Part shown: in pieces, positions 1 through 64,000 of the stretch
How the letters are laid out: every line of letters starts with the position of its first letter
Numbering within the stretch: the stretch's first letter is position 1
Source: Escherichia coli
GTDB taxonomy: Bacteria > Pseudomonadota > Gammaproteobacteria > Enterobacterales > Enterobacteriaceae
Length of the DNA stretch: 64,000 nt
Reading direction: 5' to 3' (one strand)
Assembly: GCF_050920415.1 (NCBI RefSeq)
Contig: NZ_CP169309.1
The notes under the pieces: model-generated
What the model was told of the DNA's origin: nothing
Database searches by the model: none
Seen by the model: the letters and a program-made list of their open reading frames with translations, nothing else
Position numbers and translations under genes: made by a program

Positions 1-1
1 T

Positions 2-439
2 TTGCTGGATTACGGTAACTGGCGGATGAATGGTCTGCGCTGTTCGCTTGATCCGTTGCGTCGTGAAGTGAGCGTTACGGCGCTGACCGACGATAAAGCA
101 TTAATGATGATTAGCTGTGAAGCAGGCGCGTATAACACCATTGATCTTGCGTGGATTGTGTCGCGTAAAAAGCCACTGGCTTCGCGCCCGGTACGGTTGC
201 GTTTGCCGTTCAACAACGGTCAGGAGACCAATGAACTCGAACTGATGAACGCAACATTCGATGAAAAATCGCGTGAACTGGTGACCTTAGCGAAAGGGCG
301 AGGATTAAGCGATTGTGGCATTCAGGCGCGCTGGCGCTTTGACGGTCAGCGTTTTCGCCTGGTGCGTTACGCTGCAGAACCCACCTGCGATAACTGGCAT
401 GGACCAGACGCCTGGCCCACGTTGTGGATCACCCGTTAA
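2..439 (+). CDS. ypfG: C-terminal portion of a DUF1176-family protein (YpfG-like), truncated by the window start
   Basis: ORF runs in from the window edge and stops at 439; the position next to tktB matches the K-12 neighbourhood; identity rests on synteny, not on a recognised motif. Confidence 0.5.
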   Translation: MLDYGNWRMNGLRCSLDPLRREVSVTALTDDKALMMISCEAGAYNTIDLAWIVSRKKPLASRPVRLRLPFNNGQETNELELMNATFDEKSRELVTLAKGRGLSDCGIQARWRFDGQRFRLVRYAAEPTCDNWHGPDAWPTLWITR

Positions 440-461
440 ACATAATAGCGGGAACATGTCA

Positions 462-548
462 GCCTGATAAGACGCGTCAGGCCGGATAAGACGCGGTAGG
501 CCGGATAAGACGCGTCAGCGTCGCATCCGGCAATCAGCATCCGGCGAT
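462..548. repeat. REP/BIME cluster (repetitive extragenic palindromes)
   Basis: Three tandem gccggataagacgcg units followed by cgtcgcatccggc palindromes between ypfG and tktB. Confidence 0.75.
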
Positions 549-553
549 CACCA

Positions 554-2557
554 TCAGGCACCTTTCACTCCCAGTACCTTATGCGCTTTTGCCACAATAT
601 TCTCGGCGGTAAAGCCAAAGAACGGGAACAGCTTATCCGCAGGAGCAGATTCCCCATAACCCGTCATCCCGACAATTGCCCCTTTCAGACCAACATATTT
701 GTACCAGTAATCGGCGATGCCTGCTTCCACCGCCACGCGAGCCGCAACGTTAGAAGGCAACACCGACTCCCGATATTCCTCATCCTGGGCGTCGAAAATA
801 TCGGTCGAGGGCAGGGAAACTACGCGTACATTGCGACCTTCTCCCGCTAATTTCTCCGCTGCTTGCAAGGTGATTTCCATCTCTGAACCAGTGGCAATCA
901 AAATAATATCCGGCTTGCCGCCGCTGTCTTTCAACACATAACCACCGCGGGCAATCTCTTTTACCTGATCTGGCGTACGTTCCACCTGGGCCAGATTCTG
1001 CCTTGAGAGGATAAGCGCCGTCGGCCCGTTGTGACGCTCGACCGCCAGCTTCCAGCCCACCGCAGCTTCCACCTGATCACACGGTCGCCAGGTGCTAAAA
1101 TTCGGCGTCAAGCGCAGACTGGCCAGTTGCTCAACGGCCTGGTGGGTCGGACCATCTTCCCCTAAGCCAATTGAGTCGTGGGTATAAACCATAATCTGCC
1201 GCGCTTTCATCAGTGCCGCCATCCGCGCGGCGTTACGAGCGTATTCAACAAACATCAGGAACGTCGCGGTATACGGCACGAAGCCGCCGTGGTGCGCAAT
1301 GCCATTGGCGATAGCGGTCATACCAAATTCACGCACCCCGTAGTGAATATAATTCCCCGCCGGATCTTCCTTCAGCGACACAGAACCTTTCCAGATGGTG
1401 AGGTTGCTGGGAGCCAGATCCGCCGAACCGCCGAGCAACTCAGGCAGCATCGGCCCGTAAGCGTTAAGCGTATTTTGTGAAGCCTTACGGGTAGCGATTT
1501 TCGCCGGATTCGCCTGCAACTCATTGATATATTTCTGAGTCGTTTTCTCCCAGTCTTTTGGTAAACCACCGCTCATCCGGCGAGTAAACTCTTCTGCCAG
1601 TCGCGGATGAGCCTTTTTATACGCGGCAAACTTCTCATTCCAGCTCTGCTGTGCTTTATCGCCTTTTTCGCGGGCATCCCAGGCGTGATAAATCTCTTTG
1701 GGGATCTCAAATGGCGGATGATGCCAGCCCAGTTTCTGTCGTGCCAGCGCCACCTCTTCTTCACCCAGCGGTGCACCGTGGGCCTCTTCTTTACCCGCTT
1801 TATTGGGTGAACCAAAGCCAATCACCGTACGGCAGATAATCAACGACGGCTTATCTTTTACGCTTTGCGCTTCAAGAATCGCTTCCTTCACCGCCTGCGG
1901 ATCGTGACCGTCGATTTCATGGATCACATGCCAGTGATAGGCTTCAAAACGTTTTGCCGTATCGTCGGTAAACCAGCCTTCGGTTTCACCGTCGATGGAA
2001 ATACCATTGTGATCGTAAAAACCAATCAGCTTGCCCAGCCCCAGCGTGCCCGCCAGCGAACAGACTTCGTGAGAAATACCTTCCATCAGGCAGCCGTCGC
2101 CCATAAACACATAGGTGAAGTGATCGACAATTTCATGATCCGGCTGGTTAAACTGCGCCGCCAGTGTACGTTCTGCTATCGCCAGTCCGACCGCGTTCGC
2201 CAAACCTTGTCCAAGTGGACCGGTGGTGGTTTCAACACCAGGCGTATAGCCAATCTCCGGGTGACCAGGGGTTTTCGAATGCAACTGACGGAAGTTCTTC
2301 AGCTCTTCCAGCGGCAGGTCGTAACCGGTCAGATGAAGCAAACTGTAGAGCAGCATCGACGCGTGACCGTTGGAGAGAATAAAGCGGTCGCGATCATACC
2401 AGGTTGGATCGTTGGGGCTATGTTTAAGAAAATCGTTCCACAGCACTTCGGCAATATCGGCCATGCCCATCGGCGCGCCGGGATGACCAGAATTGGCTTT
2501 TTGCACCGCATCCATACTGAGCGCGCGAATCGCATTGGCAAGGTCTTTTCGGGACAT
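554..2557 (-). CDS. tktB: Transketolase 2
   Basis: ORF 554..2620 trimmed to the internal ATG giving [31 protein letters not shown]..., 667 aa; transketolase TPP-binding N-terminus; the upstream extension would run into talA. Confidence 0.93.
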
Positions 2558-2576
2558 ATAACACTCCGTGGCTGGT

Positions 2577-3527
2577 TTATAGTTTGACGGCAAGAAGATC
2601 TTCCAGTTTGCGTTGATCAACGGCGAACAGGCGGATGCCTTCAGAGAGTTTTTCTACCGCCATTGCATCCTGATTGTGCTCCCAACGGAACTCCGCTTCG
2701 CTCATCGGGGCTGGGCGTGGGAACGTCTGAGAAGGCGGGATTAATTTACGCACTACTGGAGAAACTTTTTCCTGCAGCTCCTTCAGCAAATTCGGCGCAA
2801 TAGTCAGTCGATCACAGCCGGTTAAGGCGAGGATTTGTTCGGTGCGACGGAAGCTCGCGCCCATTACAATGGTTTCGTAGTGGTGTTGCTTATAGTAGTC
2901 GTAGATATTGCGCACTGACTTAACGCCCGGATCTTCTTCCACCACATACGGGTCCATCGGCTTACGCGCCTGATACCAGTCATAAATACGCCCGACAAAC
3001 GGCGAAATCAGAAAAACGCCTGCTTCTGCACAGGCCCGCGCCTGAGCAAAAGAAAACAGTAGCGTCAGGTTGCAGTTAATACCTTCTTTTTCCAGTTCTT
3101 CTGCCGCGCGAATTCCTTCCCAGGTTGAAGCCAGCTTGATCAGAATACGTGATTTCTCAACGCCTTGTTGCTGATACAGGTCCACCAAATGGCGCGCCTT
3201 CTCAATACTTTTTTCTTTATCAAAAGAGAGGCGTGCATCAACTTCTGTTGACACGCGACCGGGTACGATTTTGAGAATTTCAGTGCCGAAATTGACCGCC
3301 AGTTTGTCACATGCAGCGACCACCTGTTGTTCCTGGGTCTTGCCATTTTTTTTACCCCAGGCGATAGCATCGTCTATTAAATGCTCATATTGTGATAATC
3401 CGGCAGCCTTGAGTAACAGCGAAGGATTGGTGGTGGCATCCTGGGGATGATAATGGCGAATGGACTCAATATCACCACTGTCTGCCACGACAGTGGTGAA
3501 CTGTTTGATGCCGTCTAACTCGTTCAT
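2577..3527 (-). CDS. talA: Transaldolase A
   Basis: 316 aa, [23 protein letters not shown]... transaldolase; talA-tktB operon arrangement. Confidence 0.93.
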
Positions 3528-3815
3528 AGGAAATACTCCTTGAAAAGTAAAGTGTTAGATGAGTGCGTTAATTCACACTTCTGAGAAATTTCGCTAAACG
3601 CATCAAAAAAGCATAGCAGACAGGCATGGTATTGCTGGATTAAGCAGGTAACATCAGTGTTATAGGATTATTACCAAAACATTATATTAATGGTGAGAGT
3701 TTGGACTTGCTCAAAGTCTGTAGACTCCGGCAAGGTAATAATGTGCGCCACGTTGTGGGCAGGGGCTGTTGCCCACACACTTTATTTGTGAACGTTACGT
3801 GAAAGGAACAACCAA

Positions 3816-6095
3816 ATGGATGACCAGTTAAAACAAAGTGCACTTGATTTCCATGAATTTCCAGTTCCAGGGAAAATCCAGGTTTCTCCAACCAAGCCTC
3901 TGGCAACGCAGCGCGATCTGGCGCTGGCCTACTCACCAGGCGTTGCCGCACCTTGTCTTGAAATCGAAAAAGACCCGTTAAAAGCCTACAAATATACCGC
4001 TCGTGGTAACCTGGTGGCGGTGATCTCTAACGGTACGGCGGTGCTGGGGTTAGGCAACATTGGCGCGCTGGCAGGCAAACCGGTGATGGAAGGCAAGGGC
4101 GTTCTGTTTAAGAAATTCGCCGGGATTGATGTATTTGACATTGAAGTTGATGAACTTGACCCGGACAAATTTATTGAAGTCGTCGCTGCGCTCGAACCGA
4201 CCTTCGGCGGCATCAACCTCGAAGACATTAAAGCGCCAGAATGTTTCTATATTGAACAGAAACTGCGCGAGCGGATGAATATTCCAGTATTCCACGACGA
4301 TCAGCACGGCACGGCAATTATCAGCACTGCAGCCATCCTCAACGGATTGCGCGTGGTGGAGAAAAACATCTCCGACGTGCGGATGGTGGTTTCCGGCGCG
4401 GGTGCAGCAGCAATTGCCTGTATGAACCTGCTGGTGGCGCTGGGGCTGCAAAAACATAACATCGTGGTTTGTGATTCAAAAGGCGTTATCTATCAGGGCC
4501 GTGAGCCAAATATGGCGGAAACCAAAGCCGCATATGCGGTGGTGGATGACGGCAAACGTACCCTCGATGATGTAATTGAAGGCGCGGATATTTTCCTGGG
4601 CTGTTCCGGCCCGAAAGTGCTGACCCAGGAAATGGTTAAGAAAATGGCTCGTGCGCCGATGATCCTGGCGCTTGCAAACCCGGAACCAGAAATTCTGCCG
4701 CCGCTGGCAAAAGAAGTGCGTCCGGATGCCATCATCTGTACCGGCCGTTCCGACTACCCGAACCAGGTTAATAACGTGCTTTGCTTCCCATTCATCTTCC
4801 GTGGCGCGTTGGACGTTGGTGCAACAGCCATCAACGAGGAAATGAAACTGGCGGCGGTACGCGCGATTGCAGAACTGGCCCATGCGGAACAGAGCGAAGT
4901 CGTTGCTTCGGCGTATGGCGATCAAGATCTGAGCTTCGGCCCGGAATACATCATTCCAAAACCGTTTGATCCGCGTTTGATCGTTAAGATCGCTCCTGCG
5001 GTCGCTAAAGCGGCGATGGAGTCGGGCGTGGCGACGCGTCCGATTGCTGATTTCGACGTCTACATCGACAAGCTGACTGAGTTCGTTTACAAAACCAACC
5101 TGTTTATGAAGCCGATTTTCTCCCAGGCCCGCAAAGCGCCGAAGCGCGTTGTTTTACCGGAAGGGGAAGAGGCACGCGTTCTGCATGCTACTCAGGAACT
5201 GGTGACTCTGGGACTGGCGAAACCGATCCTTATCGGTCGTCCGAACGTGATCGAAATGCGCATTCAAAAACTGGGCTTGCAGATCAAAGCGGGCGTTGAT
5301 TTTGAGATCGTCAATAACGAATCCGATCCGCGTTTTAAAGAATACTGGACCGAATACTTCCAGATCATGAAGCGCCGTGGTGTAACTCAGGAGCAGGCAC
5401 AGCGGGCGCTGATCAGTAACCCGACAGTGATCGGCGCGATCATGGTTCAGCGTGGCGAAGCCGATGCAATGATTTGCGGTACGGTGGGTGATTATCATGA
5501 ACACTTCAGCGTGGTGAAAAATGTCTTTGGTTATCGCGATGGCGTTCACACCGCAGGTGCAATGAACGCGCTGCTATTGCCGAGTGGTAACACTTTTATT
5601 GCCGATACCTACGTCAATGATGAGCCAGACGCAGAAGAGCTGGCGGAGATCACCTTGATGGCGGCAGAAACTGTTCGTCGTTTTGGTATTGAGCCGCGTG
5701 TGGCTCTGTTGTCGCACTCCAACTTTGGTTCTTCTGACTGCCCGTCGTCGAGCAAAATGCGTCAAGCGCTGGAACTGGTCAGAGAGCGTGCGCCAGAACT
5801 GATGATTGATGGTGAAATGCACGGCGATGCAGCGCTGGTGGAAGCGATTCGCAGCGATCGTATGCCGGACAGCCCTTTGAAAGGTTCCGCCAATATTCTG
5901 GTGATGCCGAACATGGAAGCTGCCCGTATTAGTTACAACTTACTGCGCGTTTCCAGCTCGGAAGGTGTGACTGTCGGTCCGGTGCTGATGGGTGTGGCGA
6001 AACCGGTTCACGTGTTAACACCAATCGCATCCGTACGTCGTATCGTCAACATGGTGGCGCTGGCCGTGGTTGAAGCGCAAACCCAACCGCTGTAA
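3816..6095 (+). CDS. maeB: NADP-dependent malic enzyme (malic enzyme domain fused to a phosphotransacetylase-like domain)
   Basis: 759 aa, [23 protein letters not shown]...; length and N-terminus match MaeB. Confidence 0.95.
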
Positions 6096-6112
6096 TTCAT
6101 TCTTAACTCTCA

Positions 6113-6145
6113 CGCTTACCCTGAATATTCAGGGTAAGCGGTTTT
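6113..6145 (+). terminator. Rho-independent terminator downstream of maeB
   Basis: Perfect palindrome cgcttaccctgaa tattcagggtaagcg followed by gtttt, 17 bp after the maeB stop. Confidence 0.7.
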
Positions 6146-6387
6146 ACTATAATATATTAGTAAAGCTTATTACTAAGTTTTCGAATAATAAAAAAAGCAG
6201 CATATAAACTATCTCGATATCATTTTATTTATATTCATGCGTTGCATATGAAAGTTTATGCATCACAGTAAATATCTCTCCATTCTTAGTGATCTACCTC
6301 ACCTTTTAAACGCGCTTGCCGAATTTTGTTATTTACTCTGACGAAAAATTGTCACGATACACGCAAGTTTTTCACAGGCGGCGACTT

Positions 6388-6723
6388 ATGGATAAAGAAC
6401 GCATCATTCAGGAATTTGTGCCCGGCAAACAGGTCACACTGGCGCATCTCATTGCGCATCCCGGCGAAGAACTGGCGAAGAAAATCGGCGTTCCGGATGC
6501 GGGCGCAATCGGCATTATGACGCTAACTCCCGGCGAAACGGCGATGATCGCCGGTGATTTAGCACTGAAAGCTGCCGATGTGCATATCGGTTTCCTCGAC
6601 CGTTTTAGCGGCGCACTAGTGATTTATGGCTCGGTGGGCGCAGTAGAAGAAGCGTTATCACAAACCGTCAGTGGTTTAGGTCGTTTATTAAATTATACGC
6701 TTTGTGAAATGACCAAAAGTTAA
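6388..6723 (+). CDS. eutS: Ethanolamine utilisation microcompartment shell protein EutS
   Basis: ORF 6316..6723 trimmed to ATG 6388 ([15 protein letters not shown]...), 111 aa BMC-domain protein; first gene of the eut operon. Confidence 0.9.
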
Positions 6724-6735
6724 TACGAGGCATTC

Positions 6736-7215
6736 ATGAAACGAATTGCGTTTGTGGGTACCGTCGGGGCAGGAAAAACAACGTTATTTAATGCGTTGCA
6801 GGGGAATTATACCCTCGCCAGAAAAACACAGGCCGTGGAATTTAATGATAAGGGTGATATTGATACGCCGGGTGAATATTTTAGCCATCCCCGCTGGTAT
6901 CACGCCTTAATTACCACGCTACAGGATGTGGACATGCTGATTTATGTCCACGGCGCGAATGACCCGGAAAGCCGATTGCCTGCCGGGTTGCTGGATATTG
7001 GTGCCAGCAAACGGCAAATCGCCGTCATCAGTAAAACGGACATGCCGGATGCTGACGTCGCAGCAACGCGAAAGTTATTGCTTGAAACTGGTTTTGAAGA
7101 GCCGATTTTCGAGCTAAACAGCCACGACCCGCAAAGCGTGCAGCAACTGGTGGATTATCTGGCATCTCTCACCGAACAGGAGGAAGCAGGTGAAAAAACT
7201 CATCACAGCGAATGA
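6736..7215 (+). CDS. eutP: Ethanolamine utilisation protein EutP (P-loop GTPase-like)
   Basis: 159 aa, Walker A motif GTVGAGKTT near the N-terminus. Confidence 0.9.
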   Translation: MKRIAFVGTVGAGKTTLFNALQGNYTLARKTQAVEFNDKGDIDTPGEYFSHPRWYHALITTLQDVDMLIYVHGANDPESRLPAGLLDIGASKRQIAVISKTDMPDADVAATRKLLLETGFEEPIFELNSHDPQSVQQLVDYLASLTEQEEAGEKTHHSE

Positions 7216-7891
7216 TATTCGTGAAGCACATGCGCGCGGCGAACAGGCAATGTCTGTGGTTCTGCGCGCCAGCATTATTACCCCGGAAGCCCGCGAAGTG
7301 GCGGACTTGCTGGGGTTTACCATCACCGAATGCACTGAATCGACGCCAGTAGCGGCATCTGTTCCCGTCAGCGTGCCTGCCGATAAAACTGAAAGCCAGC
7401 GTATCCGCGAAACCATCATCGCCCAGCTGCCGGAAGGCCAGTTTACCGAAAGCCTGGTCGCGCAGCTGATGGAAAAAGTGATAAAGGAAAAACAGTCGCT
7501 GGAGCAGGGTGCAATGCAGCCGAGTTTTAAATCGGTGACCGGCAAAGGCGGCATCAAAGTTATTGATGGCAGCAGCGTGAAGTTTGGTCGTTTCGATGGC
7601 GCGGAACCGCACTGCGTAGGCTTGACTGATCTCGTGACCGGAGACGACGGCAGCAGCATGGCCGCCGGTTTTATGCAGTGGGAGAACGCCTTCTTCCCGT
7701 GGACCCTGAACTACGACGAAATCGACATGGTACTGGAAGGGGAGCTTCATGTTCGCCATGAAGGCGAAACCATGATCGCTAAAGCAGGCGACGTGATGTT
7801 TATCCCGAAAGGTTCCAGCATCGAATTTGGTACGACATCCAGCGTGAAATTCCTGTATGTCGCCTGGCCGGCTAACTGGCAATCCCTATGA
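7190..7891 (+). CDS. eutQ: Ethanolamine utilisation protein EutQ (cupin-fold)
   Basis: 233 aa, MKKLITANDIREAHARGEQ...; overlaps eutP by 26 nt; operon position. Confidence 0.9.
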   Translation: MKKLITANDIREAHARGEQAMSVVLRASIITPEAREVADLLGFTITECTESTPVAASVPVSVPADKTESQRIRETIIAQLPEGQFTESLVAQLMEKVIKEKQSLEQGAMQPSFKSVTGKGGIKVIDGSSVKFGRFDGAEPHCVGLTDLVTGDDGSSMAAGFMQWENAFFPWTLNYDEIDMVLEGELHVRHEGETMIAKAGDVMFIPKGSSIEFGTTSSVKFLYVAWPANWQSL

Positions 7892-8691
7892 AAGATTTCA
7901 TCACCGAAGCATGGCTAAGAGCGAACCATACGCTCAGCGAAGGCGCAGAGATCCATCTCCCTGCGGACAGTCGCCTGACGCCCTCTGCCCGGGAGTTACT
8001 GGAAAGCCGCCATCTGCGCATCAAGTTTATTGACGAGCAGGGCCGCCTGTTTGTTGACGATGAACAGCAGCAGCTACAGCCCGTTCACGTGCTGACCAGT
8101 AGTGATGAACATCCGCAGGCGTGCTGCGAACTGTGTCACCAGCCAGTGGCGAAAAAGCCGGACACGCTGACTCACCTGTCGGCGGAAAAAATGGTCGCCA
8201 AAAGCGATCCGCGCCTGGGTTTTCGCGCTGTTCTCGACAGCACCATTGCGCTGGTAGTGTGGCTGCAAATTGAACTGACAGAACCGTGGCAGCCGTGGCT
8301 GGCGGACATCCGTTCGCGTCTTGGCAACATTATGCGTGCCGATGTGTTGGGCGAACCGCTGGGCTGCCAGGCGATTGTCGGGTTTTCTGACGAAGATCTG
8401 CATCGACTTTCTCACCAGCCACTGCGTTATCTCGACCACGATCATCTGGTGCCGGAAGCCAGCCACGGGCGCGATGCGGCGTTGCTGAATCTGCTACGCA
8501 CCAAAGTGCGGGAAACCGAAACCGTCGCGGCGCAGGTGTTTATTACCCGTAGTTTTGAAGTATTACGCCCGGACATCTTGCAGGCGCTGAACCGCCTTTC
8601 CAGCACGGTTTACGTGATGATGATTTTGAGCGTAACGAAGCAGCCGCTAACGGTGAAGCAGATCCAACAACGACTGGGGGAAACGCAATGA
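7888..8691 (+). CDS. eutT: Ethanolamine utilisation cobalamin adenosyltransferase EutT
   Basis: 267 aa; 4-nt overlap with eutQ; operon position. Confidence 0.9.
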
Positions 8692-9704
8692 TTATTGAAC
8701 GTTGTCGTGAACTGGCGTTGCGAGCGCCCGCCAGAGTGGTTTTTCCTGATGCGTTAGACCAACGCGTGCTGAAAGCCGCGCAATATCTGTATCAACAAAG
8801 TCTGGCGACGCCCGTTCTTATCGCCAATCCGTTTGAACTTCGCCAGTTTGCGCTCAGCCACGGCGTGGCGATGGACGGGCTACTGGTGATTGATCCTCGT
8901 AGCAACCTCGCAATGCGGGAAGAATTTGCTGACCGCTGGCAGGCCCGTGCGGGAGATAAAACGCCGTCGGATGCGCTGGAAAAACTTACCGATCCACTAA
9001 TGTTCGCCGCTGCGATGGTTAGCGCTGGTAAAGCGGATGTCTGTATTGCAGGCAACCTCTCTTCAACGGCAAATGTACTACGTGCCGGATTACGCGTTAT
9101 CGGCTTGCAGCCTGGCTGTAAAACGCTCTCCTCCATTTTCCTGATGCTGCCACAGTACAGCGGTCCAGCATTGGGCTTTGCCGATTGCAGCGTAGTGCCA
9201 CAGCCGACGGCGGCGCAGTTGGCGGATATCGCGCTTGCCAGCGCCGAAACCTGGCGAGCCATCACCGGAGAAGAGCCGCGCGTGGCGATGTTGTCGTTTT
9301 CCAGTAACGGCAGCGCCCGTCACCCCTGCGTTGCCAACGTGCAGCAAGCGACAGAAATCGTCCGTGAGCGCGCACCAAAGCTGGTCGTCGATGGCGAGTT
9401 GCAGTTTGACGCCGCCTTTGTGCCGGAAGTGGCGGCGCAAAAAGCGCCAGCCAGCCCGCTACAAGGCAAAGCCAATGTGATGGTTTTTCCGTCGCTGGAG
9501 GCGGGAAATATTGGCTACAAAATCGCACAACGACTTGGCGGATATCGTGCCGTCGGGCCATTGATACAAGGACTTGCCGCGCCGATGCACGATCTCTCTC
9601 GTGGTTGTAGCGTGCAGGAAATTATCGAGCTGGCGCTGGTGGCAGCCGTGCCGCGTCAGACAAAAGTGAACCGCGAAAGCAGTTTACAAACACTGGTTGA
9701 ATGA
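8688..9704 (+). CDS. eutD: Phosphotransacetylase EutD
   Basis: 338 aa PTA-family protein; 4-nt overlap with eutT. Confidence 0.9.
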
Positions 9705-9742
9705 ACGGTCCCGTTCTGGACCCCTATAAAGAGGAAAACACA

Positions 9743-10036
9743 ATGGAAGCATTAGGAATGATCGAAACCCGGGGCCTGGTTGCACTGATTGAGGCTTCTG
9801 ATGCGATGGTGAAAGCTGCGCGCGTCAAACTGGTTGGTGTTAAGCAGATTGGCGGCGGCCTGTGTACTGCCATGGTTCGCGGTGATGTTGCAGCCTGTAA
9901 AGCCGCGACCGATGCCGGTGCCGCAGCGGCACAGCGTATCGGTGAACTGGTATCCGTACATGTTATTCCGCGTCCGCACGGCGATCTGGAAGAGGTCTTC
10001 CCGATCGGCCTGAAAGGCGATAGCAGCAACCTGTAA
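9743..10036 (+). CDS. eutM: Microcompartment major shell protein EutM (BMC domain)
   Basis: ORF 9701..10036 trimmed to ATG 9743, which sits behind the RBS aaagaggaaa; [28 protein letters not shown]..., 97 aa. Confidence 0.9.
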
Positions 10037-10142
10037 TCACCCTGTGTGACGTCGATTCGGGCGTCACGCTCTCTCCTTTTTCAGTTTACCTTCCGCGGAG
10101 GGTAGGGGGAGCTTTTACCTGAAATACGCCACGGAGGCGGGT

Positions 10143-10430
10143 ATGAAACTGGCAGTCGTCACTGGACAAATTGTTTGTACCGTACGCCATCACGGACTGG
10201 CGCATGACAAATTGCTGATGGTGGAAATGATTGATCCACAAGGTAATCCTGACGGGCAATGCGCCGTCGCCATCGACAATATTGGCGCGGGAACCGGGGA
10301 GTGGGTGTTGCTGGTGAGTGGCAGTTCCGCCCGCCAGGCGCATAAAAGCGAAACGTCACCGGTCGATCTGTGCGTGATTGGCATCGTCGATGAGGTGGTC
10401 TCTGGCGGTCAGGTAATTTTCCACAAATAA
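10143..10430 (+). CDS. eutN: Microcompartment vertex protein EutN
   Basis: 95 aa, MKLAVVTGQIVCTVRHHGL...; EutN/CcmL-family pattern. Confidence 0.9.
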   Translation: MKLAVVTGQIVCTVRHHGLAHDKLLMVEMIDPQGNPDGQCAVAIDNIGAGTGEWVLLVSGSSARQAHKSETSPVDLCVIGIVDEVVSGGQVIFHK

Positions 10431-10441
10431 GGCAGAACATC

Positions 10442-11845
10442 ATGAATCAACAGGATATTGAACAGGTGGTGAAAGCGGTACTGCTGAAAATGCAAAGCAG
10501 TGACACGTCGCCCGCCGCCGTTCATGAGATGGGCGTTTTTGCTTCCCTGGATGACGCTGTTGCGGCAGCCAAAATTGCCCAGCAAGGGTTAAAAAGCGTG
10601 GCAATGCGCCAGTTAGCCATTGCTGCCATTCGTGAAGCAGGCGAAAAACACGCCAGAGATTTAGCGGAACTTGCCGTCAGTGAAACGGGTATGAGCCGCG
10701 TAGAAGATAAATTTGCCAAAAACGTCGCTCAGGCACGCGGTACGCCAGGCGTTGAGTGCCTCTCTCCACAGGTGCTGACCGGTGACAACGGCCTGACTTT
10801 AATTGAAAACGCGCCCTGGGGCGTGGTGGCTTCGGTGACGCCTTCCACTAACCCGGCGGCAACCGTAATTAATAACGCCATCAGCCTGATTGCCGCGGGC
10901 AACAGCGTCATTTTTGCCCCGCATCCGGCGGCGAAAAAAGTCTCTCAACGGGCTATTACGTTGCTCAACCAGGCGATTGTTGCCGCAGGCGGGCCGGAAA
11001 ACTTACTGGTTACTGTGGCAAATCCAGATATCGAAACCGCGCAACGTTTGTTCAAGTTCCCGGGTATCGGCCTGCTGGTGGTGACCGGCGGCGAAGCGGT
11101 AGTGGAAGCGGCGCGCAAACACACCAATAAACGTCTGATTGCCGCAGGTGCTGGCAACCCGCCGGTGGTGGTGGATGAAACCGCCGACCTCGCCCGTGCC
11201 GCTCAGTCTATCGTCAAAGGCGCTTCTTTCGATAACAACATCATTTGTGCCGATGAAAAGGTACTGATTGTTGTTGATAGCGTAGCCGATGAACTGATGC
11301 GTCTGATGGAAGGCCAGCACGCGGTGAAACTGACCGCAGAACAGGCGCAGCGACTGCAACCGGTGTTGCTGAAAAATATCGACGAGCGCGGAAAAGGCAC
11401 CGTCAGCCGTGACTGGGTGGGTCGCGATGCGGCGAAAATCGCGGCGGCAATCGGCCTGAACGTGCCGCAAGAAACGCGCTTGCTGTTTGTAGAAACCCCC
11501 GCAGAACATCCGTTTGCCGTGACCGAACTGATGATGCCAGTGCTGCCGGTCGTGCGCGTCGCCAACGTGGCGGATGCCATTGCGCTGGCGGTGAAACTGG
11601 AAGGCGGTTGCCACCACACGGCGGCAATGCACTCGCGCAATATCGAGAACATGAACCAAATGGCGAACGCCATTGATACCAGTATTTTCGTTAAGAACGG
11701 ACCGTGCATTGCCGGGCTGGGGCTGGGCGGGGAAGGCTGGACCACGATGACCATCACTACGCCAACCGGTGAAGGGGTAACCAGCGCGCGTACGTTTGTC
11801 CGTCTGCGTCGCTGTGTATTAGTCGATGCGTTTCGCATTGTTTAA
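10442..11845 (+). CDS. eutE: Acetaldehyde dehydrogenase (acetylating) EutE
   Basis: 467 aa aldehyde dehydrogenase-family protein; operon position. Confidence 0.92.
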   Translation: MNQQDIEQVVKAVLLKMQSSDTSPAAVHEMGVFASLDDAVAAAKIAQQGLKSVAMRQLAIAAIREAGEKHARDLAELAVSETGMSRVEDKFAKNVAQARGTPGVECLSPQVLTGDNGLTLIENAPWGVVASVTPSTNPAATVINNAISLIAAGNSVIFAPHPAAKKVSQRAITLLNQAIVAAGGPENLLVTVANPDIETAQRLFKFPGIGLLVVTGGEAVVEAARKHTNKRLIAAGAGNPPVVVDETADLARAAQSIVKGASFDNNIICADEKVLIVVDSVADELMRLMEGQHAVKLTAEQAQRLQPVLLKNIDERGKGTVSRDWVGRDAAKIAAAIGLNVPQETRLLFVETPAEHPFAVTELMMPVLPVVRVANVADAIALAVKLEGGCHHTAAMHSRNIENMNQMANAIDTSIFVKNGPCIAGLGLGGEGWTTMTITTPTGEGVTSARTFVRLRRCVLVDAFRIV

Positions 11846-11855
11846 GGAGTAACCG

Positions 11856-12692
11856 ATGGCGCACGACGAACAATGGCTTACCCCGCGGCTGCAAACGGCG
11901 GCAACGCTGTGTAACCAGACGCCCGCCGCGTCGGAATCTCCGCTGTGGCTGGGGGTAGATCTGGGCACCTGCGATGTGGTGTCGATGGTTGTCGACTGCG
12001 ACGGTCAGCCGGTGGCGGTATGTCTCGACTGGGCCGATGTGGTCCGCGACGGCATCGTCTGGGATTTCTTCGGTGCTGTCACCATTGTTCGTCGCCATCT
12101 CGATACCCTTGAGCAGCAATTTGGTCGCCGTTTTAGCCATGCGGCGACCTCATTTCCTCCTGGTACGGACCCGCGTATTTCCATCAACGTGCTGGAGTCT
12201 GCCGGGCTGGAAGTGAGCCATGTGCTTGATGAGCCAACCGCAGTCGCGGATCTACTGCAACTGGACAACGCCGGTGTAGTGGATATTGGCGGCGGCACTA
12301 CCGGAATTGCCATCGTGAAAAAGGGCAAGGTGACTTATTCAGCGGATGAAGCGACCGGCGGACATCACATTTCTCTGACTCTCGCCGGAAATCGCCGTAT
12401 TTCGCTGGAAGAGGCAGAGCAGTACAAGCGCGGTCACGGTGACGAGATTTGGCCTGCGGTGAAGCCGGTGTACGAAAAAATGGCGGACATTGTTGCCCGG
12501 CATATTGAAGGGGAGGGCATTACTGATTTATGGCTGGCGGGCGGCTCTTGTATGCAACCGGGCGTGGCGGAACTGTTTCGCAAACAATTCCCGGCGTTAC
12601 AGGTGCATTTACCGCAGCACAGTTTGTTTATGACCCCGCTGGCGATCGCCAGTAGCGGGCGAGAGAAAGCGGAGGGGCTATATGCAAAATGA
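11856..12692 (+). CDS. eutJ: Ethanolamine utilisation chaperone-like protein EutJ (actin/Hsp70-fold ATPase)
   Basis: 278 aa; DLGTCDVV and DIGGGTTGIA phosphate-binding motifs. Confidence 0.9.
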   Translation: MAHDEQWLTPRLQTAATLCNQTPAASESPLWLGVDLGTCDVVSMVVDCDGQPVAVCLDWADVVRDGIVWDFFGAVTIVRRHLDTLEQQFGRRFSHAATSFPPGTDPRISINVLESAGLEVSHVLDEPTAVADLLQLDNAGVVDIGGGTTGIAIVKKGKVTYSADEATGGHHISLTLAGNRRISLEEAEQYKRGHGDEIWPAVKPVYEKMADIVARHIEGEGITDLWLAGGSCMQPGVAELFRKQFPALQVHLPQHSLFMTPLAIASSGREKAEGLYAK

Positions 12693-13869
12693 ATTGCAGA
12701 CCGCGCTCTTTCAGGCGTTCGATACCCTGAATCTGCAACGGGTAAAAACATTTAGCGTTCCACCGGTGACGCTTTGCGGTCCGGGCGCGGTGAGCAGTTG
12801 TGGGCAGCAAGCGCAAACGCGTGGGCTGAAACATCTGTTCGTGATGGCAGACAGCTTTTTGCATCAGGCGGGGATGACCGCCGGGCTGACGCGCAGTCTG
12901 GCAGTAAAAGGCATCGCCATGACGCTCTGGCCGTGTCCGGTGGGCGAACCGTGCATCACTGACGTGTGTGCAGCCGTGGCGCAGTTGCGTGAATCAGGCT
13001 GTGATGGGGTGATCGCGTTTGGCGGTGGCTCGGTGCTGGATGCGGCAAAAGCCGTGGCGTTGCTGGTAACGAATCCCGATAGCACGCTGGCAGAAATGTC
13101 AGAAACCAGCGTTCTGCAACCGCGCCTGCCGTTGATTGCCATTCCAACTACCGCCGGAACCGGCTCTGAAACCACCAATGTAACGGTGATTATCGACGCG
13201 GTGAGCGGGCGCAAGCAGGTGTTAGCACATGCCTCGTTGATGCCGGATGTGGCGATTCTCGACGCCGCGCTGACCGAAGGTGTGCCGTCGCATGTCACGG
13301 CAATGACCGGTATCGACGCGTTAACTCATGCTATTGAAGCGTACAGCGCGCTGAACGCTACACCGTTTACAGACAGCCTGGCGATTGGCGCAATTGCGAT
13401 GATTGGTAAATCACTGCCGAAAGCAGTGGGCTACGGTCATGACCTTGCCGCGCGCGAGAGTATGTTGCTCGCATCATGCATGGCGGGAATGGCATTTTCC
13501 AGTGCCGGACTTGGGTTATGTCACGCGATGGCGCATCAGCCGGGGGCGGCGCTGCATATTCCGCACGGACTGGCGAACGCCATGCTGCTGCCCACGGTGA
13601 TGGAGTTTAACCGGATGGTCTGTCGCGAACGGTTTAGTCAGATTGGTCGGGCGCTGCGAACTAAAAAATCCGACGATCGTGATGCTATTAACGCGGTAAG
13701 TGAGCTGATTGCGGAAGTCGGGATTGGTAAACGGCTGGGCGATGTTGGCGCGACATCTGCGCATTACGGTGCATGGGCGCAGGCTGCGCAGGACGATATT
13801 TGTCTGCGTAGCAACCCGCGTACTGCCAGCCTGGAGCAGATCGTCGGCCTGTACGCGGCGGCGCAATAA
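12682..13869 (+). CDS. eutG: Iron-containing alcohol dehydrogenase EutG
   Basis: 395 aa; GGGSVLDAAKA motif typical of Fe-ADH. Confidence 0.9.
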   Translation: MQNELQTALFQAFDTLNLQRVKTFSVPPVTLCGPGAVSSCGQQAQTRGLKHLFVMADSFLHQAGMTAGLTRSLAVKGIAMTLWPCPVGEPCITDVCAAVAQLRESGCDGVIAFGGGSVLDAAKAVALLVTNPDSTLAEMSETSVLQPRLPLIAIPTTAGTGSETTNVTVIIDAVSGRKQVLAHASLMPDVAILDAALTEGVPSHVTAMTGIDALTHAIEAYSALNATPFTDSLAIGAIAMIGKSLPKAVGYGHDLAARESMLLASCMAGMAFSSAGLGLCHAMAHQPGAALHIPHGLANAMLLPTVMEFNRMVCRERFSQIGRALRTKKSDDRDAINAVSELIAEVGIGKRLGDVGATSAHYGAWAQAAQDDICLRSNPRTASLEQIVGLYAAAQ

Positions 13870-13870
13870 A

Positions 13871-14057
<187 letters not shown>

Positions 14058-14085
14058 AAATAACAACTAACAGGGAGTAAAGGCG

Positions 14086-15312
14086 ATGGGAATTAACGAA
14101 ATCATCATGTACATCATGATGTTCTTTATGCTGATAGCTGCCGTGGACAGGATCCTGTCGCAGTTCGGCGGTTCTGCTCGTTTCCTCGGTAAGTTCGGTA
14201 AAAGTATCGAAGGATCCGGCGGCCAGTTCGAAGAAGGCTTTATGGCAATGGGCGCACTGGGCCTGGCGATGGTCGGTATGACCGCACTGGCACCAGTTCT
14301 GGCCCACGTACTTGGGCCGGTGATTATCCCGGTTTACGAAATGCTCGGTGCTAACCCATCGATGTTCGCCGGAACACTGCTGGCGTGCGACATGGGCGGC
14401 TTCTTCCTCGCGAAAGAGCTGGCGGGCGGCGATGTGGCAGCGTGGCTATACTCTGGGTTAATTCTCGGATCGATGATGGGGCCAACGATTGTGTTTTCCA
14501 TTCCGGTGGCGCTCGGCATTATCGAACCTTCTGACCGTCGTTATCTGGCGCTCGGCGTGCTGGCGGGCATTGTGACCATTCCAATTGGCTGTATCGCTGG
14601 AGGTCTGGTAGCTATGTATTCCGGTGTGCAGATCAACGGGCAGCCGGTGGAATTCACCTTTGCGCTTATCCTGATGAATATGATCCCGGTACTTATCGTC
14701 GCGGTGCTGGTGGCGCTGGGGCTGAAATTCATCCCGGAAAAAATGATCAACGGCTTCCAGATCTTCGCCAAATTCCTCGTTGCATTGATCACCCTCGGTC
14801 TTGCCGCTGCGGTAGTGAAATTCCTCCTTGGCTGGGAACTGATCCCCGGTCTGGATCCGATCTTCATGGCTCCAGGCGACAAACCCGGTGAAGTGATGCG
14901 CGCCATTGAAGTTATCGGTTCTATCTCCTGCGTTCTGTTAGGGGCGTATCCGATGGTGCTGCTGCTGACACGCTGGTTTGAAAAACCGCTGATGAGCGTC
15001 GGTAAAGTGCTGAATATGAACAATATCGCGGCAGCCGGCATGGTGGCAACGCTTGCCAACAACATCCCGATGTTTGGCATGATGAAGCAGATGGATACCC
15101 GCGGCAAAGTCATCAACTGTGCCTTCGCCGTTTCCGCTGCTTTCGCCCTGGGTGACCACTTAGGCTTCGCCGCTGCCAACATGAACGCCATGATCTTCCC
15201 GATGATTGTCGGCAAGTTGATCGGCGGCGTAACGGCGATTGGCGTGGCGATGATGCTGGTGCCAAAAGAAGACGCGACCGCGGCTAAAACCGAAGCGGAG
15301 GCACAATCGTGA
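14086..15312 (+). CDS. eutH: Ethanolamine permease EutH
   Basis: 408 aa polytopic membrane protein; operon position. Confidence 0.9.
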   Translation: MGINEIIMYIMMFFMLIAAVDRILSQFGGSARFLGKFGKSIEGSGGQFEEGFMAMGALGLAMVGMTALAPVLAHVLGPVIIPVYEMLGANPSMFAGTLLACDMGGFFLAKELAGGDVAAWLYSGLILGSMMGPTIVFSIPVALGIIEPSDRRYLALGVLAGIVTIPIGCIAGGLVAMYSGVQINGQPVEFTFALILMNMIPVLIVAVLVALGLKFIPEKMINGFQIFAKFLVALITLGLAAAVVKFLLGWELIPGLDPIFMAPGDKPGEVMRAIEVIGSISCVLLGAYPMVLLLTRWFEKPLMSVGKVLNMNNIAAAGMVATLANNIPMFGMMKQMDTRGKVINCAFAVSAAFALGDHLGFAAANMNAMIFPMIVGKLIGGVTAIGVAMMLVPKEDATAAKTEAEAQS

Positions 15313-16712
15313 ACACTCGCCAGCTACTGAGCGTCGGTATCGATATCGGCACTACCACCACCCAGGTGATCTTCTCCCACCTGGAGCTGGTTAACCGTGC
15401 GGCGGTGTCGCAGGTGCCGCGCTACGAATTCATCAAACGCGAAATTAGCTGGCAAAGCCCGGTGTTCTTTACCCCTGTCGATAAACAGGGCGGTTTAAAA
15501 GAAGAGGAACTGAAATCCTTAATCCTCGAGCAATATCAGGCTGCGGGCATTGCGCCGGAAAGTGTGGATTCCGGTGCCATCATCATCACCGGCGAAAGCG
15601 CGAAAACCCGCAATGCTCGCCCGGCGGTGATGACGCTCTCTCAGTCGCTGGGCGATTTTGTCGTTGCCAGCGCTGGGCCGCATCTCGAATCCGTGATCGC
15701 CGGTCACGGTGCCGGGGCGCAAACCCTTTCTGAACAACGGTTATGTCGGGTACTGAATATCGACATCGGCGGTGGCACCGCGAACTACGCTTTGTTCGAT
15801 GCCGGAAAAATCAGCGGCACTGCCTGCCTTAACGTCGGCGGCCGCCTGCTGGAAACCGACAGCCAGGGACGCGTGGTTTACGCTCATATACCGGGGCAGA
15901 TGATTGTGGATGAGTGCTTCGGTGCAGGCACTGACGCCTGTTCACTGACCGGCGCGCAGCTGGTGCAGGTTACCCGGCGGATGGCGGAACTGATTGTCGA
16001 AGTGATTGACGGAACGCTCTCGCCGCTCGCGCAGGCATTGATGCAAACCGGTTTGCTGCCCGCAGGTGTTACGCCCGAAATCATTACGCTTTCTGGCGGC
16101 GTGGGCGAATGTTATCGCCACCAGCCCGCTGACCCGTTCTGTTTTGCCGATATTGGCCCGCTTCTGGCAACGGCGCTGCATGAGCATCCTCGTCTGCGTG
16201 AGATGAACGTGCAGTTTCCAGCGCAAACCGTGCGCGCCACGGTGATTGGCGCAGGCGCACATACCCTTTCGCTCTCTGGCAGCACAATCTGGCTGGAGGG
16301 GGTACAACTGCCGCTGCGCAATTTGCCGGTGGCGATCCCAATTGATGAAACGGATCTGGTGAGTGCCTGGCAACAAGCGCTAATTCAACTGGATCTTTGC
16401 CCCAAAACTGACGCGTACGTGCTGGCGCTTCCCGCCTCGCTGCCTGTGCGTTACGCCGCGGTACTGACGGTCATCAACGCGCTGGTCGATTTCGTCGCGC
16501 GTTTTCCGAATCCGCATCCCCTGCTGGTGGTGGCCGGGCAGGACTTTGGTAAAGCTCTGGGCATGTTGTTGCGTCCACAGCTACAACAACTCCCGTTGGC
16601 AGTCATTGACGAAGTGATTGTCCGCGCGGGGGACTATATCGACATTGGTACGCCTCTTTTTGGCGGATCGGTTGTGCCGGTGACGGTGAAATCACTCGCA
16701 TTTCCTTCCTGA
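15309..16712 (+). CDS. eutA: Ethanolamine ammonia-lyase reactivase EutA
   Basis: 467 aa; 4-nt overlap with eutH. Confidence 0.9.
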   Translation: MNTRQLLSVGIDIGTTTTQVIFSHLELVNRAAVSQVPRYEFIKREISWQSPVFFTPVDKQGGLKEEELKSLILEQYQAAGIAPESVDSGAIIITGESAKTRNARPAVMTLSQSLGDFVVASAGPHLESVIAGHGAGAQTLSEQRLCRVLNIDIGGGTANYALFDAGKISGTACLNVGGRLLETDSQGRVVYAHIPGQMIVDECFGAGTDACSLTGAQLVQVTRRMAELIVEVIDGTLSPLAQALMQTGLLPAGVTPEIITLSGGVGECYRHQPADPFCFADIGPLLATALHEHPRLREMNVQFPAQTVRATVIGAGAHTLSLSGSTIWLEGVQLPLRNLPVAIPIDETDLVSAWQQALIQLDLCPKTDAYVLALPASLPVRYAAVLTVINALVDFVARFPNPHPLLVVAGQDFGKALGMLLRPQLQQLPLAVIDEVIVRAGDYIDIGTPLFGGSVVPVTVKSLAFPS

Positions 16713-16723
16713 GGGAACGACTT

Positions 16724-18085
16724 ATGAAACTAAAGACCACATTGTTCGGCAATGTATATCAGTTTAAGGATGTAAAAGAGGTGCTGGCTAAAGCCAACGA
16801 ACTGCGTTCGGGGGATGTGCTGGCGGGCGTTGCAGCGGCAAGCTCACAGGAGCGCGTGGCGGCAAAGCAGGTGTTGTCGGAAATGACCGTAGCGGACATC
16901 CGCAATAATCCGGTGATTGCCTATGAAGATGACTGCGTTACGCGGTTGATTCAGGACGACGTTAACGAAACGGCATACAACCAGATTAAAAACTGGAGCA
17001 TCAGCGAACTGCGTGAGTATGTGCTGAGTGATGAAACCAGCGTTGACGACATTGCTTTTACCCGCAAAGGGCTGACCTCGGAAGTGGTCGCGGCGGTAGC
17101 GAAGATTTGCTCTAACGCGGACCTGATCTACGGCGCGAAGAAAATGCCGGTAATCAAAAAGGCCAATACAACTATTGGTATTCCGGGCACCTTCAGCGCC
17201 CGTTTGCAGCCAAACGATACCCGCGACGACGTGCAAAGTATCGCCGCGCAAATCTACGAAGGGCTTTCTTTCGGGGTGGGCGATGCGGTGATCGGCGTTA
17301 ACCCGGTGACTGACGACGTGGAAAACTTAAGCCGCGTGCTGGATACCATCTATGGCGTGATCGACAAATTCAACATTCCGACCCAGGGCTGCGTGCTGGC
17401 GCACGTTACTACCCAGATTGAAGCGATCCGTCGCGGCGCGCCGGGCGGGCTGATTTTCCAGAGCATCTGCGGCAGCGAAAAAGGGCTGAAAGAATTTGGC
17501 GTGGAGCTGGCGATGCTCGATGAAGCACGCGCAGTGGGCGCAGAGTTTAACCGTATCGCCGGGGAAAACTGCCTCTACTTCGAAACCGGGCAGGGTTCTG
17601 CGCTATCGGCGGGCGCTAACTTCGGTGCAGATCAGGTAACGATGGAAGCGCGTAACTACGGGCTGGCACGTCATTACGATCCGTTTATCGTCAACACCGT
17701 AGTGGGCTTTATTGGGCCAGAGTATCTCTACAACGACCGGCAGATTATCCGTGCGGGCTTAGAAGATCACTTTATGGGCAAACTGAGCGGCATTTCTATG
17801 GGCTGTGACTGCTGCTACACCAACCACGCTGACGCTGACCAGAACCTCAACGAAAACCTGATGATCCTGCTCGCCACCGCAGGCTGTAACTACATCATGG
17901 GGATGCCGCTGGGTGATGACATCATGCTCAACTACCAGACTACGGCCTTCCACGACACCGCCACTGTGCGTCAGTTACTCAACCTGCGCCCGTCACCGGA
18001 GTTTGAACGCTGGCTGGAAAGCATGGGCATTATGGCAAACGGTCGCCTGACCAAACGGGCGGGCGATCCGTCACTGTTCTTCTGA
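16724..18085 (+). CDS. eutB: Ethanolamine ammonia-lyase heavy chain EutB
   Basis: 453 aa; starts 12 bp after the eutA stop. Confidence 0.93.
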   Translation: MKLKTTLFGNVYQFKDVKEVLAKANELRSGDVLAGVAAASSQERVAAKQVLSEMTVADIRNNPVIAYEDDCVTRLIQDDVNETAYNQIKNWSISELREYVLSDETSVDDIAFTRKGLTSEVVAAVAKICSNADLIYGAKKMPVIKKANTTIGIPGTFSARLQPNDTRDDVQSIAAQIYEGLSFGVGDAVIGVNPVTDDVENLSRVLDTIYGVIDKFNIPTQGCVLAHVTTQIEAIRRGAPGGLIFQSICGSEKGLKEFGVELAMLDEARAVGAEFNRIAGENCLYFETGQGSALSAGANFGADQVTMEARNYGLARHYDPFIVNTVVGFIGPEYLYNDRQIIRAGLEDHFMGKLSGISMGCDCCYTNHADADQNLNENLMILLATAGCNYIMGMPLGDDIMLNYQTTAFHDTATVRQLLNLRPSPEFERWLESMGIMANGRLTKRAGDPSLFF

Positions 18086-18105
18086 TGACGCGGAGATAAC
18101 ACATC

Positions 18106-18993
18106 ATGGATCAAAAACAGATTGAAGAAATTGTACGCAGCGTGATGGCGTCAATGGGACAAGCGGCCCCCGCGCCGTCAGAAGCAAAATGCGCCACTAC
18201 CACCTGTGCAGCACCGGTGACCTCGGAAAGCTGCGCGCTGGATTTAGGTTCCGCAGAAGCAAAAGCGTGGATTGGCGTTGAAAACCCGCATCGCGCAGAC
18301 GTATTAACAGAACTGCGCCGCAGCACCGTGGCTCGCGTCTGTACCGGTCGTGCCGGTCCGCGTCCGCGTACCCAGGCGTTGCTGCGTTTCCTGGCCGATC
18401 ACTCTCGTTCGAAAGACACCGTACTGAAAGAAGTGCCGGAGGAGTGGGTGAAAGCGCAGGGCTTGCTGGAAGTCCGCTCTGAAATTAGCGACAAAAATCT
18501 CTATCTGACTCGCCCGGATATGGGCCGCCGCTTGTGTGCAGAGGCTGTTGAAGCGCTGAAAGCGCAGTGTGTTGCCAATCCGGACGTACAGGTGGTTATT
18601 TCCGATGGTCTATCTACTGATGCGATCACCGTGAACTATGAAGAGATTCTGCCACCGCTGATGGCGGGCCTGAAACAGGCCGGGTTGAAAGTCGGCACAC
18701 CGTTCTTTGTGCGTTACGGTCGCGTGAAGATTGAAGATCAGATTGGCGAACTTCTTGGCGCGAAAGTGGTGATCCTGCTGGTGGGTGAACGTCCGGGGTT
18801 GGGGCAGTCAGAAAGTCTCTCCTGCTACGCCGTTTACTTGCCGCGTATGGCAACCACCGTTGAGGCCGACCGTACCTGTATCTCTAACATTCACCAGGGC
18901 GGCACGCCGCCGGTTGAAGCCGCAGCCGTCATTGTGGATTTGGCGAAACGTATGCTGGAGCAGAAAGCATCCGGCATCAACATGACCCGATAA
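18106..18993 (+). CDS. eutC: Ethanolamine ammonia-lyase light chain EutC
   Basis: 295 aa; operon position. Confidence 0.92.
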
Positions 18994-19002
18994 GGAGGCA
19001 TC

Positions 19003-19662
19003 ATGCCAGCTTTAGATTTGATTCGACCGTCGGTAACCGCCATGCGGGTGATTGCCTCTGTTAACGCCGAATTTGCGCGTGAACTGAAATTGCCGCCGCA
19101 TATTCGTAGCCTCGGGCTGATTTCTGCTGATTCCGATGACGTCACCTACATTGCGGCTGACGAAGCGACCAAGCAGGCGATGGTTGAAGTCGTGTATGGT
19201 CGCTCGCTGTATGCGGGAGCTGCACACGGGCCGTCACCGACTGCCGGTGAAGTGCTGATTATGCTCGGGGGGCCAAACCCGGCGGAAGTGCGTGCCGGTC
19301 TGGATGCGATGGTTGCGCATATTGAAAATGGCGCTGCTTTCCAGTGGGCTAATGATGCAGAAAACACAGCCTTCCTGGCGCATGTCGTTTCGCGTACCGG
19401 CTCTTATCTCTCATCAACCGCCGGGATCACGCTTGGCGATCCGCTGGCGTATCTGGTGGCACCGCCGCTGGAAGCGACCTACGGCATTGATGCAGCGTTG
19501 AAATCTGCCGACGTGCAGCTGGTGACCTATGTCCCGCCACCGTCTGAAACCAACTACTCGGCAGCATTTTTAACCGGTAGCCAGGCCGCGTGTAAAGCAG
19601 CCTGTAACGCCTTTACCGATGCAGTGCTGGAAATCGCGCGTAATCCAATCCAGCGTGCGTAA
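19003..19662 (+). CDS. eutL: Microcompartment shell protein EutL (tandem BMC domains)
   Basis: 219 aa; operon position. Confidence 0.9.
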
Positions 19663-19674
19663 CGGAGGTTGCCG

Positions 19675-20175
19675 ATGATCAATGCACTGGGATTGCTGGA
19701 AGTGGACGGCATGGTCGCCGCGATAGATGCAGCTGATGCCATGCTCAAAGCAGCTAACGTTCGTCTGCTCAGTCACGAAGTGCTTGACCCTGGTCGCCTA
19801 ACGCTGGTGGTGGAAGGCGATCTGGCGGCGTGTCGTGCGGCGCTGGACGCAGGTTGTGCTGCCGCGATGCGTACCGGGCGTGTCATCAGCCGTAAGGAGA
19901 TCGGTCGGCCAGACGATGACACCCAGTGGCTGGTTACTGGCTTTAACCGCCAACCGAAGCAACCCGTAAAGGAACCCGACGCGCCAGTTATCGTCGCGGA
20001 ATCTGCTGACGAGTTGTTGGCGCTGTTAACATCAGTACGTCAGGGAATGACGGCAGGAGAAGTGGCTGCCCACTTTGGCTGGCCGCTGGAAAAAGCCAGA
20101 AATGCGCTCGAACAGCTCTTTTCTGCCGGGACGTTACGTAAACGCAGTAGTCGTTATCGTCTCAAGCCCCATTAA
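19675..20175 (+). CDS. eutK: Microcompartment shell protein EutK
   Basis: ORF 19669 (TTG) trimmed to ATG 19675 behind a ggagg RBS; MINALGLLEVDGMVAAIDAADAM..., 166 aa. Confidence 0.88.
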   Translation: MINALGLLEVDGMVAAIDAADAMLKAANVRLLSHEVLDPGRLTLVVEGDLAACRAALDAGCAAAMRTGRVISRKEIGRPDDDTQWLVTGFNRQPKQPVKEPDAPVIVAESADELLALLTSVRQGMTAGEVAAHFGWPLEKARNALEQLFSAGTLRKRSSRYRLKPH

Positions 20176-20220
20176 CCTGTCGGAGGTGCCGGGTGTCCTA
20201 CAACACCCGGCATTAACATC

Positions 20221-21273
20221 ATGAAAAAGACCCGTACAGCCAATTTGCACCATCTTTATCATGAACCCTTACCCGAAAACCTGAAGCTCACGCCGAAGGT
20301 CGAAGTGGATAATGTTCATCAACGACAGACAACGGATGTCTATGAACATGCTTTGACGATTACCGCCTGGCAGCAGATTTACGATCAGCTGCATCCGGGC
20401 AAGTTTCATGGTGAATTTACGGAAATTCTACTCGATGATATTCAGGTTTTTCGTGAATACACCGGTCTGGCGCTGCGTCAGTCGTGCCTGGTCTGGCCGA
20501 ACTCGTTCTGGTTTGGCATTCCGGCGACGCGCGGTGAGCAGGGATTTATCGGTTCGCAATGTCTGGGAAGCGCAGAAATTGCGACACGCCCTGGAGGAAC
20601 CGAGTTTGAATTAAGTACGCCGGACGATTACACGATCCTTGGCGTGGTGCTTTCTGAAGATGTCATCACCCGTCAGGCTAACTTTTTGCATAACCCGGAA
20701 AGGGTGCTGCATATGTTACGTAACCAGTCGGCGCTGGAAGTGAAAGAGCAGCATAAAGCCGCGCTGTGGGGCTTTGTCCAACAGGCTCTGGCGACATTTT
20801 GCGAGAACCCGGAAAATCTCCATCAGCCTGCAGTGCGAAAAGTGCTGGGGGATAATTTGCTAATGGCGATGGGGGCGATGCTGGAAGAAGCGCAGCCAAT
20901 GGTGACGGCGGAAAGTATCAGCCACCAGAGTTACCGTCGCTTGTTGACCCGCGCGCGTGAATATGTGCTGGAGAATATGTCCGAACCGGTAACCGTGCTG
21001 GATTTGTGCAATCAACTGCATGTCAGCCGCCGCACGCTACAAAACGCGTTTCACGCTCTTTTAGGCATTGGCCCAAACGCGTGGCTGAAACGCATTCGCC
21101 TGAACGCCGTGCGCCGCGAACTGATAAGCCCGTGGTCGCAAAGTACAACGGTCAAAGATGCCGCCATGCAGTGGGGATTCTGGCATCTGGGGCAATTCGC
21201 CACGGATTACCAGCAACTGTTTGCCGAGAAGCCGTCTCTGACGCTACATCAGCGGATGCAGGAACTGGAGTGA
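20221..21273 (+). CDS. eutR: AraC-family transcriptional activator of the eut operon, EutR
   Basis: 350 aa; C-terminal AraC-type HTH region; last gene of the operon. Confidence 0.9.
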
Positions 21274-21349
21274 GGGTGAGGGCCGGATGAGGATGGTGTT
21301 TGATCCGGTCCATAGTGAAGTTACAAATTACGTTGAATTGCTATGTATT

Positions 21350-21667
21350 TTATTGCCCAACGGGATAGGCGATAAACAAACCGACAATTGTCAGAATACA
21401 CGCCAGCAGGAATACCAACATACAATTTACGCGCTTTCGCGAAATTTTAAATAAATAGCAAAATAGTGTTGTTACCACGATCACTACCGGGATAGTCATA
21501 AAATTAATAACGATGAGTGCTATCAATCCAAAACTTGCTCCTCCACCGTGGGGAATAAAAATGTGTTCTTCAAAATAAACTTCTATAGCAAATGCCAGCA
21601 CACATCCCAGAAAACTCATATCCAGATGAGGGTGCCATTTACTTTCTTTATTTGATGTGTCTGACAT
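21350..21667 (-). CDS. Small hypothetical membrane protein (about 3 predicted TM helices); accessory relative to K-12
   Basis: 105 aa with hydrophobic stretches (LGCVLAFAIEVYF, FGLIALIVINFMTIPVVIVVTTLF, MLVFLLACILTIVGLFI); visibly AT-rich coding sequence; no counterpart recalled between eutR and hemF in K-12. Confidence 0.5.
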   Translation of the reverse strand: MSDTSNKESKWHPHLDMSFLGCVLAFAIEVYFEEHIFIPHGGGASFGLIALIVINFMTIPVVIVVTTLFCYLFKISRKRVNCMLVFLLACILTIVGLFIAYPVGQ

Positions 21668-21707
21668 TCTTAAATGCTCCCGTGAGCAAACTGGCGCAAA
21701 ATAATTT

Positions 21708-22970
21708 CTAAGATTGCTGATAAGACGTCGCTGTTGTCCGGCACTCCGGGCAGATAAACGCGTAAATTATCCCTTCGCCATATTGTTCAATATCGGCATA
21801 ATCCAGTTGCGCAAGAAACATCATTGTGTGGGAACATTGCGGACAGAGAGGATATTCCGCGTCCTGAATCCAGGTTGGATGCCCGCCAAGTTGCGAGAAA
21901 GAGACAGGTAAAAATGGGTCTGCGGCAAATAACGGTGACCTAAGGTTTCCCTGTCTCATGCTGTTTACAGGGAGTCGACGCCATTCCGATACATCATCCG
22001 GCAGCCAGGCAGGCGGGATATTTTTTGCAGACAAATGAGCGTTACCCTTTGAGTCCATGTAGCCGAAAATGGTGCTGTAGGCGGTGCAACATTCGCAAGT
22101 CACGACGCGAAAACTGCCGTTATCGCTAAGACCCGTTGCCTTCAGGTCAACGTCGAAAAGATTTGTTAGGGGCAATGCGCACTTTGGACAGGTATCGCTG
22201 CGTTCATCAACAACACGCAAAGCTTCGCAAGACCCGGTGCTTTTCATCTCCAGATGAAAACATTGAGGAAAATAGAGATTACGCCTTTGATCTTCAGCGG
22301 TTAACTCCCAACCGGCCTCATGCGCATATTCTTCTGGCGCGATGTAAAGTGAACTGCGCCACAGCGGCGGGTTATTGCGCCAGTAGGCAAAACGTTCAAC
22401 AACAACGTCATCCCCAATCCATGCCAGACATTGCAGAATACAATTTCTGTTTTCTGCATCATCCTCAACCCGTTCTAACAGCGTATCGCGAACATCCGCT
22501 GGGGCGCGGTGGAAAGGCAGAGGAGAATAAGCGTCTAAATCATCATAAGAGATCCACTCTCGTAAATATGCATCCAGATTTGCCTGGGTAAACGCCGCCA
22601 GACAAAGACAAATCTCCTGAGCGTGTTCATATTCACCAGACGCAAAGCGTTCTGTGGCGTAATCAGCCATTTGCTGCGCTTGCTCGGCGGTCAACTGTTG
22701 ATACAGGGCATCGGTGGGAACGGGGCAGGGAGTCCAGTCGATTAACGCATCGAATTTCCGCGGTTGGTGAATTAATTTAAGCATGGCAACCGGATCGCTT
22801 AACCCAGCAAACGCATTCACGATCTTTTTGTTTTTCTTGATATATTCGTCGTGCTCACGCTGCTGTTGGGCCTGCTCGCAGGGCATGCAGTATCCGTTAG
22901 TACGCGCTGCGGTTTCCGGAAGAATGGTTGATGTACAAGCGGGGCTTTTACAGGGAATACGGTGAGTCAT
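21708..22970 (-). CDS. Hypothetical Cys-rich protein with DUF1963/YwqG-like C-terminal signature; accessory relative to K-12
   Basis: 420 aa; several CxxC pairs (CMPC, CPKC, CPQC, CPEC); C-terminal GGHPTWIQDAEYPLCPQCSHTMMFLAQLDY...GIIYAFICPEC resembles the DUF1963 family by recollection. Confidence 0.6.
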   Translation of the reverse strand: MTHRIPCKSPACTSTILPETAARTNGYCMPCEQAQQQREHDEYIKKNKKIVNAFAGLSDPVAMLKLIHQPRKFDALIDWTPCPVPTDALYQQLTAEQAQQMADYATERFASGEYEHAQEICLCLAAFTQANLDAYLREWISYDDLDAYSPLPFHRAPADVRDTLLERVEDDAENRNCILQCLAWIGDDVVVERFAYWRNNPPLWRSSLYIAPEEYAHEAGWELTAEDQRRNLYFPQCFHLEMKSTGSCEALRVVDERSDTCPKCALPLTNLFDVDLKATGLSDNGSFRVVTCECCTAYSTIFGYMDSKGNAHLSAKNIPPAWLPDDVSEWRRLPVNSMRQGNLRSPLFAADPFLPVSFSQLGGHPTWIQDAEYPLCPQCSHTMMFLAQLDYADIEQYGEGIIYAFICPECRTTATSYQQS

Positions 22971-23107
22971 AGAGGCGCTCCTTGCCTGAGGATATTAAGT
23001 CGAAAGAGATTATTATTAGATATTAGGGTGTCACTATGGCACACAAATTAAACAGAATTAATTTCAAGCCACAAACATAGGGTTATTTTTCTTTTATTTT
23101 CATGATA

Positions 23108-24010
<903 letters not shown>

Positions 24011-24880
24011 TTACCGCTTTCTCGAGTGTGCTTTCTGGTTGTCAAACCAGTGGAAATAACTGATCACGCCTTCGGCAATGGCTGTGGCGATTTTCTGGCG
24101 AAATGCCGCCGTGCCTAACAGCCGCTCTTCTTCCGGGTTGGTGATAAAAGAAGTTTCCACCAGCACCGAAGGAACAGATGGCGATTTCAACACTACAAAC
24201 GCGGCTTGTTCGGTATTGCGACTGTGCAGCTTATGCACCGGCTTAATCTTCTTCAGAATATGCGAGCCAAGCGTCAGGCTGTTTTTAATGGTATCGGTTT
24301 GCACCAGATCAAACAGCACTTGCTGCAATAGGTGATCCTTGTCAGTCGCTTTTTTACCGGCAACTTCATCAGCGCGGTTTTCGCGTTCAGACAGGTATTT
24401 CGCCATTGCGCTACTTGCGCCGCGGTTAGAGAGAGCAAATACCGAAGCACCGGCAGCTTTCGGGTTAGTAAAGCCGTCGGCGTGAATTGACATAAACAGG
24501 TCAGCGCCATGTTTATGGGCGATTTCAACGCGATCGTACAGCGGGATAAACGTATCGCCAGAACGCGTTAAACGCGCATCAATGCCATGATTACGCAATA
24601 TGGAACGGACGTTTTTGGCAATCGCCAGCACCACATGTTTTTCTTTCGATCCATTGCGACCAATCGCTCCGGTATCAATTCCGCCGTGGCCTGGATCGAG
24701 AACAACGACACGTTTGCCGCCGCTTTTTTTGGCTTTCGGCTTACTGTGTCCGTTACTGGTTTTTAAAGGTTCTTCTTTGGCGATGGCTTGCGACATTCCT
24801 GACAACGTCAGGGCAGCCAATCCGGCTTTCAGCACCTGGCGGCGCGAAGTGAGTGTTTTTAGTGGTTTAAAAGTGCTCAT
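24011..24880 (-). CDS. amiA: N-acetylmuramoyl-L-alanine amidase AmiA
   Basis: 289 aa; Tat-type signal peptide (SRRQVLKAG); amidase_3-family body. Confidence 0.92.
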   Translation of the reverse strand: MSTFKPLKTLTSRRQVLKAGLAALTLSGMSQAIAKEEPLKTSNGHSKPKAKKSGGKRVVVLDPGHGGIDTGAIGRNGSKEKHVVLAIAKNVRSILRNHGIDARLTRSGDTFIPLYDRVEIAHKHGADLFMSIHADGFTNPKAAGASVFALSNRGASSAMAKYLSERENRADEVAGKKATDKDHLLQQVLFDLVQTDTIKNSLTLGSHILKKIKPVHKLHSRNTEQAAFVVLKSPSVPSVLVETSFITNPEEERLLGTAAFRQKIATAIAEGVISYFHWFDNQKAHSRKR

Positions 24881-25093
24881 ACGGCCTGAGTTGTAATAAT
24901 AAAGTTCCAGATGTTATATCGTATCGCGTAATCCGTTACGACCGTTTGCTGTTGAGAATTGTTTTACTTTTCATTTCAATAGTTGACAACTCCCCATTAT
25001 GCCACTTTTTTAACCGATTTTCGTCAGATATTGGCTAATTCGACCGTTCACGCCATAATCAGCCTTTTAACCCGCAAAAAGGTAACGAATACC

Positions 25094-25519
25094 ATGGAGA
25101 TACGCGTATTTCGCCAGGAAGATTTCGAAGAGGTCATCACCCTTTGGGAGCGTTGCGACTTGCTGCGTCCGTGGAACGATCCGGAAATGGACATCGAGCG
25201 CAAAATGAACCATGACGTCAGTCTGTTTCTGGTCGCTGAGGTAAACGGTGAAGTGGTCGGAACGGTGATGGGCGGTTATGACGGGCATCGCGGGTCTGCT
25301 TATTATCTTGGCGTGCATCCAGAGTTTCGTGGGCGTGGGATTGCTAATGCGTTGCTTAATCGGCTGGAGAAAAAGCTGATTGCTCGCGGCTGCCCGAAAA
25401 TTCAGATCAATGTGCCGGAAGATAACGACATGGTGCTCGGAATGTATGAACGCCTTGGATATGAACACGCCGACGTGCTGAGTCTGGGCAAGCGTTTGAT
25501 TGAAGATGAAGAGTACTGA
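25094..25519 (+). CDS. ypeA: GNAT-family N-acetyltransferase YpeA
   Basis: ORF 24983..25519 trimmed to ATG 25094 ([14 protein letters not shown]...), 141 aa. Confidence 0.85.
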
Positions 25520-25955
25520 GTTTCATCCTGCCCATTATGATGCGCACGGACGCCTGCGTTTACCTTTTCTCTTCTGGCTTGTGCTGTTGCTTCAGGCGCG
25601 AACCTGGGTGCTGTTTGTCATTGCCGGTGCGTCGCGTGAGCAGGGTACTGCGCTGTTGAATCTGTTTTATCCCGATCACGATAATTTCTGGCTGGGGTTA
25701 ATTCCTGGCATTCCTGCGGTGCTGGCGTTTTTGTTGAGCGGTCGGCGGGCTACGTTTCCTCGCATCTGGTATGTACTCTATTTTCTGTTGCTGTTGGCGC
25801 AGCTCGTTTTGCTTTGCTGGCAACCGTGGTTGTGGCTGAACGGTGAATCCGTTAGCGGTATCGGTCTGGCGCTGGTAGTGGCGGATATTGTGGCGTTAAT
25901 CTGGCTGCTGACCAATCGACGTTTACGCGCTTGTTTTAATGAAGAAAAAGAATAA
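25506..25955 (+). CDS. yfeZ: Inner membrane protein YfeZ
   Basis: About 149 aa hydrophobic protein; start taken at the second ATG ([11 protein letters not shown]...); overlaps the ypeA end. Confidence 0.8.
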
Positions 25956-26015
25956 CGGCACTTTTTGGTGAATTTGCACTCCAAGCAACGTTATTGAATA
26001 ACCAAAGGAAGTGAC

Positions 26016-26591
26016 ATGAAATCGCTGCGTTTAATGTTATGCGCTATGCCGTTGATGCTGACCGGCTGTTCCACGATGTCGTCAGTTAACTGGTCTGCCG
26101 CTAACCCGTGGAACTGGTTTGGGTCGTCCACCAAAGTGAGCGAGCAGGGCGTTGGTGAATTAACGGCGTCCACACCACTGCAAGAACAAGCCATTGCCGA
26201 TGCGCTTGATGGCGATTATCGCCTGCGCAGCGGAATGAAAACCGCGAACGGCAACGTGGTGCGCTTTTTTGAAGTGATGAAAGGCGACAACGTGGCGATG
26301 GTGATTAACGGCGATCAGGGCACGATCAGCCGCGTTGATGTGCTGGATAGCGATATTCCAGCTGACTCCGGTGTTAAAATCGGTACACCGTTTAGCGACC
26401 TTTACAGCAAAGCATTTGGCAATTGCCAAAAAGCTGATGGTGATGATAATCGTGCCGTCGAATGTAAAGCCGAAGGCAGTCAACATATTAGCTACCAGTT
26501 CAGCGGGGAATGGAGTGGTCCTGAAGGGTTAATGCCTTCGGACGATACCCTGAAAAACTGGAAAGTCAGTAAAATTATCTGGCGGCGTTAA
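26016..26591 (+). CDS. yfeY: Lipoprotein YfeY
   Basis: 191 aa; lipobox LTGC in the signal peptide (MKSLRLMLCAMPLMLTGCS). Confidence 0.88.
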   Translation: MKSLRLMLCAMPLMLTGCSTMSSVNWSAANPWNWFGSSTKVSEQGVGELTASTPLQEQAIADALDGDYRLRSGMKTANGNVVRFFEVMKGDNVAMVINGDQGTISRVDVLDSDIPADSGVKIGTPFSDLYSKAFGNCQKADGDDNRAVECKAEGSQHISYQFSGEWSGPEGLMPSDDTLKNWKVSKIIWRR

Positions 26592-26602
26592 TTTGCGTCT
26601 GA

Positions 26603-27586
<984 letters not shown>

Positions 27587-27606
27587 GCGCTTCTGATTCG
27601 ATGATT

Positions 27607-27643
27607 AAAGGCCAGCCAGTATCACAACTGACTGGCCTTTTTA
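27607..27643. terminator. Bidirectional rho-independent terminator between convergent yfeX and yfeW
   Basis: aaaggccag...ctggccttt 9-bp stem with an internal ccagt/actgg helix, flanked by A-run and T-run. Confidence 0.6.
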
Positions 27644-28945
27644 TTACTGCTTTAACGCCGCATACACCTGATCCACCACCCAACCATAAGTTGCAATCGG
27701 TAGCTGACCGCTTTCGAACATATTGGGATTTTTGTGTGGATCGGCAACTGGTGAATGTGGCTTGTTGCTTAACATCACAATCGCCATATGATTGATAGGA
27801 TCGATAACGGTCACCGTCCCGGTCCAGCCAGTGTGACCGTAGGTTTGCGGGCTTGCCAGCGTGCCAAACGTCGGCGTCATGGTGGCATTACCATTCACGC
27901 GCCAGCCGAGGCCAAAAGTAGCATCTTCCTTAGAGCTGGTGGTGAACATCTTCACCGTTTCCGCACTGAACAGCTGCACATCGCCATAGCCGCCGCCGTT
28001 CAGCATCGTTTGCATTAACACCGCAATATCGCCGGTATTGGAAAACAAACCTGCGTGCCCGGAAACGCCGCCCATCGAATAGAATGCTTTTTCATCGTGC
28101 ACCTGACCCCAGAGAGTGGAGGTGCGGATATTCGGGAAGTGAATCACGCCATCGCGGGTATTGCCGTTCAGTTCCGTGGCGGCAATTTGCTGTGGTTTAA
28201 AGCCTTTCAGCAGCGGATTAAACACCGTATGCGTCAGGCCGAGCGGGCGATAAATCGACTCTTCAACATAGCGGTCAAGCGGCTGACCAGTAACTGACTC
28301 GACGATAAATCCAAGCAGCATATAATCGACATCGCTGTAGATATGTTTGCTGCCGGGCTGATATTCCAGGGGCGTGCGCTTGATCATTTCCAGCGTCTGG
28401 CCTTTATCCTGGGAATATAACGCGCCCGCGACGGCTTTATTTGGGTATTGCGGGTCTGCCGGGAAACCGCCGCTGTGATGCAGCAGATCAGAAATCCGCA
28501 GCGTGTTTTTGCCTTTGATGGTGTCATTTGGACTGTCGGCAAATCCCGGAATATATTTCGCAATCCGATCGTCAGGATGTAGTTTGCCTTCGCTCATTAG
28601 CTTTTGTAGGGCGAAGTTAGTGGCGTACATTTTTGTGTTTGAGGCCAGGTCATACAGCGTCTCGGTGGTTGCTTTTACTGGCTGCTTCATTAACACGCTG
28701 CCATCGTACTTTTTCGCCGCGCCCCAGGCTTTGCGATACACAATCTGATTATCTTTAATGATCAGCAGGTTAACGCCGGGATAACCGGCATCAACTTGCT
28801 GGCTAATCCAGCGATCCATCTGATTAAGCCGTTCGACGTTAAACCCTGCTTTCTCTGGCGAACTTTCTGTCAGAACAGGGTATTTTGCGGCGCTGACGCT
28901 ACAGCTGACAGCCAGCAGAGAAAAATAGAGCATTGTCCGTTTCAT
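27644..28945 (-). CDS. yfeW: Penicillin-binding protein 4B (beta-lactamase/DD-peptidase family) YfeW
   Basis: 433 aa; signal peptide; SNTK active-site motif (DLASNTKMYATNFALQ). Confidence 0.88.
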   Translation of the reverse strand: MKRTMLYFSLLAVSCSVSAAKYPVLTESSPEKAGFNVERLNQMDRWISQQVDAGYPGVNLLIIKDNQIVYRKAWGAAKKYDGSVLMKQPVKATTETLYDLASNTKMYATNFALQKLMSEGKLHPDDRIAKYIPGFADSPNDTIKGKNTLRISDLLHHSGGFPADPQYPNKAVAGALYSQDKGQTLEMIKRTPLEYQPGSKHIYSDVDYMLLGFIVESVTGQPLDRYVEESIYRPLGLTHTVFNPLLKGFKPQQIAATELNGNTRDGVIHFPNIRTSTLWGQVHDEKAFYSMGGVSGHAGLFSNTGDIAVLMQTMLNGGGYGDVQLFSAETVKMFTTSSKEDATFGLGWRVNGNATMTPTFGTLASPQTYGHTGWTGTVTVIDPINHMAIVMLSNKPHSPVADPHKNPNMFESGQLPIATYGWVVDQVYAALKQ

Positions 28946-28947
28946 AA

Positions 28948-30372
<1,425 letters not shown>

Positions 30373-30375
30373 GGG

Positions 30376-31272
30376 TTATTCCTTGTCTAAAACCTGACGA
30401 ATAAAGCCGCCGTGTTGATCCAGGCGTTTTTTTGCTTCTGCGGCATCGAGATTTTTCAGCACCATCACAATGGCCGTTTTGCAGTTGCGCTCGCAGGCAA
30501 TTAACGCCGCTTCCGCTTGTTCGGCGTTACATCCGGTGGCGTTTTTAACGATATTGACCTGGCGCACATGCAATTTTTCGTTGGTGGCGACCACATCGAC
30601 CATCAGGTTGCCGAACACTTTGCCGGATTTAATCATCAGCCCGGTAGAAAGCATATTGAGCACCAGTTTCTGCGCTGTGCCTGCTTTCATTCGCGAAGAA
30701 CCGGTAACCACTTCGGCACCAACCACCGGAGTAATAGCAAACTCAGCGGTGGTTGAAACGGCGCTCCCCGGATTACAGGAAATGCCCACTGTGCGGCAAC
30801 CGAGTTGGCGTGCGTATTCCAGCCCGGCAATCACATACGGTGTGCGACCGCTGGCAGCAATACCAACCACCACATCCTGTGCGGTTAAGCCGATATTTTT
30901 TAGATCGTTAACACCACCTTCCCGGCTATCTTCTGCGCCTTCCACCGCGTGCTGAATGGCATATTCACCGCCAGCAATCAAACCAACCACCAGGTCCGGT
31001 TTGACGCCGTAGGTCGGCGGACATTCGCTGGCATCAAGAATACCCAGACGACCGGAAGTCCCCGCACCGATGTAAATCAGTCGACCGCCGCCGCTTACCT
31101 GGGCGTGGATAACATCGATCGCTGCGGCGATATCCGGCAGTACACGCTCAACGGCAAGTGGTACGGTTTTATCTTCATCGTTGATAATCCGGCACATTTC
31201 CAGCGTTGATACGCGGTCAATTTCAGCCGAAGCGGCGTTCGAGCCTTCGGTAATCATCTTTTCAAGTTGCAT
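30376..31272 (-). CDS. murQ: N-acetylmuramic acid 6-phosphate etherase MurQ
   Basis: 298 aa SIS-domain protein; 3 bp upstream of murP. Confidence 0.92.
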
Positions 31273-31435
31273 CGGTGGTGACCTTACTATTTACGATCAA
31301 ATAATTGCAGATGGATGGAATCATATATCCCGAATTGACAGACTTAAAGGAATCATTGAGTCTACACTCGCAGAGTGTGAAGAGCGTCATAAGAACTTAA
31401 GCGGAATTTTTGCTGCCAGCCCAGGAGAGTGGAAG
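31273..31435. promoter_or_regulatory. Divergent murQ / murR control region
   Basis: 163-bp intergenic region between divergently oriented murQ and murR; promoter and MurR operator are expected here from established knowledge, exact sites not resolved. Confidence 0.5.
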
Positions 31436-32293
31436 ATGTTGTACCTGACGAAAATACGCAATGCAGAAAGTGAATTTACCGAGAACGAGCAAAAAATAGC
31501 TGACTTTCTGCAGGCTAAAGTGAGTGAGCTGAAATCCGTCTCTTCGCGCAAGATGGCGAAACAGCTCGGTATCAGCCAGTCGAGTATTGTGAAGTTTGCC
31601 CAGAAGCTCGGCGCGCAAGGATTTACTGAATTGCGTATGGCGTTAATTGGCGAATACAGTGCCAGCCGGGAGAAAACGAATGCCACGGCGCTGCACTTGC
31701 ACAGTTCGATTACCAGTGACGATTCGCTGGAAGTGATTGCCCGCAAACTGAATCGCGAAAAAGAGCTGGCACTGGAGCAAACCTGCGCCTTACTCGATTA
31801 CGCGCGGCTGCAAAAAATCATTGAGGTCATCAGTAAAGCGCCGTTTATCCAGATAACAGGCCTGGGCGGGTCGGCGCTGGTGGGGCGCGATCTTTCATTC
31901 AAACTGATGAAAATTGGTTATCGCGTGGCCTGTGAAGCCGACACGCACGTACAAGCTACCGTTTCCCAGGCGTTGAAAAAAGGTGATGTACAAATCGCTA
32001 TCTCTTACAGCGGCAGTAAAAAAGAGATTTTGCTATGCGCCGAGGCAGCGCGAAAGCAGGGGGCAACGGTGATTGCCATTACTTCACTGACTGATTCTTC
32101 GCTGCGGCGGTTGGCACATTTCACCCTCGATACCGTTTCTGGTGAAACCGAATGGCGTAGCTCGTCGATGTCCACCCGCACGGCGCAAAATTCGGTTACC
32201 GATTTACTGTTTGTTGGGCTGGTACAACTTAATGATGTCGAGTCATTGAAAATGATTGAGCGCAGCAGTGAGCTAACACAACGCCTGAAATGA
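31436..32293 (+). CDS. murR: RpiR/SIS-family transcriptional repressor MurR
   Basis: ORF 31181..32293 trimmed to ATG 31436 ([25 protein letters not shown]...), 285 aa; the longer ORF would overlap murQ on the opposite strand. Confidence 0.9.
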
Positions 32294-32421
32294 TGCATAA
32301 AGCAGCGACTGGATTGAGATTTTCCTGAATTAGTGAGCTGATCCGCAGCAATATTTTGTTTATCCTGTATTTTCAGAGGGAATGGAGTGTAACGCTCTGT
32401 ATTAACAAGGAGAGCATTAAA

Positions 32422-33213
32422 ATGGGTAAACTCACGGGCAAGACAGCACTGATTACGGGCGCATTGCAGGGAATTGGCGAAGGAATTGCCAGAACTTTTG
32501 CGCGTCATGGCGCAAACCTAATCTTGCTGGATATCTCCCCTGAGATCGAAAAGCTGGCGGACGAACTGTGTGGTCGTGGTCATCGCTGTACGGCGGTTGT
32601 CGCCGATGTGCGTGACCCGGCGTCGGTAGCCGCAGCTATCAAGCGCGCAAAGGAAAAAGAAGGGCGCATTGATATCCTGGTGAATAACGCAGGCGTTTGT
32701 CGTCTGGGCAGTTTCCTCGATATGAGCGATGAAGATCGCGATTTCCATATTGATATCAATATAAAAGGCGTATGGAACGTCACGAAGGCGGTGCTGCCGG
32801 AGATGATTGCCCGCAAAGATGGTCGCATTGTGATGATGTCTTCGGTCACTGGCGATATGGTGGCCGATCCGGGCGAAACGGCGTATGCCTTAACGAAAGC
32901 GGCGATTGTTGGCCTGACTAAATCGCTGGCGGTGGAGTACGCGCAGTCTGGTATTCGCGTTAACGCCATCTGCCCAGGATATGTTCGCACGCCAATGGCG
33001 GAAAGCATCGCGCGTCAGTCAAACCCGGAGGATCCGGAATCGGTGCTGACTGAAATGGCGAAAGCAATCCCGCTGCGTCGCCTCGCCGATCCGCTGGAAG
33101 TTGGCGAACTGGCGGCCTTCCTCGCATCCGATGAATCCAGCTATTTAACCGGTACACAGAATGTGATTGATGGCGGCAGCACACTGCCGGAGACGGTTAG
33201 CGTCGGCATCTGA
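32422..33213 (+). CDS. ucpA: Short-chain dehydrogenase/reductase UcpA
   Basis: ORF trimmed to ATG 32422 (MGKLTGKTALITGALQGIGEG...), 263 aa; Rossmann TGxxxGIG motif. Confidence 0.9.
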   Translation: MGKLTGKTALITGALQGIGEGIARTFARHGANLILLDISPEIEKLADELCGRGHRCTAVVADVRDPASVAAAIKRAKEKEGRIDILVNNAGVCRLGSFLDMSDEDRDFHIDINIKGVWNVTKAVLPEMIARKDGRIVMMSSVTGDMVADPGETAYALTKAAIVGLTKSLAVEYAQSGIRVNAICPGYVRTPMAESIARQSNPEDPESVLTEMAKAIPLRRLADPLEVGELAAFLASDESSYLTGTQNVIDGGSTLPETVSVGI

Positions 33214-33516
33214 TTCACCTCTGTTTCCTCCCTGCATGTGTGGGGAGGATTTCGTCTTGAACTAAGTTCACCAGGCTATTTTATTTGTCATTTTGGCCCC
33301 GGGCAGTGCTCGAAATCCTCACGTACTATGTGTACGCTCCGGTTTCTCCGCGCTGTTCGTGTCCAAACTGACTGCAACAATTACGCCTGTTGAACCAAGT
33401 TCTTATTCCCTTTTCAACTTCCAAATCACCAAACGGTATATAAAACCGTTACTCCTTTCACGTCCGTTATAAATATGATGACTAATAGAAAGTCATTTAA
33501 TTAATAAGGGTGCGCA

Positions 33517-34533
33517 ATGGCCGTTAACTTACTGAAAAAGAACTCACTCGCGCTGGTCGCTTCTCTGCTGCTGGCGGGCCATGTACAGGCAACGGAACTG
33601 CTGAACAGTTCTTATGACGTCTCCCGCGAGCTGTTTGCTGCCCTGAATCCGCCGTTTGAGCAACAATGGGCCAAAGACAACGGCGGCGATAAACTGACGA
33701 TAAAACAATCTCATGCCGGGTCATCAAAACAGGCGCTGGCGATTTTGCAGGGCTTAAAAGCGGACGTTGTCACTTATAACCAGGTGACCGACGTGCAGAT
33801 CCTGCATGATAAAGGCAAGCTGATCCCGGCTGACTGGCAGTCGCGCCTGCCGAATAACAGCTCGCCGTTTTACTCCACCATGGGCTTCCTGGTGCGTAAG
33901 GGCAACCCGAAGAATATCCATGACTGGAACGATCTGGTGCGCTCCGACGTGAAGCTGATTTTCCCGAACCCAAAAACCTCCGGTAACGCGCGTTATACCT
34001 ATCTGGCGGCATGGGGCGCAGCGGATAAAGCTGACGGTGGCGATAAAGCCAAAACCGAACAGTTTATGACCCAGTTCCTGAAAAACGTGGAAGTGTTCGA
34101 TACCGGCGGTCGTGGCGCGACCACTACTTTTGCCGAGCGCGGGCTGGGCGATGTGCTGATTAGCTTCGAATCGGAAGTGAACAACATCCGCAAGCAGTAT
34201 GAAGCGCAGGGCTTTGAAGTGGTGATTCCGAAAACCAACATTCTGGCGGAATTCCCGGTGGCGTGGGTCGATAAAAACGTGCAGGCCAACGGCACGGAAA
34301 AAGCGGCAAAAGCTTACCTGAACTGGCTCTACAGCCCACAGGCGCAAACGATCATTACCGATTATTACTACCGCGTGAATAACCCGGAAGTCATGGACAA
34401 ACTGAAAGACAAATTCCCGCAGACCGAGCTGTTTCGCGTGGAAGATAAATTTGGCTCCTGGCCGGAAGTGATGAAAACCCACTTCAACAGCGGCGGCGAG
34501 TTAGACAAGCTGTTAGCGGCGGGGCGTAACTAA
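33517..34533 (+). CDS. cysP: Thiosulfate/sulfate-binding periplasmic protein CysP
   Basis: 338 aa with signal peptide; first gene of cysPUWAM. Confidence 0.92.
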
Positions 34534-35366
34534 TGTTTGCAGTTTCTTCCAGACGCGTGCTGCCGGGCTTTACCTTAAGCCTCGGCACCAGTCTGCTGTT
34601 TGTGTGCCTGATTTTGCTGCTGCCGCTCTCCGCACTGGTGATGCAACTGGCTCAGATGAGCTGGGCGCAGTATTGGGAGGTGATCACCAACCCGCAGGTG
34701 GTTGCGGCCTATAAAGTGACGCTGCTGTCGGCGTTTGTGGCATCGATTTTTAACGGCGTTTTCGGCCTGCTGATGGCGTGGATTTTAACCCGCTATCGCT
34801 TTCCGGGCCGCACGCTGCTTGATGCGCTGATGGATTTACCGTTTGCGCTACCAACGGCGGTAGCAGGTTTAACGCTGGCCTCGCTCTTTTCCGTGAACGG
34901 TTTTTACGGTGAATGGCTGGCGAAGTTTGATATCAAAGTCACCTATACGTGGCTTGGTATCGCGGTGGCGATGGCCTTTACCAGTATTCCGTTTGTGGTG
35001 CGTACCGTGCAGCCGGTGCTGGAGGAGTTAGGCCCGGAATATGAAGAAGCCGCAGAAACGCTCGGCGCAACGCGCTGGCAGAGTTTCTGCAAAGTGGTGC
35101 TGCCGGAGCTTTCTCCGGCGCTGGTGGCGGGCGTGGCGCTGTCGTTTACCCGTAGTCTCGGTGAGTTTGGTGCGGTGATTTTTATCGCCGGGAACATCGC
35201 CTGGAAGACGGAAGTGACGTCGCTGATGATTTTTGTTCGCTTACAGGAGTTTGATTACCCGGCGGCGAGCGCAATTGCTTCGGTGATCCTCGCGGCGTCA
35301 CTGCTGCTGCTGTTCTCAATTAACACTCTGCAAAGTCGCTTTGGTCGGCGTGTGGTAGGTCATTAA
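34533..35366 (+). CDS. cysU: Sulfate/thiosulfate ABC transporter permease CysU (CysT)
   Basis: 277 aa polytopic permease. Confidence 0.92.
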   Translation: MFAVSSRRVLPGFTLSLGTSLLFVCLILLLPLSALVMQLAQMSWAQYWEVITNPQVVAAYKVTLLSAFVASIFNGVFGLLMAWILTRYRFPGRTLLDALMDLPFALPTAVAGLTLASLFSVNGFYGEWLAKFDIKVTYTWLGIAVAMAFTSIPFVVRTVQPVLEELGPEYEEAAETLGATRWQSFCKVVLPELSPALVAGVALSFTRSLGEFGAVIFIAGNIAWKTEVTSLMIFVRLQEFDYPAASAIASVILAASLLLLFSINTLQSRFGRRVVGH

Positions 35367-36241
35367 TGGCGGAAGTGACACAGTTGAAGCGTTATGACGC
35401 GCGCCCAATTAACTGGGGCAAATGGTTTCTGGTTGGCATCGGGATGCTGGTTTCGGCGTTCATCCTGCTGGTGCCGATGATTTACATTTTCGTGCAGGCA
35501 TTCAGCAAAGGGCTGATGCCGGTGTTACAGAATCTTGCTGACCCGGACATGCTGCACGCTATTTGGCTGACGGTGATGATCGCGCTGATTGCCGTACCGG
35601 TAAACCTGGTGTTCGGTATTCTGCTGGCGTGGCTGGTGACGCGCTTTAACTTCCCCGGACGCCAGTTATTGCTGACGCTGCTGGACATTCCGTTTGCCGT
35701 GTCGCCGGTGGTTGCCGGTCTGGTCTATCTGCTGTTCTACGGCTCTAACGGCCCGCTCGGCAGCTGGCTGGATGAACATAATCTGCAAATTATGTTCTCC
35801 TGGCCGGGAATGGTGCTGGTCACCATCTTCGTGACCTGTCCGTTTGTGGTGCGCGAGCTGGTGCCGGTGATGTTAAGCCAGGGCTGCCAGGAAGACGAAG
35901 CGGCGATTTTGCTTGGCGCGTCTGGCTGGCAGATGTTCCGCCGCGTCACGCTGCCGAACATCCGCTGGGCGCTGCTTTACGGCGTGGTGCTGACCAACGC
36001 CCGCGCGATAGGCGAGTTTGGCGCGGTGTCGGTGGTATCCGGCTCGATTCGCGGCGAAACACTTTCGCTGCCGTTACAGATTGAATTGCTGGAGCAGGAC
36101 TACAACACCGTCGGCTCCTTTACCGCCGCTGCGCTGTTGACGCTGATGGCGATTATCACCCTGTTTTTAAAGAGTATGTTGCAGTGGCGCCTGGAGAATC
36201 AGGAAAAACGCGCGCAACAGGAGGAACATCATGAGCATTGA
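35366..36241 (+). CDS. cysW: Sulfate/thiosulfate ABC transporter permease CysW
   Basis: 291 aa polytopic permease. Confidence 0.92.
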
Positions 36242-37328
36242 GATTGCCAATATTAAGAAGTCGTTTGGTCGCACCCAGGTGCTGAACGATATCTCACTGG
36301 ATATTCCTTCTGGTCAGATGGTCGCATTGCTGGGGCCGTCCGGTTCCGGGAAAACCACGCTGCTGCGGATTATCGCCGGGCTGGAGCATCAAACCAGCGG
36401 GCATATTCGTTTCCACGGCACCGACGTCAGCCGCCTGCATGCACGCGATCGTAAAGTCGGTTTCGTGTTTCAGCATTACGCGCTGTTCCGCCATATGACG
36501 GTGTTCGACAATATCGCCTTCGGCCTGACGGTGCTGCCGCGTCGCGAGCGCCCGAATGCCGCAGCCATCAAAGCGAAAGTGACAAAATTGCTGGAAATGG
36601 TGCAGCTTGCGCATCTGGCGGATCGTTATCCGGCCCAGCTTTCAGGCGGGCAGAAACAGCGTGTGGCGCTGGCGCGCGCGCTGGCTGTGGAACCGCAAAT
36701 TCTGCTGCTTGATGAACCGTTTGGCGCGCTGGATGCGCAGGTGCGTAAAGAGCTGCGTCGTTGGCTGCGTCAGTTGCATGAAGAGCTGAAATTCACCAGC
36801 GTGTTCGTTACCCACGACCAGGAAGAAGCGATGGAAGTCGCCAACCGCGTTGTGGTGATGAGCCAGGGCAATATCGAACAGGCTGATGAACCGGATCAGG
36901 TCTGGCGCGAACCGGCGACCCGTTTTGTGCTGGAGTTTATGGGCGAAGTGAACCGCTTGCAGGGAACGATTCGCGGTGGGCAGTTCCACGTTGGTGCGCA
37001 CCGCTGGCCGCTGGGATACACCCCTGCGTATCAGGGGCCGGTGGATCTCTTCCTGCGCCCGTGGGAAGTGGATATCAGCCGCCGCACCAGCCTCGATTCG
37101 CCGCTGCCGGTGCAGGTGCTGGAAGCCAGCCCGAAAGGCCACTACACCCAATTAGTCGTGCAGCCGCTGGGGTGGTATGAAGATCCGCTCACCGTGGTAA
37201 TGCGTGGCGATGATGCGCCAGTGCGCGGCGATCGTTTGTTCGTCGGGCTGCAACATGCGCGGCTGTATCACGGCGACGAGCGTATTGAAACCCGTGATGA
37301 GGAACTTGCCCTCGCACAAAGCGCCTGA
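36231..37328 (+). CDS. cysA: Sulfate/thiosulfate ABC transporter ATP-binding protein CysA
   Basis: 365 aa; Walker [13 protein letters not shown] signature LSGGQKQR, Walker B LLLDEP. Confidence 0.94.
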
Positions 37329-37404
37329 TAGGTTGAGTGAATGTTAAACGCCCGGAGGCGCTTCCCGCGATCCGGGCTTTTTAATGGCAAGGTTTTGTAA
37401 CCTG

Positions 37405-37441
37405 TAGGCCTGATAAGACGCGTAAACGTCGCATCAGGCAA
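37405..37441. repeat. REP element between cysA and cysM
   Basis: gtaggcctgataagacgcgtaaacgtcgcatcaggca palindrome. Confidence 0.7.
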
Positions 37442-37462
37442 CACCACGTATGGACAGAGATC

Positions 37463-38374
37463 GTGAGTACATTAGAACAAACAATAGGCAATACGCCTCT
37501 GGTGAAATTACAACGAATGGGGCCGGATAACGGCAGTGAAGTGTGGTTAAAGCTGGAAGGCAATAATCCGGCCGGTTCGGTGAAAGATCGTGCGGCGCTT
37601 TCGATGATCGTCGAGGCGGAAAAGCGCGGGGAAATTAAACCGGGTGATGTGTTAATCGAAGCCACCAGTGGTAACACCGGGATTGCGCTGGCAATGATTG
37701 CCGCGCTAAAAGGCTATCGCATGAAATTGCTGATGCCCGATAACATGAGCCAGGAGCGTCGCGCGGCGATGCGTGCCTACGGTGCGGAGCTAATTCTGGT
37801 CACCAAAGAGCAGGGCATGGAAGGTGCGCGCGATCTGGCGCTAGAGATGGCGAATCGTGGCGAAGGCAAGCTGCTCGATCAGTTTAATAATCCCGATAAT
37901 CCTTATGCGCATTACACCACCACCGGGCCGGAAATCTGGCAGCAAACCGGCGGTCGCATTACCCATTTTGTCTCCAGCATGGGGACGACCGGTACGATTA
38001 CCGGCGTGTCGCGCTTTATGCGCGAGCAATCCAAACCGGTGACCATTGTTGGTCTGCAGCCGGAAGAGGGCAGCAGCATTCCCGGCATTCGTCGCTGGCC
38101 TGAGGAATATCTGCCAGGCATCTTCAACGCTTCGCTGGTGGATGAGGTGCTGGATATTCATCAGCGCGATGCGGAAAACACCATGCGCGAACTGGCAGTG
38201 CGGGAAGGGATTTTCTGCGGTGTAAGTTCCGGCGGCGCGGTTGCCGGAGCACTGCGGGTGGCAAAAGCCAACCCCGGCGCTGTAGTGGTGGCGATCATCT
38301 GCGATCGCGGCGATCGCTACCTTTCTACCGGGGTGTTTGGGGAAGAGCACTTTAGTCAGGGGGCGGGGATTTAA
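37463..38374 (+). CDS. cysM: Cysteine synthase B (O-acetylserine sulfhydrylase B)
   Basis: 303 aa; PLP-lysine region NPAGSVKDRAA. Confidence 0.93.
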   Translation: MSTLEQTIGNTPLVKLQRMGPDNGSEVWLKLEGNNPAGSVKDRAALSMIVEAEKRGEIKPGDVLIEATSGNTGIALAMIAALKGYRMKLLMPDNMSQERRAAMRAYGAELILVTKEQGMEGARDLALEMANRGEGKLLDQFNNPDNPYAHYTTTGPEIWQQTGGRITHFVSSMGTTGTITGVSRFMREQSKPVTIVGLQPEEGSSIPGIRRWPEEYLPGIFNASLVDEVLDIHQRDAENTMRELAVREGIFCGVSSGGAVAGALRVAKANPGAVVVAIICDRGDRYLSTGVFGEEHFSQGAGI

Positions 38375-38416
38375 GGATTAATAGCATTGGAGGCTGATGA
38401 CAAACGCAAAACTGCC

Positions 38417-38512
38417 TGATGCGCTACGCTTATCAGGCCTACAAGGTTCCTGTAATATATTGAATTAGCAATATTTTGTAGGCCGAATAAGGCGTTTACG
38501 CTGCATCTGGCA
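38417..38512. repeat. REP/BIME elements downstream of cysM
   Basis: ctgcctgatgcgctacgcttatcaggcctac ... gtaggccgaataaggcgtttacgctgcatctggc inverted pair. Confidence 0.7.
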
Positions 38513-38578
38513 TAAACAAAGTGCACTTTGTCAATAATCTGCTTTGTCGGCAGTTGTTGCTGCCGACAAATGCAGTTT

Positions 38579-39313
38579 TTAATTTTCGTGTGGAAACGTA
38601 GTAAGGTCATCAATCATTTTTTGAAGTATTGGTGAGTCCTGACCATCACCCCATTGAAGAATTTTTGCGGTAAGCTGATGACGGGCTAGTGCATTGAGTC
38701 CCATCTTTTTAAGTTTATGGGAGATTTTACCCATGACTTTAATCTGACCGAATGCAGTTGCGTAGGTAATCATATTGCTCTGGATAGTGCTCATTTCATC
38801 GGCTAGTAATTGCGCACGAATATCCTCTTCAAGAATACTTTCCATAGCGATATATTTCATACCCCAGATAGTTTCAATTAACATTTGAGGGAAATCAGCA
38901 CAATCTAGATCCGGCTCTTTACGCAGGCTATTTTCAAGAACGTTTAGAGCATCAGCACCTTCATCGCTGCCAAAAGGTGATTCTTCATCCCAGCAACACA
39001 CATAAAGTGGATCAGTAAAATGGCACTGGAAGTTTGGGTGTGACGTTTTAACATGTAACCCAATTTCTTCATCATCAAAATAGTAGCGATCCATGTAGTT
39101 AAAGTTTGGATCTTCTTGATAGCCTTTCTTCATTTTTGCGGCAATCAATTTACTGGCTTCTTTCAGACACTGTTCTTCATTATCGAACTCTTTTGTCTGG
39201 AATTTACCAATATTACCTACCTTGCCATAGTTGATAGCTAAACTATCCCCTTCGTAATCTATCCACCAAAATTTATTCGATTTTTCATCGTTATAAATAA
39301 AGCATTTTTTCAT
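38579..39313 (-). CDS. yfeS: WGR-domain protein YfeS
   Basis: 244 aa; N-terminal KFWWIDYEGDSLAINYGKVG (WGR-like); AT-rich gene. Confidence 0.82.
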   Translation of the reverse strand: MKKCFIYNDEKSNKFWWIDYEGDSLAINYGKVGNIGKFQTKEFDNEEQCLKEASKLIAAKMKKGYQEDPNFNYMDRYYFDDEEIGLHVKTSHPNFQCHFTDPLYVCCWDEESPFGSDEGADALNVLENSLRKEPDLDCADFPQMLIETIWGMKYIAMESILEEDIRAQLLADEMSTIQSNMITYATAFGQIKVMGKISHKLKKMGLNALARHQLTAKILQWGDGQDSPILQKMIDDLTTFPHEN

Positions 39314-39345
39314 GTTACCTCCTGTAAATGCCTTGCCAAAGCGGA

Positions 39346-39720
39346 TTAATTCCCTTCCGCAGGCACCGTTTTATCCGTCTGCGCAATTAACGCATGTAAA
39401 AAAGGTTGCGCGTTTTCATCGCTCTTACCGGGCATCTTCACGATATACGGCTTCCCGGTAATCGATGATGACGAAGCAACCTTATCAATAAATTGCTCAG
39501 CAGTATCAATGCGATTACGGGTATTGCCCAGCTTCAGACGCAAATGGGAAACCGCTTCATCGCAGGTATGTTCATCGCCGTTGCGCACAAATATCAAATC
39601 CTTTTTCTGTGCTAATCCCTCCAGCATGGCGTTGATGCGGGCTTCTTCGTGGGCGGTTAACTTCGCGTAAGCGGGGAGTGTCATTAGCAGCGTAATGACC
39701 AGACAAATGATTTTCTTCAT
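39346..39720 (-). CDS. yfeK: Secreted protein YfeK
   Basis: 124 aa; signal peptide [19 protein letters not shown]. Confidence 0.82.
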
Positions 39721-39745
39721 TGAATTACCTTATCCTTGTTTTGTG

Positions 39746-39811
<66 letters not shown>

Positions 39812-39824
39812 GAGAAAAAATTAA

Positions 39825-40676
39825 ATGAGTAGTTTGTTGTTGTTTAACGATAAGAGCAGGGCATTGCAGGCGGATATCGTCGCCGTGCAGTCGCAGGTAG
39901 TGTACGGCAGCGTAGGCAACAGCATTGCCGTGCCTGCTATCAAACAGAACGGCCTGAATGTCTTTGCCGTGCCGACGGTATTGCTGAGCAATACGCCGCA
40001 TTATGACACTTTCTACGGTGGTGCGATTCCGGACGAATGGTTTAGCGGTTATTTGCGTGCGCTTCAGGAGCGTGATGCGCTGCGCCAGCTGCGCGCTGTC
40101 ACCACGGGCTATATGGGAACGGCATCGCAAATCAAAATCCTTGCCGAGTGGCTGACTGCGCTACGCAAAGACCATCCTGACTTATTGATTATGGTCGATC
40201 CGGTGATTGGCGATATTGATAGCGGAATTTATGTCAAACCTGACCTTCCTGAGGCATACCGACAATATTTACTGCCTCTGGCGCAGGGTATTACGCCCAA
40301 TATCTTTGAGCTGGAAATCCTGACAGGTAAAAATTGCCGCGATCTCGACAGCGCCATTGCTGCCGCAAAAAGTCTGCTTTCAGACACATTAAAGTGGGTG
40401 GTGATTACCAGTGCCTCCGGTAATGAAGAAAATCAGGAGATGCAGGTGGTGGTGGTCAGTGCCGACAGCGTGAATGTCATTTCCCATTCACGGGTTAAAA
40501 CTGACCTGAAAGGGACTGGCGACCTGTTTTGTGCTCAGCTTATCAGTGGCTTGTTGAAAGGTAAGGAATTAACTGACGCGGTACATAGCGCGGGATTACG
40601 CGTGCTGGAGGTGATGCGCTATACCCAGCAGTATGGTAGCGATGAATTGATTTTGCCGCCGCTGACTGAAGCATAA
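39825..40676 (+). CDS. pdxK: Pyridoxal/pyridoxine/pyridoxamine kinase
   Basis: 283 aa ribokinase-fold protein; [32 protein letters not shown]... Confidence 0.9.
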
Positions 40677-40705
40677 AAAAATGGCGCCGATGGGCGCCAT
40701 TTTTC
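40675..40705. terminator. Bidirectional rho-independent terminator shared by convergent pdxK and crr
   Basis: aaaaaaa-atggcgcc-gatg-ggcgccat-ttttt: 8-bp perfect stem flanked by an A-run and a T-run. Confidence 0.85.
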
Positions 40706-40718
40706 ACTGCGGCAAGAA

Positions 40719-41228
40719 TTACTTCTTGATGCGGATAACCGGGGTTTCACCCACAGTCACGCTACCGGACAGTTTGATCAGTTCTTTGATTTCGTCCATG
40801 TTGGAGATAACAACCGGAGTCAGGGTAGACTTGGCTTTCTCTTCCAGCAGCGGCAGATCGAATTCAATCACGGTATCACCAACTTTCACGCGCTGACCTT
40901 CTTCAGCAATACGCTTGAAGCCTTCGCCTTTCAGTTCAACGGTGTCGATACCGAAGTGGACGAACAGTTCAACGCCGCTATCAGATTCGATAGAGAACGC
41001 GTGGTTGGTCTCAAAGATTTTACCAATGGTGCCGTCTACAGGCGCGACCATTTTGTTTCCAGTTGGTTTGATAGCAATGCCATCACCAACGATTTTTTCC
41101 GCAAAAACGACATCCGGCACGTCTTCGATATTGACGATCTCGCCAGAGAGCGGAGCAATGATCTCAATAGTTCCGGTATCCTTCTTGTCGTCGGAAACCA
41201 GAGATTTCAGTTTATCGAACAAACCCAT
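40719..41228 (-). CDS. crr: PTS glucose-specific EIIA component (EIIA-Glc)
   Basis: 169 aa, [39 protein letters not shown]... Confidence 0.96.
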
Positions 41229-41268
41229 GATCTTCTCCTAAGCAGTAAATTGGGCCGCATCTCGTGGA

Positions 41269-42996
41269 TTAGCAGATTGTTTTTTCTTCAATGAACTTGT
41301 TAACCAGCGTCATTAACTCGTCCGTTGTCGGTTGAGCAAGAGCCTGCTCTGCTAACACCTTCGCATCTTCGAAGTTCGTGTTACGGATAATCTTCTTAAT
41401 GCGCGGGATAGAAATGGCGCTCATAGAGAATTCGTCCAGACCCATCCCCAGCAACAGAAGTGTAGCACGTTCATCGCCAGCAAGCTCACCACACATGCCA
41501 GTCCATTTGCCTTCAGCATGAGAAGCATCAATAACTTGCTTGATCAAGTTCAGCACGGACGGTGACATTGGCTGGTAAAGGTGTGAAATCATATCATTAC
41601 CACGGTCAACTGCCAGAGTGTACTGCGTTAAATCATTGGTGCCGATACTAAAGAAATCAACTTCTTTGGCTAAATGACGTGCAATTGTTGCGGCCGCTGG
41701 TGTTTCCACCATTACGCCGATTTCAATTGACTCGTCAAACGCTTTACCTTCGTCGCGCAGTTCCTGTTTGTAGATTTCGATCTCTTTGCGCAGTGCACGC
41801 ACTTCTTCAACAGAGATGATCATCGGGAACATGATGCGCAATTTACCGAAAGCAGAGGCACGCAGGATAGCGCGGAGCTGATCGCGAAGGATCTCTTTAC
41901 GATCCATCGCGATACGGATAGCGCGCCAGCCGAGGAACGGGTTCTCTTCTTTCGGGAAGTTCATGTATGGCAGCTCTTTGTCGCCGCCGATGTCCATGGT
42001 ACGAACGATAACCGCTTGTGAGCCACACGCTTCAGCTACTGCTTTGTAAGCAGCAAACTGTTCTTCTTCAGTGGGCAGCGCGTCGCGGTCCATGAACAGG
42101 AACTCAGTACGATAAAGACCAACGCCTTCAGCGCCGTTACGCTCAGCACCTTCAACGTCACGAACCGTACCGATGTTAGCGCACACTTCTACCTGGTGAC
42201 CGTCCAGCGTAATAGCTGGCAGATCTTTCAGTTTAGCAAGCTCTGCTTTTTCAGAAGCCACTTGCTCCTGAACAGCGCGCATTTTATCAATAACTTCGTT
42301 GGTTGGATTGACGTAAACCTGATTATTTACGGCATCCAGAATCAGATAGTCGTCATTTTTCACCTGAGAGGTGACGCTACCGGTACCCACGATAGCAGGC
42401 AGTTCCAGAGAACGCGCCATGATAGAGGTGTGGGAAGTACGGCCACCCGCGTCGGTGATGAAACCCAGCACCTTCTTCAGGTTCAGCTGTGCGGTTTCGG
42501 ACGGCGTCAGATCAGCGGCAACCAGAATGACTTCATCCTGAATGGCGCTCAGGTCGATAATCTTCAGGCCCAGGATGTTGCGCAGCAGGCGCTTACCGAT
42601 ATCACGTACGTCAGCCGCACGTTCTTTCAGGTATTCATCATCCAGTTCTTCCAGGGCAGAAGCCTGACCTTCGATAACTTCATGAGCAGCTGCGTCAGCT
42701 GTCATGTGCTTATCTTTAATCAGGGCTATGATTTCCTGCTCCAGCTCCTCATCTTCGAGCAGCATAATATGCCCTTCAAAGATGGCTTCTTTTTCTTCAC
42801 CGAACGTTTCACCAGCTTTCGTTTTGATCGTTTCCAGCTGGGCTGATGCCTTGGCACGACCGCTCAGAAAACGTTCAACTTCCTGATCAACCTGGTCGGC
42901 AGAAATTTTTTTCCGGTCAATGACAATTTCGTCTTCTTTCAGAAGCAGAGCTTTACCGAAAGCGATACCCGGGGATGCTAAAATGCCTGAAATCAT
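41269..42996 (-). CDS. ptsI: PTS Enzyme I (phosphoenolpyruvate-protein phosphotransferase)
   Basis: 575 aa, [43 protein letters not shown]... Confidence 0.96.
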
Positions 42997-43040
42997 AACC
43001 CTACCTTACTTGTGACTGATTTTTAAAAGAACCCGGGAAA

Positions 43041-43298
43041 TTACTCGAGTTCCGCCATCAGTTTAACCAGATGTTCAACCGCTTTCTGTTCGTCTTCGCC
43101 TTCTGCGGAGATAGTCACAACGGTACCTTGAGTCAGGCCCAGAGTCTGCAGTTTAAACAGGCTTTTCGCGCTGGCGCTTTTGCCGTTGGAAGTCACAGTA
43201 ATTTCAGAAGTGAAGCCCTTAGCTTCTTTTACAAACTGGGCAGCAGGGCGGGTGTGCAGACCGTTCGGAGCGGTAATGGTAACTTCTTGCTGGAACAT
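43041..43298 (-). CDS. ptsH: PTS phosphocarrier protein HPr
   Basis: 85 aa, [23 protein letters not shown]... with active-site His15. Confidence 0.96.
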
Positions 43299-43630
43299 TG
43301 TATTTCCCCAACTTATAGGTTTAGTGTTGTGGAACTAAAGTCTAGCCTGGCGGTTCGACTTTAGCCTGTATTGTTAGCGCCAGTTTTTAACAGACGCGAC
43401 GCACGAAGAGCGCAATACAGTCCTTTGCTGGCGGGTGTTGACCGCTGACGTTTCGTACGTCATTAAACATTATGCCGCTAAAGGAAGAATTGAACCAAAT
43501 CATAAAATCGATTCAGCTATGGCTTTTCCTGTAACGATTAATTTCGCGCATCAAAATAATTAGTCTGGTTAAATACCAGTTCCGACAGGCTGAATCAATG
43601 CCAGGAGGGGCGAAAGTTTGAAGCAGGCCA
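43299..43630 (-). promoter_or_regulatory. ptsHI-crr upstream control region
   Basis: About 330-bp non-coding leader upstream of ptsH; promoters and CRP sites are expected from established knowledge, individual sites not mapped here. Confidence 0.45.
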
Positions 43631-43660
43631 CAAAAAAGCACCTGAAAAGGTGCTTTTTTA
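43631..43660 (-). terminator. Rho-independent terminator downstream of cysK
   Basis: aaaaaa-gcacc-tgaaaa-ggtgc-tttttt, symmetric hairpin flanked by A- and T-runs, 22 bp past the cysK stop. Confidence 0.8.
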
Positions 43661-43681
43661 CGCATTTTTAACAAGCTGGCA

Positions 43682-44653
43682 TTACTGTTGCAATTCTTTC
43701 TCAGTGAAGAGATCGGCAAACAATGCGGTGCTTAAATAACGCTCACCCGATGACGGTAGAATAACCACAATATTCTTGTTGGTAAAGCTTTCATCTTCTT
43801 GTAGTTTCAATGCTGCAGCAACAGCCGCTCCAGAAGAGATACCTGCAAGAATACCTTCCTCTTCCATCAGACGACGCGCGGTAGAAATAGCTTCTTCATT
43901 GGTGATGCCAATGACTTTATCGACCAGCTTGAGATCAAGGTTAGCCGGGATAAAACCAGCGCCAATCCCCTGAATTTTATGCGGGCCAGGTTTAATCTCT
44001 TCACCTGCCAGCGCCTGGGCGATAACCGGAGAATCGGTTGGCTCCACGGCGACAGAGATGAGATCGGTCTTGCCTTTGGTGCCTTTAATGTAGCGGCTGA
44101 CGCCGGTCAGCGTACCGCCAGTCCCAACACCAGCAATAAATACATCAACCTGACCGTCGGTATCTTCCCAGATCTCCGGACCGGTGGTTTTTTCGTGAAT
44201 TTCAGGGTTTGCCGGATTGCTGAATTGTTGCAGCAGTAGGTATTTCTCTGGATTGCTGGCGACAATTTCTTCTGCTTTTTGGATTGCGCCTTTCATGCCT
44301 TTAGCACCTTCGGTCAGCACCAGGTTTGCACCTAACGCTTTCAGCAGCTTGCGGCGTTCAATACTCATGGTTTCTGGCATGGTCAGGGTGAGTTTGTAAC
44401 CGCGAGCGGCAGCCACATAGGCCAGTGCAATCCCGGTATTACCGCTGGTTGGTTCAACCAGTTCAACGCCTGGTTTCAGCACGCCGCGCTTTTCGGCATC
44501 CCAAATCATATTGGCACCGATACGGCACTTAACGCTGAAGCTGGGGTTACGAGATTCCACCTTCGCCAGAATGCGTCCGTTACCGATGCGATTCAGGCGA
44601 ACCAGCGGTGTGTGACCGATAGTCAGCGAGTTATCTTCAAAAATCTTACTCAT
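43682..44653 (-). CDS. cysK: Cysteine synthase A (O-acetylserine sulfhydrylase A)
   Basis: 323 aa; PLP-lysine region [11 protein letters not shown]. Confidence 0.95.
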
Positions 44654-44837
44654 GGCCTGTCCTTAACTGTATGAAATTGGGATACAACAGGTAGCATACC
44701 CGCTCAGAGAATATGCGGAAGTAAGGATTTAGCATATCTATATGCAGAAGGGAAATAATGACATGCAAGATGGAATAAGGGGTGGCATAAGCCACCCCTG
44801 TTTCACACAAACGGTTTACAAAATAACCGGTAGATTG

Positions 44838-45599
44838 TTACCGCCACATCGCGTGTTTATCGCGATAGCAATCGACCCACATCGCCGTCGCGCCACAAAC
44901 GGCAACGGGCATGATGAACAGGTTAAGCAGCGGGATCATCGTAAACAGGCTGGTTAAAGCACCAAACTGCATATTGGTGATTTTGCGTGTGCGCAGGGCG
45001 GTACGCATCTCTTTAAACGGCACTTTGTGGTTATCGAAGGGGTAATCGCAATACTGGATGGCTAACATCCAGGCGCTAAACAGGAACCACAGTACCGGTG
45101 CGACGGTTTGCCCAATGCCAGGGATGAAGTAAAGAATTAGCAATACAATTGCGCGCGGCAGATACCAGGCAAATTTTTGCCATTCGCGTTTCATGATTCG
45201 CGGCACATCTTTCATGATACCGAAAATTCCAGTATCTGGCGGTGTAGCGCCAGTCAGTCTTGCTTCCAGTTGTTCAGCCAATAAACCGTTGAACGGAGCA
45301 GCAATCCAGTTAGCAATCGTTGAGAAGAAATAGCCAAACACTAACAGCACAGAGATGACAGCCAGGGGCCACAACAGATAGCTCAGCCATTGTAACCAGT
45401 CCGGAACATAACTCATGAGAGTCGGGATCCAGACATCGAGTTGCGTAAAGAGCCACCAGAATGCGCCCCCCATCAACAAAATATTGACCAACAGCGGTAA
45501 AATAACAAAACGCCGAATCCCTGGTTGCGAGACGAGCTTCCAGCCTTGCGCAAAATAGTAAAAACCGCTGCGTGGGGCAGATGTGAATGATGAAACCAT
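44838..45599 (-). CDS. cysZ: Sulfate transporter CysZ
   Basis: 253 aa polytopic membrane protein. Confidence 0.9.
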
Positions 45600-45828
45600 A
45601 ATCAGGATGAGCTCCTTTTGACCAATCCCAGGAAAATTCTGCGTATTTTACCGGGTAATTGCGCAATGGACAGTTAGGATATGTTCGAAAAAACAGCAAA
45701 AAGCACGATTTCATCTATCTTTGTGCTGTGAAAGTTAATAGTGCACTTGCACTTGAGGTAATCGGCAAATACTCTTAGTGAGTAAATGTTTGCCGTGGTG
45801 GCAAGGTGTTAGAACAACAGAGAATATA

Positions 45829-46827
45829 ATGATGCAGGATTTGCGTCTGATATTAATCATTGTTGGCGCGATCGCCATAATCGCTTTACTGGTACATGGT
45901 TTCTGGACCAGCCGTAAAGAACGATCTTCTATGTTCCGCGATCGGCCATTAAAACGAATGAAGTCAAAACGTGACGACGATTCTTATGACGAGGATGTCG
46001 AAGATGATGAGGGCGTTGGTGAGGTTCGTGTTCACCGCGTGAATCATGCCCCGGCTAACGCCCAGGAGCATGAGGCTGCTCGTCCGTCGCCGCAACACCA
46101 GTACCAACCGCCTTATGCGTCTGCGCAGCCGCGTCAACCGGTCCAGCAGCCGCCTGAAGCGCAGGTACCGCCGCAACATGCTCCGCGTCCAACGCAGCCG
46201 GTGCAGCAACCCGTGCAGCAGCCTGCCTATCAGCCTCAGCCTGAACAGCCGTTGCAGCAGCCAGTTTCGCCACAGGTCGCGTCAGCGCCGCAGCCAGTGC
46301 ATTCAGCACCGCAACCGGCACAACAGGCTTTCCAGCCTGCAGAACCTGTAGCGGCACCACAGCCTGAGCCTGTAGCGGAACCGGCTCCAGTTATGGATAA
46401 ACCGAAGCGCAAAGAAGCGGTGATTATTATGAACGTCGCGGCGCATCACGGTAGCGAGTTAAACGGTGAACTGCTTCTTAACAGCATTCAACAAGCGGGC
46501 TTCATTTTTGGCGATATGAATATTTACCATCGTCATCTTAGCCCGGATGGCAGCGGCCCGGCGTTATTCAGCCTGGCGAATATGGTGAAACCGGGAACCT
46601 TCGATCCTGAAATGAAGGATTTCACTACTCCGGGTGTCACTATCTTTATGCAGGTACCGTCTTACGGTGACGAGCTGCAGAACTTTAAGCTGATGCTGCA
46701 ATCTGCGCAGCATATTGCCGATGAAGTGGGCGGTGTAGTGCTTGACGATCAGCGCCGTATGATGACTCCGCAGAAATTGCGCGAGTACCAGGACATCATC
46801 CGCGAAGTCAAAGACGCCAACGCCTGA
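45829..46827 (+). CDS. zipA: Cell division protein ZipA
   Basis: ORF trimmed to ATG 45829 ([26 protein letters not shown]...), 332 aa; N-terminal TM anchor, charged region, P/Q-rich linker and C-terminal FtsZ-binding domain. Confidence 0.9.
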
Positions 46828-46856
46828 TACACTTAAGGCAAATTAACTCCTCTTCG

Positions 46857-46880
46857 AACCCCCGCTTGTCGGGGGTTTTT
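46857..46880 (+). terminator. Rho-independent terminator between zipA and ligA
   Basis: cccccg-cttgt-cggggg followed by ttttt, 30 bp past the zipA stop. Confidence 0.65.
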
Positions 46881-46888
46881 AGCATTGA

Positions 46889-48913
<2,025 letters not shown>

Positions 48914-48914
48914 G

Positions 48915-49133
48915 ATGGAAAAAGAGCAGCTGATTGAAATAGCCAATACGATAATGCCGTTTGGCAAATACAAAGGGCGTCGATTAATCGACCTGCCGGA
49001 GGAGTATCTTCTGTGGTTTGCCCGCAAAGATGAGTTCCCGGCAGGGAAGCTCGGTGAGCTAATGCAAATCACGCTGCTGATTAAAACCGAGGGGCTGACG
49101 CAACTGGTCCAGCCCCTGAAACGCCCACTTTAA
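48915..49133 (+). CDS. ypeB: Small protein YpeB
   Basis: ORF trimmed to ATG 48915, directly after the ligA stop; 72 aa, MEKEQLIEIANTIMPFGKYKGRRLIDLPEEY... Confidence 0.8.
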   Translation: MEKEQLIEIANTIMPFGKYKGRRLIDLPEEYLLWFARKDEFPAGKLGELMQITLLIKTEGLTQLVQPLKRPL

Positions 49134-50128
49134 GCTTTATCGGCGCTGCTTTCCTGCTGCGCCTGTAACTGTTCGGTCTGGCGTTTGTATCGACGCGCCA
49201 GCACCGCACAGACCATCAATTGGATCTGATGGAAAATCATCAGAGGCAGCACCATCATACCGATCACCGATGTGGGGAACAGAATGTTTGCCATCGGGAT
49301 GCCATTTGCCAGACTCTTTTTCGAACCACAAAAGACGATAGTAATTTCATCTGCCTTATTGAAGCCTAGTCGGCGTGCCATAAAGACGTTAACTACAATC
49401 ACGATAGCCAGAAGAACGCAACTGACCACCACGATAAACAGCAATGATCCCCAGCCAACTTTGTGCCAGATACCGTTAACGACGGCTTCGCTGAATGCCG
49501 TATAAACCACCAACAGAATGGACGTCTGGTCAGTTTTCGCAATCCATTTTTTATTACGCGACACCCAGTCACCAATCCACGGCCGCGAAAGATGCCCCAA
49601 CACAAATGGCAGCAGCAGTTGCAGCATTATCTTACCTACCTGCTCAAGGCTGCCCCCTGCACCGTGAACATTCATCACCAGGCCAACCAGCAACGGTGAA
49701 AGGAAAATCCCCAGTAGGCTGGATGCTGACGCAGAACAAACCGCCGCCGCGACGTTACCGCCCGCCATTGACGTGAAGGCGATTGCAGACTGCACGGTCG
49801 CGGGGAGAATGCACAAGTAGAGAAAACCGGAGTAGAGCATCGGGTCGACATTTACCGGTTTCCACCACGCAAACAGCACGCCCAGAATCGGAAACAGCAC
49901 GAAGGTGCTGCACATTACCCATAAATGCAGTCGCCAATGACCACCGCCTGCAATAATGGCCTCTCGCGATAACTTCGCGCCGTGCATAAAGAACAGCAGA
50001 GCAATGGCTGCGGTAGTCAGATTTTCAAAGAAGGGAACGAAATCGCCCCTGGCCGGAAAGAAAGAGGCCAGCAACACCACCGTGATCAGGGTTAAGGTGA
50101 AAGGATCGAGGATACGAAAAAGTTTCAT
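49130..50128 (-). CDS. yfeH: Putative Na+-dependent transporter of the bile acid:sodium symporter family, YfeH
   Basis: 332 aa polytopic membrane protein. Confidence 0.85.
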   Translation of the reverse strand: MKLFRILDPFTLTLITVVLLASFFPARGDFVPFFENLTTAAIALLFFMHGAKLSREAIIAGGGHWRLHLWVMCSTFVLFPILGVLFAWWKPVNVDPMLYSGFLYLCILPATVQSAIAFTSMAGGNVAAAVCSASASSLLGIFLSPLLVGLVMNVHGAGGSLEQVGKIMLQLLLPFVLGHLSRPWIGDWVSRNKKWIAKTDQTSILLVVYTAFSEAVVNGIWHKVGWGSLLFIVVVSCVLLAIVIVVNVFMARRLGFNKADEITIVFCGSKKSLANGIPMANILFPTSVIGMMVLPLMIFHQIQLMVCAVLARRYKRQTEQLQAQQESSADKA

Positions 50129-50217
50129 AAAGACTCCAGATGATCGATGGTTCTATTGTGCTTCTTCCAGTTTGAGAAATAAAATTGATTTATTGCATCC
50201 ATTCATGAAGAAAACAG

Positions 50218-51144
50218 ATGAATTATTCTTTAAAGCAATTAAAGGTTTTCGTCACAGTAGCGCAGGAGAAAAGTTTTAGTCGTGCAGGAGAGCGTATCGG
50301 CCTGAGCCAGTCGGCAGTGAGTCACAGTGTGAAGGAGCTGGAAAATCATACTGGTGTTCGCCTGCTGGACAGAACCACGCGTGAAGTGGTGCTTACAGAT
50401 GCAGGGCAGCAGTTGGCTTTGCGTCTTGAGCGACTGCTGGATGAACTTAACAGCACGTTGCGCGATACCGGGCGTATGGGGCAACAACTGAGCGGAAAAG
50501 TTCGGGTCGCTGCCAGCCAGACCATTTCCGCGCATCTTATTCCGCAATGCATTGCTGAAAGCCATCGCCGCTATCCAGATATTCAGTTTATCCTCCACGA
50601 TCGTCCGCAGCAGTGGGTGATGGAAAGTATTCGCCAGGGAGATGTCGATTTTGGCATCGTCATCGATCCAGGCCCAGTGGGCGATCTGCAATGTGAAGCG
50701 ATTCTTTCCGAGCCTTTCTTTCTGCTTTGCCATCGCGATAGCGCTTTGGCCGTGGAAGATTATGTACCCTGGCAGGCATTACAGGGAGCGAAATTGGTGT
50801 TGCAGGATTACGCGTCAGGCAGCCGACCGCTGATTGACGCAGCGCTGGCGCGCAATGGTATTCAGGCGAATATTGTGCAGGAGATTGGTCATCCGGCGAC
50901 GCTGTTCCCGATGGTAGCCGCAGGCATCGGCATCAGTATTCTTCCCGCACTGGCGCTACCATTGCCTGAAGGTAGCCCGCTGGTGGTAAAGCGCATTACG
51001 CCGGTGGTTGAACGCCAGTTGATGCTGGTGCGCAGGAAGAACCGTTCACTTTCCACCGCCGCTGAAGCGTTATGGGACGTAGTACGAGACCAGGGCAATG
51101 CGCTAATGGCTGGGCGGGAAGGGGATCCGTTGTATCAGATATAG
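50218..51144 (+). CDS. yfeR: LysR-family transcriptional regulator YfeR
   Basis: 308 aa; N-terminal LysR HTH ([23 protein letters not shown]). Confidence 0.88.
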
Positions 51145-51154
51145 AGTGAATTCA

Positions 51155-51177
51155 TACTGCCGGGAGCTCCGGCAGTA
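51155..51177. other. Perfect 9-bp stem hairpin between convergent yfeR and yfeN (possible terminator lacking a T-run)
   Basis: tactgccgg-gagct-ccggcagta. Confidence 0.4.
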
Positions 51178-51182
51178 ATCAA

Positions 51183-51947
51183 TCAGAAATTAAATTTGAT
51201 GGAGTAGATTATCGCATCCTGGTAAAAATCTTCGCCCAGTTTGTCATCCGCATAACGATACTGAATCCCTGTGGTGATGTGTGAAGTTGCATTCCACCAA
51301 AGTGCGACGGCACCATTCAGACCTTCTTTGCCGCCATTACCTGCCGCGTAGGTGGCATCACGATCAAACTCGTACTCGTTCCAGTTGGTGAGGGTGAATT
51401 TCTCACTGCCCAGCATAAAGCTGTAACCTGCAACCCAACCGGCGACATAACCGTTATCGCCGGTATAATAGGTTTGGTCTGTATAGCGTTTTGCAAAGAA
51501 CGGTTTGAACCACCAACCGCTGCCGGTGAAATTGTAGCCGATCCCGTAAAGGAACATATCGTCATGGAAATTCACACGATTCGCAGAACCGTAGGTGCCA
51601 TACGCATGCAAGTAGAGATTAAATCCGGTGTCACCCAGGTAAATACGGTTGGTATTTTTAAATGTATAACGCTGCTCGCTACCCTGTTTATCATGACGAT
51701 CATTATAAAAGTTTTCCCAGTCGAAGAACCCGTACATTTCTCCCCAACTAAAGTTAGCGCCGCCTTCCAGTTCCAGATATCCAAAATCATCTTTGTGTGA
51801 TTTGGTCGACGATTTCTCAGTGGTTCTGCTAGTCCAGTCAAGATAATGAATACCTATATCAGCAAAACCGCCTTTAAATTCTGCATGGGATACTGCTGGT
51901 ATCGCCAATACAGAAGAGAGTGTCAGAGTAAAAAGATGTTTTTTCAT
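51183..51947 (-). CDS. yfeN: Putative outer-membrane beta-barrel protein YfeN
   Basis: 254 aa; signal peptide; aromatic-rich alternating pattern and C-terminal F typical of OM beta-barrels. Confidence 0.85.
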   Translation of the reverse strand: MKKHLFTLTLSSVLAIPAVSHAEFKGGFADIGIHYLDWTSRTTEKSSTKSHKDDFGYLELEGGANFSWGEMYGFFDWENFYNDRHDKQGSEQRYTFKNTNRIYLGDTGFNLYLHAYGTYGSANRVNFHDDMFLYGIGYNFTGSGWWFKPFFAKRYTDQTYYTGDNGYVAGWVAGYSFMLGSEKFTLTNWNEYEFDRDATYAAGNGGKEGLNGAVALWWNATSHITTGIQYRYADDKLGEDFYQDAIIYSIKFNF

Positions 51948-52195
51948 AGCATAATTCCCTATGCCGATCGTTATTAGTTGATTGCTTAATAAAAAGGTTG
52001 ATTAAAAGCGGCATATTGTTAATGCAAGGGAAAGGAGAGTACCAATACAGTTTTTTCAGCCTATTAATAGTGAAAAAATATAAATATATCGATATCGAAT
52101 AACTATCGGATACATGAAAAAAGTGTATTGGTATGAGGTAGGGCAATCTCGTTATAAAAAGGCGTTAGATTCCACCCTACAAAAAAAGGATATAT

Positions 52196-53029
52196 ATGTA
52201 TCAGGCTCAGTTTTCTCATAACCCACTGTATTGCGTAGATATTATCAAGACTTATAAACCTGATTTCACGCCACGAGTGGCCTTTATTTTAGGTTCCGGG
52301 CTGGGCGCGCTGGCCGATCAGATTGAGAACGCGGTCGCAATTTCCTACGAAAAGCTGCCTGGGTTCCCGGTAAGTACCGTACACGGTCATGCGGGTGAGC
52401 TGGTGCTGGGTTATCTCCAGGGGGTGCCAGTGGCGTGCATGAAAGGTCGCGGACATTTCTACGAAGGTCGTGGGATGACCATCATGACGGATGCAATCCG
52501 TACCTTTAAGTTGCTGGGCTGCGAGTTGCTGTTCTGCACCAATGCGGCTGGCTCACTGCGTCCTGAAGTGGGGGCCGGCAGTCTGGTCGCATTGAAAGAT
52601 CACATCAACACCATGCCGGGAACGCCGATGGTGGGTCTTAATGATGAACGTTTTGGTGAGCGCTTCTTCTCGCTGGCGAATGCCTACGATGCGGAATACC
52701 GCGCACTGTTACAAAAAGTGGCGAAAGAAGAGGGGGTCCCTCTGACGGAGGGCGTGTTCGTCTCGTATCCGGGGCCGAATTTCGAGACTGCGGCGGAAAT
52801 TCGCATGATGCAAATTATTGGTGGGGATGTTGTTGGTATGTCTGTGGTGCCTGAGGTTATTTCAGCTCGCCATTGCGAACTTAAAGTCGTTGCGGTCTCT
52901 GCGATTACCAACATGGCGGAAGGTCTGAGTGACGTGAAGCTTTCTCATGCCCAAACGCTGGCAGCAGCGGAACTCTCAAAGCAAAACTTTATTAATCTTA
53001 TTTGCGGCTTTCTGCGCAAAATTGCCTGA
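52196..53029 (+). CDS. xapA: Purine nucleoside phosphorylase II (xanthosine phosphorylase)
   Basis: 277 aa PNP-family protein. Confidence 0.92.
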   Translation: MYQAQFSHNPLYCVDIIKTYKPDFTPRVAFILGSGLGALADQIENAVAISYEKLPGFPVSTVHGHAGELVLGYLQGVPVACMKGRGHFYEGRGMTIMTDAIRTFKLLGCELLFCTNAAGSLRPEVGAGSLVALKDHINTMPGTPMVGLNDERFGERFFSLANAYDAEYRALLQKVAKEEGVPLTEGVFVSYPGPNFETAAEIRMMQIIGGDVVGMSVVPEVISARHCELKVVAVSAITNMAEGLSDVKLSHAQTLAAAELSKQNFINLICGFLRKIA

Positions 53030-53089
53030 GTAAAACAACAATAAACGGCCTCACTGAGTGAGGCCATATGATGCGACAAGGAAACGATT

Positions 53090-54346
53090 ATGAGCATCGC
53101 TTTGCGCTTAAAGGTAATGTCCTTTTTGCAATATTTTATCTGGGGGAGCTGGCTGGTTACCCTCGGTTCTTACATGATTAATACCCTTCATTTCACCGGC
53201 GCTAATGTTGGCATGGTTTACAGTTCCAAAGGGATCGCCGCGATTATTATGCCTGGTATAATGGGGATCATCGCAGACAAATGGCTGCGTGCAGAACGTG
53301 CATACATGCTGTGTCACCTGGTGTGTGCAGGCGTACTTTTTTATGCGGCATCCGTAACTGATCCGGATATGATGTTTTGGGTGATGTTAGTCAATGCGAT
53401 GGCGTTTATGCCGACTATTGCGTTATCGAACAGCGTCTCTTATTCCTGTCTTGCCCAGGCAGGGCTTGACCCGGTGACCGCTTTCCCGCCCATTCGCGTT
53501 TTTGGTACGGTGGGGTTCATTGTCGCCATGTGGGCAGTAAGCCTGCTGCATCTGGAATTGAGTAGTCTGCAACTGTATATCGCGTCCGGTGCGTCATTGC
53601 TGCTGTCGGCTTATGCGCTGACTTTGCCGAAGATTCCGGTTGCGGAGAAAAAAGCGACTACATCGCTTGCCAGCAAGCTGGGTCTGGATGCCTTCGTGCT
53701 GTTTAAAAATCCACGCATGGCTATCTTTTTCCTCTTCGCCATGATGCTGGGTGCGGTGCTGCAAATTACCAACGTTTTTGGCAACCCGTTCCTGCATGAT
53801 TTCGCCCGTAATCCTGAGTTTGCTGATAGCTTCGTGGTGAAATATCCGTCCATTTTACTGTCAGTTTCACAGATGGCTGAAGTCGGTTTCATTCTGACGA
53901 TACCGTTCTTTTTGAAGCGTTTCGGTATTAAAACCGTCATGCTGATGAGTATGGTGGCGTGGACGCTGCGCTTTGGCTTCTTTGCCTATGGCGATCCATC
54001 ACCAACCGGGTTTATTTTGCTGTTGCTGTCGATGATTGTTTACGGTTGTGCATTCGATTTCTTCAATATTTCTGGTTCGGTCTTTGTCGAACAGGAAGTT
54101 GATTCCAGCATTCGTGCCAGCGCCCAGGGCCTTTTTATGACGATGGTAAATGGCGTCGGCGCATGGGTTGGCTCGATTCTGAGCGGTATGGCAGTGGATT
54201 ACTTCTCGGTGGATGGCGTAAAAGATTGGCATACCATTTGGCTGATGTTTGCAGGGTATGCTCTTTTCCTCGCAGTGATATTTTTCTTTGGGTTTAAATA
54301 TAACCATGACCCTGAAAAGATAACGCATCGTTCAGTTACACATTAA
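53090..54346 (+). CDS. xapB: Xanthosine permease (nucleoside:H+ symporter family)
   Basis: 418 aa 12-TM transporter. Confidence 0.92.
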   Translation: MSIALRLKVMSFLQYFIWGSWLVTLGSYMINTLHFTGANVGMVYSSKGIAAIIMPGIMGIIADKWLRAERAYMLCHLVCAGVLFYAASVTDPDMMFWVMLVNAMAFMPTIALSNSVSYSCLAQAGLDPVTAFPPIRVFGTVGFIVAMWAVSLLHLELSSLQLYIASGASLLLSAYALTLPKIPVAEKKATTSLASKLGLDAFVLFKNPRMAIFFLFAMMLGAVLQITNVFGNPFLHDFARNPEFADSFVVKYPSILLSVSQMAEVGFILTIPFFLKRFGIKTVMLMSMVAWTLRFGFFAYGDPSPTGFILLLLSMIVYGCAFDFFNISGSVFVEQEVDSSIRASAQGLFMTMVNGVGAWVGSILSGMAVDYFSVDGVKDWHTIWLMFAGYALFLAVIFFFGFKYNHDPEKITHRSVTH

Positions 54347-54597
54347 AAGGATTCGCAGCTCTGTTCCTTGGGGCTGCTTTCATGATAAAGGTTAATTAGT
54401 GAAAGATATTTTATTTTCTTCTGGCGTTGGTTTTGGCATTGGTGCTTTGTTTACAATCGTGCGATTACCTATTCCTGTTCCAAATGTATTGCCGGGTATA
54501 TTATCCATCGTGTTTATGTATGTCGGATATCTGGTGGTGAAATACTTTATGCCATGATAATTTAATACGATGTATTTTTTATATGGAGCACTTAATT

Positions 54598-55482
54598 ATG
54601 GAACGCATATATAGAACAGATCTTAAGTTGCTCCGTTATTTTCTTGCCGTAGCGGAAGAGTTGCATTTTGGTCGCGCAGCAGCGCGTTTAAATATGTCTC
54701 AGCCTCCGCTCAGTATTCATATTAAAGAGCTGGAAAATCAACTCGGCACGCAGCTTTTTATTCGCCATTCGCGCAGCGTCGTACTGACACACGCGGGCAA
54801 AATCTTGATGGAAGAATCGCGTCGATTGCTGGTGAATGCAAATAATATATTGGCTCGGGTTGAACAAATAGGTCGGGGAGAAGCAGGGCGGATTGAACTC
54901 GGGGTTGTGGGAACGGCAATGTGGGGACGGATGCGCCCGGTTATGCGGCGATTCCTTAGAGAAAATCCTAACGTTGAAGTTCTGTTTCGCGAAAAGATGC
55001 CCGCGATGCAAATGGCCTTGCTGGAACGCCGCGAACTTGATGCCGGGATCTGGCGAATGGCGACAGAACCACCGACTGGTTTTACCAGCTTACGGTTGCA
55101 TGAATCGGCGTTTCTGGTGGCGATGCCTGAAGAGCATCATCTCTCATCATTTTCCACCGTCCCGCTGGAAGCGCTACGTGACGAGTATTTCGTTACAATG
55201 CCGCCCGTGTACACTGACTGGGATTTTTTGCAGCGAGTTTGCCAGCAGGTGGGATTTTCACCGGTTGTTATTCGCGAAGTTAATGAACCGCAAACGGTAC
55301 TCGCCATGGTCAGTATGGGTATTGGTATCACATTGATAGCGGACAGCTACGCGCAGATGAACTGGCCCGGTGTCATATTCCGTCCGCTCAAAGAACGCAT
55401 CCCGGCAGACTTATATATTGTTTATGAAACGCAGCAGGTGACGCCCGCGCTGGTTAAACTGCTGGCGGCGTTGGCGCAGTAG
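54598..55482 (+). CDS. xapR: LysR-family activator of the xap operon, XapR
   Basis: ORF 54583..55482; start taken at ATG 54598 (MERIYRTDLKLLRYF...), 294 aa; the 54583 ATG is an alternative. Confidence 0.88.
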   Translation: MERIYRTDLKLLRYFLAVAEELHFGRAAARLNMSQPPLSIHIKELENQLGTQLFIRHSRSVVLTHAGKILMEESRRLLVNANNILARVEQIGRGEAGRIELGVVGTAMWGRMRPVMRRFLRENPNVEVLFREKMPAMQMALLERRELDAGIWRMATEPPTGFTSLRLHESAFLVAMPEEHHLSSFSTVPLEALRDEYFVTMPPVYTDWDFLQRVCQQVGFSPVVIREVNEPQTVLAMVSMGIGITLIADSYAQMNWPGVIFRPLKERIPADLYIVYETQQVTPALVKLLAALAQ

Positions 55483-55500
55483 ATGAGAGGCACGGGAACT

Positions 55501-55540
55501 GCCGGACATAGTTGGTCTGATAAGCGAAGCGCATCAGGCA
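55501..55540. repeat. REP element downstream of xapR
   Basis: gccggacatagttggtctgataagcgaagcgcatcaggc. Confidence 0.6.
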
Positions 55541-55552
55541 ATTTCGCAAATT

Positions 55553-55607
55553 GCAGATAGTAAAAAAGCGCCTTTAGGGCGCTTTTTTACATTGGTGGGT
55601 CGTGCAG
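55553..55607 (-). repeat. Direct repeat copy 1: tRNA-Lys 3'-end fragment plus terminator hairpin
   Basis: gcagatagtaaaaaagcgcctttagggcgcttttttacattggtgggtcgtgcag; on the minus strand this reads CTGCACGACCCACCA (tRNA 3' end) followed by an A-run/gcgcc/ggcgc/T-run terminator. Confidence 0.7.
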
Positions 55608-55674
55608 GATGACTCGCTTCGCTCGCCCTTCGGGCCGTCGCCGCGAGCGGCTCCGTTGTTTCGCTGCGCTCAAC

Positions 55675-55698
55675 TCGAACCTGCTGCAGGTTCGAATC
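55675..55698. other. Palindrome built from head-to-head tRNA T-arm fragments
   Basis: tcgaacctgc-tgcaggttcgaatc; GGTTCGAATC is the conserved tRNA T-arm, present in both orientations. Confidence 0.55.
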
Positions 55699-55708
55699 TT
55701 TGAGTATC

Positions 55709-55763
55709 GCAGATAGCAAAAAAGCGCCTTTAGGGCGCTTTTTTACATTGGTGGGTCGTGCAG
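55709..55763 (-). repeat. Direct repeat copy 2: tRNA-Lys 3'-end fragment plus terminator hairpin
   Basis: 55-bp copy with one mismatch to copy 1, 156 bp downstream of it. Confidence 0.7.
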
Positions 55764-55927
55764 AATCCTTATTCAGACTCTAACCTTTTGAAAAATCAAG
55801 AGATATAACACTAACAACCATCACTGTGGGCCTAATTATAGGCCCATTTTTGAAAGCTGCAAGTAAGAATTGATTTTGGTGATTTAAGTGCACAATTTTC
55901 AGGCAGCGCGGGAGTTGCAGCGGCATA

Positions 55928-56227
55928 TCAGGAGATCATTAACCCGGATTCACCTTCCACGATCACACCACCATGTTCGGTGGTATCTCCCATACGGGCA
56001 ACGGCTTTACCGTTAATTTTGAGAACCGTTGAACCGGAAACAATAGTGTCTTTGCTACCGCTACCTTTGCAGGTGAGCTTATCACCCACCAACGCCAGCG
56101 GAACACCATTATACGTAACAAAGGTCTGCTGACATTCACTGACCGGGCCACCAATATGTGGGCGGGGGCCGGGATCAACTTTCGGGCAGGTATGGTTATG
56201 TCCTTTGAGTACCACGGCTTTACTCAT
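55928..56227 (-). CDS. PAAR-domain protein (putative T6SS spike-sharpening protein)
   Basis: ORF 55928..56317 trimmed to ATG 56227, which overlaps the upstream stop as ATGA; 99 aa, MSKAVVLKGHNHTCP...LKINGKAVARMGDTTEHGGVIVEGESGLMIS with a PAAR-like KAVAR motif. Confidence 0.7.
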   Translation of the reverse strand: MSKAVVLKGHNHTCPKVDPGPRPHIGGPVSECQQTFVTYNGVPLALVGDKLTCKGSGSKDTIVSGSTVLKINGKAVARMGDTTEHGGVIVEGESGLMIS

Positions 56228-56982
56228 CGTCTGTTCTCCTGCGCAGTTTTTGTGAATATGTCCAGAAGTCGCCAGTAAGCATACTCCTGTTGTCCCAGAT
56301 TCAGGCAACCATACCACCGTGGATGCAGAGGATCATCAAAACAACGAAATCCGTCATAATATTGGGCTACTGCCAGTAGCACTTCGGCCTGTCCGCCGGA
56401 TTCATAGCGGGATAGCGCCCGCCTTGCACTAGCCATCAGTTGTCGGTATATATTTTCATATAGCTCAACTGTTGGCGAAAAAGCCGTTCTTTTTTCCACC
56501 GTATACAGGCGGGTGAAAATCTGACCACTCCCCAGCCAGGCATTGTGATATTGGGGGATAATGCAGTGAGGCGTATCCGGCCCCCAGGAATGTTTATAGT
56601 GTTCACTAAGCCAGTCAACAGACCAGTCATCTTTATGTGCTATCAGGTATGCAGGTATAGTCTCATCTTGCGGGGATGTCTTTGCACTAATGTAGTGTTC
56701 AACAATTTTCTGCAATTCCGTATAGCGGACATCCTCCATAAAAAACGATCCCAGGCACAATCTGGCACTGGCAATATGTATAGCAAGCAATTGATCAGGA
56801 ACTTTTTGAGTCTCAGTCCATTGATAGCTCTGTCTGATTAATTCATCAATAGCGGATGCGGGAAGCTTTCTGTCGGTAATAACCTTACCAAAGCGGTTTA
56901 CCAGCCAGACGCGGCCCTTTTTCAGAAATTCCATCATCCGGTGCTCCGCCAGACTACGGTAAGTTGCTTCTGTTATCCTCAT
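56224..56982 (-). CDS. Hypothetical protein, paralog of the 309-aa upstream gene; candidate T6SS immunity protein
   Basis: 252 aa; shares FMEDVRYTELQKIVEHYISA and LLAIHIASA motifs with FVKEALYTQNEVLLKEWLTA and IVLAIEMLAS of the neighbour. Confidence 0.45.
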   Translation of the reverse strand: MRITEATYRSLAEHRMMEFLKKGRVWLVNRFGKVITDRKLPASAIDELIRQSYQWTETQKVPDQLLAIHIASARLCLGSFFMEDVRYTELQKIVEHYISAKTSPQDETIPAYLIAHKDDWSVDWLSEHYKHSWGPDTPHCIIPQYHNAWLGSGQIFTRLYTVEKRTAFSPTVELYENIYRQLMASARRALSRYESGGQAEVLLAVAQYYDGFRCFDDPLHPRWYGCLNLGQQEYAYWRLLDIFTKTAQENRR

Positions 56983-57014
56983 GACTTCAGCCTCTCCCTT
57001 ACGCTATTGCAACA

Positions 57015-57944
57015 TTATTTAAAAAGCGTTTTTGTAAAAGCCAATTCCGGGTTAATGGCGATCAGTTTATCCAGCAATGGATAAAACCACTCCGGGGCAT
57101 TCCAGCGGCTGAAATCGGGGCGATGATCAATTGCCAGCGGTGTTTTTAACAGCGGATGATCGATTTCTGGGGTGGAAAGACCATGCTCTGCCCGAAAATT
57201 TTTTACTGCCTGATATTCAAACGGCCAGAGCAGCAATTCTCGGTCTTCAATTTCATAACCATTTCTGGCATATTCGTCTTCAGTTGTTTCGGTACGTGCC
57301 GACCATTTAAGATGGTTATCGCAAAGTGCTGTCAGCCACTCCTTCAGCAAGACTTCATTCTGTGTGTAGAGCGCTTCTTTTACAAACTGGGTATAAAAAC
57401 GATCAGAGGGGATACCAAATGTCTCCCAGTTGATAGTTTGTTTCTGTTCGCTGGCAAGCATTTCAATTGCCAGCACAATCATTTTTTGCGGTTTAAGCTT
57501 TTTAGCTTTTGCTACGTCAAAGTTTTTCAAACCTTGGGTGAAATAAGGATAATAAAGACGGGCGATATCAAGACGATGCGTTGCCATAAATGATAGGAGT
57601 GGAATTCCTTTCTTATAGAAAAAACCATCTAAGAAACCTGTGGTTTTAGAATATTGAATGGCTTCACAAAACAAATTCATGGATTTACATGCAACATAAT
57701 CACATATTAACGAGTTATCCTCTTTGTTTTTGTAAAATAAATACCACGCATATAGATAACAAAAGGATGAAGCTGCATCATAGAATATATATTGTGAATC
57801 AGATATTTCCTCGCCATTCGAATTGCCCACTTCTAATAAAGCATCAGAAATATCCTCATTGGAAATGTTTATATATCTGTTAACATCCATGTTAAAGGAA
57901 CTTTCATTAACAAAATAAGAATGAATTTCATTGTATCTTTTCAA
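57015..57944 (-). CDS. Hypothetical protein, paralog of the 252-aa downstream gene; candidate T6SS immunity protein
   Basis: 309 aa; AT-rich N-terminal third; C-terminal region homologous to the 252-aa ORF. Confidence 0.45.
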   Translation of the reverse strand: MKRYNEIHSYFVNESSFNMDVNRYINISNEDISDALLEVGNSNGEEISDSQYIFYDAASSFCYLYAWYLFYKNKEDNSLICDYVACKSMNLFCEAIQYSKTTGFLDGFFYKKGIPLLSFMATHRLDIARLYYPYFTQGLKNFDVAKAKKLKPQKMIVLAIEMLASEQKQTINWETFGIPSDRFYTQFVKEALYTQNEVLLKEWLTALCDNHLKWSARTETTEDEYARNGYEIEDRELLLWPFEYQAVKNFRAEHGLSTPEIDHPLLKTPLAIDHRPDFSRWNAPEWFYPLLDKLIAINPELAFTKTLFK

Positions 57945-57946
57945 TT

Positions 57947-58972
57947 TTAATTTCCTTCTTTTTGAGGAAGACTACTGTGAAAAGGAATATCCGTTTTAAA
58001 TTTATCTTTGACTATTTTTGCATCACCAAACCACAAGGAAATAGATGACATTCCCTCTGGGCAAGCTATGTTTTCAATTAATTTATATTCTTCGTTTATA
58101 CCTTGACCAATAACAAGTCCTATAACGCCCATTTCACCATTAGGTTTATTTTGATCTCGAAGTGCTTTTAGCAATTTTTTTACATTTCTTCGTTTTTCAT
58201 CATCCATCACATAACCACCTGGATTTTCTTTATTCATTTTTAACGCATTTTCAATTCTCTCTATAGCATAGTCAATGGCTCCCTCCTGTTTCTCTGATAA
58301 AATACCTTCATACTGCGTAAAATCACCTGCATCGTCACCATGACATGCCTTTGTTTTTACTTCACAGATCAGCCAAAAATCATCCGGCGGCGGTGAAGGG
58401 TTTTTTACTTTAGCAACAAGATCAAGGCCGTTTTTGGTTTTGACGTGCTGAACCGACATCACCGAACCTTCTACTACGCTGAAGTTAACGGTAGCCGTTG
58501 CCTGTTTAGCCTCCTTATTATAGATATGAAATTGTGCATTTCCCTGTTTCATCTTCCTGGCGAGAAGCACCTCGCCAACATCACCAGTAAACTGATTGAT
58601 TTTCAAAGAAAATAAGCTATCAAAAATCTTATTTTTAATCAAAAAATTAGCAACCTCAGTTGCGCTCATGCCAATTTCTGTATCGCCATTAACCTTTACG
58701 CGAAATGTTGCGTGTGTTGTACTGCCAGGCTCAAGCTCTGACTCAATACGTACAATTGCTTCCGTTGCATCTTTATTACCGGAACCTGACGCATGTGTTA
58801 TCCCTACAGTAATCCTGGTCGGGCCGGCTTGTTCTTCAAAAGTGGCAAAGGCCGTATTGGCTCTGAGGACTTCAGCCTCGGCTTCTTTTACTCTTTTCGC
58901 ATCATTAATCGCACGCCGGTTTACCTGCGTAACATTTACTGCATCTTCGATAGCCCCTGTACCTTTTCCCAT
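57947..58972 (-). CDS. Hypothetical protein with a possible PD-(D/E)xK nuclease motif; candidate T6SS toxin domain or immunity protein
   Basis: 341 aa; start overlaps the upstream stop as TAATG; literal PDDFWLICEVK matches the P-D...(D/E)-x-K pattern. Confidence 0.4.
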   Translation of the reverse strand: MGKGTGAIEDAVNVTQVNRRAINDAKRVKEAEAEVLRANTAFATFEEQAGPTRITVGITHASGSGNKDATEAIVRIESELEPGSTTHATFRVKVNGDTEIGMSATEVANFLIKNKIFDSLFSLKINQFTGDVGEVLLARKMKQGNAQFHIYNKEAKQATATVNFSVVEGSVMSVQHVKTKNGLDLVAKVKNPSPPPDDFWLICEVKTKACHGDDAGDFTQYEGILSEKQEGAIDYAIERIENALKMNKENPGGYVMDDEKRRNVKKLLKALRDQNKPNGEMGVIGLVIGQGINEEYKLIENIACPEGMSSISLWFGDAKIVKDKFKTDIPFHSSLPQKEGN

Positions 58973-60306
58973 TATTTTTCCACTCCCTGGTCTTCATTCT
59001 CAATCTTCATTGAGGAAACCTCTACTTCATTTACCAGTGCAACCTTACTGCCAAGGTAAGCGCCGCCACCACTGGTAACTAATGCTGAAGCAAATTTATA
59101 TTGTGGTTTTTTACCAAATACCATCAGGGTATTTATTGCATGAAAGGCCACTTCAATATTATGTCCCCCACCTGATTTTTTATCCAGATAGCGGGAAAAC
59201 TCAAGCAGTGGATTATATCCATCGGCTTTTGAACCAAGCCACCGATTACGCAGTTTATCCGCTACCTCAATACCATGATTGACATCCACAACAAGCATAG
59301 CAATACGAAGAACCTTCATTGAACCTTTTAAAAAAATAGTCCCGGAAACAATAGCAGCAATCGTCAGAAGTGCATCAGCGACCTCTAAAATAACATCCCT
59401 TACAACATCAAGAGACCGGTTCTCATCAGCCTGATTAAGAACGGCACGGATAAATTCTTCCGCCAGATCAGAGGGGGATTTATGTAATGGGCCGGCCAGT
59501 CTTTCAGGACGACTTCCTGCACTATTTGTCGCCAGCTCACCATATATCAGCGATACATCAAGTGTTTCATATGGACGGTATTTCAGTTGCTCATCGGTTA
59601 ACACATCCCGGTATTCAGCAGGAAGACCTATCGGAACTTCTGCATCTCTGTAGATATAAATATCCGGCGCAACCTCAACAACAAAATCATCTCCCCAGAA
59701 TGTACTGCCATGAGTTCTGGCATGTTCCACTTTATAATTATTACTGTAATAAGGGATAATATTTGCACCAACCTCATGGTATCTTAATTTAAATTTAGCA
59801 TCTTCCAGTTGAACGGTTTCTCCTTTATATTTAACAGCAAACCCGTTGCCGTCTGGGCTTTCCCTGGCCTGTTCGTCAAAAAGCAGTGCAAAATTGAGAA
59901 ATGCTTCATCCCCAAGTTGTTTTCTGACGGCATCAAAAAACGCATCCATTGCCACAATTTCTTTTGCTGTTTCAATAGCATTTCTTTCCGCATCCGTTAA
60001 ATCTGGCGAGTCCTGTATTGTTGCATAACGGGTGATTTCATTATTCAGACTACGGAGTGGAATACCTCGCTGTAAATGTACCTGTGAGGTCTTCTTATCC
60101 ACTGGCTCAAAGAAAGATCCCATGAAACTGGCTGTATTCTTATAAAAGTCTTCTATCGCCTGCTGTCCCTCAGCCGTTGAGCTGTCAAACTCCACAAAAG
60201 CGCCAAATGGTTTCAGCGGGCATGTTGCTGTTGCGCTTTTTGCATCACACGGTATTGCGTCAGAAGGAATGCTTCCCGTTGCCGCTCCGTCAGTATCATC
60301 CATCAC
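58972..60306 (-). CDS. Hypothetical protein; candidate T6SS cargo effector partnered with the DUF4123 adaptor
   Basis: 444 aa; sits directly downstream of the DUF4123 gene, the canonical effector position; hydrophobic segment ALLTIAAIVSGTIFL; no GxSxG lipase motif. Confidence 0.45.
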   Translation of the reverse strand: MMDDTDGAATGSIPSDAIPCDAKSATATCPLKPFGAFVEFDSSTAEGQQAIEDFYKNTASFMGSFFEPVDKKTSQVHLQRGIPLRSLNNEITRYATIQDSPDLTDAERNAIETAKEIVAMDAFFDAVRKQLGDEAFLNFALLFDEQARESPDGNGFAVKYKGETVQLEDAKFKLRYHEVGANIIPYYSNNYKVEHARTHGSTFWGDDFVVEVAPDIYIYRDAEVPIGLPAEYRDVLTDEQLKYRPYETLDVSLIYGELATNSAGSRPERLAGPLHKSPSDLAEEFIRAVLNQADENRSLDVVRDVILEVADALLTIAAIVSGTIFLKGSMKVLRIAMLVVDVNHGIEVADKLRNRWLGSKADGYNPLLEFSRYLDKKSGGGHNIEVAFHAINTLMVFGKKPQYKFASALVTSGGGAYLGSKVALVNEVEVSSMKIENEDQGVEK

Positions 60307-60322
60307 TTACACTCCTTTTTTG

Positions 60323-60898
60323 CTATATAAAGACCAGACTATTTTTTTCTTTTGGGTTTTCACAAATAATATTTGTCAGTCCGGTGGTAAATTCTGCAAA
60401 ATCGTCCGCAGGTAAAAAAGGAATAAAATCCCGCACTGTTTCAGGCGCATAATACCGGAACATGACCCACATTTTATTTACCTCATCATAAAGCTGATTA
60501 AATTTTCGCAGATGATGAGTCAGTTCATTCAGGGAAAGATAGCTGCGGATAAAAATACCCCAGCCATTACCCCGGCTGCTTCTTATCAGCCATTCCGTAA
60601 ATGGCTTATCTTTTTCCAGCCGGACGATATAAGGCGCATAAAGAGAAAACTGTTCTCCCAGTTCACCTTTCCATAAGCATGACCATTCCGTCTCATACGC
60701 ATCAAGTAAAACGGCAATATCCGGTTTTTTTAATGCATCAATGATGGCATAAGTGTGGCAGTCAGTTATTTTACTGGCAGATATCACTGATATATCATCA
60801 GATGCTGTTTTTTCCGGCATACTGAAAAGAAAGCCTGTCAGCGCATCCTGGTATAATTGTGTATCTTCCGGCACATCAATAATTTTCAGTCGGCTCAT
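60323..60898 (-). CDS. DUF4123-family T6SS effector adaptor/chaperone (Tap/Tec-like)
   Basis: 191 aa; YAIIDA, YAPYIV, HLRKF and RYYAPETVRDF motifs match my recollection of the DUF4123 signature; ATGA overlap with the vgrG stop. Confidence 0.75.
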   Translation of the reverse strand: MSRLKIIDVPEDTQLYQDALTGFLFSMPEKTASDDISVISASKITDCHTYAIIDALKKPDIAVLLDAYETEWSCLWKGELGEQFSLYAPYIVRLEKDKPFTEWLIRSSRGNGWGIFIRSYLSLNELTHHLRKFNQLYDEVNKMWVMFRYYAPETVRDFIPFLPADDFAEFTTGLTNIICENPKEKNSLVFI

Positions 60899-62967
60899 TT
60901 TTTCCCGTCCTCTTCTTCGGCCTGTTTTGCTTTCGCACAGATTTCGCAGAACGGTTTGCCCTCATTCACCATCGCCGTCAGTGCTTCCACCTGATCCACG
61001 CCGCCGCCCCGGATATCCATTGCTGGCGTCAGGATCTGAAGTTTTTTTGCCTTTATCGTAACGCCACCACCATCAATGGTCAGACTGCCGCCAGGCCCGG
61101 CGATCACCAGTCGCTCTCCGGCGTGCATAATGTATTTATTGGTCTGCGAAAAAATCTTCGTATTTACCGTTTCATCCTTCACGCCCTGGATCACCACCGT
61201 TTTATTGCCGCCAATATCGTCCAGGGAATCAGCAAATATTTTCTTTCTTTCCGAACTGTTCACCACCAGCGTCCGGTTTCTGTCCACTTCGATTTCCTGA
61301 TCCTGAACCACCCGGACAACGGAGTTCCTGCCGATGGTTTCATAGTGATCCCGGCCCACATCTGTTTTCTTGTCCTGACCAATGGTTTCCTGCTGGTCAA
61401 CGCCCACGCTTTTGGCGCGGTTATTACCGATGGTATGGCTTTCATCGTGCAGAATTTCCGTCACATGGTCTTTCTGCGCGTGCATATAGACCTGTTCCCG
61501 GTTTGTGGCGTCTTCAAAACGCAGTTCATTAAAACCCTCGCCCCGGTAGGTCTGCGTGCGGATAGTGGTCTGCGTTTTCGTTTCCGGTAAATCCCCCGGC
61601 GAGCGATTTTTCTCATGGTAGGTGCGCCCCATGATGATCGGCTGGTCAGGATCACCGTTTAAAAAATCGACAATCACCTCCTGACCCACACGCGGAATGG
61701 CAAGATGACCAAATCCCGTCCCGGCCCATGGCTGTGATACTCTGATCCAGCAGGAACTGTTCTCATCCTGTTTGTGATAACGATCCCACAAAAATTTCAC
61801 CCGCACCCGGCCATGCTCGTCGCAGAAGATTTCCTCACCTTCCGGCCCGGTGACGACCGCTGGTTGTGGGCCATCCACTTTCGGCTTAGGCTGCGGCGTG
61901 GGACGCCAGGTTTTATCCGCTGGTATGGCCTGAAACGTATTCACCAGCGTGGTTCCCTGGCCCCGGCTTCCGGGAACGGCCTGCGGCTGCTCGCCGTGCA
62001 GTTCGCTGGCGATCACCTGCCATTCCCGGTTCAGATCGTCAGCCGGATGATCGGTCAGCGTAAAGCGCGTACCGGGCCACAGTTTTGGCGAGTTGCTGCA
62101 TCCCCTGGCGATCTCCGCATCATTGCGCCAGCCTTCCATCTGGTAACGGGTAAAATCTCTGCCATGCTGTTCGTCCTTAAAACGCCCCGGATAGTCCATC
62201 ACCTCATACTGGTTGCGCTGGCCGTTAAGACTGGCGGCATTATGGCGAAAACGCCCCGGCCAGTCAGGGTATTTGAAGGTGTAGTCTTTGCTGATGACAT
62301 ACGCCGGGCGTATCTGCGCACTGTGGCGGAACTGGCTGATATACTCCGTTTCCGTGGCGCGGGGTTCCGGGTTAAACGGAAGGGGGAAGGCTTCCGGCAG
62401 GTAGTAAACTTTATCGCAGAACACCAGCGGCTGATCCTTCCCTTCACGGGCGTGCTCTTCGTAAAAAAATATCCCTTCTTCCGCCAGCAGGCGGCAGAGA
62501 AAACCAAAATCAGTTTCACCGTACTGCACGCAGAACTCCCGCGCCGGATGAGGCTCGCCCAGCAGATAAGCCGTCTGCATCACCCGGTTGTCATCCAGCA
62601 GGTGCTTAATAATGGACTGAATATCCTGCTGCTGAAAATGGCGAAAATTTTCCCGCAGGCTGCTGCGCCAGAAAGGAGGATGCACCCGCAGGTAGTAGTT
62701 CATTTTATGACCGTCATATTCCCCGCGCTCAATCCTGGCTACCAGCCCGGTGATATGGCGCTGTGCGGTATTGTTTTGCCACAGGGTAAGCGTGGCATTC
62801 AGTTCCAGCAGTTCCGTAGATTTAAGGTGGATAGTGTCGCTGATGAGATGAAGATCGAGGGTGAATAATGCGGAGTAATGCTGGGTAAGATGAAAGTTTA
62901 CGACGGCAAAGGTTTCTGTATCAAAATCGCCGATATCAACGGTAAAACGGGTTCCTGTCCGGGGCAT
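60895..62967 (-). CDS. vgrG: Type VI secretion system spike protein VgrG
   Basis: 690 aa; gp27/gp5-like body, e.g. CDEHGRVRVKFLWDRYHKQDENSSCWIRVSQPWAG and repetitive beta-helix region; short C-terminal tail EGKPFCEICAKAKQAEEEDGKK. Confidence 0.9.
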   Translation of the reverse strand: MPRTGTRFTVDIGDFDTETFAVVNFHLTQHYSALFTLDLHLISDTIHLKSTELLELNATLTLWQNNTAQRHITGLVARIERGEYDGHKMNYYLRVHPPFWRSSLRENFRHFQQQDIQSIIKHLLDDNRVMQTAYLLGEPHPAREFCVQYGETDFGFLCRLLAEEGIFFYEEHAREGKDQPLVFCDKVYYLPEAFPLPFNPEPRATETEYISQFRHSAQIRPAYVISKDYTFKYPDWPGRFRHNAASLNGQRNQYEVMDYPGRFKDEQHGRDFTRYQMEGWRNDAEIARGCSNSPKLWPGTRFTLTDHPADDLNREWQVIASELHGEQPQAVPGSRGQGTTLVNTFQAIPADKTWRPTPQPKPKVDGPQPAVVTGPEGEEIFCDEHGRVRVKFLWDRYHKQDENSSCWIRVSQPWAGTGFGHLAIPRVGQEVIVDFLNGDPDQPIIMGRTYHEKNRSPGDLPETKTQTTIRTQTYRGEGFNELRFEDATNREQVYMHAQKDHVTEILHDESHTIGNNRAKSVGVDQQETIGQDKKTDVGRDHYETIGRNSVVRVVQDQEIEVDRNRTLVVNSSERKKIFADSLDDIGGNKTVVIQGVKDETVNTKIFSQTNKYIMHAGERLVIAGPGGSLTIDGGGVTIKAKKLQILTPAMDIRGGGVDQVEALTAMVNEGKPFCEICAKAKQAEEEDGKK

Positions 62968-63406
62968 AACGTTTCCTTAGCAATAATACGGCTCAGAGAT
63001 AACGAAATCATTCATGAGCAATATGAATTATGATTAATAATTCGTAAAAGGAATGTATTTTATAATGACTCTTCCTGTTTTTAGTCAAAGTTGTCATTAT
63101 AATTAATATTATACTAATTAATTTCCAGAAAACTTCTGTAACCAGTAAAAACACTGCTCCGACAACCTAACATAATGTAAATTAACACTATTAACTGGAA
63201 ATTATCATCTTTAAGTTTACATAAATTCCGTGATGCATATCGCAAAGCGGTGATAAATATATATCCTGTGAAAATGAACTTTGCACCTCCACAGAATATG
63301 TTAACGTAATATCATATGGTAGCAGAAGGCTATTAATTAATTATCCGTATTATAAATCTTGTCTGACGCCTTTCTGTTTCTGCTGTATTACGGGAAGGAT
63401 TACCTA
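62968..63406. promoter_or_regulatory. AT-rich divergent control region between vgrG and tssF
   Basis: 439 bp, visibly AT-rich (runs such as ttataattaatattatactaattaattt); no ORF; flanked by divergent starts. Confidence 0.5.
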
Positions 63407-64000
63407 TGGCAATGAACGAACGTTTTTACCGGGAAGAACTGGATTATCTTCGTCAGTATGGCGCGCTGCTGGCGCAGGAATATCCCGCCCTGAAATCTTT
63501 CCTGGGCAGTAAAAACGCTGATCCGAACGTGGAACGCCTGCTGGAAGGGTTCGCGTTTCTCTCCGGCAGACTGCGGGAAAAAATCGAGGATGAGTTTCCC
63601 GAAATCACCGTTCCGCTGATTAACCGTCAGTGGCCCAATTATTTGCGCCCCGTTCCGCCGATGACCGTTATCGAATACACGCCGGACAGCTGCAGGCTTA
63701 CCGCTCCCCTGACCGTTTCACGCGGTGAGCAGGTGATGAATCCGGGGCAGGACAGCCAGCCGGAAAACAGCCGCCCCGGTGATGAATCAGGGGCTACCGG
63801 GGGGCCACCTTCCTGTATCTTCACTTTGTGCCGTGATATCCGCCTCCTGCCGTTGTGCATTGAAACAATACAGAGTCGCAGCAGCCCGCAATCCAGTACC
63901 CTTGATCTCATTTTCACCGTGACGGGAAAAGGCCGGATCGCCACCGCCGATCTGAATCAGATCAGTTTCTGGCTGGGCGATGCGGACGAACGCAGCCGCA
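63407..64000 (+). CDS. tssF: Type VI secretion baseplate protein TssF (ImpG/VasA family), N-terminal 198 aa; continues beyond the window
   Basis: Open frame from ATG 63407 to the window end with no stop (absent from the ORF track for that reason); MAMNERFYREELDYLRQYGALLAQEYPALKSFLGSKNADPNVERLLEGFAFLSGRL... matches the TssF N-terminal signature. Confidence 0.75.

Follow-up and report, generated by a model that had tools for sequence, protein, structure and literature searches.

A conserved promoter core upstream of the Escherichia coli eut operon, with a CRP site, a probable EutR operator and a predicted extended -10 element

The DNA analysed here, referred to as the window, is a stretch of 64,000 nucleotides from Escherichia coli (NZ_CP169309.1, assembly GCF_050920415.1) that carries talA (2577-3527, minus strand), maeB (3816-6095, plus strand) and then the complete eutSPQTDMNEJGHABCLKR operon (6388-21273, plus strand), in which eutP through eutR follow eutS as contiguous plus-strand open reading frames ending at 21273. 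For a strain whose intergenic sequence is identical to that of the window, the RefSeq annotation likewise begins eutS at ATG 6388. Within the operon, eutA (15309-16712) adjoins eutB (16724-18085), so that this strain is without the CPZ-55 prophage that splits the eut operon of K-12, and its operon looks intact. The maeB and eutS genes are 95.7% and 95.5% identical to their K-12 counterparts, an unusual degree of divergence for core genes of E. coli, and the stretch from maeB into eut looks like a minority haplotype, possibly a recombinant one; E. whittamii and two further Escherichia species encode an EutS protein of the same sequence. The features discussed below are as follows, by position in the window.

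6113-6140, plus strand: intrinsic terminator-like hairpin of maeB, CGCTTACCCTGAAT/ATTCAGGGTAAGCG, found by a terminator scan and followed by GTTTTAC.
6146-6270, no strand assigned: hypervariable, Escherichia-specific AT-rich spacer, 24% G+C and poorly conserved.
6286-6306, centre 6295.5, no strand assigned: CRP binding site ttAGTGAtctaccTCACCttt, a 21-mer identical to one bound by CRP in K-12 DNA.
6316-6336, plus strand: probable EutR operator TTGCCGAATTTTGTTATTTAC, invariant in 46 loci and overlapping the -35 region at a predicted -49 to -29.
6350-6358, plus strand: predicted extended -10 element TGtCACGAT (hexamer 6353-6358), with conserved A at -11 and T at -7.
6365, plus strand: predicted transcription start (A), 7 nt past the -10 hexamer, placed there by a conserved CA.
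6365-6387, plus strand: predicted short, unstructured 5' leader of 23 nt, with a weak Shine-Dalgarno sequence, AGGCGG, at 6376-6381.
6388-6723, plus strand: eutS, first gene of the operon, matching the NCBIfam model NF012012 (EutS) with 247 bits over residues 1-111 of 111.
20221-21273, plus strand: eutR, encoding the AraC-family activator at the end of the operon, matching the EutR equivalog model NF007522 with 782 bits against a cut-off of 319.

The gap between maeB and eutS measures 292 nt (6096-6387) and begins with the maeB hairpin, whose 14-nt arms form a perfectly complementary inverted repeat that is kept across Escherichia. Past the terminator, the 242 nt from 6146 to 6387 have a G+C content of 31.8%, well below that of maeB (53%) or of the window (51.5%) and in the bottom 1% among all 242-nt windows of the 64-kb stretch. 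This confirms an earlier, sequence-only reading of the locus, which had described about 240 bp of AT-rich DNA between the maeB terminator and the eutS start. The composition is uneven, however, rising from 24% G+C in 6146-6270 to 38% in 6271-6364 and 48% in 6365-6387.

Comparison across genomes divides this interval into two compartments. The gap as a whole has a match in 5408 of 5426 complete E. coli genomes, but the allele found in the window is rare, with at least 99% identity in only 70 of 5409 matching records and 90-95% identity in most. The upstream 125 nt (6146-6270) yield a megablast match in only 3637 of the 5426 genomes, nearly all at 90-95% identity, whereas 5005 E. coli records carry the 94 nt of 6271-6364 with at least 99% identity, and an O157:H7 strain matches them at 93 of 94 positions. 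The gap of the window shows 21 differences from K-12, 19 of them upstream of 6271 and none within 6271-6363, in a region where the flanking maeB and eutS genes, unlike this conserved core, differ by 4.3-4.5%. One Escherichia lineage (L006) has lost 56 bp from the AT-rich part, and most Citrobacter, Klebsiella and Yokenella have a shorter gap, of about 158-160 bp, in which the terminator nearly touches the conserved core; the spacer of about 125 bp is absent from Salmonella, Citrobacter and Klebsiella, which share the same core promoter. A consensus scan of 6146-6270 found no promoter-like site on either strand. Because the spacer is variable and confined to Escherichia while the core is conserved, we regard the AT-richest DNA as a lineage-specific spacer and not as promoter, and only the downstream 100 bp or so (6271-6364) as conserved DNA with a probable promoter function. 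The earlier view of the whole AT-rich stretch as a promoter region thus holds for the core, whereas its AT-richest 125 bp are non-conserved spacer, and that view missed the CRP site described below. Nor is "leader" an apt name for the interval: most of the 240 bp would be untranscribed, with a predicted leader of about 23 nt (47 nt under a rival start site considered below).

To resolve the core we retrieved 63 eutS loci, one genome per species, and aligned a set of 46 sequences from 11 enterobacterial genera, made up of 44 retrieved loci together with the window and K-12. The alignment is gapless from the CRP site to the -10 element (6286-6358), with a 1-nt insertion in Citrobacter koseri (L065) as the sole exception, while the distance from this conserved module to the eutS ATG ranges from 64 to 82 nt among the 46 loci. 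Three elements are conserved, namely an upstream block at 6288-6303 (block A), a downstream block at 6316-6336 (block B) and a hexamer at 6353-6358, and the distance from the GTGA of block A to the start of block B is always 27 bp. At least two strains carry an IS1 in the gap, one at the equivalent of about 6321, inside the predicted EutR box (E. coli PSJ-32-1, L072), and the other at the equivalent of about 6145, just past the maeB terminator, with a deletion through eutE (E. coli GDSC2239PM, L073); both insertions should abolish normal eut regulation or function. In Buttiauxella gaviniae (L041), fragments resembling the EutR C-terminus (77-85% identity over 20-39 aa) lie at 2792-2979 of the retrieved locus, only about 1.3 kb downstream of the eutS start, which points to a eut operon that is truncated or has lost a large internal part.

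The interval almost certainly contains the eut promoter P1, which Salmonella genetics had already established. In Salmonella and EHEC, P1 lies immediately upstream of eutS and is induced by EutR with ethanolamine and adenosylcobalamin (PMC5821096, PMC4643982, PMC8565329), and binding of EutR to P1 is reported for these organisms from EMSA, DNase I footprinting and ChIP (PMC5821096, PMC4643982). A review places the EutR footprint "just upstream of the -35", in agreement with a site proposed by comparative genomics (PMC5821096). Together with the cross-species comparison, this literature supports the sequence-only reading in its proposal that the main eut promoter, dependent on EutR with ethanolamine and B12, would be found here, and P1 almost certainly lies somewhere within 6286-6387. 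Whereas EutR binding in EHEC was known and the CRP site dates from 2026, what the present analysis adds is a predicted start site, the probable assignment of the two blocks to different proteins and the likely occurrence of the EutR box across proteobacterial classes.

Block A, AGTGATCTACCTCACC (6288-6303), is a GTGA-N6-TCAC palindrome. A full-text literature search with its sequence returned one paper, a 2026 preprint from the Wade laboratory, in which CRP binds the same 21-mer upstream of K-12 eutS in vitro, the inferred Kd being 9.0 nM (Footprint-seq Table 1, PMC12871828); since the site was first reported in 2026, it is absent from earlier site compilations. The sequence AGTGA-N6-TCACC agrees with the CRP consensus TGTGA-N6-TCACA at 8 of 10 positions. 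As a bare motif, GTGA-N6-TCAC is found twice in the 64 kb against 0.76 expected, which is not significant (the other exact match is at 27942-27955, GTGAACATCTTCAC), so that the weight is carried by the in vitro binding and by conservation, GTGA-N6-TCA being kept in all 46 enterobacterial loci at its fixed 27 bp from the EutR box, rather than by the motif alone. On this evidence block A is a CRP site. We also considered an FNR site, but the block matches TTGAT-N4-ATCAA at only 7 of 10 positions, fewer than for CRP, for which binding has been measured. The reported suppression of eut expression by glucose (PMC7617246) and a Salmonella regulon table that names crp as a regulator of eut (PMC11000858) agree with a CRP site. 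Beyond the Enterobacterales, block A is absent, at the enterobacterial offset, from the eut promoters of five distant proteobacterial taxa. The Iodobacter locus L042 does have a CRP-like palindrome, TGTGT-AAATTT-GCACG, 8-23 nt upstream of its EutR-like box and 5 bp closer to that box than the enterobacterial CRP site, which may reflect independent recruitment of a CRP-family protein or chance.

Block B is the most conserved element of the promoter core, with TTGCCGAnnTTTGTTAT invariant in 46 of 46 sequences from 11 genera. Diverged copies of it (TTGCCGATnTTTGATA) are present upstream of distant eutS genes, with further substitutions in L048, L049 and L058.

Telmatospirillum (Alphaproteobacteria): TTGCCGATATTTGATA.
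Iodobacter (Betaproteobacteria): TTGCCGATTTTTGATA.
Pseudomonas nicosulfuronedens (Gammaproteobacteria): TTGCCGATTTTCGATA.
Ventosimonas (Gammaproteobacteria): TTGCCAATATTTGATA.
A soil metagenome-assembled genome (Proteobacteria): GTGCCGATTCTTGATA.

The Iodobacter and Pseudomonas operons, the only two traced to their ends, are colinear with that of E. coli and both finish with an EutR orthologue, an AraC-family protein of 352-358 aa whose best NCBIfam match is EutR (309 and 390 bits, respectively) and whose helix-turn-helix segments are conserved. Since the motif travels with eutR across classes and the CRP-like block does not, block B would be the site of the dedicated regulator, and we consider it most likely to be the EutR operator. 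The search for an EutR motif suggested by the sequence-only reading thus has a probable answer in the box at 6316-6336, which is the only exact match to TTGCCGAATTTTGTTATTTAC in the 64-kb window; no second box (for example near eutR) was found there at up to one mismatch. A full-text literature search with the box sequence gave no match, and the EutR motif is not given in the Klebsiella paper or its supplements. The published EutR footprint may correspond to the CRP block instead of block B. Only one EutR-type half-site is evident in the box; many AraC-family activators bind two. In Iodobacter (L066/L070) and in Pseudomonas nicosulfuronedens (L068/L071) the eut operon is divergent from a gene for a TonB-dependent receptor, followed in Iodobacter by genes for cobalamin salvage and transport, and in the Pseudomonas nicosulfuronedens operon eutR is preceded by two additional genes, one RnfC-like and the other for a BMC shell protein.

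For the core promoter, a scan of both strands from 5900 to 6700 found no consensus sigma-70 promoter, as is expected of, and hence uninformative about, a promoter that depends on an activator. Plain promoter prediction, as proposed by the sequence-only reading, gave no site; the candidate at 6350-6358 comes from comparison. To obtain it we scored a -10 matrix at every offset from the start of the box in 47 unique sequences. An A at -11 combined with a T at -7 occurs at offset 37 in 89% of them and at offset 38 in 13%, so that the two offsets together account for practically every sequence. The hexamer at 6353-6358 reads CACGAT in the window and CACTAT, CAGCAT, CAGTAT, TAGGAT or TAGCAT elsewhere; a TG one base upstream, as in an extended -10 element, accompanies it in 40 of the 41 loci with a C-initial hexamer and is absent from the 5 loci with TAGGAT or TAGCAT, which retain the T at -12. 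In four of the five distant taxa, too, the -10 hexamer that scores best anywhere downstream of the box lies at offset 37 or 38 (TAAGAT, TAGTAT, TAGCCT, TATCAT). Further downstream, within a variable stretch, a CA dinucleotide is conserved at box offsets 48-49, 7 bases past the hexamer. From the conserved A and T, the pattern of the TG, the hexamers of the distant taxa and the CA, we infer that TGtCACGAT is the -10 element and A6365 the start site, although CACGAT has only 3 of the 6 positions of the -10 consensus. The box at 6316-6336 is a fixed 37 bp from this -10 candidate, in a layout counted from the predicted start, and no -35 hexamer scoring at least 4/6 is present at a spacing of 16-18 bp. 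Two other candidates were rejected, namely AAAAAT (6344-6349) as a -10 element, which is not conserved beyond close relatives (about 70% have the A at -11 and T at -7, and AGAGTG or AGAGCG is found in others), and TTGCCG (6316-6321) as a -35 element, which is followed at 16-18 bp by TGACGA, an unconserved sequence, and not by a -10 element. The Cappable-seq and D23580 supplements contain no eutS start-site entry.

Taken together, we favour a layout in which CRP would occupy 6286-6306 and EutR 6316-6336, with TGtCACGAT as the -10 element and a start near A6365, and we give it a probability of roughly two in three. Its predictions as to which block EutR binds, where the -10 element and the start lie and how activation is arranged are all read here from comparative sequence. 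In the mechanism we propose, sigma-70 RNA polymerase would use the extended -10 element without a usable -35 and start at about A6365, and the missing -35 would make the promoter dependent on EutR. Once made competent by ethanolamine and adenosylcobalamin, EutR would bind the box at about -49 to -29, overlapping the -35 region, a position usually taken by the promoter-proximal subunit of AraC-family activators. At the same time cAMP-CRP would bind AGTGA-N6-TCACC in a class-I-like position, with its centre at about -69.5 to -70.5, which would account for glucose repression. Canonical CRP centres lie near -61.5, -70.5/-71.5 and -82.5; with a start between 6365 and 6367 the centre at 6295.5 corresponds to -69.5 to -71.5, and at -69.5 it is 1-2 bp off the canonical -70.5/-71.5. 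More speculatively, the alpha subunit of RNA polymerase could touch, through its C-terminal domain, the conserved TTTTAAA (6304-6310) that lies between the two sites.

The alternative that survives best, although we think it unlikely, is that P1 starts at about A6341, giving a 47-nt leader, from an extended -10 element TGtTATTTA (6327-6335), which falls inside block B, and a weak -35 near 6306-6312, with EutR on the block at 6286-6306 and the in vitro CRP binding either competing with EutR or irrelevant in vivo. It arises from a Salmonella CsrA study in which the eutS RNA spanned -47 to +48, counted from the start codon, and was made with a primer beginning ACAAAAAATTGCCACGATG (PMC10433801). 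The end of this RNA is homologous to 6341 in the window, 24 nt upstream of 6365, and may reflect a mapped start; the coordinates of that paper, however, are relative to translation, and -47 is not called a mapped start (PMC10433801). TG-n-TAT, within 6327-6335, is invariant in all 46 loci, and an EutR footprint just upstream of the -35 would suit 6286-6306 if the -10 element were at 6330-6335. Against this, none of the 46 loci has a T at position -7 of TATTTA (A, G or C is found instead), the invariant TTGCCGA would fall in the spacer at -25 to -19 and its conservation would go unexplained, as would that of the nAnnAT at 6353-6358 and the distant -10 hexamers at the same offset, and the CRP centre would be at a non-canonical -45.5. 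Moreover, the block at 6286-6306 is absent from the eut promoters of Iodobacter, Pseudomonas and Telmatospirillum, although the first two operons encode EutR orthologues.

An improbable reading makes the spacer 6146-6270 itself regulatory, as a site of H-NS nucleation and silencing, or of a lineage-specific factor, that tunes eut expression among E. coli lineages. Its 24% G+C would be in keeping with this, and it holds TCGATATCAT (6214-6223), which matches at 8 of 10 positions TCGATATATT, which we take to be the high-affinity H-NS motif; H-NS may bind at TCGATATCAT within DNA of such composition. The spacer also contains TGCATA-N8-TATGCA (6243-6262), an inverted repeat that the window shares with K-12 and the locus L005 and that two other Escherichia species retain in part. 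This repeat, which falls inside the 56 bp missing from L006, may be a protein-binding site. Yet the spacer is the least conserved part of the region, it is missing from Salmonella, Citrobacter and Klebsiella despite their having the same core, it is partly deleted in one Escherichia lineage, and no binding data for it were found.

We see little prospect, too, for a reading in which an EutR dimer would span both blocks, with a distal half-site within 6286-6310 and a proximal one at 6316-6336, in the manner of AraC at I1-I2. Many AraC/XylS activators (as in the AraC, RhaS and XylS systems) do occupy about 40 bp, from -35 to -75, and the 27-bp spacing of the blocks is rigid in 46 of 46 loci; the CRP site would then overlap the distal half-site, which CRP and EutR would share or compete for. 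The two blocks, however, show no convincing direct or inverted repeat (at a 21-bp offset there are 7-8 matches over 17-21 positions), the distant operons that contain eutR retain the proximal block only, and CRP has a measured affinity for the distal block, a palindrome close to the CRP consensus.

The transcript itself offers little structure. The leader varies between genera in length and sequence and is poorly conserved, and it folds no better than shuffled sequences (z = +1.66 for 6365-6420 and +0.60 for 6341-6420); an Rfam scan at E <= 10 gave only chance-level matches, the best at E = 0.41 and far below the gathering score. In Salmonella, CsrA binds the homologous eutS leader with a Kd of 5.7 nM and activates expression (PMC10433801); the sole GGA in the leader of the window is at the start codon. 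That the interval encodes a cis-regulatory leader RNA (riboswitch or attenuator), as B12-sensing RNA elements control eut in Firmicutes (PMC5821096), can be set aside on the Rfam and folding results and the variable length and sequence of the leader, as can, with the same very low probability, an N-terminally extended EutS from TTG 6316, which opens a 135-aa reading frame through the open in-frame stretch 6316-6387. The conserved operator begins at that TTG. In 39 of 46 loci either a stop codon interrupts the extension or the equivalent TTG lies in another frame; an open extension with an in-frame TTG is confined to Yokenella and to six Escherichia sequences including the window. The EutS family model, moreover, begins at M6388. 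TTG 6316 is not a real start, and the doubt already cast on this extension by the sequence-only reading was well placed.

Among known systems, the promoter corresponds to P1 of the eutSPQTDMNEJGHABCLKR operon of Salmonella and EHEC, its core being nearly identical to that of an O157:H7 strain. From the CRP block to the -10 hexamer it differs from the Salmonella promoter only in poorly conserved stretches between the elements, and otherwise in no substantive way other than the addition of the variable AT-rich spacer of about 125 bp. We also entertain, as a possibility on the doubtful side, the wider proposition that the "EutR site" of comparative genomics and footprinting would be two adjacent, rigidly spaced sites for different proteins, a CRP site specific to Enterobacterales and an ancient EutR operator TTGCCGA-N5-G(A/T)TA common to eut operons of Alpha-, Beta- and Gammaproteobacteria, that transcription would start about 24 nt downstream of the 5' end taken in recent work on the Salmonella leader, and that the AT-rich spacer could vary basal eut silencing among E. 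coli lineages.

The predicted arrangement resembles that of araBAD, rhaBAD and melAB, where a ligand-dependent AraC-family activator sits at the -35 region (as predicted here), with CRP upstream in fixed helical phase and a weak core promoter. CRP is centred at -93.5 at araBAD and at -92.5 at rhaBAD, upstream of two activator half-sites, whereas in the window it would adjoin a single activator box of about 21 bp, with a predicted centre near -70. Class I CRP promoters, such as lac P1 (CRP at -61.5) and malT (-70.5), offer a second comparison, the window having a near-consensus site of nanomolar affinity about 70 bp upstream of the predicted start (+/- 2 bp). Unlike at these promoters, CRP alone cannot suffice at eut P1, since expression is barely detectable without EutR (PMC10433801). 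The eut genes of Enterococcus and Listeria respond to the same signals, ethanolamine and B12, but do so at the RNA level, by EutVW antitermination and an adenosylcobalamin riboswitch sRNA (EutX/Rli55), whereas the leader in the window has neither a riboswitch nor a terminator-antiterminator structure.

A genome scan could be expected to turn up this promoter, whose operon has been studied in depth. Pathogens and commensals of the gut compete better when they use ethanolamine, and P1 switches the whole 17-gene microcompartment operon. A correct map of P1, with the places of EutR, CRP and the transcription start, would aid the interpretation of EutR and CsrA binding studies, the engineering of the native promoter, as has been proposed for E. 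coli Nissle, and the prediction of strains in which regulation has been lost through IS1 insertions or deletions in the maeB-eutS gap.

Follow-up and report, generated by a model that had tools for sequence, protein, structure and literature searches.

How does a single 17-gene transcript yield roughly 100 times as much EutM, which forms the facets of the ethanolamine microcompartment shell, as EutN, which occupies its vertices? The question is largely unexplored for the eut operon, which contributes to gut colonization by Escherichia coli and Salmonella. Shell stoichiometry determines whether the compartments close properly, and cells without EutN form elongated structures (PMC12487888). We analyzed the RNA between eutM and eutN in a 64-kb stretch of E. 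coli DNA (the window), together with the same junction in other bacteria.

The window contains a complete and uninterrupted eut operon, eutS through eutR, on the plus strand (Table 1). The names eutM and eutN were taken from the RefSeq annotation of an E. coli record with 100% identity. Over the eutM-eutN segment, one E. coli RefSeq chromosome matches the window exactly (100% identity) and most others match it at about 97.5%, and the matching E. coli RefSeq records have no feature annotated between the two genes. EutN homologs carry Pfam PF03319. A previous reading of the window, made from the sequence only, placed a 106-nt spacer between eutM and eutN, and its boundaries agree with the eutM stop codon and the eutN start codon. 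That reading also described eut junctions as mostly short. This holds for 12 of the 16 junctions in the window, which overlap or are at most 20 nt long, but eutM-eutN is not the sole long gap. The longer junctions are eutD-eutM (38 nt), eutM-eutN (106 nt), eutG-eutH (216 nt) and eutK-eutR (45 nt), so the eutM-eutN gap is the second longest. The eutG-eutH gap is a BIME with four REPs.

Table 1. Coordinates in the window of the eut genes and of features at the eutD-eutM and eutM-eutN junctions
Feature	Start	End	Strand	Description
eutS	6388		+	
eutP	6736		+	
eutQ	7190		+	
eutT	7888		+	
eutD	8688		+	
Small hairpin in eutD-eutM spacer	9707	9722	+	GGUCC-CGUUCU-GGACC; in the 38-nt spacer, 2 nt past the eutD stop
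eutM	9743	10036	+	CDS; 97-aa major hexameric shell protein; TAA at 10034-10036; from the ORF list and translation
eutM-eutN intercistronic spacer	10037	10142	+	106 nt; single-copy, conserved, unannotated
Hairpin 1	10044	10069	+	GUGUGACGUC-GAUUCG-GGCGUCACGC; 10-bp stem (6 G-C pairs); begins 7 nt past the eutM stop
Pyrimidine-rich tract	10070	10086	+	UCUCUCCUUUUUCAGUU; holds the T-run; 5' basal arm and internal loop of hairpin 2
Hairpin 2	10071	10111	+	14 bp in two segments in the MFE fold
A/U-rich linker	10112	10127	+	CUUUUACCUGAAAUAC; unpaired in the MFE fold
eutN translation-initiation region	10127	10142	+	Shine-Dalgarno GGAGG (10133-10137) in mini-hairpin CGCC-ACGGA-GGCG (10127-10139)
eutN	10143	10430	+	CDS; 95-aa pentameric vertex protein; ATG at 10143
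eutE	10442		+	
eutJ	11856		+	
eutG	12682		+	
eutH	14086		+	
eutA	15309		+	
eutB	16724		+	
eutC	18106		+	
eutL	19003		+	
eutK	19675		+	
eutR	20221		+	

Published protein levels limit what the spacer could do. In E. coli K-12 grown on ethanolamine and B12, the relative abundances are EutQ 100, EutM 96, EutL 39, EutB 37, EutE 27, EutC 24, EutS 11, EutD 10, EutK 8, EutG 7, EutP 7 and EutN 1 (PMC11334477). Quantification of the 95-aa EutN by iBAQ is noisy. The excess of EutM over EutN, which had been supposed from the sequence, is thus borne out in K-12. However, EutE, EutB, EutC and EutL are all encoded downstream of the spacer and reach 24 to 39, so a drop caused by attenuation in the spacer would be limited to about 3-fold and would fall far short of about 100-fold. 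More than 10-fold variation is already seen among the proteins encoded upstream of the spacer (EutQ, EutD and EutP), which indicates that translation efficiency dominates eut stoichiometry.

We found that the spacer is predicted to fold into two hairpins (MFE of -42.2 kcal/mol). Folding had been proposed as a check in the sequence-only reading, and the elements that this reading picked out are parts of the two structures. The repeat gtgacg...cgtcac (10046-10051 and 10062-10067) is real and is the core of the longer stem of hairpin 1. A search of the window for GTGACGYC-N3-30-GRCGTCAC gave one match, and 100 shuffles gave none. Hairpin 1 is supported by the MFE and centroid folds, which agree with each other, and by a simple terminator-like scan; the scan reports hairpin 1 only because it permits 5 T in 8 with an offset. 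The near-palindrome ccttccgcggaggg (10089-10102) is also present, as the apical stem-loop of the larger, two-part hairpin 2. In this hairpin the basal stem pairs CUCUCCU (10071-10077) with GGGGGAG (10105-10111), and in the apical stem UACCUUC (10087-10093) is paired to GAGGGUA (10098-10104), with CGCG (10094-10097) as the loop. An internal loop of 9 nt lies on the 5' side (10078-10086). The T-run that was said to follow the first hairpin exists (10077-10081), but it is 7 nt away from hairpin 1, with 10070-10076 between, and lies inside hairpin 2. Because the T-run is displaced in this way, into the 5' arm and internal loop of hairpin 2, the arrangement differs from the canonical layout of a terminator. 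The A/U-rich linker beyond hairpin 2 is a candidate U-tail for that hairpin, a candidate region for RNase E-type cleavage, or both.

Folding of the single E. coli sequence is marginally more stable than expected by chance (z = -1.98; 9 of 200 shuffles were as stable). The strong support for the structure is comparative. We assembled about 55 loci by scanning a genome collection with EutN and by finding contigs through EutN homologs. Every proteobacterial locus examined in which eutM lies directly upstream of eutN has a spacer of 50-211 nt, and almost all of these spacers have a strong hairpin near the eutM stop. Spacers homologous to that in the window (class A) are found in seven named genera, represented by Escherichia, the Citrobacter freundii complex, Klebsiella spallanzanii, Phytobacter, Buttiauxella, Entomohabitans and Pluralibacter gergoviae, and in several metagenomic relatives. 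Yokenella and locus L059 have short forms with hairpin 1 alone. In Salmonella, other Klebsiella, C. koseri, C. amalonaticus, C. sedlakii, Pseudocitrobacter and others, the junction has REP-type palindromes (class B). Ten class-B spacers match the REP consensus, and four more (L006, L017, L022 and L026) were assigned by reading the sequences, which carry the REP hallmark CTTATCCGGC/GCCGGATAAG. A third type of strong hairpin is present in L052 and L060. The first hairpin of class-A and third-type spacers starts 4-9 nt past the eutM stop; in REP spacers it usually starts no more than 13 nt from it. A pyrimidine-rich tract with a U-run lies 3' of hairpin 1 in all class-A relatives but Yokenella, and UUUUACC lies 3' of hairpin 2 in Escherichia, Citrobacter, Phytobacter and Pluralibacter.

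Both hairpins showed covariation. In an alignment of 19 class-A sequences from five genera, 97.7% of cells pair, compared to 41-64% with slid partners, and nine pairs have changed on both sides, compared to 1-2 when slid; 500 shuffles gave no values as high as those observed, which apply to a structure derived from this same alignment of related sequences. The hairpin 1 stem is present in all 19 sequences and almost invariant among them. Compensatory changes in this stem occur in Yokenella, Pluralibacter, L054 and L055. In distant relatives, GUGACG/CGUCAC becomes GUGGCG/CGCCAC and then GUGGUG/UACCAC, with A-U replaced by G-C and C-G by U-A; in Yokenella, a G-C pair is replaced by A-U. Because distant relatives swap stem pairs in this compensatory manner, hairpin 1 is a structural element rather than a sequence-specific site. 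The same changes weaken the idea that the stem is recognized by its sequence, for example by the nucleic-acid-binding tail of EutK. Salmonella keeps EutK but has no hairpin 1. In hairpin 2, compensatory changes affect 8 of 12 pairs (e.g., ACCUUC/GAGGGU, GUUCUC/GAGAGC and GCCCUC/GAGGGC). These comparisons indicate that compensatory evolution maintains both hairpins. With a covariance model trained on class A, distant members were recovered at 19-29 bits, and class-B loci and one Salmonella pdu locus gave no match.

The spacer is also conserved far beyond the level of synonymous sites. Compared with Citrobacter and K. spallanzanii, and leaving aside the variable hairpin 1 loop, the spacer in the window is 80-87% identical, versus 49-58% at four-fold degenerate sites of eutD, eutM, eutN and eutE (Fisher p from 1e-6 to 1e-13). 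Four-fold sites of the immediate flanks, eutM and eutN, are 54-74% identical. Within Escherichia, the corresponding values are 97-99% for the spacer and 80-86% for four-fold sites. The spacers of the window and K-12 differ at two positions (10084 and 10094), both in loops. Conservation extends to the linker, in which UUUUACCUGAA (10113-10123) is conserved though unpaired and TACCTGAA is invariant or nearly so among class-A genera. By these comparisons the spacer is under purifying selection.

The spacer is not a copy of a known or dispersed element. Using the spacer alone in BLAST searches, we found it at a single site in each of 5407 out of 5426 complete E. coli genomes, always with at least 90% identity. 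The hairpin 1 motif occurs once per class-A locus, and the covariance model found no second convincing copy of the element. The REP consensus (GCCGGATG/AAG...CTTATCCGGCCTAC) has 19 matches in other parts of the window, but even when up to 2 mismatches are allowed it has none in the window spacer or in any class-A spacer. Single copy and lack of the REP consensus exclude a dispersed repeat or REP as the identity of the spacer. A cmscan of 9500-10700 against Rfam 15, with E up to 10, gave no match for the spacer and only a chance snoRNA match on the opposite strand, and a known RNA family, ANTAR target or riboswitch was set aside for lack of an Rfam match. ANTAR-type antiterminator targets are known from Firmicute eut loci and have fixed hexaloops; the loop of hairpin 1 varies from 4 to 21 nt.

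Several other candidates were tried and rejected. A stem closing the whole spacer (ACCC/GGGU) is part of the E. coli MFE fold but is not conserved in Citrobacter or Buttiauxella. A switch based on the 8-nt direct repeat UUUUACCU would require an alternative hairpin that is weak, and the repeat is not conserved in Citrobacter R56. Pairing of the 5' arm of hairpin 1 with GTCGTCAC (eutN codons 5-7) was dismissed, as this motif is also found in REP-class species and is absent from Buttiauxella and Yokenella. The sole candidate for a small open reading frame in the spacer is a GTG frame of 19 codons without a ribosome-binding site, and the length differences among relatives are not multiples of three. 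No internal sigma-70 promoter for eutN was predicted within the spacer.

We found that structured spacers of this kind are not general to microcompartment operons. In the Salmonella pdu operon, pduA and pduB overlap, and pduJ-pduK and pduM-pduN are 3 nt apart. These junctions refute a rule that major shell genes precede structured spacers. Because pdu has no comparable spacers around pduA, pduJ and pduN, the structured spacer is specific to eut. The abundance of PduN is low in the Salmonella pdu operon. A low level of vertex protein is thus achieved with 3-nt junctions, and a spacer is not required for it.

The sequence-only reading had proposed that the hairpin attenuates read-through so that EutM is made in excess over EutN. 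We scored both hairpins with a d'Aubenton-Carafa-type terminator score that combines hairpin energy and U-tail and that gives +22 to +52 for five known terminators. Hairpin 1 scored about -50 (tail GCUCUCUCCUUUUU, beginning GCUCUCUCC) and hairpin 2 about -20 (tail (C)UUUUACC). Both are GC-rich stem-loops of the size found in terminators (about 5-15 bp; here 10 and 14 bp); neither combines a U-tract within 0-2 nt of the stem with a score in the terminator range. Scores were slightly positive in two relatives only, hairpin 1 of B. noackiae (+4.5) and hairpin 2 of L054 (+7.9), which has a U7 tail. The REP-class junction spacers have no U-tract. The proposal is in line with the conserved RNA structure and with the EutM and EutN levels, but not with the low terminator scores or with the amounts of EutE and EutB made downstream. 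Judged from its sequence, the spacer does not look like an efficient attenuator. Weak, leaky termination is possible, as a U-run trails hairpin 2 in most class-A genera.

The eutN initiation region itself is predicted to be poorly accessible. The mini-hairpin over the eutN Shine-Dalgarno sequence has a base-pair probability of about 0.76 and leaves the Shine-Dalgarno half-buried, and the eutN start region is predicted to pair with eutN codons 12-14 (probability about 0.5). The computed energy needed to open positions -20 to +15 is 11.8 kcal/mol for eutN, versus 5.4 for eutM and 4.3 for eutE, and is the highest of the 12 eut genes with protein levels. Mean opening energies over 42 loci of both spacer classes are 11.2 (eutN), 6.3 (eutM) and 5.8 (eutE), and eutN is the least accessible of the three in 41 of these 42 loci, which are not phylogenetically independent. 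Protein abundance correlates with a crude initiation energy, the sum of Shine-Dalgarno duplex and opening terms (Spearman -0.60, p = 0.04, n = 12), with eutN in last place. The thermodynamics of eutN initiation, a calculated difference of about 3 kcal/mol, predict a several-fold effect in the right direction and not the full 100-fold.

The reading that we favor, tentatively and with a little less than an even chance of being right, is that the spacer is a conserved cis RNA element that combines a decay barrier or leaky stop with a translational insulator, and that poor initiation of eutN does most of the work. The spacer probably punctuates the long eut transcript between its most abundant and its least abundant shell genes. 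The hairpins would act as a stable 3' structure at which transcripts end, much as the REP palindromes might at the Salmonella and Klebsiella junction. Such ends could arise if the RNA is cut in the A/U-rich linker and 3'-to-5' exonucleases then trim it back to the hairpins, or if transcription terminates weakly at the U-run that trails hairpin 2. By protecting the upstream RNA that bears eutM, the hairpins would modestly raise eutM message over that of downstream genes. The structured gap would uncouple eutN from the heavy ribosome traffic on eutM, and eutN, initiating independently at a poorly accessible site, would then account for most of the roughly 100-fold EutM:EutN ratio.

In favor of this combined reading, a stable and conserved structure sits at the 3' boundary of the more abundant cistron (EutM 96, EutN 1, EutE 27). 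REP and other 3' stem-loops protect upstream cistrons, as in malEFG and in a genome-wide survey (PMC5927463). The searchable literature yielded no transcript 3'-end, half-life or reporter data for the eutM-eutN junction. Several points count against the combined reading, among them the low PduN level with 3-nt junctions, the merely several-fold effect predicted from eutN initiation and the noise in EutN quantification. The REP insertions at the junction in other genera could be opportunistic rather than functionally equivalent. Liang et al., in 2015, are said to have reported that hairpins no more than 15 nt from a stop codon lower expression of the upstream gene, an effect that would oppose high EutM. 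The conservation of unpaired positions exceeds what a simple exonuclease barrier needs.

Simpler alternatives would assign the spacer only one of these roles. If it were a leaky intrinsic terminator, hairpin 1, hairpin 2 or both, with their U-runs, would stop some polymerases, and all downstream genes would be transcribed less than eutM. The GC-rich hairpins with U-runs close by are consistent with this, as are the U-runs (UUUU, UUUUUUU or UUU) directly 3' of hairpin 2 in Escherichia, Citrobacter, Phytobacter, Pluralibacter, L054 and L055, the U-run 1-9 nt 3' of hairpin 1 in nearly all class-A relatives, and the slightly positive scores in B. noackiae and L054. The drop from EutM to EutE and EutB would fit a partial polarity of about 3-fold. 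We nevertheless consider a leaky terminator unlikely. The scores in the window are far below those of the five known terminators, GCUCUCUCC separates the U-run from the hairpin 1 stem and the U-run belongs to hairpin 2, the REP-class junctions have no U-tract, and attenuation does not explain why EutN is at 1 while EutE, from the next gene, is at 27. In addition, hairpin 1 lies only 7 nt past the heavily used eutM stop; a ribosome terminating at a stop codon should hinder the folding of a hairpin close behind it. A pure translational insulator seems to us somewhat less likely again. It would leave RNA amounts unaffected and would only stop ribosomes that have translated eutM from sliding further, reinitiating or opening the eutN initiation region; the rate of eutN translation would then be the low one intrinsic to eutN. 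The distance between the eutM stop and the first hairpin, always short in class-A and third-type spacers and usually so in REP spacers, suits this role, as does the consistently low accessibility of eutN, and the use of different hairpin types in different genera is expected if any stable block suffices. However, the pdu operon has low pduN with a 3-nt junction, the linker and internal loop are conserved beyond the needs of a passive block, and a spacer of 50-211 nt is by itself long enough to uncouple translation without hairpins.

The conservation of unpaired segments, well above that of synonymous sites, might instead point to a binding platform for a trans-acting factor, with CsrA as candidate, or to the precursor of a small RNA, derived from the 3' UTR, that would use its CU-rich tract to target ribosome-binding sites. 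There are two candidate CsrA features, a GGA in the mini-hairpin loop (10133-10135) and a second GGA at 10097-10099; GGAGG is found in several eut ribosome-binding sites. The short hairpin that covers the Shine-Dalgarno displays the loop motif CACGGAGG, which resembles the CsrA consensus. In spacers of the Pluralibacter type, the CU tract can pair with the eutN Shine-Dalgarno instead of within hairpin 2. CsrA is already known to bind the eutS leader and to regulate eut in Salmonella (PMC10433801). Against a platform, a GGA is part of any strong Shine-Dalgarno and similar motifs occur at several other eut genes, the second GGA is absent from two Buttiauxella species, the hairpin 1 stem varies freely in distant relatives and so is not a sequence-specific site, and the alternative pairing is unpopulated in the E. 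coli ensemble. A literature search found no link of CsrA, Hfq or a small RNA to the eutM-eutN junction. We regard this explanation as quite improbable. A broader version, to which we give a small chance, makes the spacer an active regulatory RNA that renders the vertex-to-facet ratio of the shell adjustable to conditions or releases a ~75-nt eutM 3' UTR RNA that acts elsewhere. The CU-rich tract, UUUUACCUGAA and the loop GGA might be recognized by a factor acting in trans, such as CsrA, an sRNA or a Eut protein, or the unpaired segments could switch pairing between the 3' arm of hairpin 2 and the eutN ribosome-binding site. Finally, the spacer might be a relic with no current function, such as an old insertion that folds merely as a GC-rich palindrome. 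The marginal single-sequence fold, the replacement of the spacer by unrelated REP elements in other genera and the ability of the pdu operon to manage without a spacer all allow for this. We think it the least probable of the explanations, given conservation far above that of synonymous sites, compensatory changes in both hairpins, retention in nearly all E. coli genomes and the confinement of both differences between the window and K-12 to loops.

The eutM-eutN structure was previously unannotated, and the kind of operon punctuation that it represents is already known; the mechanism is not new. The closest parallels are the REP and BIME elements that act as 3' stabilizers within operons (malE-malF and hisJ-hisQ). 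As in those operons, the upstream cistron of a polycistronic transcript is the more highly expressed one and has a stable stem-loop just past its stop codon; REP-type sequences occupy the orthologous junction in Salmonella, Klebsiella and several Citrobacter, and the four-REP BIME between eutG and eutH is in the same operon. Unlike REPs, which number in the hundreds per genome, the eutM-eutN spacer is single-copy and has no REP consensus. It consists of two different hairpins and a conserved linker and is vertically inherited across genera. A second parallel is with protective 3' structures (Dar and Sorek 2018, PMC5927463), which also place a conserved hairpin between an abundant upstream and a scarcer downstream segment. 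In the model for these structures, endonuclease cleavage is followed by exonuclease trimming that is blocked by RNA structure (PMC5927463). They lie mostly inside the downstream coding region, whereas the eut element, with its putative similar role, occupies a non-coding spacer of its own.

The eut junction also resembles operons with leaky terminators or attenuators after genes for major subunits, which are known after papA or fimA and within ribosomal-protein operons. As in the papA and fimA type, the most abundant structural subunit is encoded just ahead of a hairpin with a U-run close by, and minor subunits are encoded downstream. It differs in that the eut U-tract is short or displaced, the scores are far under those of known terminators, and the enzymes encoded downstream are abundant. 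In the Rhodobacter puf operon (pufBA versus pufLMX), the effect of intercistronic hairpins has been shown experimentally. There, as may be the case in eut, the stoichiometry of an assembly is set in part by an RNA hairpin that ends a stable upstream segment; the puf sequence and organism are unrelated, and the mechanism demonstrated for puf is a proposal for eut.

The conserved element is located exactly at the boundary between a facet and a vertex gene, and it travels unnoticed when eutMN is cloned as a unit for synthetic compartments. If the combined reading holds, shell composition would be tunable through two simple handles, the structured ribosome-binding site of eutN and the hairpins. 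The spacer belongs to a familiar class of intercistronic stem-loops, REP-like stabilizers and weak terminators, and it is of value as a concrete example open to testing; it establishes no new principle.

A small hairpin is also present upstream of eutM, in the eutD-eutM spacer (Table 1). We found no compensatory changes in this hairpin among 14 aligned genera or species, and its single-sequence z-score was not significant. The sequence GGTCCC is invariant across these 14, in class-A and class-B loci alike. The hairpin may form a 5' boundary structure of the eutM cistron, as supporting context for the element at the 3' side.

We found that the kind of spacer at the eutM-eutN junction varies among close relatives. 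Klebsiella spallanzanii (locus L043), whose EutM is 98% identical to that of E. coli, has a class-A spacer, homologous to that of the window. In contrast, its close relatives K. michiganensis, K. oxytoca, and K. grimontii (L029-L031) have REP-type spacers. This difference suggests recombination or horizontal exchange inside the eut operon.

Enterobacteriaceae bacterium ESL0689 and one metagenomic relative (L052 and L060, both 1431-1500) have a third kind of eutM-eutN spacer. It contains a hairpin of 10-11 bp (GUGGGUCGGA...UCCGACCCAC) located 7-8 nt past the stop codon. This spacer resembles neither class A nor the classical REP consensus in origin; it could be a repeat specific to its lineage.

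The predicted structure of the spacer also differs in one type. In spacers of the Pluralibacter gergoviae type (L053, 1359-1500; L057, 1358-1500), a CU-rich tract sits 3' of hairpin 1. In the predicted minimum free energy structure, the partner of this tract is the Shine-Dalgarno sequence of eutN, which is rich in purines (GGGGGGAGC), and not the 3' arm of hairpin 2. These predictions hint at two mutually exclusive folds. For the E. coli sequence, the alternative fold between CU tract and Shine-Dalgarno sequence was not populated.

Features of other junctions and regions are listed below.

Features beyond the eutM-eutN spacer (window coordinates, except for the pdu operon)
Feature	Position	Description
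eutD-eutM spacer	9705-9742	38 nt
Small hairpin GGUCC-CGUUCU-GGACC	9707-9722	2 nt past the eutD stop codon
eutG-eutH junction	13870-14085	216 nt, longest in the operon; BIME
Other REP clusters, beyond the eut operon	462-531 and 37408-37439	matches to GCCGGATRMGRCG
Salmonella pdu operon	L050, 15992-24357	all junctions tight

Four REP palindromes, alternating in orientation, make up the eutG-eutH junction. With this element, structured punctuation is present at two points of the eut operon, eutM|eutN and eutG|eutH.

The small hairpin in the eutD-eutM spacer is followed on its 3' side by the A-rich, unstructured ribosome-binding region of eutM. Its GGTCCC was invariant in Escherichia, Citrobacter, Salmonella, Klebsiella, Yokenella, Pluralibacter, and others, and was absent in Buttiauxella. 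No compensatory changes in the hairpin were seen among the genera compared.

No structured spacer adjoins the shell genes of the Salmonella pdu operon: pduA and pduB overlap, and pduJ-pduK and pduM-pduN are each separated by 3 nt. The record is labeled as a plasmid, yet it resembles a chromosomal cob-pdu region.

The covariance model built from class-A spacers gave a weak match elsewhere in the window (22288-22372; 19 bits, E ~0.015, with rough calibration). This match is most likely due to chance.

In E. coli K-12, a prophage interrupts eutA-eutB. In the window, eutA ends at 16712 and eutB starts at 16724. Because these genes (15309-18085) are neighbors, the operon lacks a K-12-type prophage at this position. 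The eutM-eutN region (9700-10450) is a rare allele: of 5409 E. coli records, only 2 matched it with at least 99% identity, and nearly all the others were ~97.5% identical. From eutD to eutE, identity to K-12 at four-fold sites was 86%. One possibility is that the window derives from a lineage that has diverged, or from a segment that has recombined.

Follow-up and report, generated by a model that had tools for sequence, protein, structure and literature searches.

An uninterrupted 17-gene eut operon with an unoccupied CPZ-55/IntZ attachment site between eutA and eutB in Escherichia coli

The window, i.e., the whole 64-kb stretch of Escherichia coli DNA that was analyzed, contains 17 collinear open reading frames, eutSPQTDMNEJGHABCLKR, all of them on the + strand at 6388-21273 and located between maeB (3816-6095) and hemF (23108-24007) (Table 1). 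With the exception of two larger spacers, the gaps between the eut genes range from -26 to +45 nucleotides (nt). The REP/BIME units of the eutG–eutH spacer each hold inverted REP arms, and Rfam naRNA4 matches positions 13924-14005 with 73.4 bits (gathering score, 59.5); this 216-nt spacer and a hairpin 3' of eutM (10044-10069) could modulate read-through or mRNA stability. The original prediction, made from the sequence alone, held that all 17 genes are intact and collinear, and the comparison to K-12 confirms this: the check for frameshifts and premature stops revealed none, with every gene equal in length to its K-12 counterpart and free of internal stop codons. In HMM comparisons, all 17 products exceeded the NCBIfam curated cut-offs across their full length. 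Amino acid (aa) identity to the K-12 counterparts is 96-100%; EutS, EutB, EutM and EutN are the proteins that are 100% identical, several others differ by 2-4%, and missense differences reach about 4% in EutD, EutP and EutL. For the near-identical genome NZ_CP169399.1, which has 3 mismatches to the window in 27 kb, PGAP also calls all 17 eut genes intact.

Table 1. Features of the eut region, with positions given in the window
Feature	Positions	Strand	Evidence and remarks
eutS, BMC shell protein, 111 aa	6388-6723	+	NF012012, 247 bits (cut-off 123), full length; 100% aa identity to K-12
eutP, 159 aa	6736-7215	+	NF012011, 350 bits (cut-off 258); K-12 length
eutQ, 233 aa, GTG start	7190-7891	+	NF012001, 496 bits (cut-off 193)
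eutT, corrinoid adenosyltransferase, 267 aa	7888-8691	+	NF011595, 562 bits (cut-off 226)
eutD, phosphotransacetylase, 338 aa	8688-9704	+	NF007233, 407 bits (cut-off 310)
eutM, major shell protein, 97 aa	9743-10036	+	NF012018, 213 bits (cut-off 133); 100% aa identity to K-12
eutN, vertex protein, 95 aa	10143-10430	+	NF011992, 210 bits (cut-off 118)
eutE, acetaldehyde dehydrogenase, 467 aa	10442-11845	+	NF011927, 734 bits (cut-off 403)
eutJ, 278 aa	11856-12692	+	NF011660, 399 bits (cut-off 182)
eutG, alcohol dehydrogenase, 395 aa	12682-13869	+	NF011998, 890 bits (cut-off 556)
Two tandem 100-nt REP/BIME units, eutG–eutH spacer	13868-14057	.	Direct repeat 2 x 90 nt, 93% identity
eutH, ethanolamine permease, 408 aa	14086-15312	+	NF011665, 873 bits (cut-off 574)
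eutA, EAL reactivase, 467 aa, GTG start	15309-16712	+	NF007991, 1063 bits (cut-off 799); 97.4% aa identity to K-12
Nearly invariant block of ~200 nt across genera	16620-16822	+	Last 31 eutA codons, spacer, first 33 eutB codons
Empty attB of CPZ-55/IntZ-type islands, single 8-bp core CTTCCTGA	16705-16712	+	Overlaps eutA stop codon
eutA–eutB spacer GGGAACGACTT	16713-16723	+	11 nt, read from the window sequence
eutB, EAL large subunit, 453 aa	16724-18085	+	NF011649, 665 bits (cut-off 554); 100% aa identity to K-12
eutC, EAL small subunit, 295 aa	18106-18993	+	NF003971, 338 bits (cut-off 230)
eutL, shell protein, 219 aa	19003-19662	+	NF011934, 402 bits (cut-off 198)
eutK, shell protein, 166 aa	19675-20175	+	NF012010, 362 bits (cut-off 218)
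eutR, AraC-type activator, 350 aa	20221-21273	+	NF007522, 782 bits (cut-off 319)

At the eutA–eutB junction, the eutA stop codon TGA (16710-16712) is separated by a gap of 11 nt from the ATG of eutB at 16724. The two genes are directly adjacent, as predicted, and the predicted distance of 12 bp agrees with one way of counting, because the eutB ATG is the 12th base past the eutA stop. Together with the GA of the stop codon, the spacer forms a Shine-Dalgarno-like GAGGGA for eutB. No terminator-like site was found on the + strand at the junction, and a sigma-70 scan detected no promoter-like site there. The alignment to K-12 bore out the claim that CPZ-55 lies between eutA and eutB in that strain: the 6.8-kb CPZ-55 directly follows eutA there and is bounded by a copy of the core at either end, whereas the window holds a single core and lacks the island. 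The 8-bp duplication flanking CPZ-55 has been given on the other strand as TCAGGAAG (PMC6379469), and in the K-12 strain JW5503, yffL-yffS and intZ lie between eutA and eutB. Because the window has one copy of CTTCCTGA, the attachment site is empty, i.e., the eutA–eutB junction is the unoccupied attB of CPZ-55/IntZ-type integrative islands. Neither CPZ-55 DNA (blastn) nor an IntZ homologue (tblastn) was found anywhere in the 64-kb window.

The K-12 MG1655/BW25113 eut locus is like the window in its orthologous eut genes, their identical lengths and the core itself, and differs from it by about 6.8 kb of DNA (intZ, yffL-yffS) and the second copy of the core. The eutA–eutB site is a prophage-insertion hot spot (PMC6652756), at which we found at least three different cargos behind IntZ-like integrases. 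The ‘novel prophage’ of UPEC U71 (PMC6652756) and the gadC/murI-like island of KMi012/102651 share the insertion point directly 3' of eutA; the strains in question have different cargo and IS elements, and some have lost eutBCLK or the 3' end of eutA. The window shows no such features.

Among 5426 complete E. coli genomes, eutA and eutB are contiguous in 4964; an intZ–eutB junction was detected in 408 and a K-12-type left junction in 288. Among ten representative public contigs, a protein identical to EutB adjoins eutA in eight and an integrase in two. E. coli Nissle 1917 and UPEC strains are listed as having an uninterrupted eut operon, and the same applies to the W3110 stock of PMC11334477. 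The uninterrupted operon is the E. coli norm, at about nine in ten genomes, and K-12 with its prophage is the exception; this arrangement, the hot spot and the result of prophage removal from K-12 are already known. Outside E. coli, the succession of eutA stop, 11 nt and eutB ATG is present in all 35 species representatives fetched (Citrobacter, Klebsiella, Salmonella, Pluralibacter, Yokenella, Pseudocitrobacter, Intestinirhabdus and other Escherichia, among others) and in 4 of 4 more divergent metagenomic loci; the spacer sequence is identical in 33 of the 35, the remaining two deviating only outside the spacer. Since all 35 representatives share the 11-nt spacer, the description of this unoccupied arrangement as ancestral is supported, along with the counts from E. 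coli and the divergent loci.

It should be noted that excision by tyrosine recombinases leaves no scar. A site emptied secondarily, through precise integrase-mediated loss of an earlier IntZ-type island and scarless restoration of attB, would thus leave nothing in the sequence to tell it apart, and the site is a recurrent target. However, the nearest relatives (MFDS1022581 and N96) and all outgroup species are empty as well, the window holds no island remnant or integrase, and parsimony favors a site that was never occupied; we consider secondary emptying extremely improbable.

Only one of the 5426 E. coli genomes matches the eut region at 99% or higher, which first suggested a divergent import; the relatives (N96, 2013C-4282 and others) match the window in a mosaic fashion, at 96-100% identity. 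At the nucleotide level, identity to K-12 is about 95%. We rejected a divergent import of the eut region because the whole window, and not eut alone, is about 93-97% identical to K-12. On its sequence, the strain appears to belong to a divergent E. coli lineage with few sequenced relatives. The 17-gene eut operon of Salmonella enterica and E. coli (the EUT1 locus; Kofoid et al. 1999) has the same genes, order, maeB and hemF flanks and 11-nt spacer, with eutR likewise last. The window differs from it by a 1.8-kb insertion between eutR and hemF that carries two genes, one for a DUF1963 protein and the other for a small membrane protein, and that is present in only 28 of the 5426 E. coli genomes.

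The window very probably carries the standard ancestral 17-gene eut operon with an unoccupied CPZ-55/IntZ site, and ethanolamine use is expected when vitamin B12 is available. The proposed scheme starts from the standard enterobacterial operon between maeB and hemF in its uninterrupted state, which CPZ-55/IntZ islands enter through site-specific recombination, using the 8-bp core that overlaps the eutA stop. Because nothing lies between eutA and eutB, transcripts initiated at the promoter 5' of eutS could continue through to eutBCLKR, and translation of eutB would be driven by a weak Shine-Dalgarno-like sequence of its own in the spacer, near terminating eutA ribosomes. Given an uninterrupted operon, the strain is expected to use ethanolamine in the presence of vitamin B12. 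From the sequence, we infer that a functional single-transcript operon, including its co-transcription, expression and growth phenotype, is a reasonable expectation. In K-12 BW25113, scarless removal of CPZ-55 restores ethanolamine use, so that ethanolamine again serves as a nitrogen source for growth (PMC11334477), whereas in BW25113 with CPZ-55, eutB is not induced and microcompartments are not formed (PMC7617246). By analogy only with these two studies, EutR-mediated induction by ethanolamine plus adenosylcobalamin, and growth on ethanolamine, would be predicted for the strain of the window. In the model organism, a second, weak promoter for eutR is reported (PMC7617246), and eut is thus not one transcription unit in the strict sense.

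A simple sigma-70 scan upstream of eutS yielded no consensus promoter, as expected for an activator-dependent promoter. An operon that is intact in sequence could still be silent or non-functional, owing to a defect in the eutS promoter or in EutR, or to a deleterious missense change, and the nucleotide identity of the window to K-12 of about 95%, with the 2-4% divergence of several Eut proteins, leaves room for such a change. Conversely, each of the 17 proteins clears its equivalog cut-off by a wide margin and across its full length, and the identity of four of them to K-12 also speaks against loss of function. Conservation between genera is about 0.89-0.98 at codon positions 1+2 and about 0.55-0.68 at position 3, which fits purifying selection. 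A silent operon is, in our estimate, highly unlikely.

The junction lies within a block that is nearly invariant across genera. Third-codon positions in 24 non-Escherichia sequences vary at 24 of 63 sites within the block and at 300 of 333 beyond its limits (Fisher p = 3.6e-18), i.e., synonymous sites are nearly frozen among genera that are otherwise 81-87% identical. A core at approximately 16672-16770 persists in still more divergent loci. An operon-wide scan identified this block as the strongest conserved one in the eut operon, and the integration hot spot is at its center. Raised conservation was also seen at the starts of all eut genes. According to Eyre-Walker and Bulmer in 1993, synonymous change is reportedly reduced in general at enterobacterial gene starts; since the eut genes fit this trend, the block may be its extreme case.

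Alternatively, the block could be a discrete cis-acting element, for example, an extended translation-initiation/coupling region of eutB, an mRNA processing/stability determinant or an internal promoter, such that an island insertion would abolish its integrity and not just transcriptional continuity. The near-frozen synonymous sites, unmatched elsewhere in the operon, and the smaller core kept in more divergent loci are consistent with this possibility, as is proteomics in which EutB is abundant and EutA is not among the quantified proteins quoted in the source. The searches for such an element point the other way. The block was rejected as a structured RNA: its minimum free energy is unremarkable next to that of shuffled controls (+ strand, z = -0.35; - strand, z = -1.33), RNAalifold gave a covariation term of about 0, and there is no Rfam match. 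Two double changes in the predicted pairs do occur, but both come from one pair of related sequences, and the base pairs concerned are disrupted in others. Rfam 15 over 16300-17100 gave only a chance-level snoRNA match (E = 2.4), and the whole-window Rfam scan produced no match at gathering score at the block. Selection for an open translation-initiation region was likewise discarded, accessibility of the start region showing a weak, non-significant tendency (85th percentile of 1000 synonymous recodings). The scan found no internal sigma-70 promoter in the block. Together with the raised conservation at all eut gene starts, these results make a discrete element possible but doubtful.

Two further candidates were set aside. 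ORFs in alternative frames do not extend across the block; the longest of them, on the minus strand, encodes 49 aa, begins with TTG and lacks a Shine-Dalgarno sequence. Homogenization of the flanks by island-mediated transfer is unlikely because the block boundaries are alike in all genera and the 8-bp core is all that the K-12 island has in common with the site. A sigma-54-like string, TGGC-N7-TTGT, was noticed by eye only at approximately 16661-16675. Our literature search on an internal eutB promoter or on conserved synonymous sites at eutA/eutB yielded no relevant report.

A more specific proposal is that the block is a distinct, undescribed cis-regulatory RNA-level determinant of EutB/EutC, acting in translation initiation/coupling or in processing/stability, that its conservation explains the choice of attB by the IntZ family, and that island insertion inactivates the operon partly by splitting this element and not solely through the 6.8 kb of DNA that it introduces in the opposite orientation. 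We regard this proposal as rather unlikely. If the block were regulatory, it would add an extra post-transcriptional layer of eut control in Enterobacteriaceae and would provide a reason for integrative islands choosing the eutA–eutB site; the synonymously frozen block is the one point that might repay more work. As for the intact operon, it means that gut and urinary-tract E. coli can use host-derived ethanolamine; the CPZ-55-carrying K-12 is the exception, which is relevant to any use of K-12 as reference strain or metabolic model. The strain of the window should be annotated as eut+, as for most E. coli, with no wider meaning attached.

On the + strand, the eutA-eutB junction reads ...GCATTTCCTTCCTGA GGGAACGACTT ATGAAACTAAAG..., where the TGA closing the 467-codon eutA ORF and the ATG opening the 453-codon eutB ORF are separated by an 11-nt spacer. 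The two genes are directly adjacent, as claimed in the original prediction, and the distance of 12 bp given there holds with the ATG counted as the 12th base past the stop. The ORF map contains 17 consecutive + strand eut genes, with maeB on one side and hemF on the other. A 1-kb junction query found a 100% match in one complete genome, E. coli MFDS1022581 (NZ_CP169399.1), with 3 mismatches to the window in 27 kb; the PGAP gene calls in that genome are eutS, P, Q, T, pta (= eutD), M, N, E, J, G, H, A, B, C, L, K, and R, none of which carries a pseudogene flag. The prediction of 17 intact, collinear genes is correct because all the ORFs are equal in length to their K-12 orthologues and free of internal stops, and all 17 proteins exceed the curated NCBIfam cut-off of their own Eut family with end-to-end coverage. 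Amino acid identity to K-12 is 96.2-100%, with EutS, EutM, EutN, and EutB being 100% identical.

Coordinates of features in the window
Feature	Position	Strand	Remark
maeB	3816-6095		ORF map
Terminator-like hairpin	6113-6140		strong; 3' of maeB
Lesser synonymous-conservation block	9600-9802		eutD 3' end/eutM 5' end
Hairpin	10044-10069		directly 3' of eutM
REP/BIME units	13868-14057		eutG-eutH spacer
naRNA4 matches (Rfam)	13924-14005		eutG-eutH spacer
Lesser synonymous-conservation block	14086-14172		eutH 5' end
Near-invariant block	~16620-16822		core ~16672-16770
Predicted weak hairpin	16701-16707/16711-16717		paired arms
attB core CTTCCTGA	16705-16712		overlaps eutA stop
eutA stop (TGA)	16710-16712	+	
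eutB start (ATG)	16724	+	
Lesser synonymous-conservation block	18023-18085		eutB 3' end, toward eutC
Two-gene insertion	21350-22970	-	between eutR and hemF
hemF	23108-24007	-	ORF map
RtT sRNA	55593-55718		
Type VI secretion island	~55760-64000		adjoins RtT sRNA

The K-12 strain used for comparison, JW5503 (a BW25113 derivative), has in this place eutA, a 41-codon hypothetical ORF, yffS, R, Q, P, O, N, M, L, intZ, and eutB, with all ORFs from the hypothetical one to intZ on the opposite strand; this agrees with the predicted location of the cryptic prophage CPZ-55. Its left junction is ...TTTCCTTCCTGA/ATGCGG... and its right junction ...CGATT/CTTCCTGA/GGGAACGACTTATG, so that the prophage is bordered by two copies of CTTCCTGA (positions 12506 and 19296 of the K-12 locus), an 8-bp duplication that was reported by Ramisetty and Sudhakari (PMC6379469) as its opposite-strand sequence, TCAGGAAG. 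Whereas the K-12 locus has the island and two cores, the window has a single core over the eutA stop and no island; therefore, the junction is an empty attB. Neither CPZ-55 DNA nor a homologue of its integrase IntZ was found anywhere in the 64-kb window, in line with the claim that the site is unoccupied.

A degenerate pattern covering the first 16 eutB codons, run against one genome per GTDB species, yielded 35 loci, from Citrobacter spp., Klebsiella spp., Salmonella enterica subsp. arizonae, Pluralibacter, Pseudocitrobacter, Yokenella, Intestinirhabdus, E. whittamii, and two unnamed Escherichia species. The eutA stop, 11-nt spacer, and eutB ATG were present in 35/35 of these loci, and the same layout was found in 4/4 more divergent metagenomic loci (EutA 76-80% identical). 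Therefore, as predicted, the uninterrupted state is ancestral and the K-12 state is derived. Loss of an earlier island by precise excision, leaving the site empty, is an improbable alternative on grounds of parsimony, as the site is unoccupied in the relatives MFDS1022581 and N96 as well.

Among 5426 complete E. coli genomes, 4964 (91.5%) are contiguous across the junction, 408 have the intZ-eutB right junction, and 288 have the K-12-type left junction; some of the right junctions are only 80-95% identical and therefore represent variant islands. Carriage of CPZ-55 by 8% of 638 genomes has been published (PMC6379469), and the site was already called a prophage-insertion hot spot by Dadswell et al. 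(PMC6652756). Strains KMi012 and 102651 have a gadC-like/murI-like island after eutA, with decarboxylase-pseudogene cargo and several IS elements; KMi012 lacks eutBCLK and 102651 lacks the eutA 3' end, and both are thus genuinely eut-defective. In other strains, a YafO-toxin island and an HTH_17 island lie behind IntZ-like integrases at the same point. Two 792-aa metagenomic proteins (P0093 and P0094) with EutA and EutB Pfam domains, 98% identical to the window EutA, may represent in-frame fusions of the two genes, or else artefacts of assembly or of a frameshift at the junction.

The gaps between successive eut genes are 12, -26, -4, -4, 38, 106, 11, 10, -11, 216, -4, 11, 20, 9, 12, and 45 nt, and no + strand terminator-like site was found at the eutA-eutB junction. 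By analogy with the Salmonella/E. coli model, as set out in PMC7617246, transcription would begin at a promoter upstream of eutS, dependent on EutR, ethanolamine, and B12, and would continue through all 17 genes, with eutR also served by a weak second promoter. The same paper reports that in BW25113 with CPZ-55 eutS and eutR were induced, eutB was not, and no microcompartments formed. When the prophage was excised scarlessly from BW25113, ethanolamine use was regained (PMC11334477). Given the intact operon and this experimental support from K-12, the strain should be eut+ if B12 is supplied. Two tandem 100-nt REP/BIME units make up the eutG-eutH spacer; their copy number varies among strains (spacers of 99, 116, 216, 316, and 632 nt in other E. 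coli), and they could influence read-through or the stability of the mRNA within the operon. The 10-bp G+C-rich hairpin between eutM and eutN (106-nt spacer) might stabilise the mRNA or act as an attenuator, favouring high EutM expression.

In the cross-genus alignment, almost all species share the same 45 nt immediately before the eutB ATG, and a near-invariant block covers the last 31 eutA codons, the spacer, and the first 33 eutB codons in Citrobacter, Klebsiella, Salmonella, Pluralibacter, Yokenella, and others; over ±600 nt, these sequences share just 81-87% identity with the window. In 24 non-Escherichia sequences, variation is seen at 24/63 third-codon positions within the block, mostly as singletons, versus 300/333 outside it (Fisher p = 3.6e-18); the search pattern constrained amino acids only, leaving synonymous positions free. 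The core of the block persists in the four more divergent loci. This block is the strongest and best sampled in the operon-wide conservation scan; the three lesser blocks lie in regions covered by few loci (5-22). No paper describing the synonymous-site block at eutA/eutB was found.

A stable RNA structure is not supported as the explanation (z = -0.35 and -1.33; covariation term ~0). No known RNA family, spanning overlapping ORF, or sigma-70 promoter was found at the block, and unusual openness of the eutB start region is a weak trend only, ranking at the 85th percentile among 1000 synonymous recodings. A reduction of synonymous change near the starts of enterobacterial genes has been reported (Eyre-Walker and Bulmer, 1993), and the most economical reading is that the block is an extreme case of this reduction; it may be no more than a strong instance of a general trend. 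In every eut gene, the initial 60 nt show higher conservation than the gene body. Under the gene-start reading, the role of the block would be to make eutB initiation efficient or coupled. EutB is abundant, its Shine-Dalgarno-like GAGGGA is the weakest in the operon, and a small, weak hairpin is predicted over this sequence and the stop codon. A discrete cis element at the junction seems rather unlikely. Integrases habitually choose invariant host sequence, and the position of the attB core at the centre of the block fits this preference, as a correlation only.

The whole window, including its housekeeping genes, is only ~93-97% identical to K-12. Among the 5426 genomes, close relatives are very few; apart from the nearly identical MFDS1022581, they comprise N96, 2013C-4282, and a few others with a mosaic identity of 96-100%. 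The strain may thus belong to a deep-branching lineage of E. coli, perhaps a cryptic clade. The eutR-hemF insertion, encoding a 420-aa protein whose C-terminus weakly matches DUF1963 and a predicted membrane protein of 105 aa, occurs in only 28/5426 genomes (EPEC E2348/69 among them) and is absent from all outgroup loci; eutR and hemF are 5 nt apart in most E. coli. The type VI secretion island, in the order PAAR, four hypothetical proteins, DUF4123 chaperone, VgrG, and tssF/tssG (annotation of the near-identical genome), occupies the position at which K-12 has a tRNA-Val/Lys cluster and gltX; no tRNA was found in 50000-64000, and the island stretch is common to only one complete genome.

Overall, the adjacency is confirmed and its interpretation supported, and function is what we infer. 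The uninterrupted operon, the empty CPZ-55 site, the ancestral state, and the probable function are already in the literature, and the uninterrupted arrangement applies to approximately 9 in 10 E. coli.

Follow-up and report, generated by a model that had tools for sequence, protein, structure and literature searches.

The interval between eutR and hemF in the 64,000-nucleotide stretch of Escherichia coli DNA analysed here (the window) holds two minus-strand genes. Both open reading frames, first reported in an initial annotation made from the sequence alone, were recovered with the 40 bp that separates them (Table 1). The larger encodes a 420-amino-acid protein, named 'DUF1963 domain-containing protein' in RefSeq, and the smaller, ypfK, a 105-amino-acid membrane protein; a Shine-Dalgarno-like sequence lies 5' of each. 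A scan for promoters and terminators found no promoter-like or terminator-like site in the spacer between the two genes and no terminator-like hairpin between hemF and the large gene, so read-through from amiA-hemF is possible, and we infer that the large gene is co-transcribed with hemF. When boxes for Fur, Zur, CRP, FNR, ArcA and OxyR were scored by mismatches in the 137-bp upstream spacer, none stood above shuffled controls, and an Rfam search gave no match.

Table 1. Features of the eutR-hemF interval and the adjoining genes, in window coordinates.
Feature	Position	Strand	Basis or remarks
Large gene, 420-aa TYPP/DUF1963 protein	21708..22970	-	ORF; full-length homologues at 35-95% identity; AF2 model
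Putative N-terminal Cys4 zinc ribbon, ~aa 1-35 (C7/C12/C28/C31)	22866..22970	-	All four Cys invariant in 32 homologues
All-helical HEAT-like repeat domain, ~aa 55-219	22314..22808	-	Conserved LAWIGD and WRxxPPxW motifs
Two-repeat TYPP domain, ~aa 220-420	21711..22313	-	
ypfK, AT-rich, 105-aa small membrane protein	21350..21667	-	ORF; PF26378 label on homologues
Intergenic spacer, TYPP gene to ypfK, 40 bp	21668..21707	-	GGGAG Shine-Dalgarno-like sequence for ypfK
Spacer, hemF stop to start of 420-aa gene, 137 bp	22971..23107	-	AT-rich (GC 0.33); AAGGAG Shine-Dalgarno-like sequence
Spacer separating eutR and ypfK at their converging stops, 76 bp	21274..21349	.	Sequence
amiA-hemF, conserved co-directional upstream neighbours	23108..24880	-	Used to recognise the orthologous locus in other genera

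The 420-residue protein is acidic (pI 4.8), soluble and cytoplasmic. Among its 20 cysteines are five CxxC pairs (residues 28, 261, 292, 376 and 407), in keeping with the earlier count of four or more, and one Cx4C pair (C7/C12). Across an alignment of 32 homologues from several phyla, 11 cysteines are invariant and one more is at least 90% conserved; these 12 fall into three Cys4 groups, presumably zinc sites, and all of them, along with the TYPP motifs described below, are intact in the window copy. The AF2 model (pLDDT 93.3, pTM 0.87) begins with the N-terminal ribbon, formed by short strands and then a helix. The Pfam family zf-dskA_traR matched none of 26 N-terminal ribbon segments, and a PDB search with an N-terminal profile returned only weak, generic zinc-ribbon matches, none of them significant.

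After the HEAT-like domain, the C-terminal half of the protein contains an internal repeat (P 2.5e-4) with the CxxC pairs of the two copies in register. Repeat 1 carries the Cys4 site C261/C264/C292/C295. Repeat 2 carries the site C376/C379/C407/C410, the motif GGHP (362-365) and the glutamines Q369, Q388 and Q418; G362, G363, P365 and the three glutamines are invariant in the 32 homologues, where S359, D370, Y373 and E399 complete the set of invariant polar residues around this repeat. The GGxP motif is confined to repeat 2, with none at the aligned position in repeat 1. The Pfam DUF1963 model (PF09234) matches nothing beyond residues 359-406 (i-E 5.8e-5, 24.0 bits; positions 1-51 of the 216 in the model), and precomputed DUF1963 matches vary among homologues, some unmarked and others labelled 'weak' or 'faint'. 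The description of a Cys-rich soluble protein related to DUF1963/YwqG is supported by this partial Pfam match and by related searches; the domain had been placed at the C-terminus, and in fact a two-repeat TYPP domain fills the whole C-terminal half, not the tail alone. No significant PDB match came from sequence searches with profiles of the family or of the N-terminus or with the TYPP half by itself, and the proteins that Foldseek retrieved from AFDB50 were all 'DUF1963' or uncharacterised, with no function attached to any.

Two similar all-beta repeats, a GGxP motif, a glutamine in repeat 2 and CxxC pairs are the marks of the TYPP superfamily (Tsr4/YwqG/PDCD2L/PDCD2), and all are found in the protein. 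The superfamily analysis by Burroughs and Aravind (2014; PMC4275035) describes a 'prokaryotic family 2' whose two-repeat TYPP domain, marked by GGxP, a conserved Q and CxxC pairs, follows an alpha-helical domain, itself uncharacterised, and a C4 zinc finger at the N-terminus that is optional; 'several' members have a finger of DksA/TraR type, and a full-length Salmonella (enterobacterial) sequence served as a search seed. The protein described here shares the N-terminal Cys4, the helical domain, the two TYPP repeats, GGxP, Q and the CxxC pairs with that family, but its N-terminal finger has no Pfam DksA/TraR match and its GGxP is clear in repeat 2 only. Judged by this architecture, it is probably a member of prokaryotic family 2. 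The architecture was already on record in 2014, a point absent from the initial annotation, and the 420-residue protein would be a new member of a family still uncharacterised. The DUF1963 founder, Bacillus subtilis YwqG (PDB 1PV5), is by comparison a single-domain protein of 261 amino acids with neither a zinc ribbon nor a HEAT-like domain, and it is linked to the 420-residue protein by no sequence-level PDB match and by a DUF1963 match that covers 51 of the 216 model positions.

The second gene, ypfK, is visibly AT-rich, with a GC content of 0.384 and a GC3 of 0.358 against 0.515 for the whole window. Hydropathy and the AF2 model place hydrophobic helices at residues 18-35, 43-73 and 77-104, bearing out the earlier proposal of about three transmembrane helices, and the protein has a conserved N-tail (KWHPHL) and two loops, IFIPHGGG, which is conserved, and KISRKRVN, which is basic. 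YpfK is predicted to be an inner-membrane protein, with its N-terminus inside by the positive-inside rule. Its homologues are 105-109 amino acids long, and 18 of 19 homologue clusters carry the label PF26378 (YpfK), a Pfam family without a described function; the assignment is a precomputed label, the family being absent from the Pfam-A version that we scanned. The same label is found on the ypfK genes at loci L012, L013, L096-L101, L104 and L105. A literature search returned nothing on the function of ypfK, of STM2452/STM2453, of bacterial TYPP proteins or of the hemF-eutR intergenic region.

As stated in the initial annotation, eutR and hemF are neighbours in K-12: in MG1655 their stops are separated by 5 bp, which stand in place of the 1834 bp found here (both genes and their spacers). 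This empty junction is present in 5394 of 5426 complete E. coli genomes, and the pair in 28 (about 0.5%), with both open reading frames full-length in 25 of the 28; its absence from K-12 extends to 99.4% of the complete genomes of the species. The initial annotation had staked its reading on two points, and both were checked: the genes are not part of the E. coli core, and the 420-residue protein has no homology to a housekeeping enzyme.

The view of the pair as an insert fared differently when junctions were compared, as the TYPP gene occupies the orthologous place in no fewer than seven other species or genera of enterobacteria. A TYPP gene lies directly 3' of amiA-hemF in E. albertii, E. 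fergusonii, Kluyvera, Salmonella, Citrobacter enshiensis, Yokenella, Superficieibacter and UBA3516. Except in Salmonella, the gene follows hemF in the same orientation, at a distance of 43-137 bp, in every enterobacterial genus examined; in Salmonella, ypfK comes first, about 20 bp downstream of hemF, and the TYPP gene follows. The order is TYPP gene then ypfK in Escherichia and Kluyvera. The TYPP gene occurs without ypfK in Yokenella, Citrobacter, Superficieibacter and all non-enteric taxa, and ypfK occurs without an intact TYPP gene in some Salmonella and at locus L104, where a stub encoding amino acids 1-55 persists. YpfK is lineage-restricted, and dispensable for most members of the TYPP family. 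Damaged copies (truncated, split or frameshifted) are found in E. coli, E. fergusonii, E. albertii and Salmonella: a gene of the locus is split in E. fergusonii, ypfK is frameshifted in E. albertii, and the Salmonella TYPP remnants cover amino acids 290-412. From these remnants and frameshifts, the locus has been lost repeatedly.

A search for repeats that might mark an insertion found only short chance matches and no flanking repeats, and there are no mobility genes in the annotated window. The TYPP gene has a dS of 0.23 relative to E2348/69, and the flanking hemF and eutR have values of 0.21-0.23. Given the orthologous position, the absence of repeats and mobility genes, divergence in step with the flanks and remnants elsewhere, the K-12 state is a deletion. 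A genomic island or mobile insertion was rejected because flanking repeats and mobility genes are lacking and the chromosomal position is fixed across genera. Taking the identity of the 420-residue protein and the history of the locus together, we are highly confident that this is an old Enterobacteriaceae chromosomal pair, amiA-hemF-(TYPP gene)-(ypfK), from which nearly all E. coli have undergone a clean deletion.

Both genes are real: they are kept across genera and their dN/dS values are 0.12-0.33 (0.12-0.31 for the TYPP gene and 0.17-0.33 for ypfK), indicating purifying selection. The values within E. coli (0.22-0.31) are higher than those between genera (0.12-0.17) and those of the flanks (0.02-0.13). 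This rise, the loss from so much of the species and the damaged copies in the four taxa named above are what would be expected if the two genes were a spent remnant, intact by chance in Escherichia, on the way to being lost and with no current role. We consider this unlikely, as the within-species dN/dS remains well below 1, nearly all carriers retain both genes at full length, and the window copy keeps its 12 zinc-site cysteines and its TYPP motifs.

Homologues of the 420-residue protein align over their full length at 35-95% identity, and at 35-60% across phyla. The TYPP subfamily comprises 273 clusters at 50% identity (E below 1e-30), and dozens of Paenibacillus species have a single-copy full-length orthologue. 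On genome contigs, a scan with the single protein found nothing, and homologues were recovered by an alignment-based search. Clustering of the neighbourhoods of 86 loci revealed no partner conserved across phyla, no toxin-like neighbour was conserved across 80 loci, and outside Enterobacteriaceae the family never adjoins hemF or amiA. Synteny was seen within Paenibacillus only, where an AlaX-like tRNA_SAD gene, for instance, lies upstream. Fusion to a SUKH/SMI1-KNR4 domain was seen in one family member, and to DUF2625 in one.

These fusions, the first of them to an immunity-protein superfamily, bear on the earlier suggestion that the pair could be a conflict or stress module, in which the TYPP protein would bind a polymorphic toxin in the manner of an immunity protein or serve as an anti-phage sensor, and YpfK would be a membrane effector or partner. 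The distribution in E. coli is patchy, and other genes share the hemF-eutR gap in a few strains: a TacA/GNAT toxin-antitoxin pair, TPR genes together with a Tli3-family T6SS immunity gene, an ankyrin-repeat gene, or an SNF2 helicase of ZorD/DpdE-like similarity. Such hints are circumstantial, and direct support for the suggestion was not obtained: scans of both proteins against PADLOC, PHROGs and NCBIfam gave nothing significant, PADLOC yielding no match even at E values up to 1, the window has no toxin gene next to the pair, and no neighbour is conserved across 80 loci. Single-copy, full-length orthologues that retain 35-60% identity across phyla are unlike fast-evolving immunity genes, and the enteric locus is syntenic and vertically inherited rather than island-borne. 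A conflict role is, in our judgement, quite improbable. A type II toxin-antitoxin pair was rejected separately, given the protein sizes (420 and 105 amino acids), the 40-bp gap, the lack of any matching TA family and the reversed order in Salmonella.

The most likely role of the 420-residue protein, by analogy, is that of a client-binding chaperone or adaptor, because the only TYPP proteins of known function, Tsr4 and PDCD2, hold the N-terminal segment of uS5. Yeast Tsr4 and human PDCD2/PDCD2L are dedicated chaperones of this ribosomal protein, and the TYPP repeats are needed to bind its disordered N-terminal segment, co-translationally (PMC7736825); a further study also bears on TYPP as a client-binding module (PMC6648895). 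The 420-residue protein belongs to the same domain superfamily as Tsr4/PDCD2, but no direct sequence or fold match to them was obtained. PDCD2 has a MYND finger between its repeats, whereas the 420-residue protein has its putative zinc ribbons within the repeats, as well as extra N-terminal domains. The authors of the uS5 study remark that the eukaryotic client segment is absent from bacterial uS5 (PMC7736825).

The protein is a soluble acidic scaffold, its N-terminal ribbon, HEAT-like solenoid and C-terminal TYPP domain held by the three Cys4 (presumably zinc) sites. In the mechanism that we propose, the TYPP cleft would take hold of one specific partner by an extended and probably basic peptide, and the helical domain and the N-terminal ribbon would offer further contact surfaces. 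YpfK, which accompanies the TYPP gene in either order, may be the membrane anchor or the client of the TYPP protein. An AF2 model of the two proteins fused as TYPP-(GGGGS)6-YpfK did not indicate docking, with the N-tail of YpfK as coil at pLDDT 26-43 and pTM down to 0.71; this is a weak test, built from about 7 paired sequences and judged without PAE or coordinates. We know of no client for any bacterial TYPP protein. The analogy with Tsr4/PDCD2 spans domains of life, which weighs against a client-binding role, and no cross-phyla neighbour hints at a client; the absence of the pair from almost all E. coli, the occurrence of each gene without the other and the enzymatic role left open in the published TYPP analysis (PMC4275035) also count against the explanation. 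As a whole, an ancestral locus that encodes a zinc-stabilised client-binding protein is a reading that we favour tentatively.

A bolder form of this reading is quite improbable: the protein could be a 'dedicated chaperone' like Tsr4/PDCD2, the first in bacteria, capturing a disordered N-terminal client segment and acting at the membrane through YpfK. The client might then be the KWHPHL tail of YpfK, or a product of amiA-hemF such as the AmiA signal peptide. A related alternative would make the protein an accessory factor of the amiA-hemF operon, co-transcribed with it and aiding AmiA or HemF, for instance by holding an N-terminal segment or signal peptide or by supplying metal. The close co-directional spacing after hemF in the enteric genera other than Salmonella, the lack of a terminator-like site between hemF and the TYPP gene, and the binding of disordered N-terminal segments by eukaryotic TYPP domains (PMC7736825) would all suit such a factor; the family, however, keeps no company with hemF or amiA beyond Enterobacteriaceae, amiA-hemF works without the TYPP gene in almost all E. 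coli, and the promoter scan and regulator-box scoring favour neither side, so we regard it as very unlikely. Least probable of all is an enzyme, in which a TYPP pocket with the conserved Gln would catalyse a modification, of a peptide or of another kind, the Cys4 sites being structural or redox-active: the published TYPP analysis leaves this open as a 'more radical interpretation' but rates catalysis less plausible (PMC4275035), and against the invariant polar residues around repeat 2 stand the failure of Pfam, NCBIfam, PDB sequence and fold searches to find a similar enzyme and the chaperone function of the eukaryotic members (PMC7736825).

Bacterial TYPP/DUF1963 proteins are widespread and none has an assigned function, while their eukaryotic relatives are essential ribosomal-protein chaperones. 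With tractable hosts (EPEC E2348/69 and Salmonella) and natural presence/absence variants at one locus, the hemF-eutR junction is therefore a convenient site at which to seek the client of a bacterial TYPP protein. The dedicated-chaperone reading, if true, would provide an experimental entry to a superfamily without a known bacterial function. For annotation, the lesson is that a rare, apparently 'accessory' E. coli gene pair can be an ancestral locus nearly fixed for deletion rather than a horizontally acquired conflict system.

The TYPP gene, which encodes the 420-aa zinc-ribbon protein, and ypfK are two minus-strand ORFs set 40 bp apart between eutR and hemF, and a Shine-Dalgarno-like sequence precedes each. 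Over the part that was compared, the window matches the E. coli MFDS1022581 chromosome without a difference. The initial annotation had described this pair accurately in every detail, including its coordinates and the AT-richness of the small ORF (GC 0.384, GC3 0.358 versus 0.515 in the window), and the adjacency of eutR and hemF that it gave for K-12 is confirmed in MG1655, where 5 bp separate the two stop codons. The spacer upstream of the TYPP gene spans 137 bp, with a GC content of 0.33. The last four residues of EutR are allele-specific, exactly at the edge of the 1834-bp segment (both genes plus spacers) absent from K-12: the protein ends in MQELE in the window (21259-21273), in MREWG in K-12, E2348/69 and E. 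albertii, and in MRQWA in Salmonella. The eut operon (eutS to eutR, 6388-21273) is unbroken in the window; in K-12 it is interrupted by the CPZ-55 prophage.

Gene layout at the eutR-hemF junction in the window
Feature	Position	Strand	Context
eutR	20221-21273	+	flank of gene pair
ypfK, 105 aa	21350-21667	-	ORF between eutR and hemF
TYPP gene, 420 aa	21708-22970	-	ORF between eutR and hemF
hemF	23108-24007	-	flank of gene pair

A megablast search with the 1834-bp segment detected it in 28 of 5426 complete E. coli genomes, in each case on the chromosome, and the label 'accessory' holds for this species; the abutting K-12-type hemF/eutR junction is intact in 5394 of the 5426. The layout of the window recurs in 15 of the 28 carriers. 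Between the TYPP gene and hemF, nine others (EPEC E2348/69 among them) carry an SNF2-family helicase and a 223-aa protein, and one has an added TacA/GNAT toxin-antitoxin pair. The remaining three have the TYPP gene without ypfK, whose place is taken by a 221-aa protein, a Tli3-family gene and two TPR genes. E. coli chromosomes show unusually high polymorphism in this region (window 17400-27640): identity between the window and K-12 is only about 95-96%, and the 605-bp K-12 hemF/eutR junction falls below 99% identity in about three-quarters of complete genomes.

To judge from other enterobacteria, the locus is ancestral and has been lost from E. coli almost entirely. In E. albertii, E. fergusonii-type contigs, Kluyvera, Yokenella, Citrobacter enshiensis, Superficieibacter and an uncultured enterobacterium, the TYPP gene follows amiA-hemF on the same strand after 43-137 bp; an accessory role for amiA-hemF finds no direct support. 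Where the eut operon is missing, the pair is located between hemF and maeB. Salmonella has the reverse order, hemF-ypfK-TYPP-eutR (in S. enterica subsp. salamae, L101:4543-6278), versus hemF-TYPP-ypfK in Escherichia and Kluyvera, and the two genes are still adjacent despite the rearrangement. No flanking repeats, mobility genes or RNA genes were found around the pair. Between the window strain and E2348/69, dS of the TYPP gene is 0.23, the same as for hemF and eutR on either side (0.21-0.23), indicating that the pair has diverged along with the locus. Decay has occurred repeatedly: in some Salmonella all that is left is a fragment corresponding to residues 290-412 of the TYPP protein, another contig has residues 1-55 followed by ypfK, copies are split in E. 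fergusonii, ypfK is frameshifted in E. albertii, and truncated forms are common in databases. Taken together, the syntenic position, the lack of repeats and mobility genes, the matching dS and the recurrent decay point to deletion of the pair from most E. coli, and not to the insertion initially proposed. Both genes are under purifying selection, weaker than that on their neighbours (dN/dS 0.12-0.31 for the TYPP gene and 0.17-0.33 for ypfK, versus 0.02-0.13 for the flanks), and the view of the pair as a spent remnant has no direct support.

The amiA-hemF-TYPP-ypfK segment (window 21243-26007) is 95.7% identical to L098, a scaffold with a YpfK sequence named E. fergusonii in NCBI, versus only 86.5% on the tal-maeB side (window 1323-6095), a contrast that may reflect interspecies recombination of the segment.

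The TYPP superfamily, as described by Burroughs and Aravind (2014; PMC4275035), unifies Tsr4, YwqG/DUF1963, PDCD2L and PDCD2 by two strand-swapped all-beta repeats with a GGxP motif and a conserved Q, to which some members add CxxC pairs; its 'family two' has an uncharacterised N-terminal helical domain, preceded in several members by a C4 zinc finger. By architecture the 420-aa protein fits 'family two', with an N-terminal Cys4 ribbon, a helical domain and a two-repeat TYPP domain, and on that basis belongs to a known family that has been described computationally but not characterised in function. Homologues of this length with 35-60% identity come from dozens of Paenibacillus species and from Clostridium, Lysinibacillus, Sporosarcina, Chitinimonas, Shewanella electrica, Verrucomicrobia and Planctomycetes, and an exhaustive search returned 273 clusters at E <=1e-30 and 1419 at E <=1e-3. 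Across a 32-homologue alignment, twelve cysteines are conserved and fall into three groups (C7/C12/C28/C31, C261/C264/C292/C295 and C376/C379/C407/C410); the invariant positions also include GGHP (362-365), several glutamines and motifs of the helical domain, LAWIGD among them. In the AlphaFold2 model, which is confident (pLDDT 93.3, pTM 0.87), a small ribbon at the N-terminus is followed by a helical domain (about residues 60-219), and the C-terminal half is rich in beta structure. Pfam recognises only the beginning of DUF1963, at residues 359-406 of the protein. The beta domain has two halves that can be aligned with each other, which brings their CxxC pairs into register (HHalign P 2.5e-4); the N-terminal ribbon has no match to Pfam DksA/TraR. 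Burroughs and Aravind proposed a chaperone-like role in protein interaction (PMC4275035). Later work confirmed this for the eukaryotic members: Tsr4 and PDCD2 each serve uS5 as a dedicated chaperone that acts co-translationally, and mutating either TYPP repeat abolishes binding (PMC7736825, PMC6648895). Our literature search found no client or function for a bacterial member.

YpfK, assigned to Pfam PF26378 in precomputed annotation and mentioned in no paper that our search retrieved, has three hydrophobic helices (residues 18-35, 43-73 and 77-104), a conserved N-tail motif KWHPHL, a likewise conserved IFIPHGGG loop and a basic loop, KISRKRVN, that would be cytoplasmic by the positive-inside rule. 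Its homologues were found only in Escherichia, Kluyvera and Salmonella, every time at the hemF locus. Adjacency of the two genes in three genera, in both possible orders, argues for a partnership; against it, each gene is found without the other, and the TYPP gene stands alone in all non-enteric taxa. A linker-fused single-chain AF2 model lent no support to docking of YpfK on the TYPP protein (YpfK tail disordered, pLDDT 26-43; pTM down to 0.71), a weak test given the few paired sequences and a readout without PAE or coordinates. We found no neighbour of the TYPP gene conserved across phyla. One Paenibacillus clade has an AlaX-like tRNA_SAD (editing-domain) gene directly upstream of the TYPP gene and on the same strand at 16 loci (L028, L034, L041 and 13 others), 13-295 bp away (13-81 bp in 14 of them); this neighbour is translation-related but confined to a single genus, and may be simple inherited synteny.

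Downstream of hemF the chromosome has a small variable region. The two-gene SNF2 module (L011:27313-31430 in E2348/69; L104:5320-9564) is present in this hemF-eutR gap in nine E. coli genomes and one other enterobacterial contig; its 223-aa protein has no matches, and its helicase, of about 1150 aa, carries DUF8276 and DUF3670 domains, a ZorD/DpdE-like C-terminal half and a below-cutoff match to the SCO1167 family. The module matched no complete known defence system. Single lineages have the TacA/GNAT pair (L002:4793-5585), the Tli3-family T6SS immunity gene with two TPR genes and the 221-aa unknown (L010:646-2940), or, in Citrobacter enshiensis, a 349-aa ankyrin-repeat protein (L103:3784-4833). 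Such unrelated cargo, in a few strains, and the fusion of one family member to SUKH are what favour a conflict or immunity role for the TYPP-ypfK pair, but defence-model scans were negative, and neither that role nor the conflict module initially suggested has direct support. The same is true of an enzyme.

The fold, motifs and evolutionary history of the TYPP protein are shown by these analyses, and for its function we infer zinc binding, peptide binding and a partnership with YpfK. Most likely, this acidic protein (pI 4.8) would be a zinc-stabilised client-binding scaffold whose TYPP cleft may grip one specific partner by an extended peptide, with YpfK as its putative lineage-specific membrane companion.

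Follow-up and report, generated by a model that had tools for sequence, protein, structure and literature searches.

The window analysed here is a stretch of 64,000 nt of the Escherichia coli chromosome (contig NZ_CP169309.1, assembly GCF_050920415.1) in which the gene order is cysPTWAM, followed by yfeS and yfeK on the minus strand, followed by pdxK-crr-ptsI. The genes and the smaller features around them are listed in Table 1. A convergent spacer of 204 bp separates cysM from yfeS, and the divergent yfeK/pdxK promoter region occupies positions 39721-39824. Both yfeS and yfeK are already annotated, and their operon is a documented member of the sigma-E regulon whose function is unassigned. 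In K-12, the yfeK-yfeS pair of this regulon (b2419-b2420) has the same locus, gene order, and promoter motif as the pair in the window. A previous description of the locus, made from the sequence alone and called here the sequence-only reading, placed the two genes between cysM and pdxK at exactly the positions given below; its label of "unknown function" remains correct.

Table 1. Features of the cysM-pdxK region of the window (positions count from the first letter of the 64,000-nt stretch).
Feature	Position	Strand	Basis or comment
cysM (cysteine synthase B)	37463..38374	+	ORF and RefSeq annotation; left flank
Left direct repeat GGATTAAT, 8 bp	38375..38382	.	Left edge of the inserted segment
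REP, forward copy GCCTGATGCGCTACGCTTATCAGGCCTAC	38414..38442	+	Sequence
REP, inverted copy	38478..38512	-	Sequence; BIME-like pair with the forward copy
Hairpin, 16-bp stem	38539..38575	.	Terminator-like on the plus strand; U-run 38577-38586
yfeS, 244 aa	38579..39313	-	ORF, RefSeq name; probable foreign, strain-variable gene
yfeS Shine-Dalgarno AGGAGG	39318..39323	-	4 nt 5' of the ATG; sequence
Right direct repeat GGATTAAT, 8 bp	39343..39350	.	Overlaps the yfeK stop codon
yfeK, 124 aa	39346..39720	-	ORF, RefSeq name; probable vertically inherited core gene
Sigma-E-type promoter of yfeK, GAAACTT-N16-TCAAA	39754..39781	-	Motif conserved in relatives
pdxK	39825..40676	+	ORF and RefSeq annotation; right flank, divergent from yfeK

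The two genes differ in base composition. The GC content of yfeS is 0.378 and its GC content at third codon positions (GC3) is 0.343, which gives a z of about -3.7 relative to the remaining genes of the window; its codon usage deviates as well (z = -3.4). No 735-bp stretch of the first 50 kb has a lower GC content (0.01% of 735-bp windows are equally low), and the gene is essentially un-ameliorated. In contrast, yfeK has a GC content of 0.475 and a GC3 of 0.536 (z = -0.6; the core mean GC3 is 0.573); its GC content is comparable to that of crr (0.478) and ptsI (0.495), and 14-23% of 375-bp windows lie at or below it. The sequence-only reading described an AT-rich pair and named GC content and codon usage as the check. 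The calculation finds yfeS atypical and yfeK within the normal range, so the description holds for yfeS and has to be dropped for yfeK.

The distribution of the two genes is also different. Among 5426 complete E. coli genomes, yfeK is present at this locus in 5425, whereas yfeS is carried by 1386 (25.5%, a frequency drawn from a biased genome set that includes many K-12 derivatives). The yfeS ORF is intact and full-length in 1382 of the 1386 carriers; truncated or partial copies also exist. A contiguous empty cysM/yfeK junction is found in 4039 genomes, which together with the carriers accounts for 5425 of the 5426. All 4039 empty sites are of a single type, 90-91 bp in length with a yfeK that ends in ..PAQ*, and the stop codons of cysM and yfeK are 2 bp apart in these strains. 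The same junction is found, identical base-for-base, in Pseudocitrobacter faecalis. Beyond P. faecalis, yfeK adjoins cysM without yfeS in the GTDB E. coli representative, Escherichia sp. E1V33, UBA5654, Superficieibacter, and C. amalonaticus, and Citrobacter, E. albertii, and a cryptic Escherichia clade likewise have yfeK beside cysM and no yfeS. More generally, other Escherichia species and most yfeK-bearing enterics lack yfeS. The patchy distribution that marks horizontal acquisition is seen for yfeS and not for yfeK.

In several of these relatives the junction holds unrelated DNA (1.8 kb in E. albertii, 3.8 kb in C. sedlakii, and 0.5 kb in S. electus), and the tail of yfeK is also new in E. 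albertii and S. electus, the species whose yfeK 3' end was read. By these sequences, enterics have repeatedly received foreign DNA at the meeting point of the cysM and yfeK stop codons.

The junctions of the segment that carries yfeS are defined by alignment to empty-site strains. The segment is about 0.97 kb long (roughly 38375-39350) and includes the yfeS ORF with its ribosome-binding site, the REP pair, and the hairpin; no mobility gene, integrase, or tRNA was found in it among the ORFs and the RefSeq annotation. Its left edge is the stop codon of cysM, and its right edge falls at about 39350-39357, where homology to the empty sites restarts at CGCAGGCACCG. The 8-mer GGATTAAT occurs three times in the 64 kb, and two of these occurrences are exactly at the two junctions, which suggests either a target duplication or microhomology. 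The end of yfeK in the window is supplied by the insert and reads ..PAEGN*, as opposed to the ..PAQ* of empty-site strains.

The two REP copies have the characteristics of REP/BIME elements: they are inverted imperfect palindromes that fit the REP consensus, they are repeated genome-wide, and they lie at gene 3' ends. A query containing them has a median of 19 match places per E. coli genome, and one example of a match to the forward stretch is the REP-type yahH locus. Matches to Rfam families at 38435-38548 are sub-threshold and limited to the REP-derived families ES036 and naRNA4, and a search of the yfeS-yfeK span returned nothing beyond these. The hairpin next to the REP pair has a folding energy of -26.2 kcal/mol on one strand and -24.5 kcal/mol on the other (z -7.3 and -7.9) and looks like a putative intrinsic terminator of the plus-strand cysM transcript. 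A terminator scan calls it on the plus strand only; the sequence that comes after it on the minus strand, GCAGAUUAUUGAC, is not a good U-run. The "strong bidirectional terminator" of the sequence-only reading is indeed strong, but with a U-run on the plus strand only it is bidirectional merely as a hairpin. Nor do REP elements and terminator bracket the gene pair, as had been proposed; all of them are in the cysM-yfeS spacer, 3' of yfeS and thus on one side, and neither a REP nor a terminator was found at 39721-39824, on the side facing pdxK. The hairpin stem is intact in the window, whereas a 16-bp deletion has removed its left arm in K-12 and ETEC, and a MarA-bound site lies at this place (PMC5684230). 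A 3' hairpin inside the yfeK of empty-site strains was also considered as a terminator and folds no better than shuffled sequences (z -1.3).

The YfeK protein matches DUF5329 (PF17263, 108.6 bits against a cutoff of 27) and NCBIfam NF007646 (279 bits against a cutoff of 171). Its N-terminus reads as a Sec signal peptide of 19 residues that would be cut before K, in agreement with the earlier description of YfeK as secreted. The -10 element of the sigma-E-type promoter ends 34 nt 5' of the yfeK ATG. The promoter is of the GGAACTT-N16-TCAAA type; E. coli without yfeS, K-12, Escherichia sp. E1V33, E. albertii, and UBA5654 all share exactly the motif of the window, and most relatives whose yfeK upstream region was read keep a sigma-E-type promoter. 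In the literature, yfeKS is an operon of the sigma-E regulon (PMC2685091, PMC11502571, PMC6850105), and both genes are co-induced with rpoE and by envelope stress (PMC2685091, PMC6850105). The 32-nt spacer between yfeK and yfeS has no terminator-like site in the terminator scan, and a sigma-70-like promoter match within it was dismissed because its -10 element overlaps the start codon. Since there is neither a terminator nor a usable promoter between the genes, yfeS is probably expressed by read-through from the sigma-E promoter of yfeK, as the sequence and the published co-induction together suggest.

The closest relatives of yfeS outside Escherichia/Shigella in named genomes belong to Paenibacillus, Lysinibacillus, Dysgonomonas, and Clostridium, and these low-GC Firmicutes and Bacteroidetes genes are 53-57% identical to it and no closer. 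A Pseudocitrobacter MAG has the same left junction and the same yfeK tail as the window, and its nucleotide identity to the window is 95% for yfeS, 84% for yfeK, and 69% for pdxK. Within E. coli there are two yfeS alleles, and the window carries a rare allele (an identity of 99% or more over yfeS is reached by only 11 records). Nucleotide identity to K-12 is 97.1% for yfeS and 94.1% for yfeK, and amino-acid identity is 95% for YfeS. The synonymous divergence (dS) between the window and K-12 is 0.069 for yfeS versus 0.305 for cysM, 0.265 for yfeK, and 0.257 for pdxK; AT-rich third positions may mutate less, which could partly explain the lower yfeS value. By these comparisons yfeS appears to be younger than its flanking alleles. 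The "old" acquisition of the sequence-only reading is doubtful, given an un-ameliorated gene with a dS of 0.07 against 0.26-0.30 in the flanks. As for possible vectors, a tblastn match of 72.5% to an E. coli "plasmid" (NZ_CP098226.1) was rejected because this record is a mis-assembled contig, a frameshifted and error-ridden copy of the chromosomal ptsI-crr-pdxK-yfeK-yfeS-cysM-cysA region; the remaining plasmid matches are WGR-only or come from megaplasmid/chromid records. The sole phage matches (31% identity to the C-terminal domain, in four short unannotated Listeria phage records) are uninformative.

The best explanation of the locus, with a probability of roughly 85%, is that yfeS alone is foreign: a small insertion behind a vertically inherited yfeK that has spread in E. 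coli and been captured by a sigma-E promoter. A horizontal origin of yfeS is well supported by the sequence comparisons (i.e., its composition, its presence in 25.5% of genomes, its absence in relatives, its distant homologues, and a divergence decoupled from that of its flanks). On this explanation yfeK would be an enterobacterial gene of vertical descent, encoding a small periplasmic DUF5329 protein under a conserved sigma-E promoter. Illegitimate recombination would have placed the segment where the stop codons of cysM and yfeK nearly touch, replacing the last two codons of yfeK. Its ORF would have come from outside the Enterobacteriaceae, where its closest relatives in named genomes are found, and the REP elements in the segment indicate that it later resided in an enteric genome. 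Homologous recombination through the conserved flanks would then have carried yfeS from one E. coli lineage to another and into at least one Pseudocitrobacter, and the sigma-E promoter of yfeK would have brought it into the envelope-stress regulon. Carriage of an AT-rich cassette of about 1 kb by about a quarter of the genomes points to a routine small horizontal insertion rather than to an old two-gene unit.

The yfeS insertion resembles the enterobacterial "islet" insertions of convergent gene ends or intergenic regions with REP elements in having a single strain-variable cargo gene of atypical GC content between convergent core genes, in its REP/BIME elements and lack of mobility genes, and in the differing cargo of related species. 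It differs from them in that the 3' end of a core gene was lost to it, so that yfeK has a new tail, and in that the cargo came to lie under the sigma-E promoter of yfeK, which suggests that it was not a self-contained transcription unit on arrival.

The sequence-only reading proposed instead an old horizontal transfer that brought in yfeS and yfeK as one unit. The two genes are neighbours of the same orientation that are transcribed together in K-12 (PMC2685091, PMC11502571), and their span as a whole has a GC content of 0.413, within the lowest 0.7% of the first 50 kb. Joint acquisition is nevertheless scarcely credible, for yfeK has a normal GC3, is nearly universal in E. coli, and keeps its synteny without yfeS both in the 4039 empty-site genomes and in at least seven further genera or species of enterics; its dS is 0.265 against 0.069 for yfeS, and no DUF5329 gene lies beside yfeS homologues of other phyla (0 of the 8 loci examined). 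If the linkage of the two genes is an accident of insertion, a joint function should not be assumed. It is also improbable, to a lesser degree, that the ancestor of E. coli or of the genus already had yfeS and that most lineages then lost it, which would make the empty site the derived state. The 8-bp direct repeats flanking the segment could serve for a deletion, truncated copies of the gene exist, and the two E. coli alleles are fairly divergent (97.1% identity). A repeat-mediated deletion, however, would leave a ..PAEGN* yfeK abutting cysM, and a 97-nt construct of this matching empty allele, used as a query, was found in 0 of 5426 genomes, every empty site having the P. faecalis form. Against ancestral loss are also the absence of yfeS from E1V33 and other enterics, the different cargo in E. 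albertii, and the apparent youth and un-ameliorated state of the gene.

Somewhat less improbable, though still unlikely, is that yfeS is a functionless passenger in slow decay whose co-expression with the sigma-E regulon is accidental. The omega value between the E. coli alleles is fairly high (0.30), three quarters of the strains manage without the gene, some copies are truncated, and over-expression gives no phenotype in liquid culture (PMC2685091). Set against these points, the ORF is full-length in nearly all carriers, omega is 0.14-0.20 against the Pseudocitrobacter allele, 21 columns of the family are invariant across phyla, and a yfeS knockout in K-12 is sensitive to boric acid and partly complemented (PMC11502571).

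YfeS is a cytoplasmic protein of two parts, and its AlphaFold model has a pLDDT of 95. Residues 1-70 form the N-terminal WGR domain and residues 72-244 a C-terminal domain that is all-alpha. The earlier identification of YfeS as a WGR-domain protein is borne out by the match to PF05406 (63.8 bits against a cutoff of 22, residues 9-71) and by a superposable fold, the domain matching both the B. fragilis protein Q64V53 (PDB 2RA8) and the WGR domains of PARPs. The signature of the domain differs, however; YfeS and its family have N-Y-G-K aligned to the W-G-R of PARP3. YfeS also lacks the catalytic and regulatory domains of PARP1/2/3, and it lacks the LRR that accompanies the WGR domain in 2RA8. 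Its WGR partner is instead a different, uncatalogued helical module, which no Pfam model covers and which has no solved relative. This C-terminal domain comprises 756 clusters at 50% identity, is characterized by the motifs TSHP, PFGSDEGxD, and QIKITG, and occurs either alone or with WGR, DUF4240, DUF4253, or TPR domains; nothing functional was found in the literature on the partner domains DUF4240 and DUF4253. Its invariant polar residues are D80, T90-S91-H92, Y104, D117, D121, and K192. It is a conserved independent module without a family model, and its neighbourhoods hint at inter-bacterial conflict.

Four of eight homologue neighbourhoods contain, within 6 kb, SUKH/SMI1_KNR4, Imm51, Imm10, DUF2750, WapI, or DUF1963 genes (DUF2750 is Imm16; PMC3482391), and the other four are plain housekeeping or uninformative. 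The neighbourhoods hint weakly at a binding or immunity-like role, and we tentatively suggest that YfeS may act by binding a partner (e.g., as an immunity-like or neutralising protein, or as a sensor of a ligand or nucleic acid) rather than as a housekeeping enzyme. The Firmicute homologues lie in same-strand arrays of small genes with Imm families, as in the polyimmunity loci described by Zhang et al. 2012 (PMC3482391), and the C-terminal domain, like polyimmunity proteins, is found in long multi-domain proteins of similar look. In contrast to those loci, the Imm families described so far do not include that of YfeS (PMC3482391), yfeS is solitary in E. coli, and half of the sampled neighbourhoods lack such an association. 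The polymorphic-toxin survey in that paper does not mention WGR, DUF1963, or YwqG; no toxin-like gene adjoins yfeS in the window or in the eight homologue loci examined; and PADLOC defence-system models have 0 matches to YfeS and YfeK. The more specific proposal that the C-terminal domain is an uncatalogued immunity or neutralising family directed at inter-bacterial toxins and captured under a sigma-E promoter is doubtful. If true, YfeS would be an orphan immunity protein that is switched on when the attack of a competitor breaches the envelope.

With so many invariant polar residues, a ligand site or an enzyme fits better than a fast-evolving immunity protein. YfeS might conceivably be a stress factor that binds nucleic acids or nucleotides, or a small enzyme, in which the WGR domain, like that of PARPs, would recognise the ends of DNA or RNA and a TSHP/PFGSDEG pocket would bind or process a ligand in envelope or DNA-damage stress. 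Such a role is in keeping with the finding that yfeS responds to restriction attack on the chromosome by induction alongside SOS and sigma-E genes (PMC2685091), and with several homologues that stand alone among housekeeping genes (e.g., inside a trp operon). The Y-G-K signature in place of W-G-R argues against it, as does the lack of a Pfam match to the C-terminal domain or of any PADLOC match.

The importance of the finding as it stands is small. The corrected picture is useful for annotation and for studies of y-genes, in that yfeS is an accessory gene and the cysM/yfeK junction a recurrent insertion site. Because about three quarters of sequenced E. coli are without yfeS, phenotypes recorded in K-12, such as the boric-acid sensitivity, are not species-wide.

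yfeS forms a one-gene cassette at a site of recurrent insertion and is more recent than the genes on either side. The sequence-only reading, in which the coordinates and identities of yfeS and yfeK are correct, had suggested that the two form an old, AT-rich, horizontally acquired two-gene unit. The window is E. coli chromosomal DNA, separated from NZ_CP169399.1 by only 3 SNPs across its first 50 kb; composition was computed with the RefSeq gene table over the part of the window where that table applies. yfeS has a GC content of 0.378 and a GC3 of 0.343, against core-gene means of 0.528 and 0.573 (z about -3.7); its choice among synonymous codons is atypical as well (z -3.4), and it is the lowest-GC 735-bp stretch of the first 50 kb. 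For yfeK, GC is 0.475 and GC3 0.536 (z -0.6); its GC is indistinguishable from that of crr (0.478) and ptsI (0.495), and 14%-23% of windows of its size have equal or lower GC. The AT-richness attributed to the pair is therefore that of yfeS only.

Features of the cysM-pdxK region, in window coordinates
Feature	Position	Strand	Details
cysP-cysT-cysW-cysA-cysM		plus	left of yfeS
cysM-yfeS spacer			204 bp, convergent
direct repeat GGATTAAT	38375-38382 and 39343-39350		8 bp, at both segment edges
two inverted REPs	38414-38442 and 38478-38512		in cysM-yfeS spacer
hairpin	38539-38575		16-bp stem, -26.2 kcal/mol, z -7.3
yfeS	38579-39313	minus	WGR domain at residues 9-71
yfeK-yfeS spacer			32 nt
yfeK	39346-39720	minus	DUF5329/YfeK family, Sec signal peptide
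sigma-E-type motif	39781-39754		GAAACTT-N16-TCAAA, upstream of yfeK
yfeK-pdxK region			104 bp, divergent
pdxK, then crr-ptsI-ptsH		plus, then minus	right flank

Among 5426 complete E. coli genomes, yfeS DNA is present in 1386 (at least 80% of the gene covered in 1382 of these), and a junction probe detects a contiguous empty site in 4039; the two classes together account for 5425 genomes. Empty-site strains have 2 bp between the stop codons of cysM and yfeK, and their 122-aa YfeK ends in ..TVPAQ*, as against ..TVPAEGN* in the yfeS-carrying form. Relative to the empty site, the yfeS-carrying form therefore has 7 bp replaced by a segment of about 0.97 kb (from 38375 to near 39350). Only three copies of the 8-mer exist across the 64 kb, two of them at the segment edges. 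The empty allele expected from clean target-site duplication or from repeat-mediated deletion was found in none of the complete genomes, and the repeat is kept as a bare observation, not as proof of an insertion mechanism.

A genome scan for YfeK returned 22 loci. The gene adjoins cysM in Escherichia sp. E1V33, the GTDB E. coli representative, E. albertii, Pseudocitrobacter, an Enterobacteriaceae MAG, Superficieibacter, and Citrobacter, and at most of these loci pdxK follows on the far side; Atlantibacter instead has pdxK between cysM and yfeK. A sigma-E-type promoter is recognizable upstream of yfeK in most outgroups, and yfeS is absent from the outgroup yfeK loci except in one Pseudocitrobacter MAG. 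The ..PAQ* junction of Pseudocitrobacter faecalis is base-for-base that of most E. coli. Outgroup synteny, absence of yfeS, and this common junction show that the empty site is the ancestral state and yfeK a vertically inherited gene; horizontal acquisition holds for the patchy, compositionally atypical yfeS with its distant relatives, but not for yfeK. Comparison of enteric loci (in their own coordinates) indicates that the cysM/yfeK junction is an insertion hot spot. Three species carry unrelated cargo there. The 1.8-kb insert of E. albertii (L008, 4415-5794) holds two genes that are both unknown, one of them weakly matching DKNYY, and in Citrobacter sedlakii (L014, 4431-8142) 3.8 kb of inserted DNA encode two large proteins, both with N-terminal hydrophobic stretches and one with TPR matches. 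Superficieibacter electus (L015, 4367-4894) carries about 0.5 kb at the same junction; the C-terminal tail of YfeK is also altered in S. electus and E. albertii.

The age proposed for the unit is doubtful: between the window and K-12, synonymous divergence is 0.30 for cysA, 0.305 for cysM, 0.265 for yfeK, and 0.257 for pdxK, against 0.069 for yfeS, and mismatch density falls within yfeS. Part of this fourfold gap, but not all of it, may arise because AT-rich third positions are less mutable. In the uncultured Pseudocitrobacter MAG (L009, CAJYVI010000176.1, 4408-5142), a different genus, yfeS occupies the same junction, and the left junction and yfeK tail are those of the window; nucleotide identity to the window is 95% for yfeS, 89% for cysM, 84% for yfeK, and 69% for pdxK. 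These alignments are evidence of transfer of the cassette between genera. The common junction and tail, with yfeS closer than its flanks, point to a single insertion later moved among lineages and genera, for which homologous recombination through the flanks would be the simplest route. Omega values of 0.14-0.30 for yfeS fit relaxed purifying selection. In named genomes outside Escherichia/Shigella, the closest YfeS relatives (Paenibacillus, Lysinibacillus, Dysgonomonas, and Clostridium) have 53-57% identity, and one unplaced metagenomic fragment reaches 67%; the GC content of yfeS fits a low-GC donor. The REPs are enterobacterial elements, which suggests that the present segment was put together in an enteric genome once the ORF had arrived.

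The surrounding cysA, cysM, yfeK, pdxK block (36231-40676) is unusually divergent among E. coli strains (91-95% nucleotide identity; dS 0.26-0.30 between window and K-12), adjacent ptsI being about 99% identical, and the window allele is rare (at least 99% identity over 38350-39830 in only 17 records). Such a pattern suggests that the surroundings of the insertion site are a hot region for recombination or diversity. Pseudocitrobacter cys genes are unexpectedly close to those of E. coli (CysM 97% at the amino acid level, above E. albertii).

REPs and a bidirectional terminator had been described as bracketing the pair. The elements exist, but both REPs and the hairpin are inside the convergent cysM-yfeS spacer, 3' of yfeS, and at its other end the pair borders a divergent promoter region. 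The hairpin is strong, but a U-run follows it on the plus strand only, so it looks like a cysM terminator; toward yfeS it has no proper U-tract. A 16-bp deletion in K-12 and ETEC-type alleles (window 38535-38550; about 2680-2700 in the K-12 locus, L003) removes the left arm of the hairpin and leaves GCAACAACTGTTAAA, which in the yfeS><cysM spacer of ETEC H10407 is a reported MarA ChIP-seq site (PMC5684230). In the window allele the strong hairpin is intact, and no marbox-like sequence is present.

Neither a terminator-like site nor a usable promoter turned up in a sequence scan of the yfeK-yfeS spacer; the AGGAGG ribosome-binding site belongs to yfeS itself. The sigma-E motif upstream of yfeK is identical whether or not a strain carries yfeS, and a pre-existing envelope-stress promoter would have captured the inserted gene. 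Earlier studies regard yfeKS as a sigma-E operon: expression of the two genes increases along with rpoE following restriction-induced damage (PMC2685091), and secretion stress raises both (log2 1.7 for yfeK, 0.9 for yfeS; PMC6850105). Over-expressed yfeK arrests growth, and over-expressed yfeS has no effect in liquid culture (PMC2685091). Knocking out yfeS in K-12 causes sensitivity to boric acid, which is partly complemented (PMC11502571). Both genes and their co-regulation are already in the literature, so the feature is a known one whose evolutionary reading is corrected here.

The sole lead of broader interest is the uncatalogued C-terminal module of YfeS, with its possible link to inter-bacterial conflict. 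In a confident AlphaFold model built from a 40-sequence alignment (pLDDT 95, pTM 0.92), residues 72-244 form a conserved linker and helical bundle; invariant positions in the alignment include D80, T90-S91-H92, Y104, P113-F114-G115, D117, G119, D121, K192, and G195. No Pfam model covers this region, PADLOC gives no match, and no relative has a solved structure. Its profile gathers 756 clusters at 50% identity, in which some members stand alone (about 175 aa) and others are fused to one or two WGR domains, DUF4240, DUF4253, or TPR; it is an independent module. Neighborhoods were inspected at eight loci of full-length homologues. Four are same-strand small-gene arrays containing recognized immunity-type families: SMI1_KNR4 and DUF1963 (L028), a SUKH/Imm51 protein (L030), WapI and Cys_rich_CPCC (L033), and Imm10 and DUF2750 (L034), DUF2750 being Imm16 (PMC3482391). 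One (L032) is an unannotated small-gene array beside an ankyrin protein, and in three (L031, L040, L041) the homologue is solitary among housekeeping genes. These contexts suggest an immunity-like or binding role; the many invariant polar residues point just as much toward a ligand or nucleic-acid site.

In Dysgonomonas sp. 25 (L031, 6001-6732), the homologue lies within the tryptophan-biosynthesis cluster (trp operon), flanked by an MFS transporter gene and IGPS, PRAI, and Trp_syntA genes, another example of this gene seemingly inserted singly into a housekeeping operon. The window has a second small insert of accessory DNA between eutR and hemF (21350-22970, minus strand). It holds a DUF1963-domain protein of 420 aa and a 105-aa ORF of low GC (0.384), and only 28 of 5426 complete E. 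coli genomes carry it; DUF1963 also figures among the families beside YfeS homologues in Paenibacillus. The record NZ_CP098226.1, a 50-kb E. coli plasmid by its listing, contains a frameshift-ridden copy of chromosomal ptsI-crr-pdxK-yfeK-yfeS-cysM-cysA-cysW and is probably a mis-assembled or mis-labelled contig, not a plasmid. Agreement between the window and its closest complete genome ends at 50235, the site of an IS2 insertion in that strain. GC is low at about 57.1-58.7 kb and 62.7-63.5 kb, stretches that match, by position, vgr / DUF4123 / PAAR (type VI secretion) cargo genes in the annotation of that genome.
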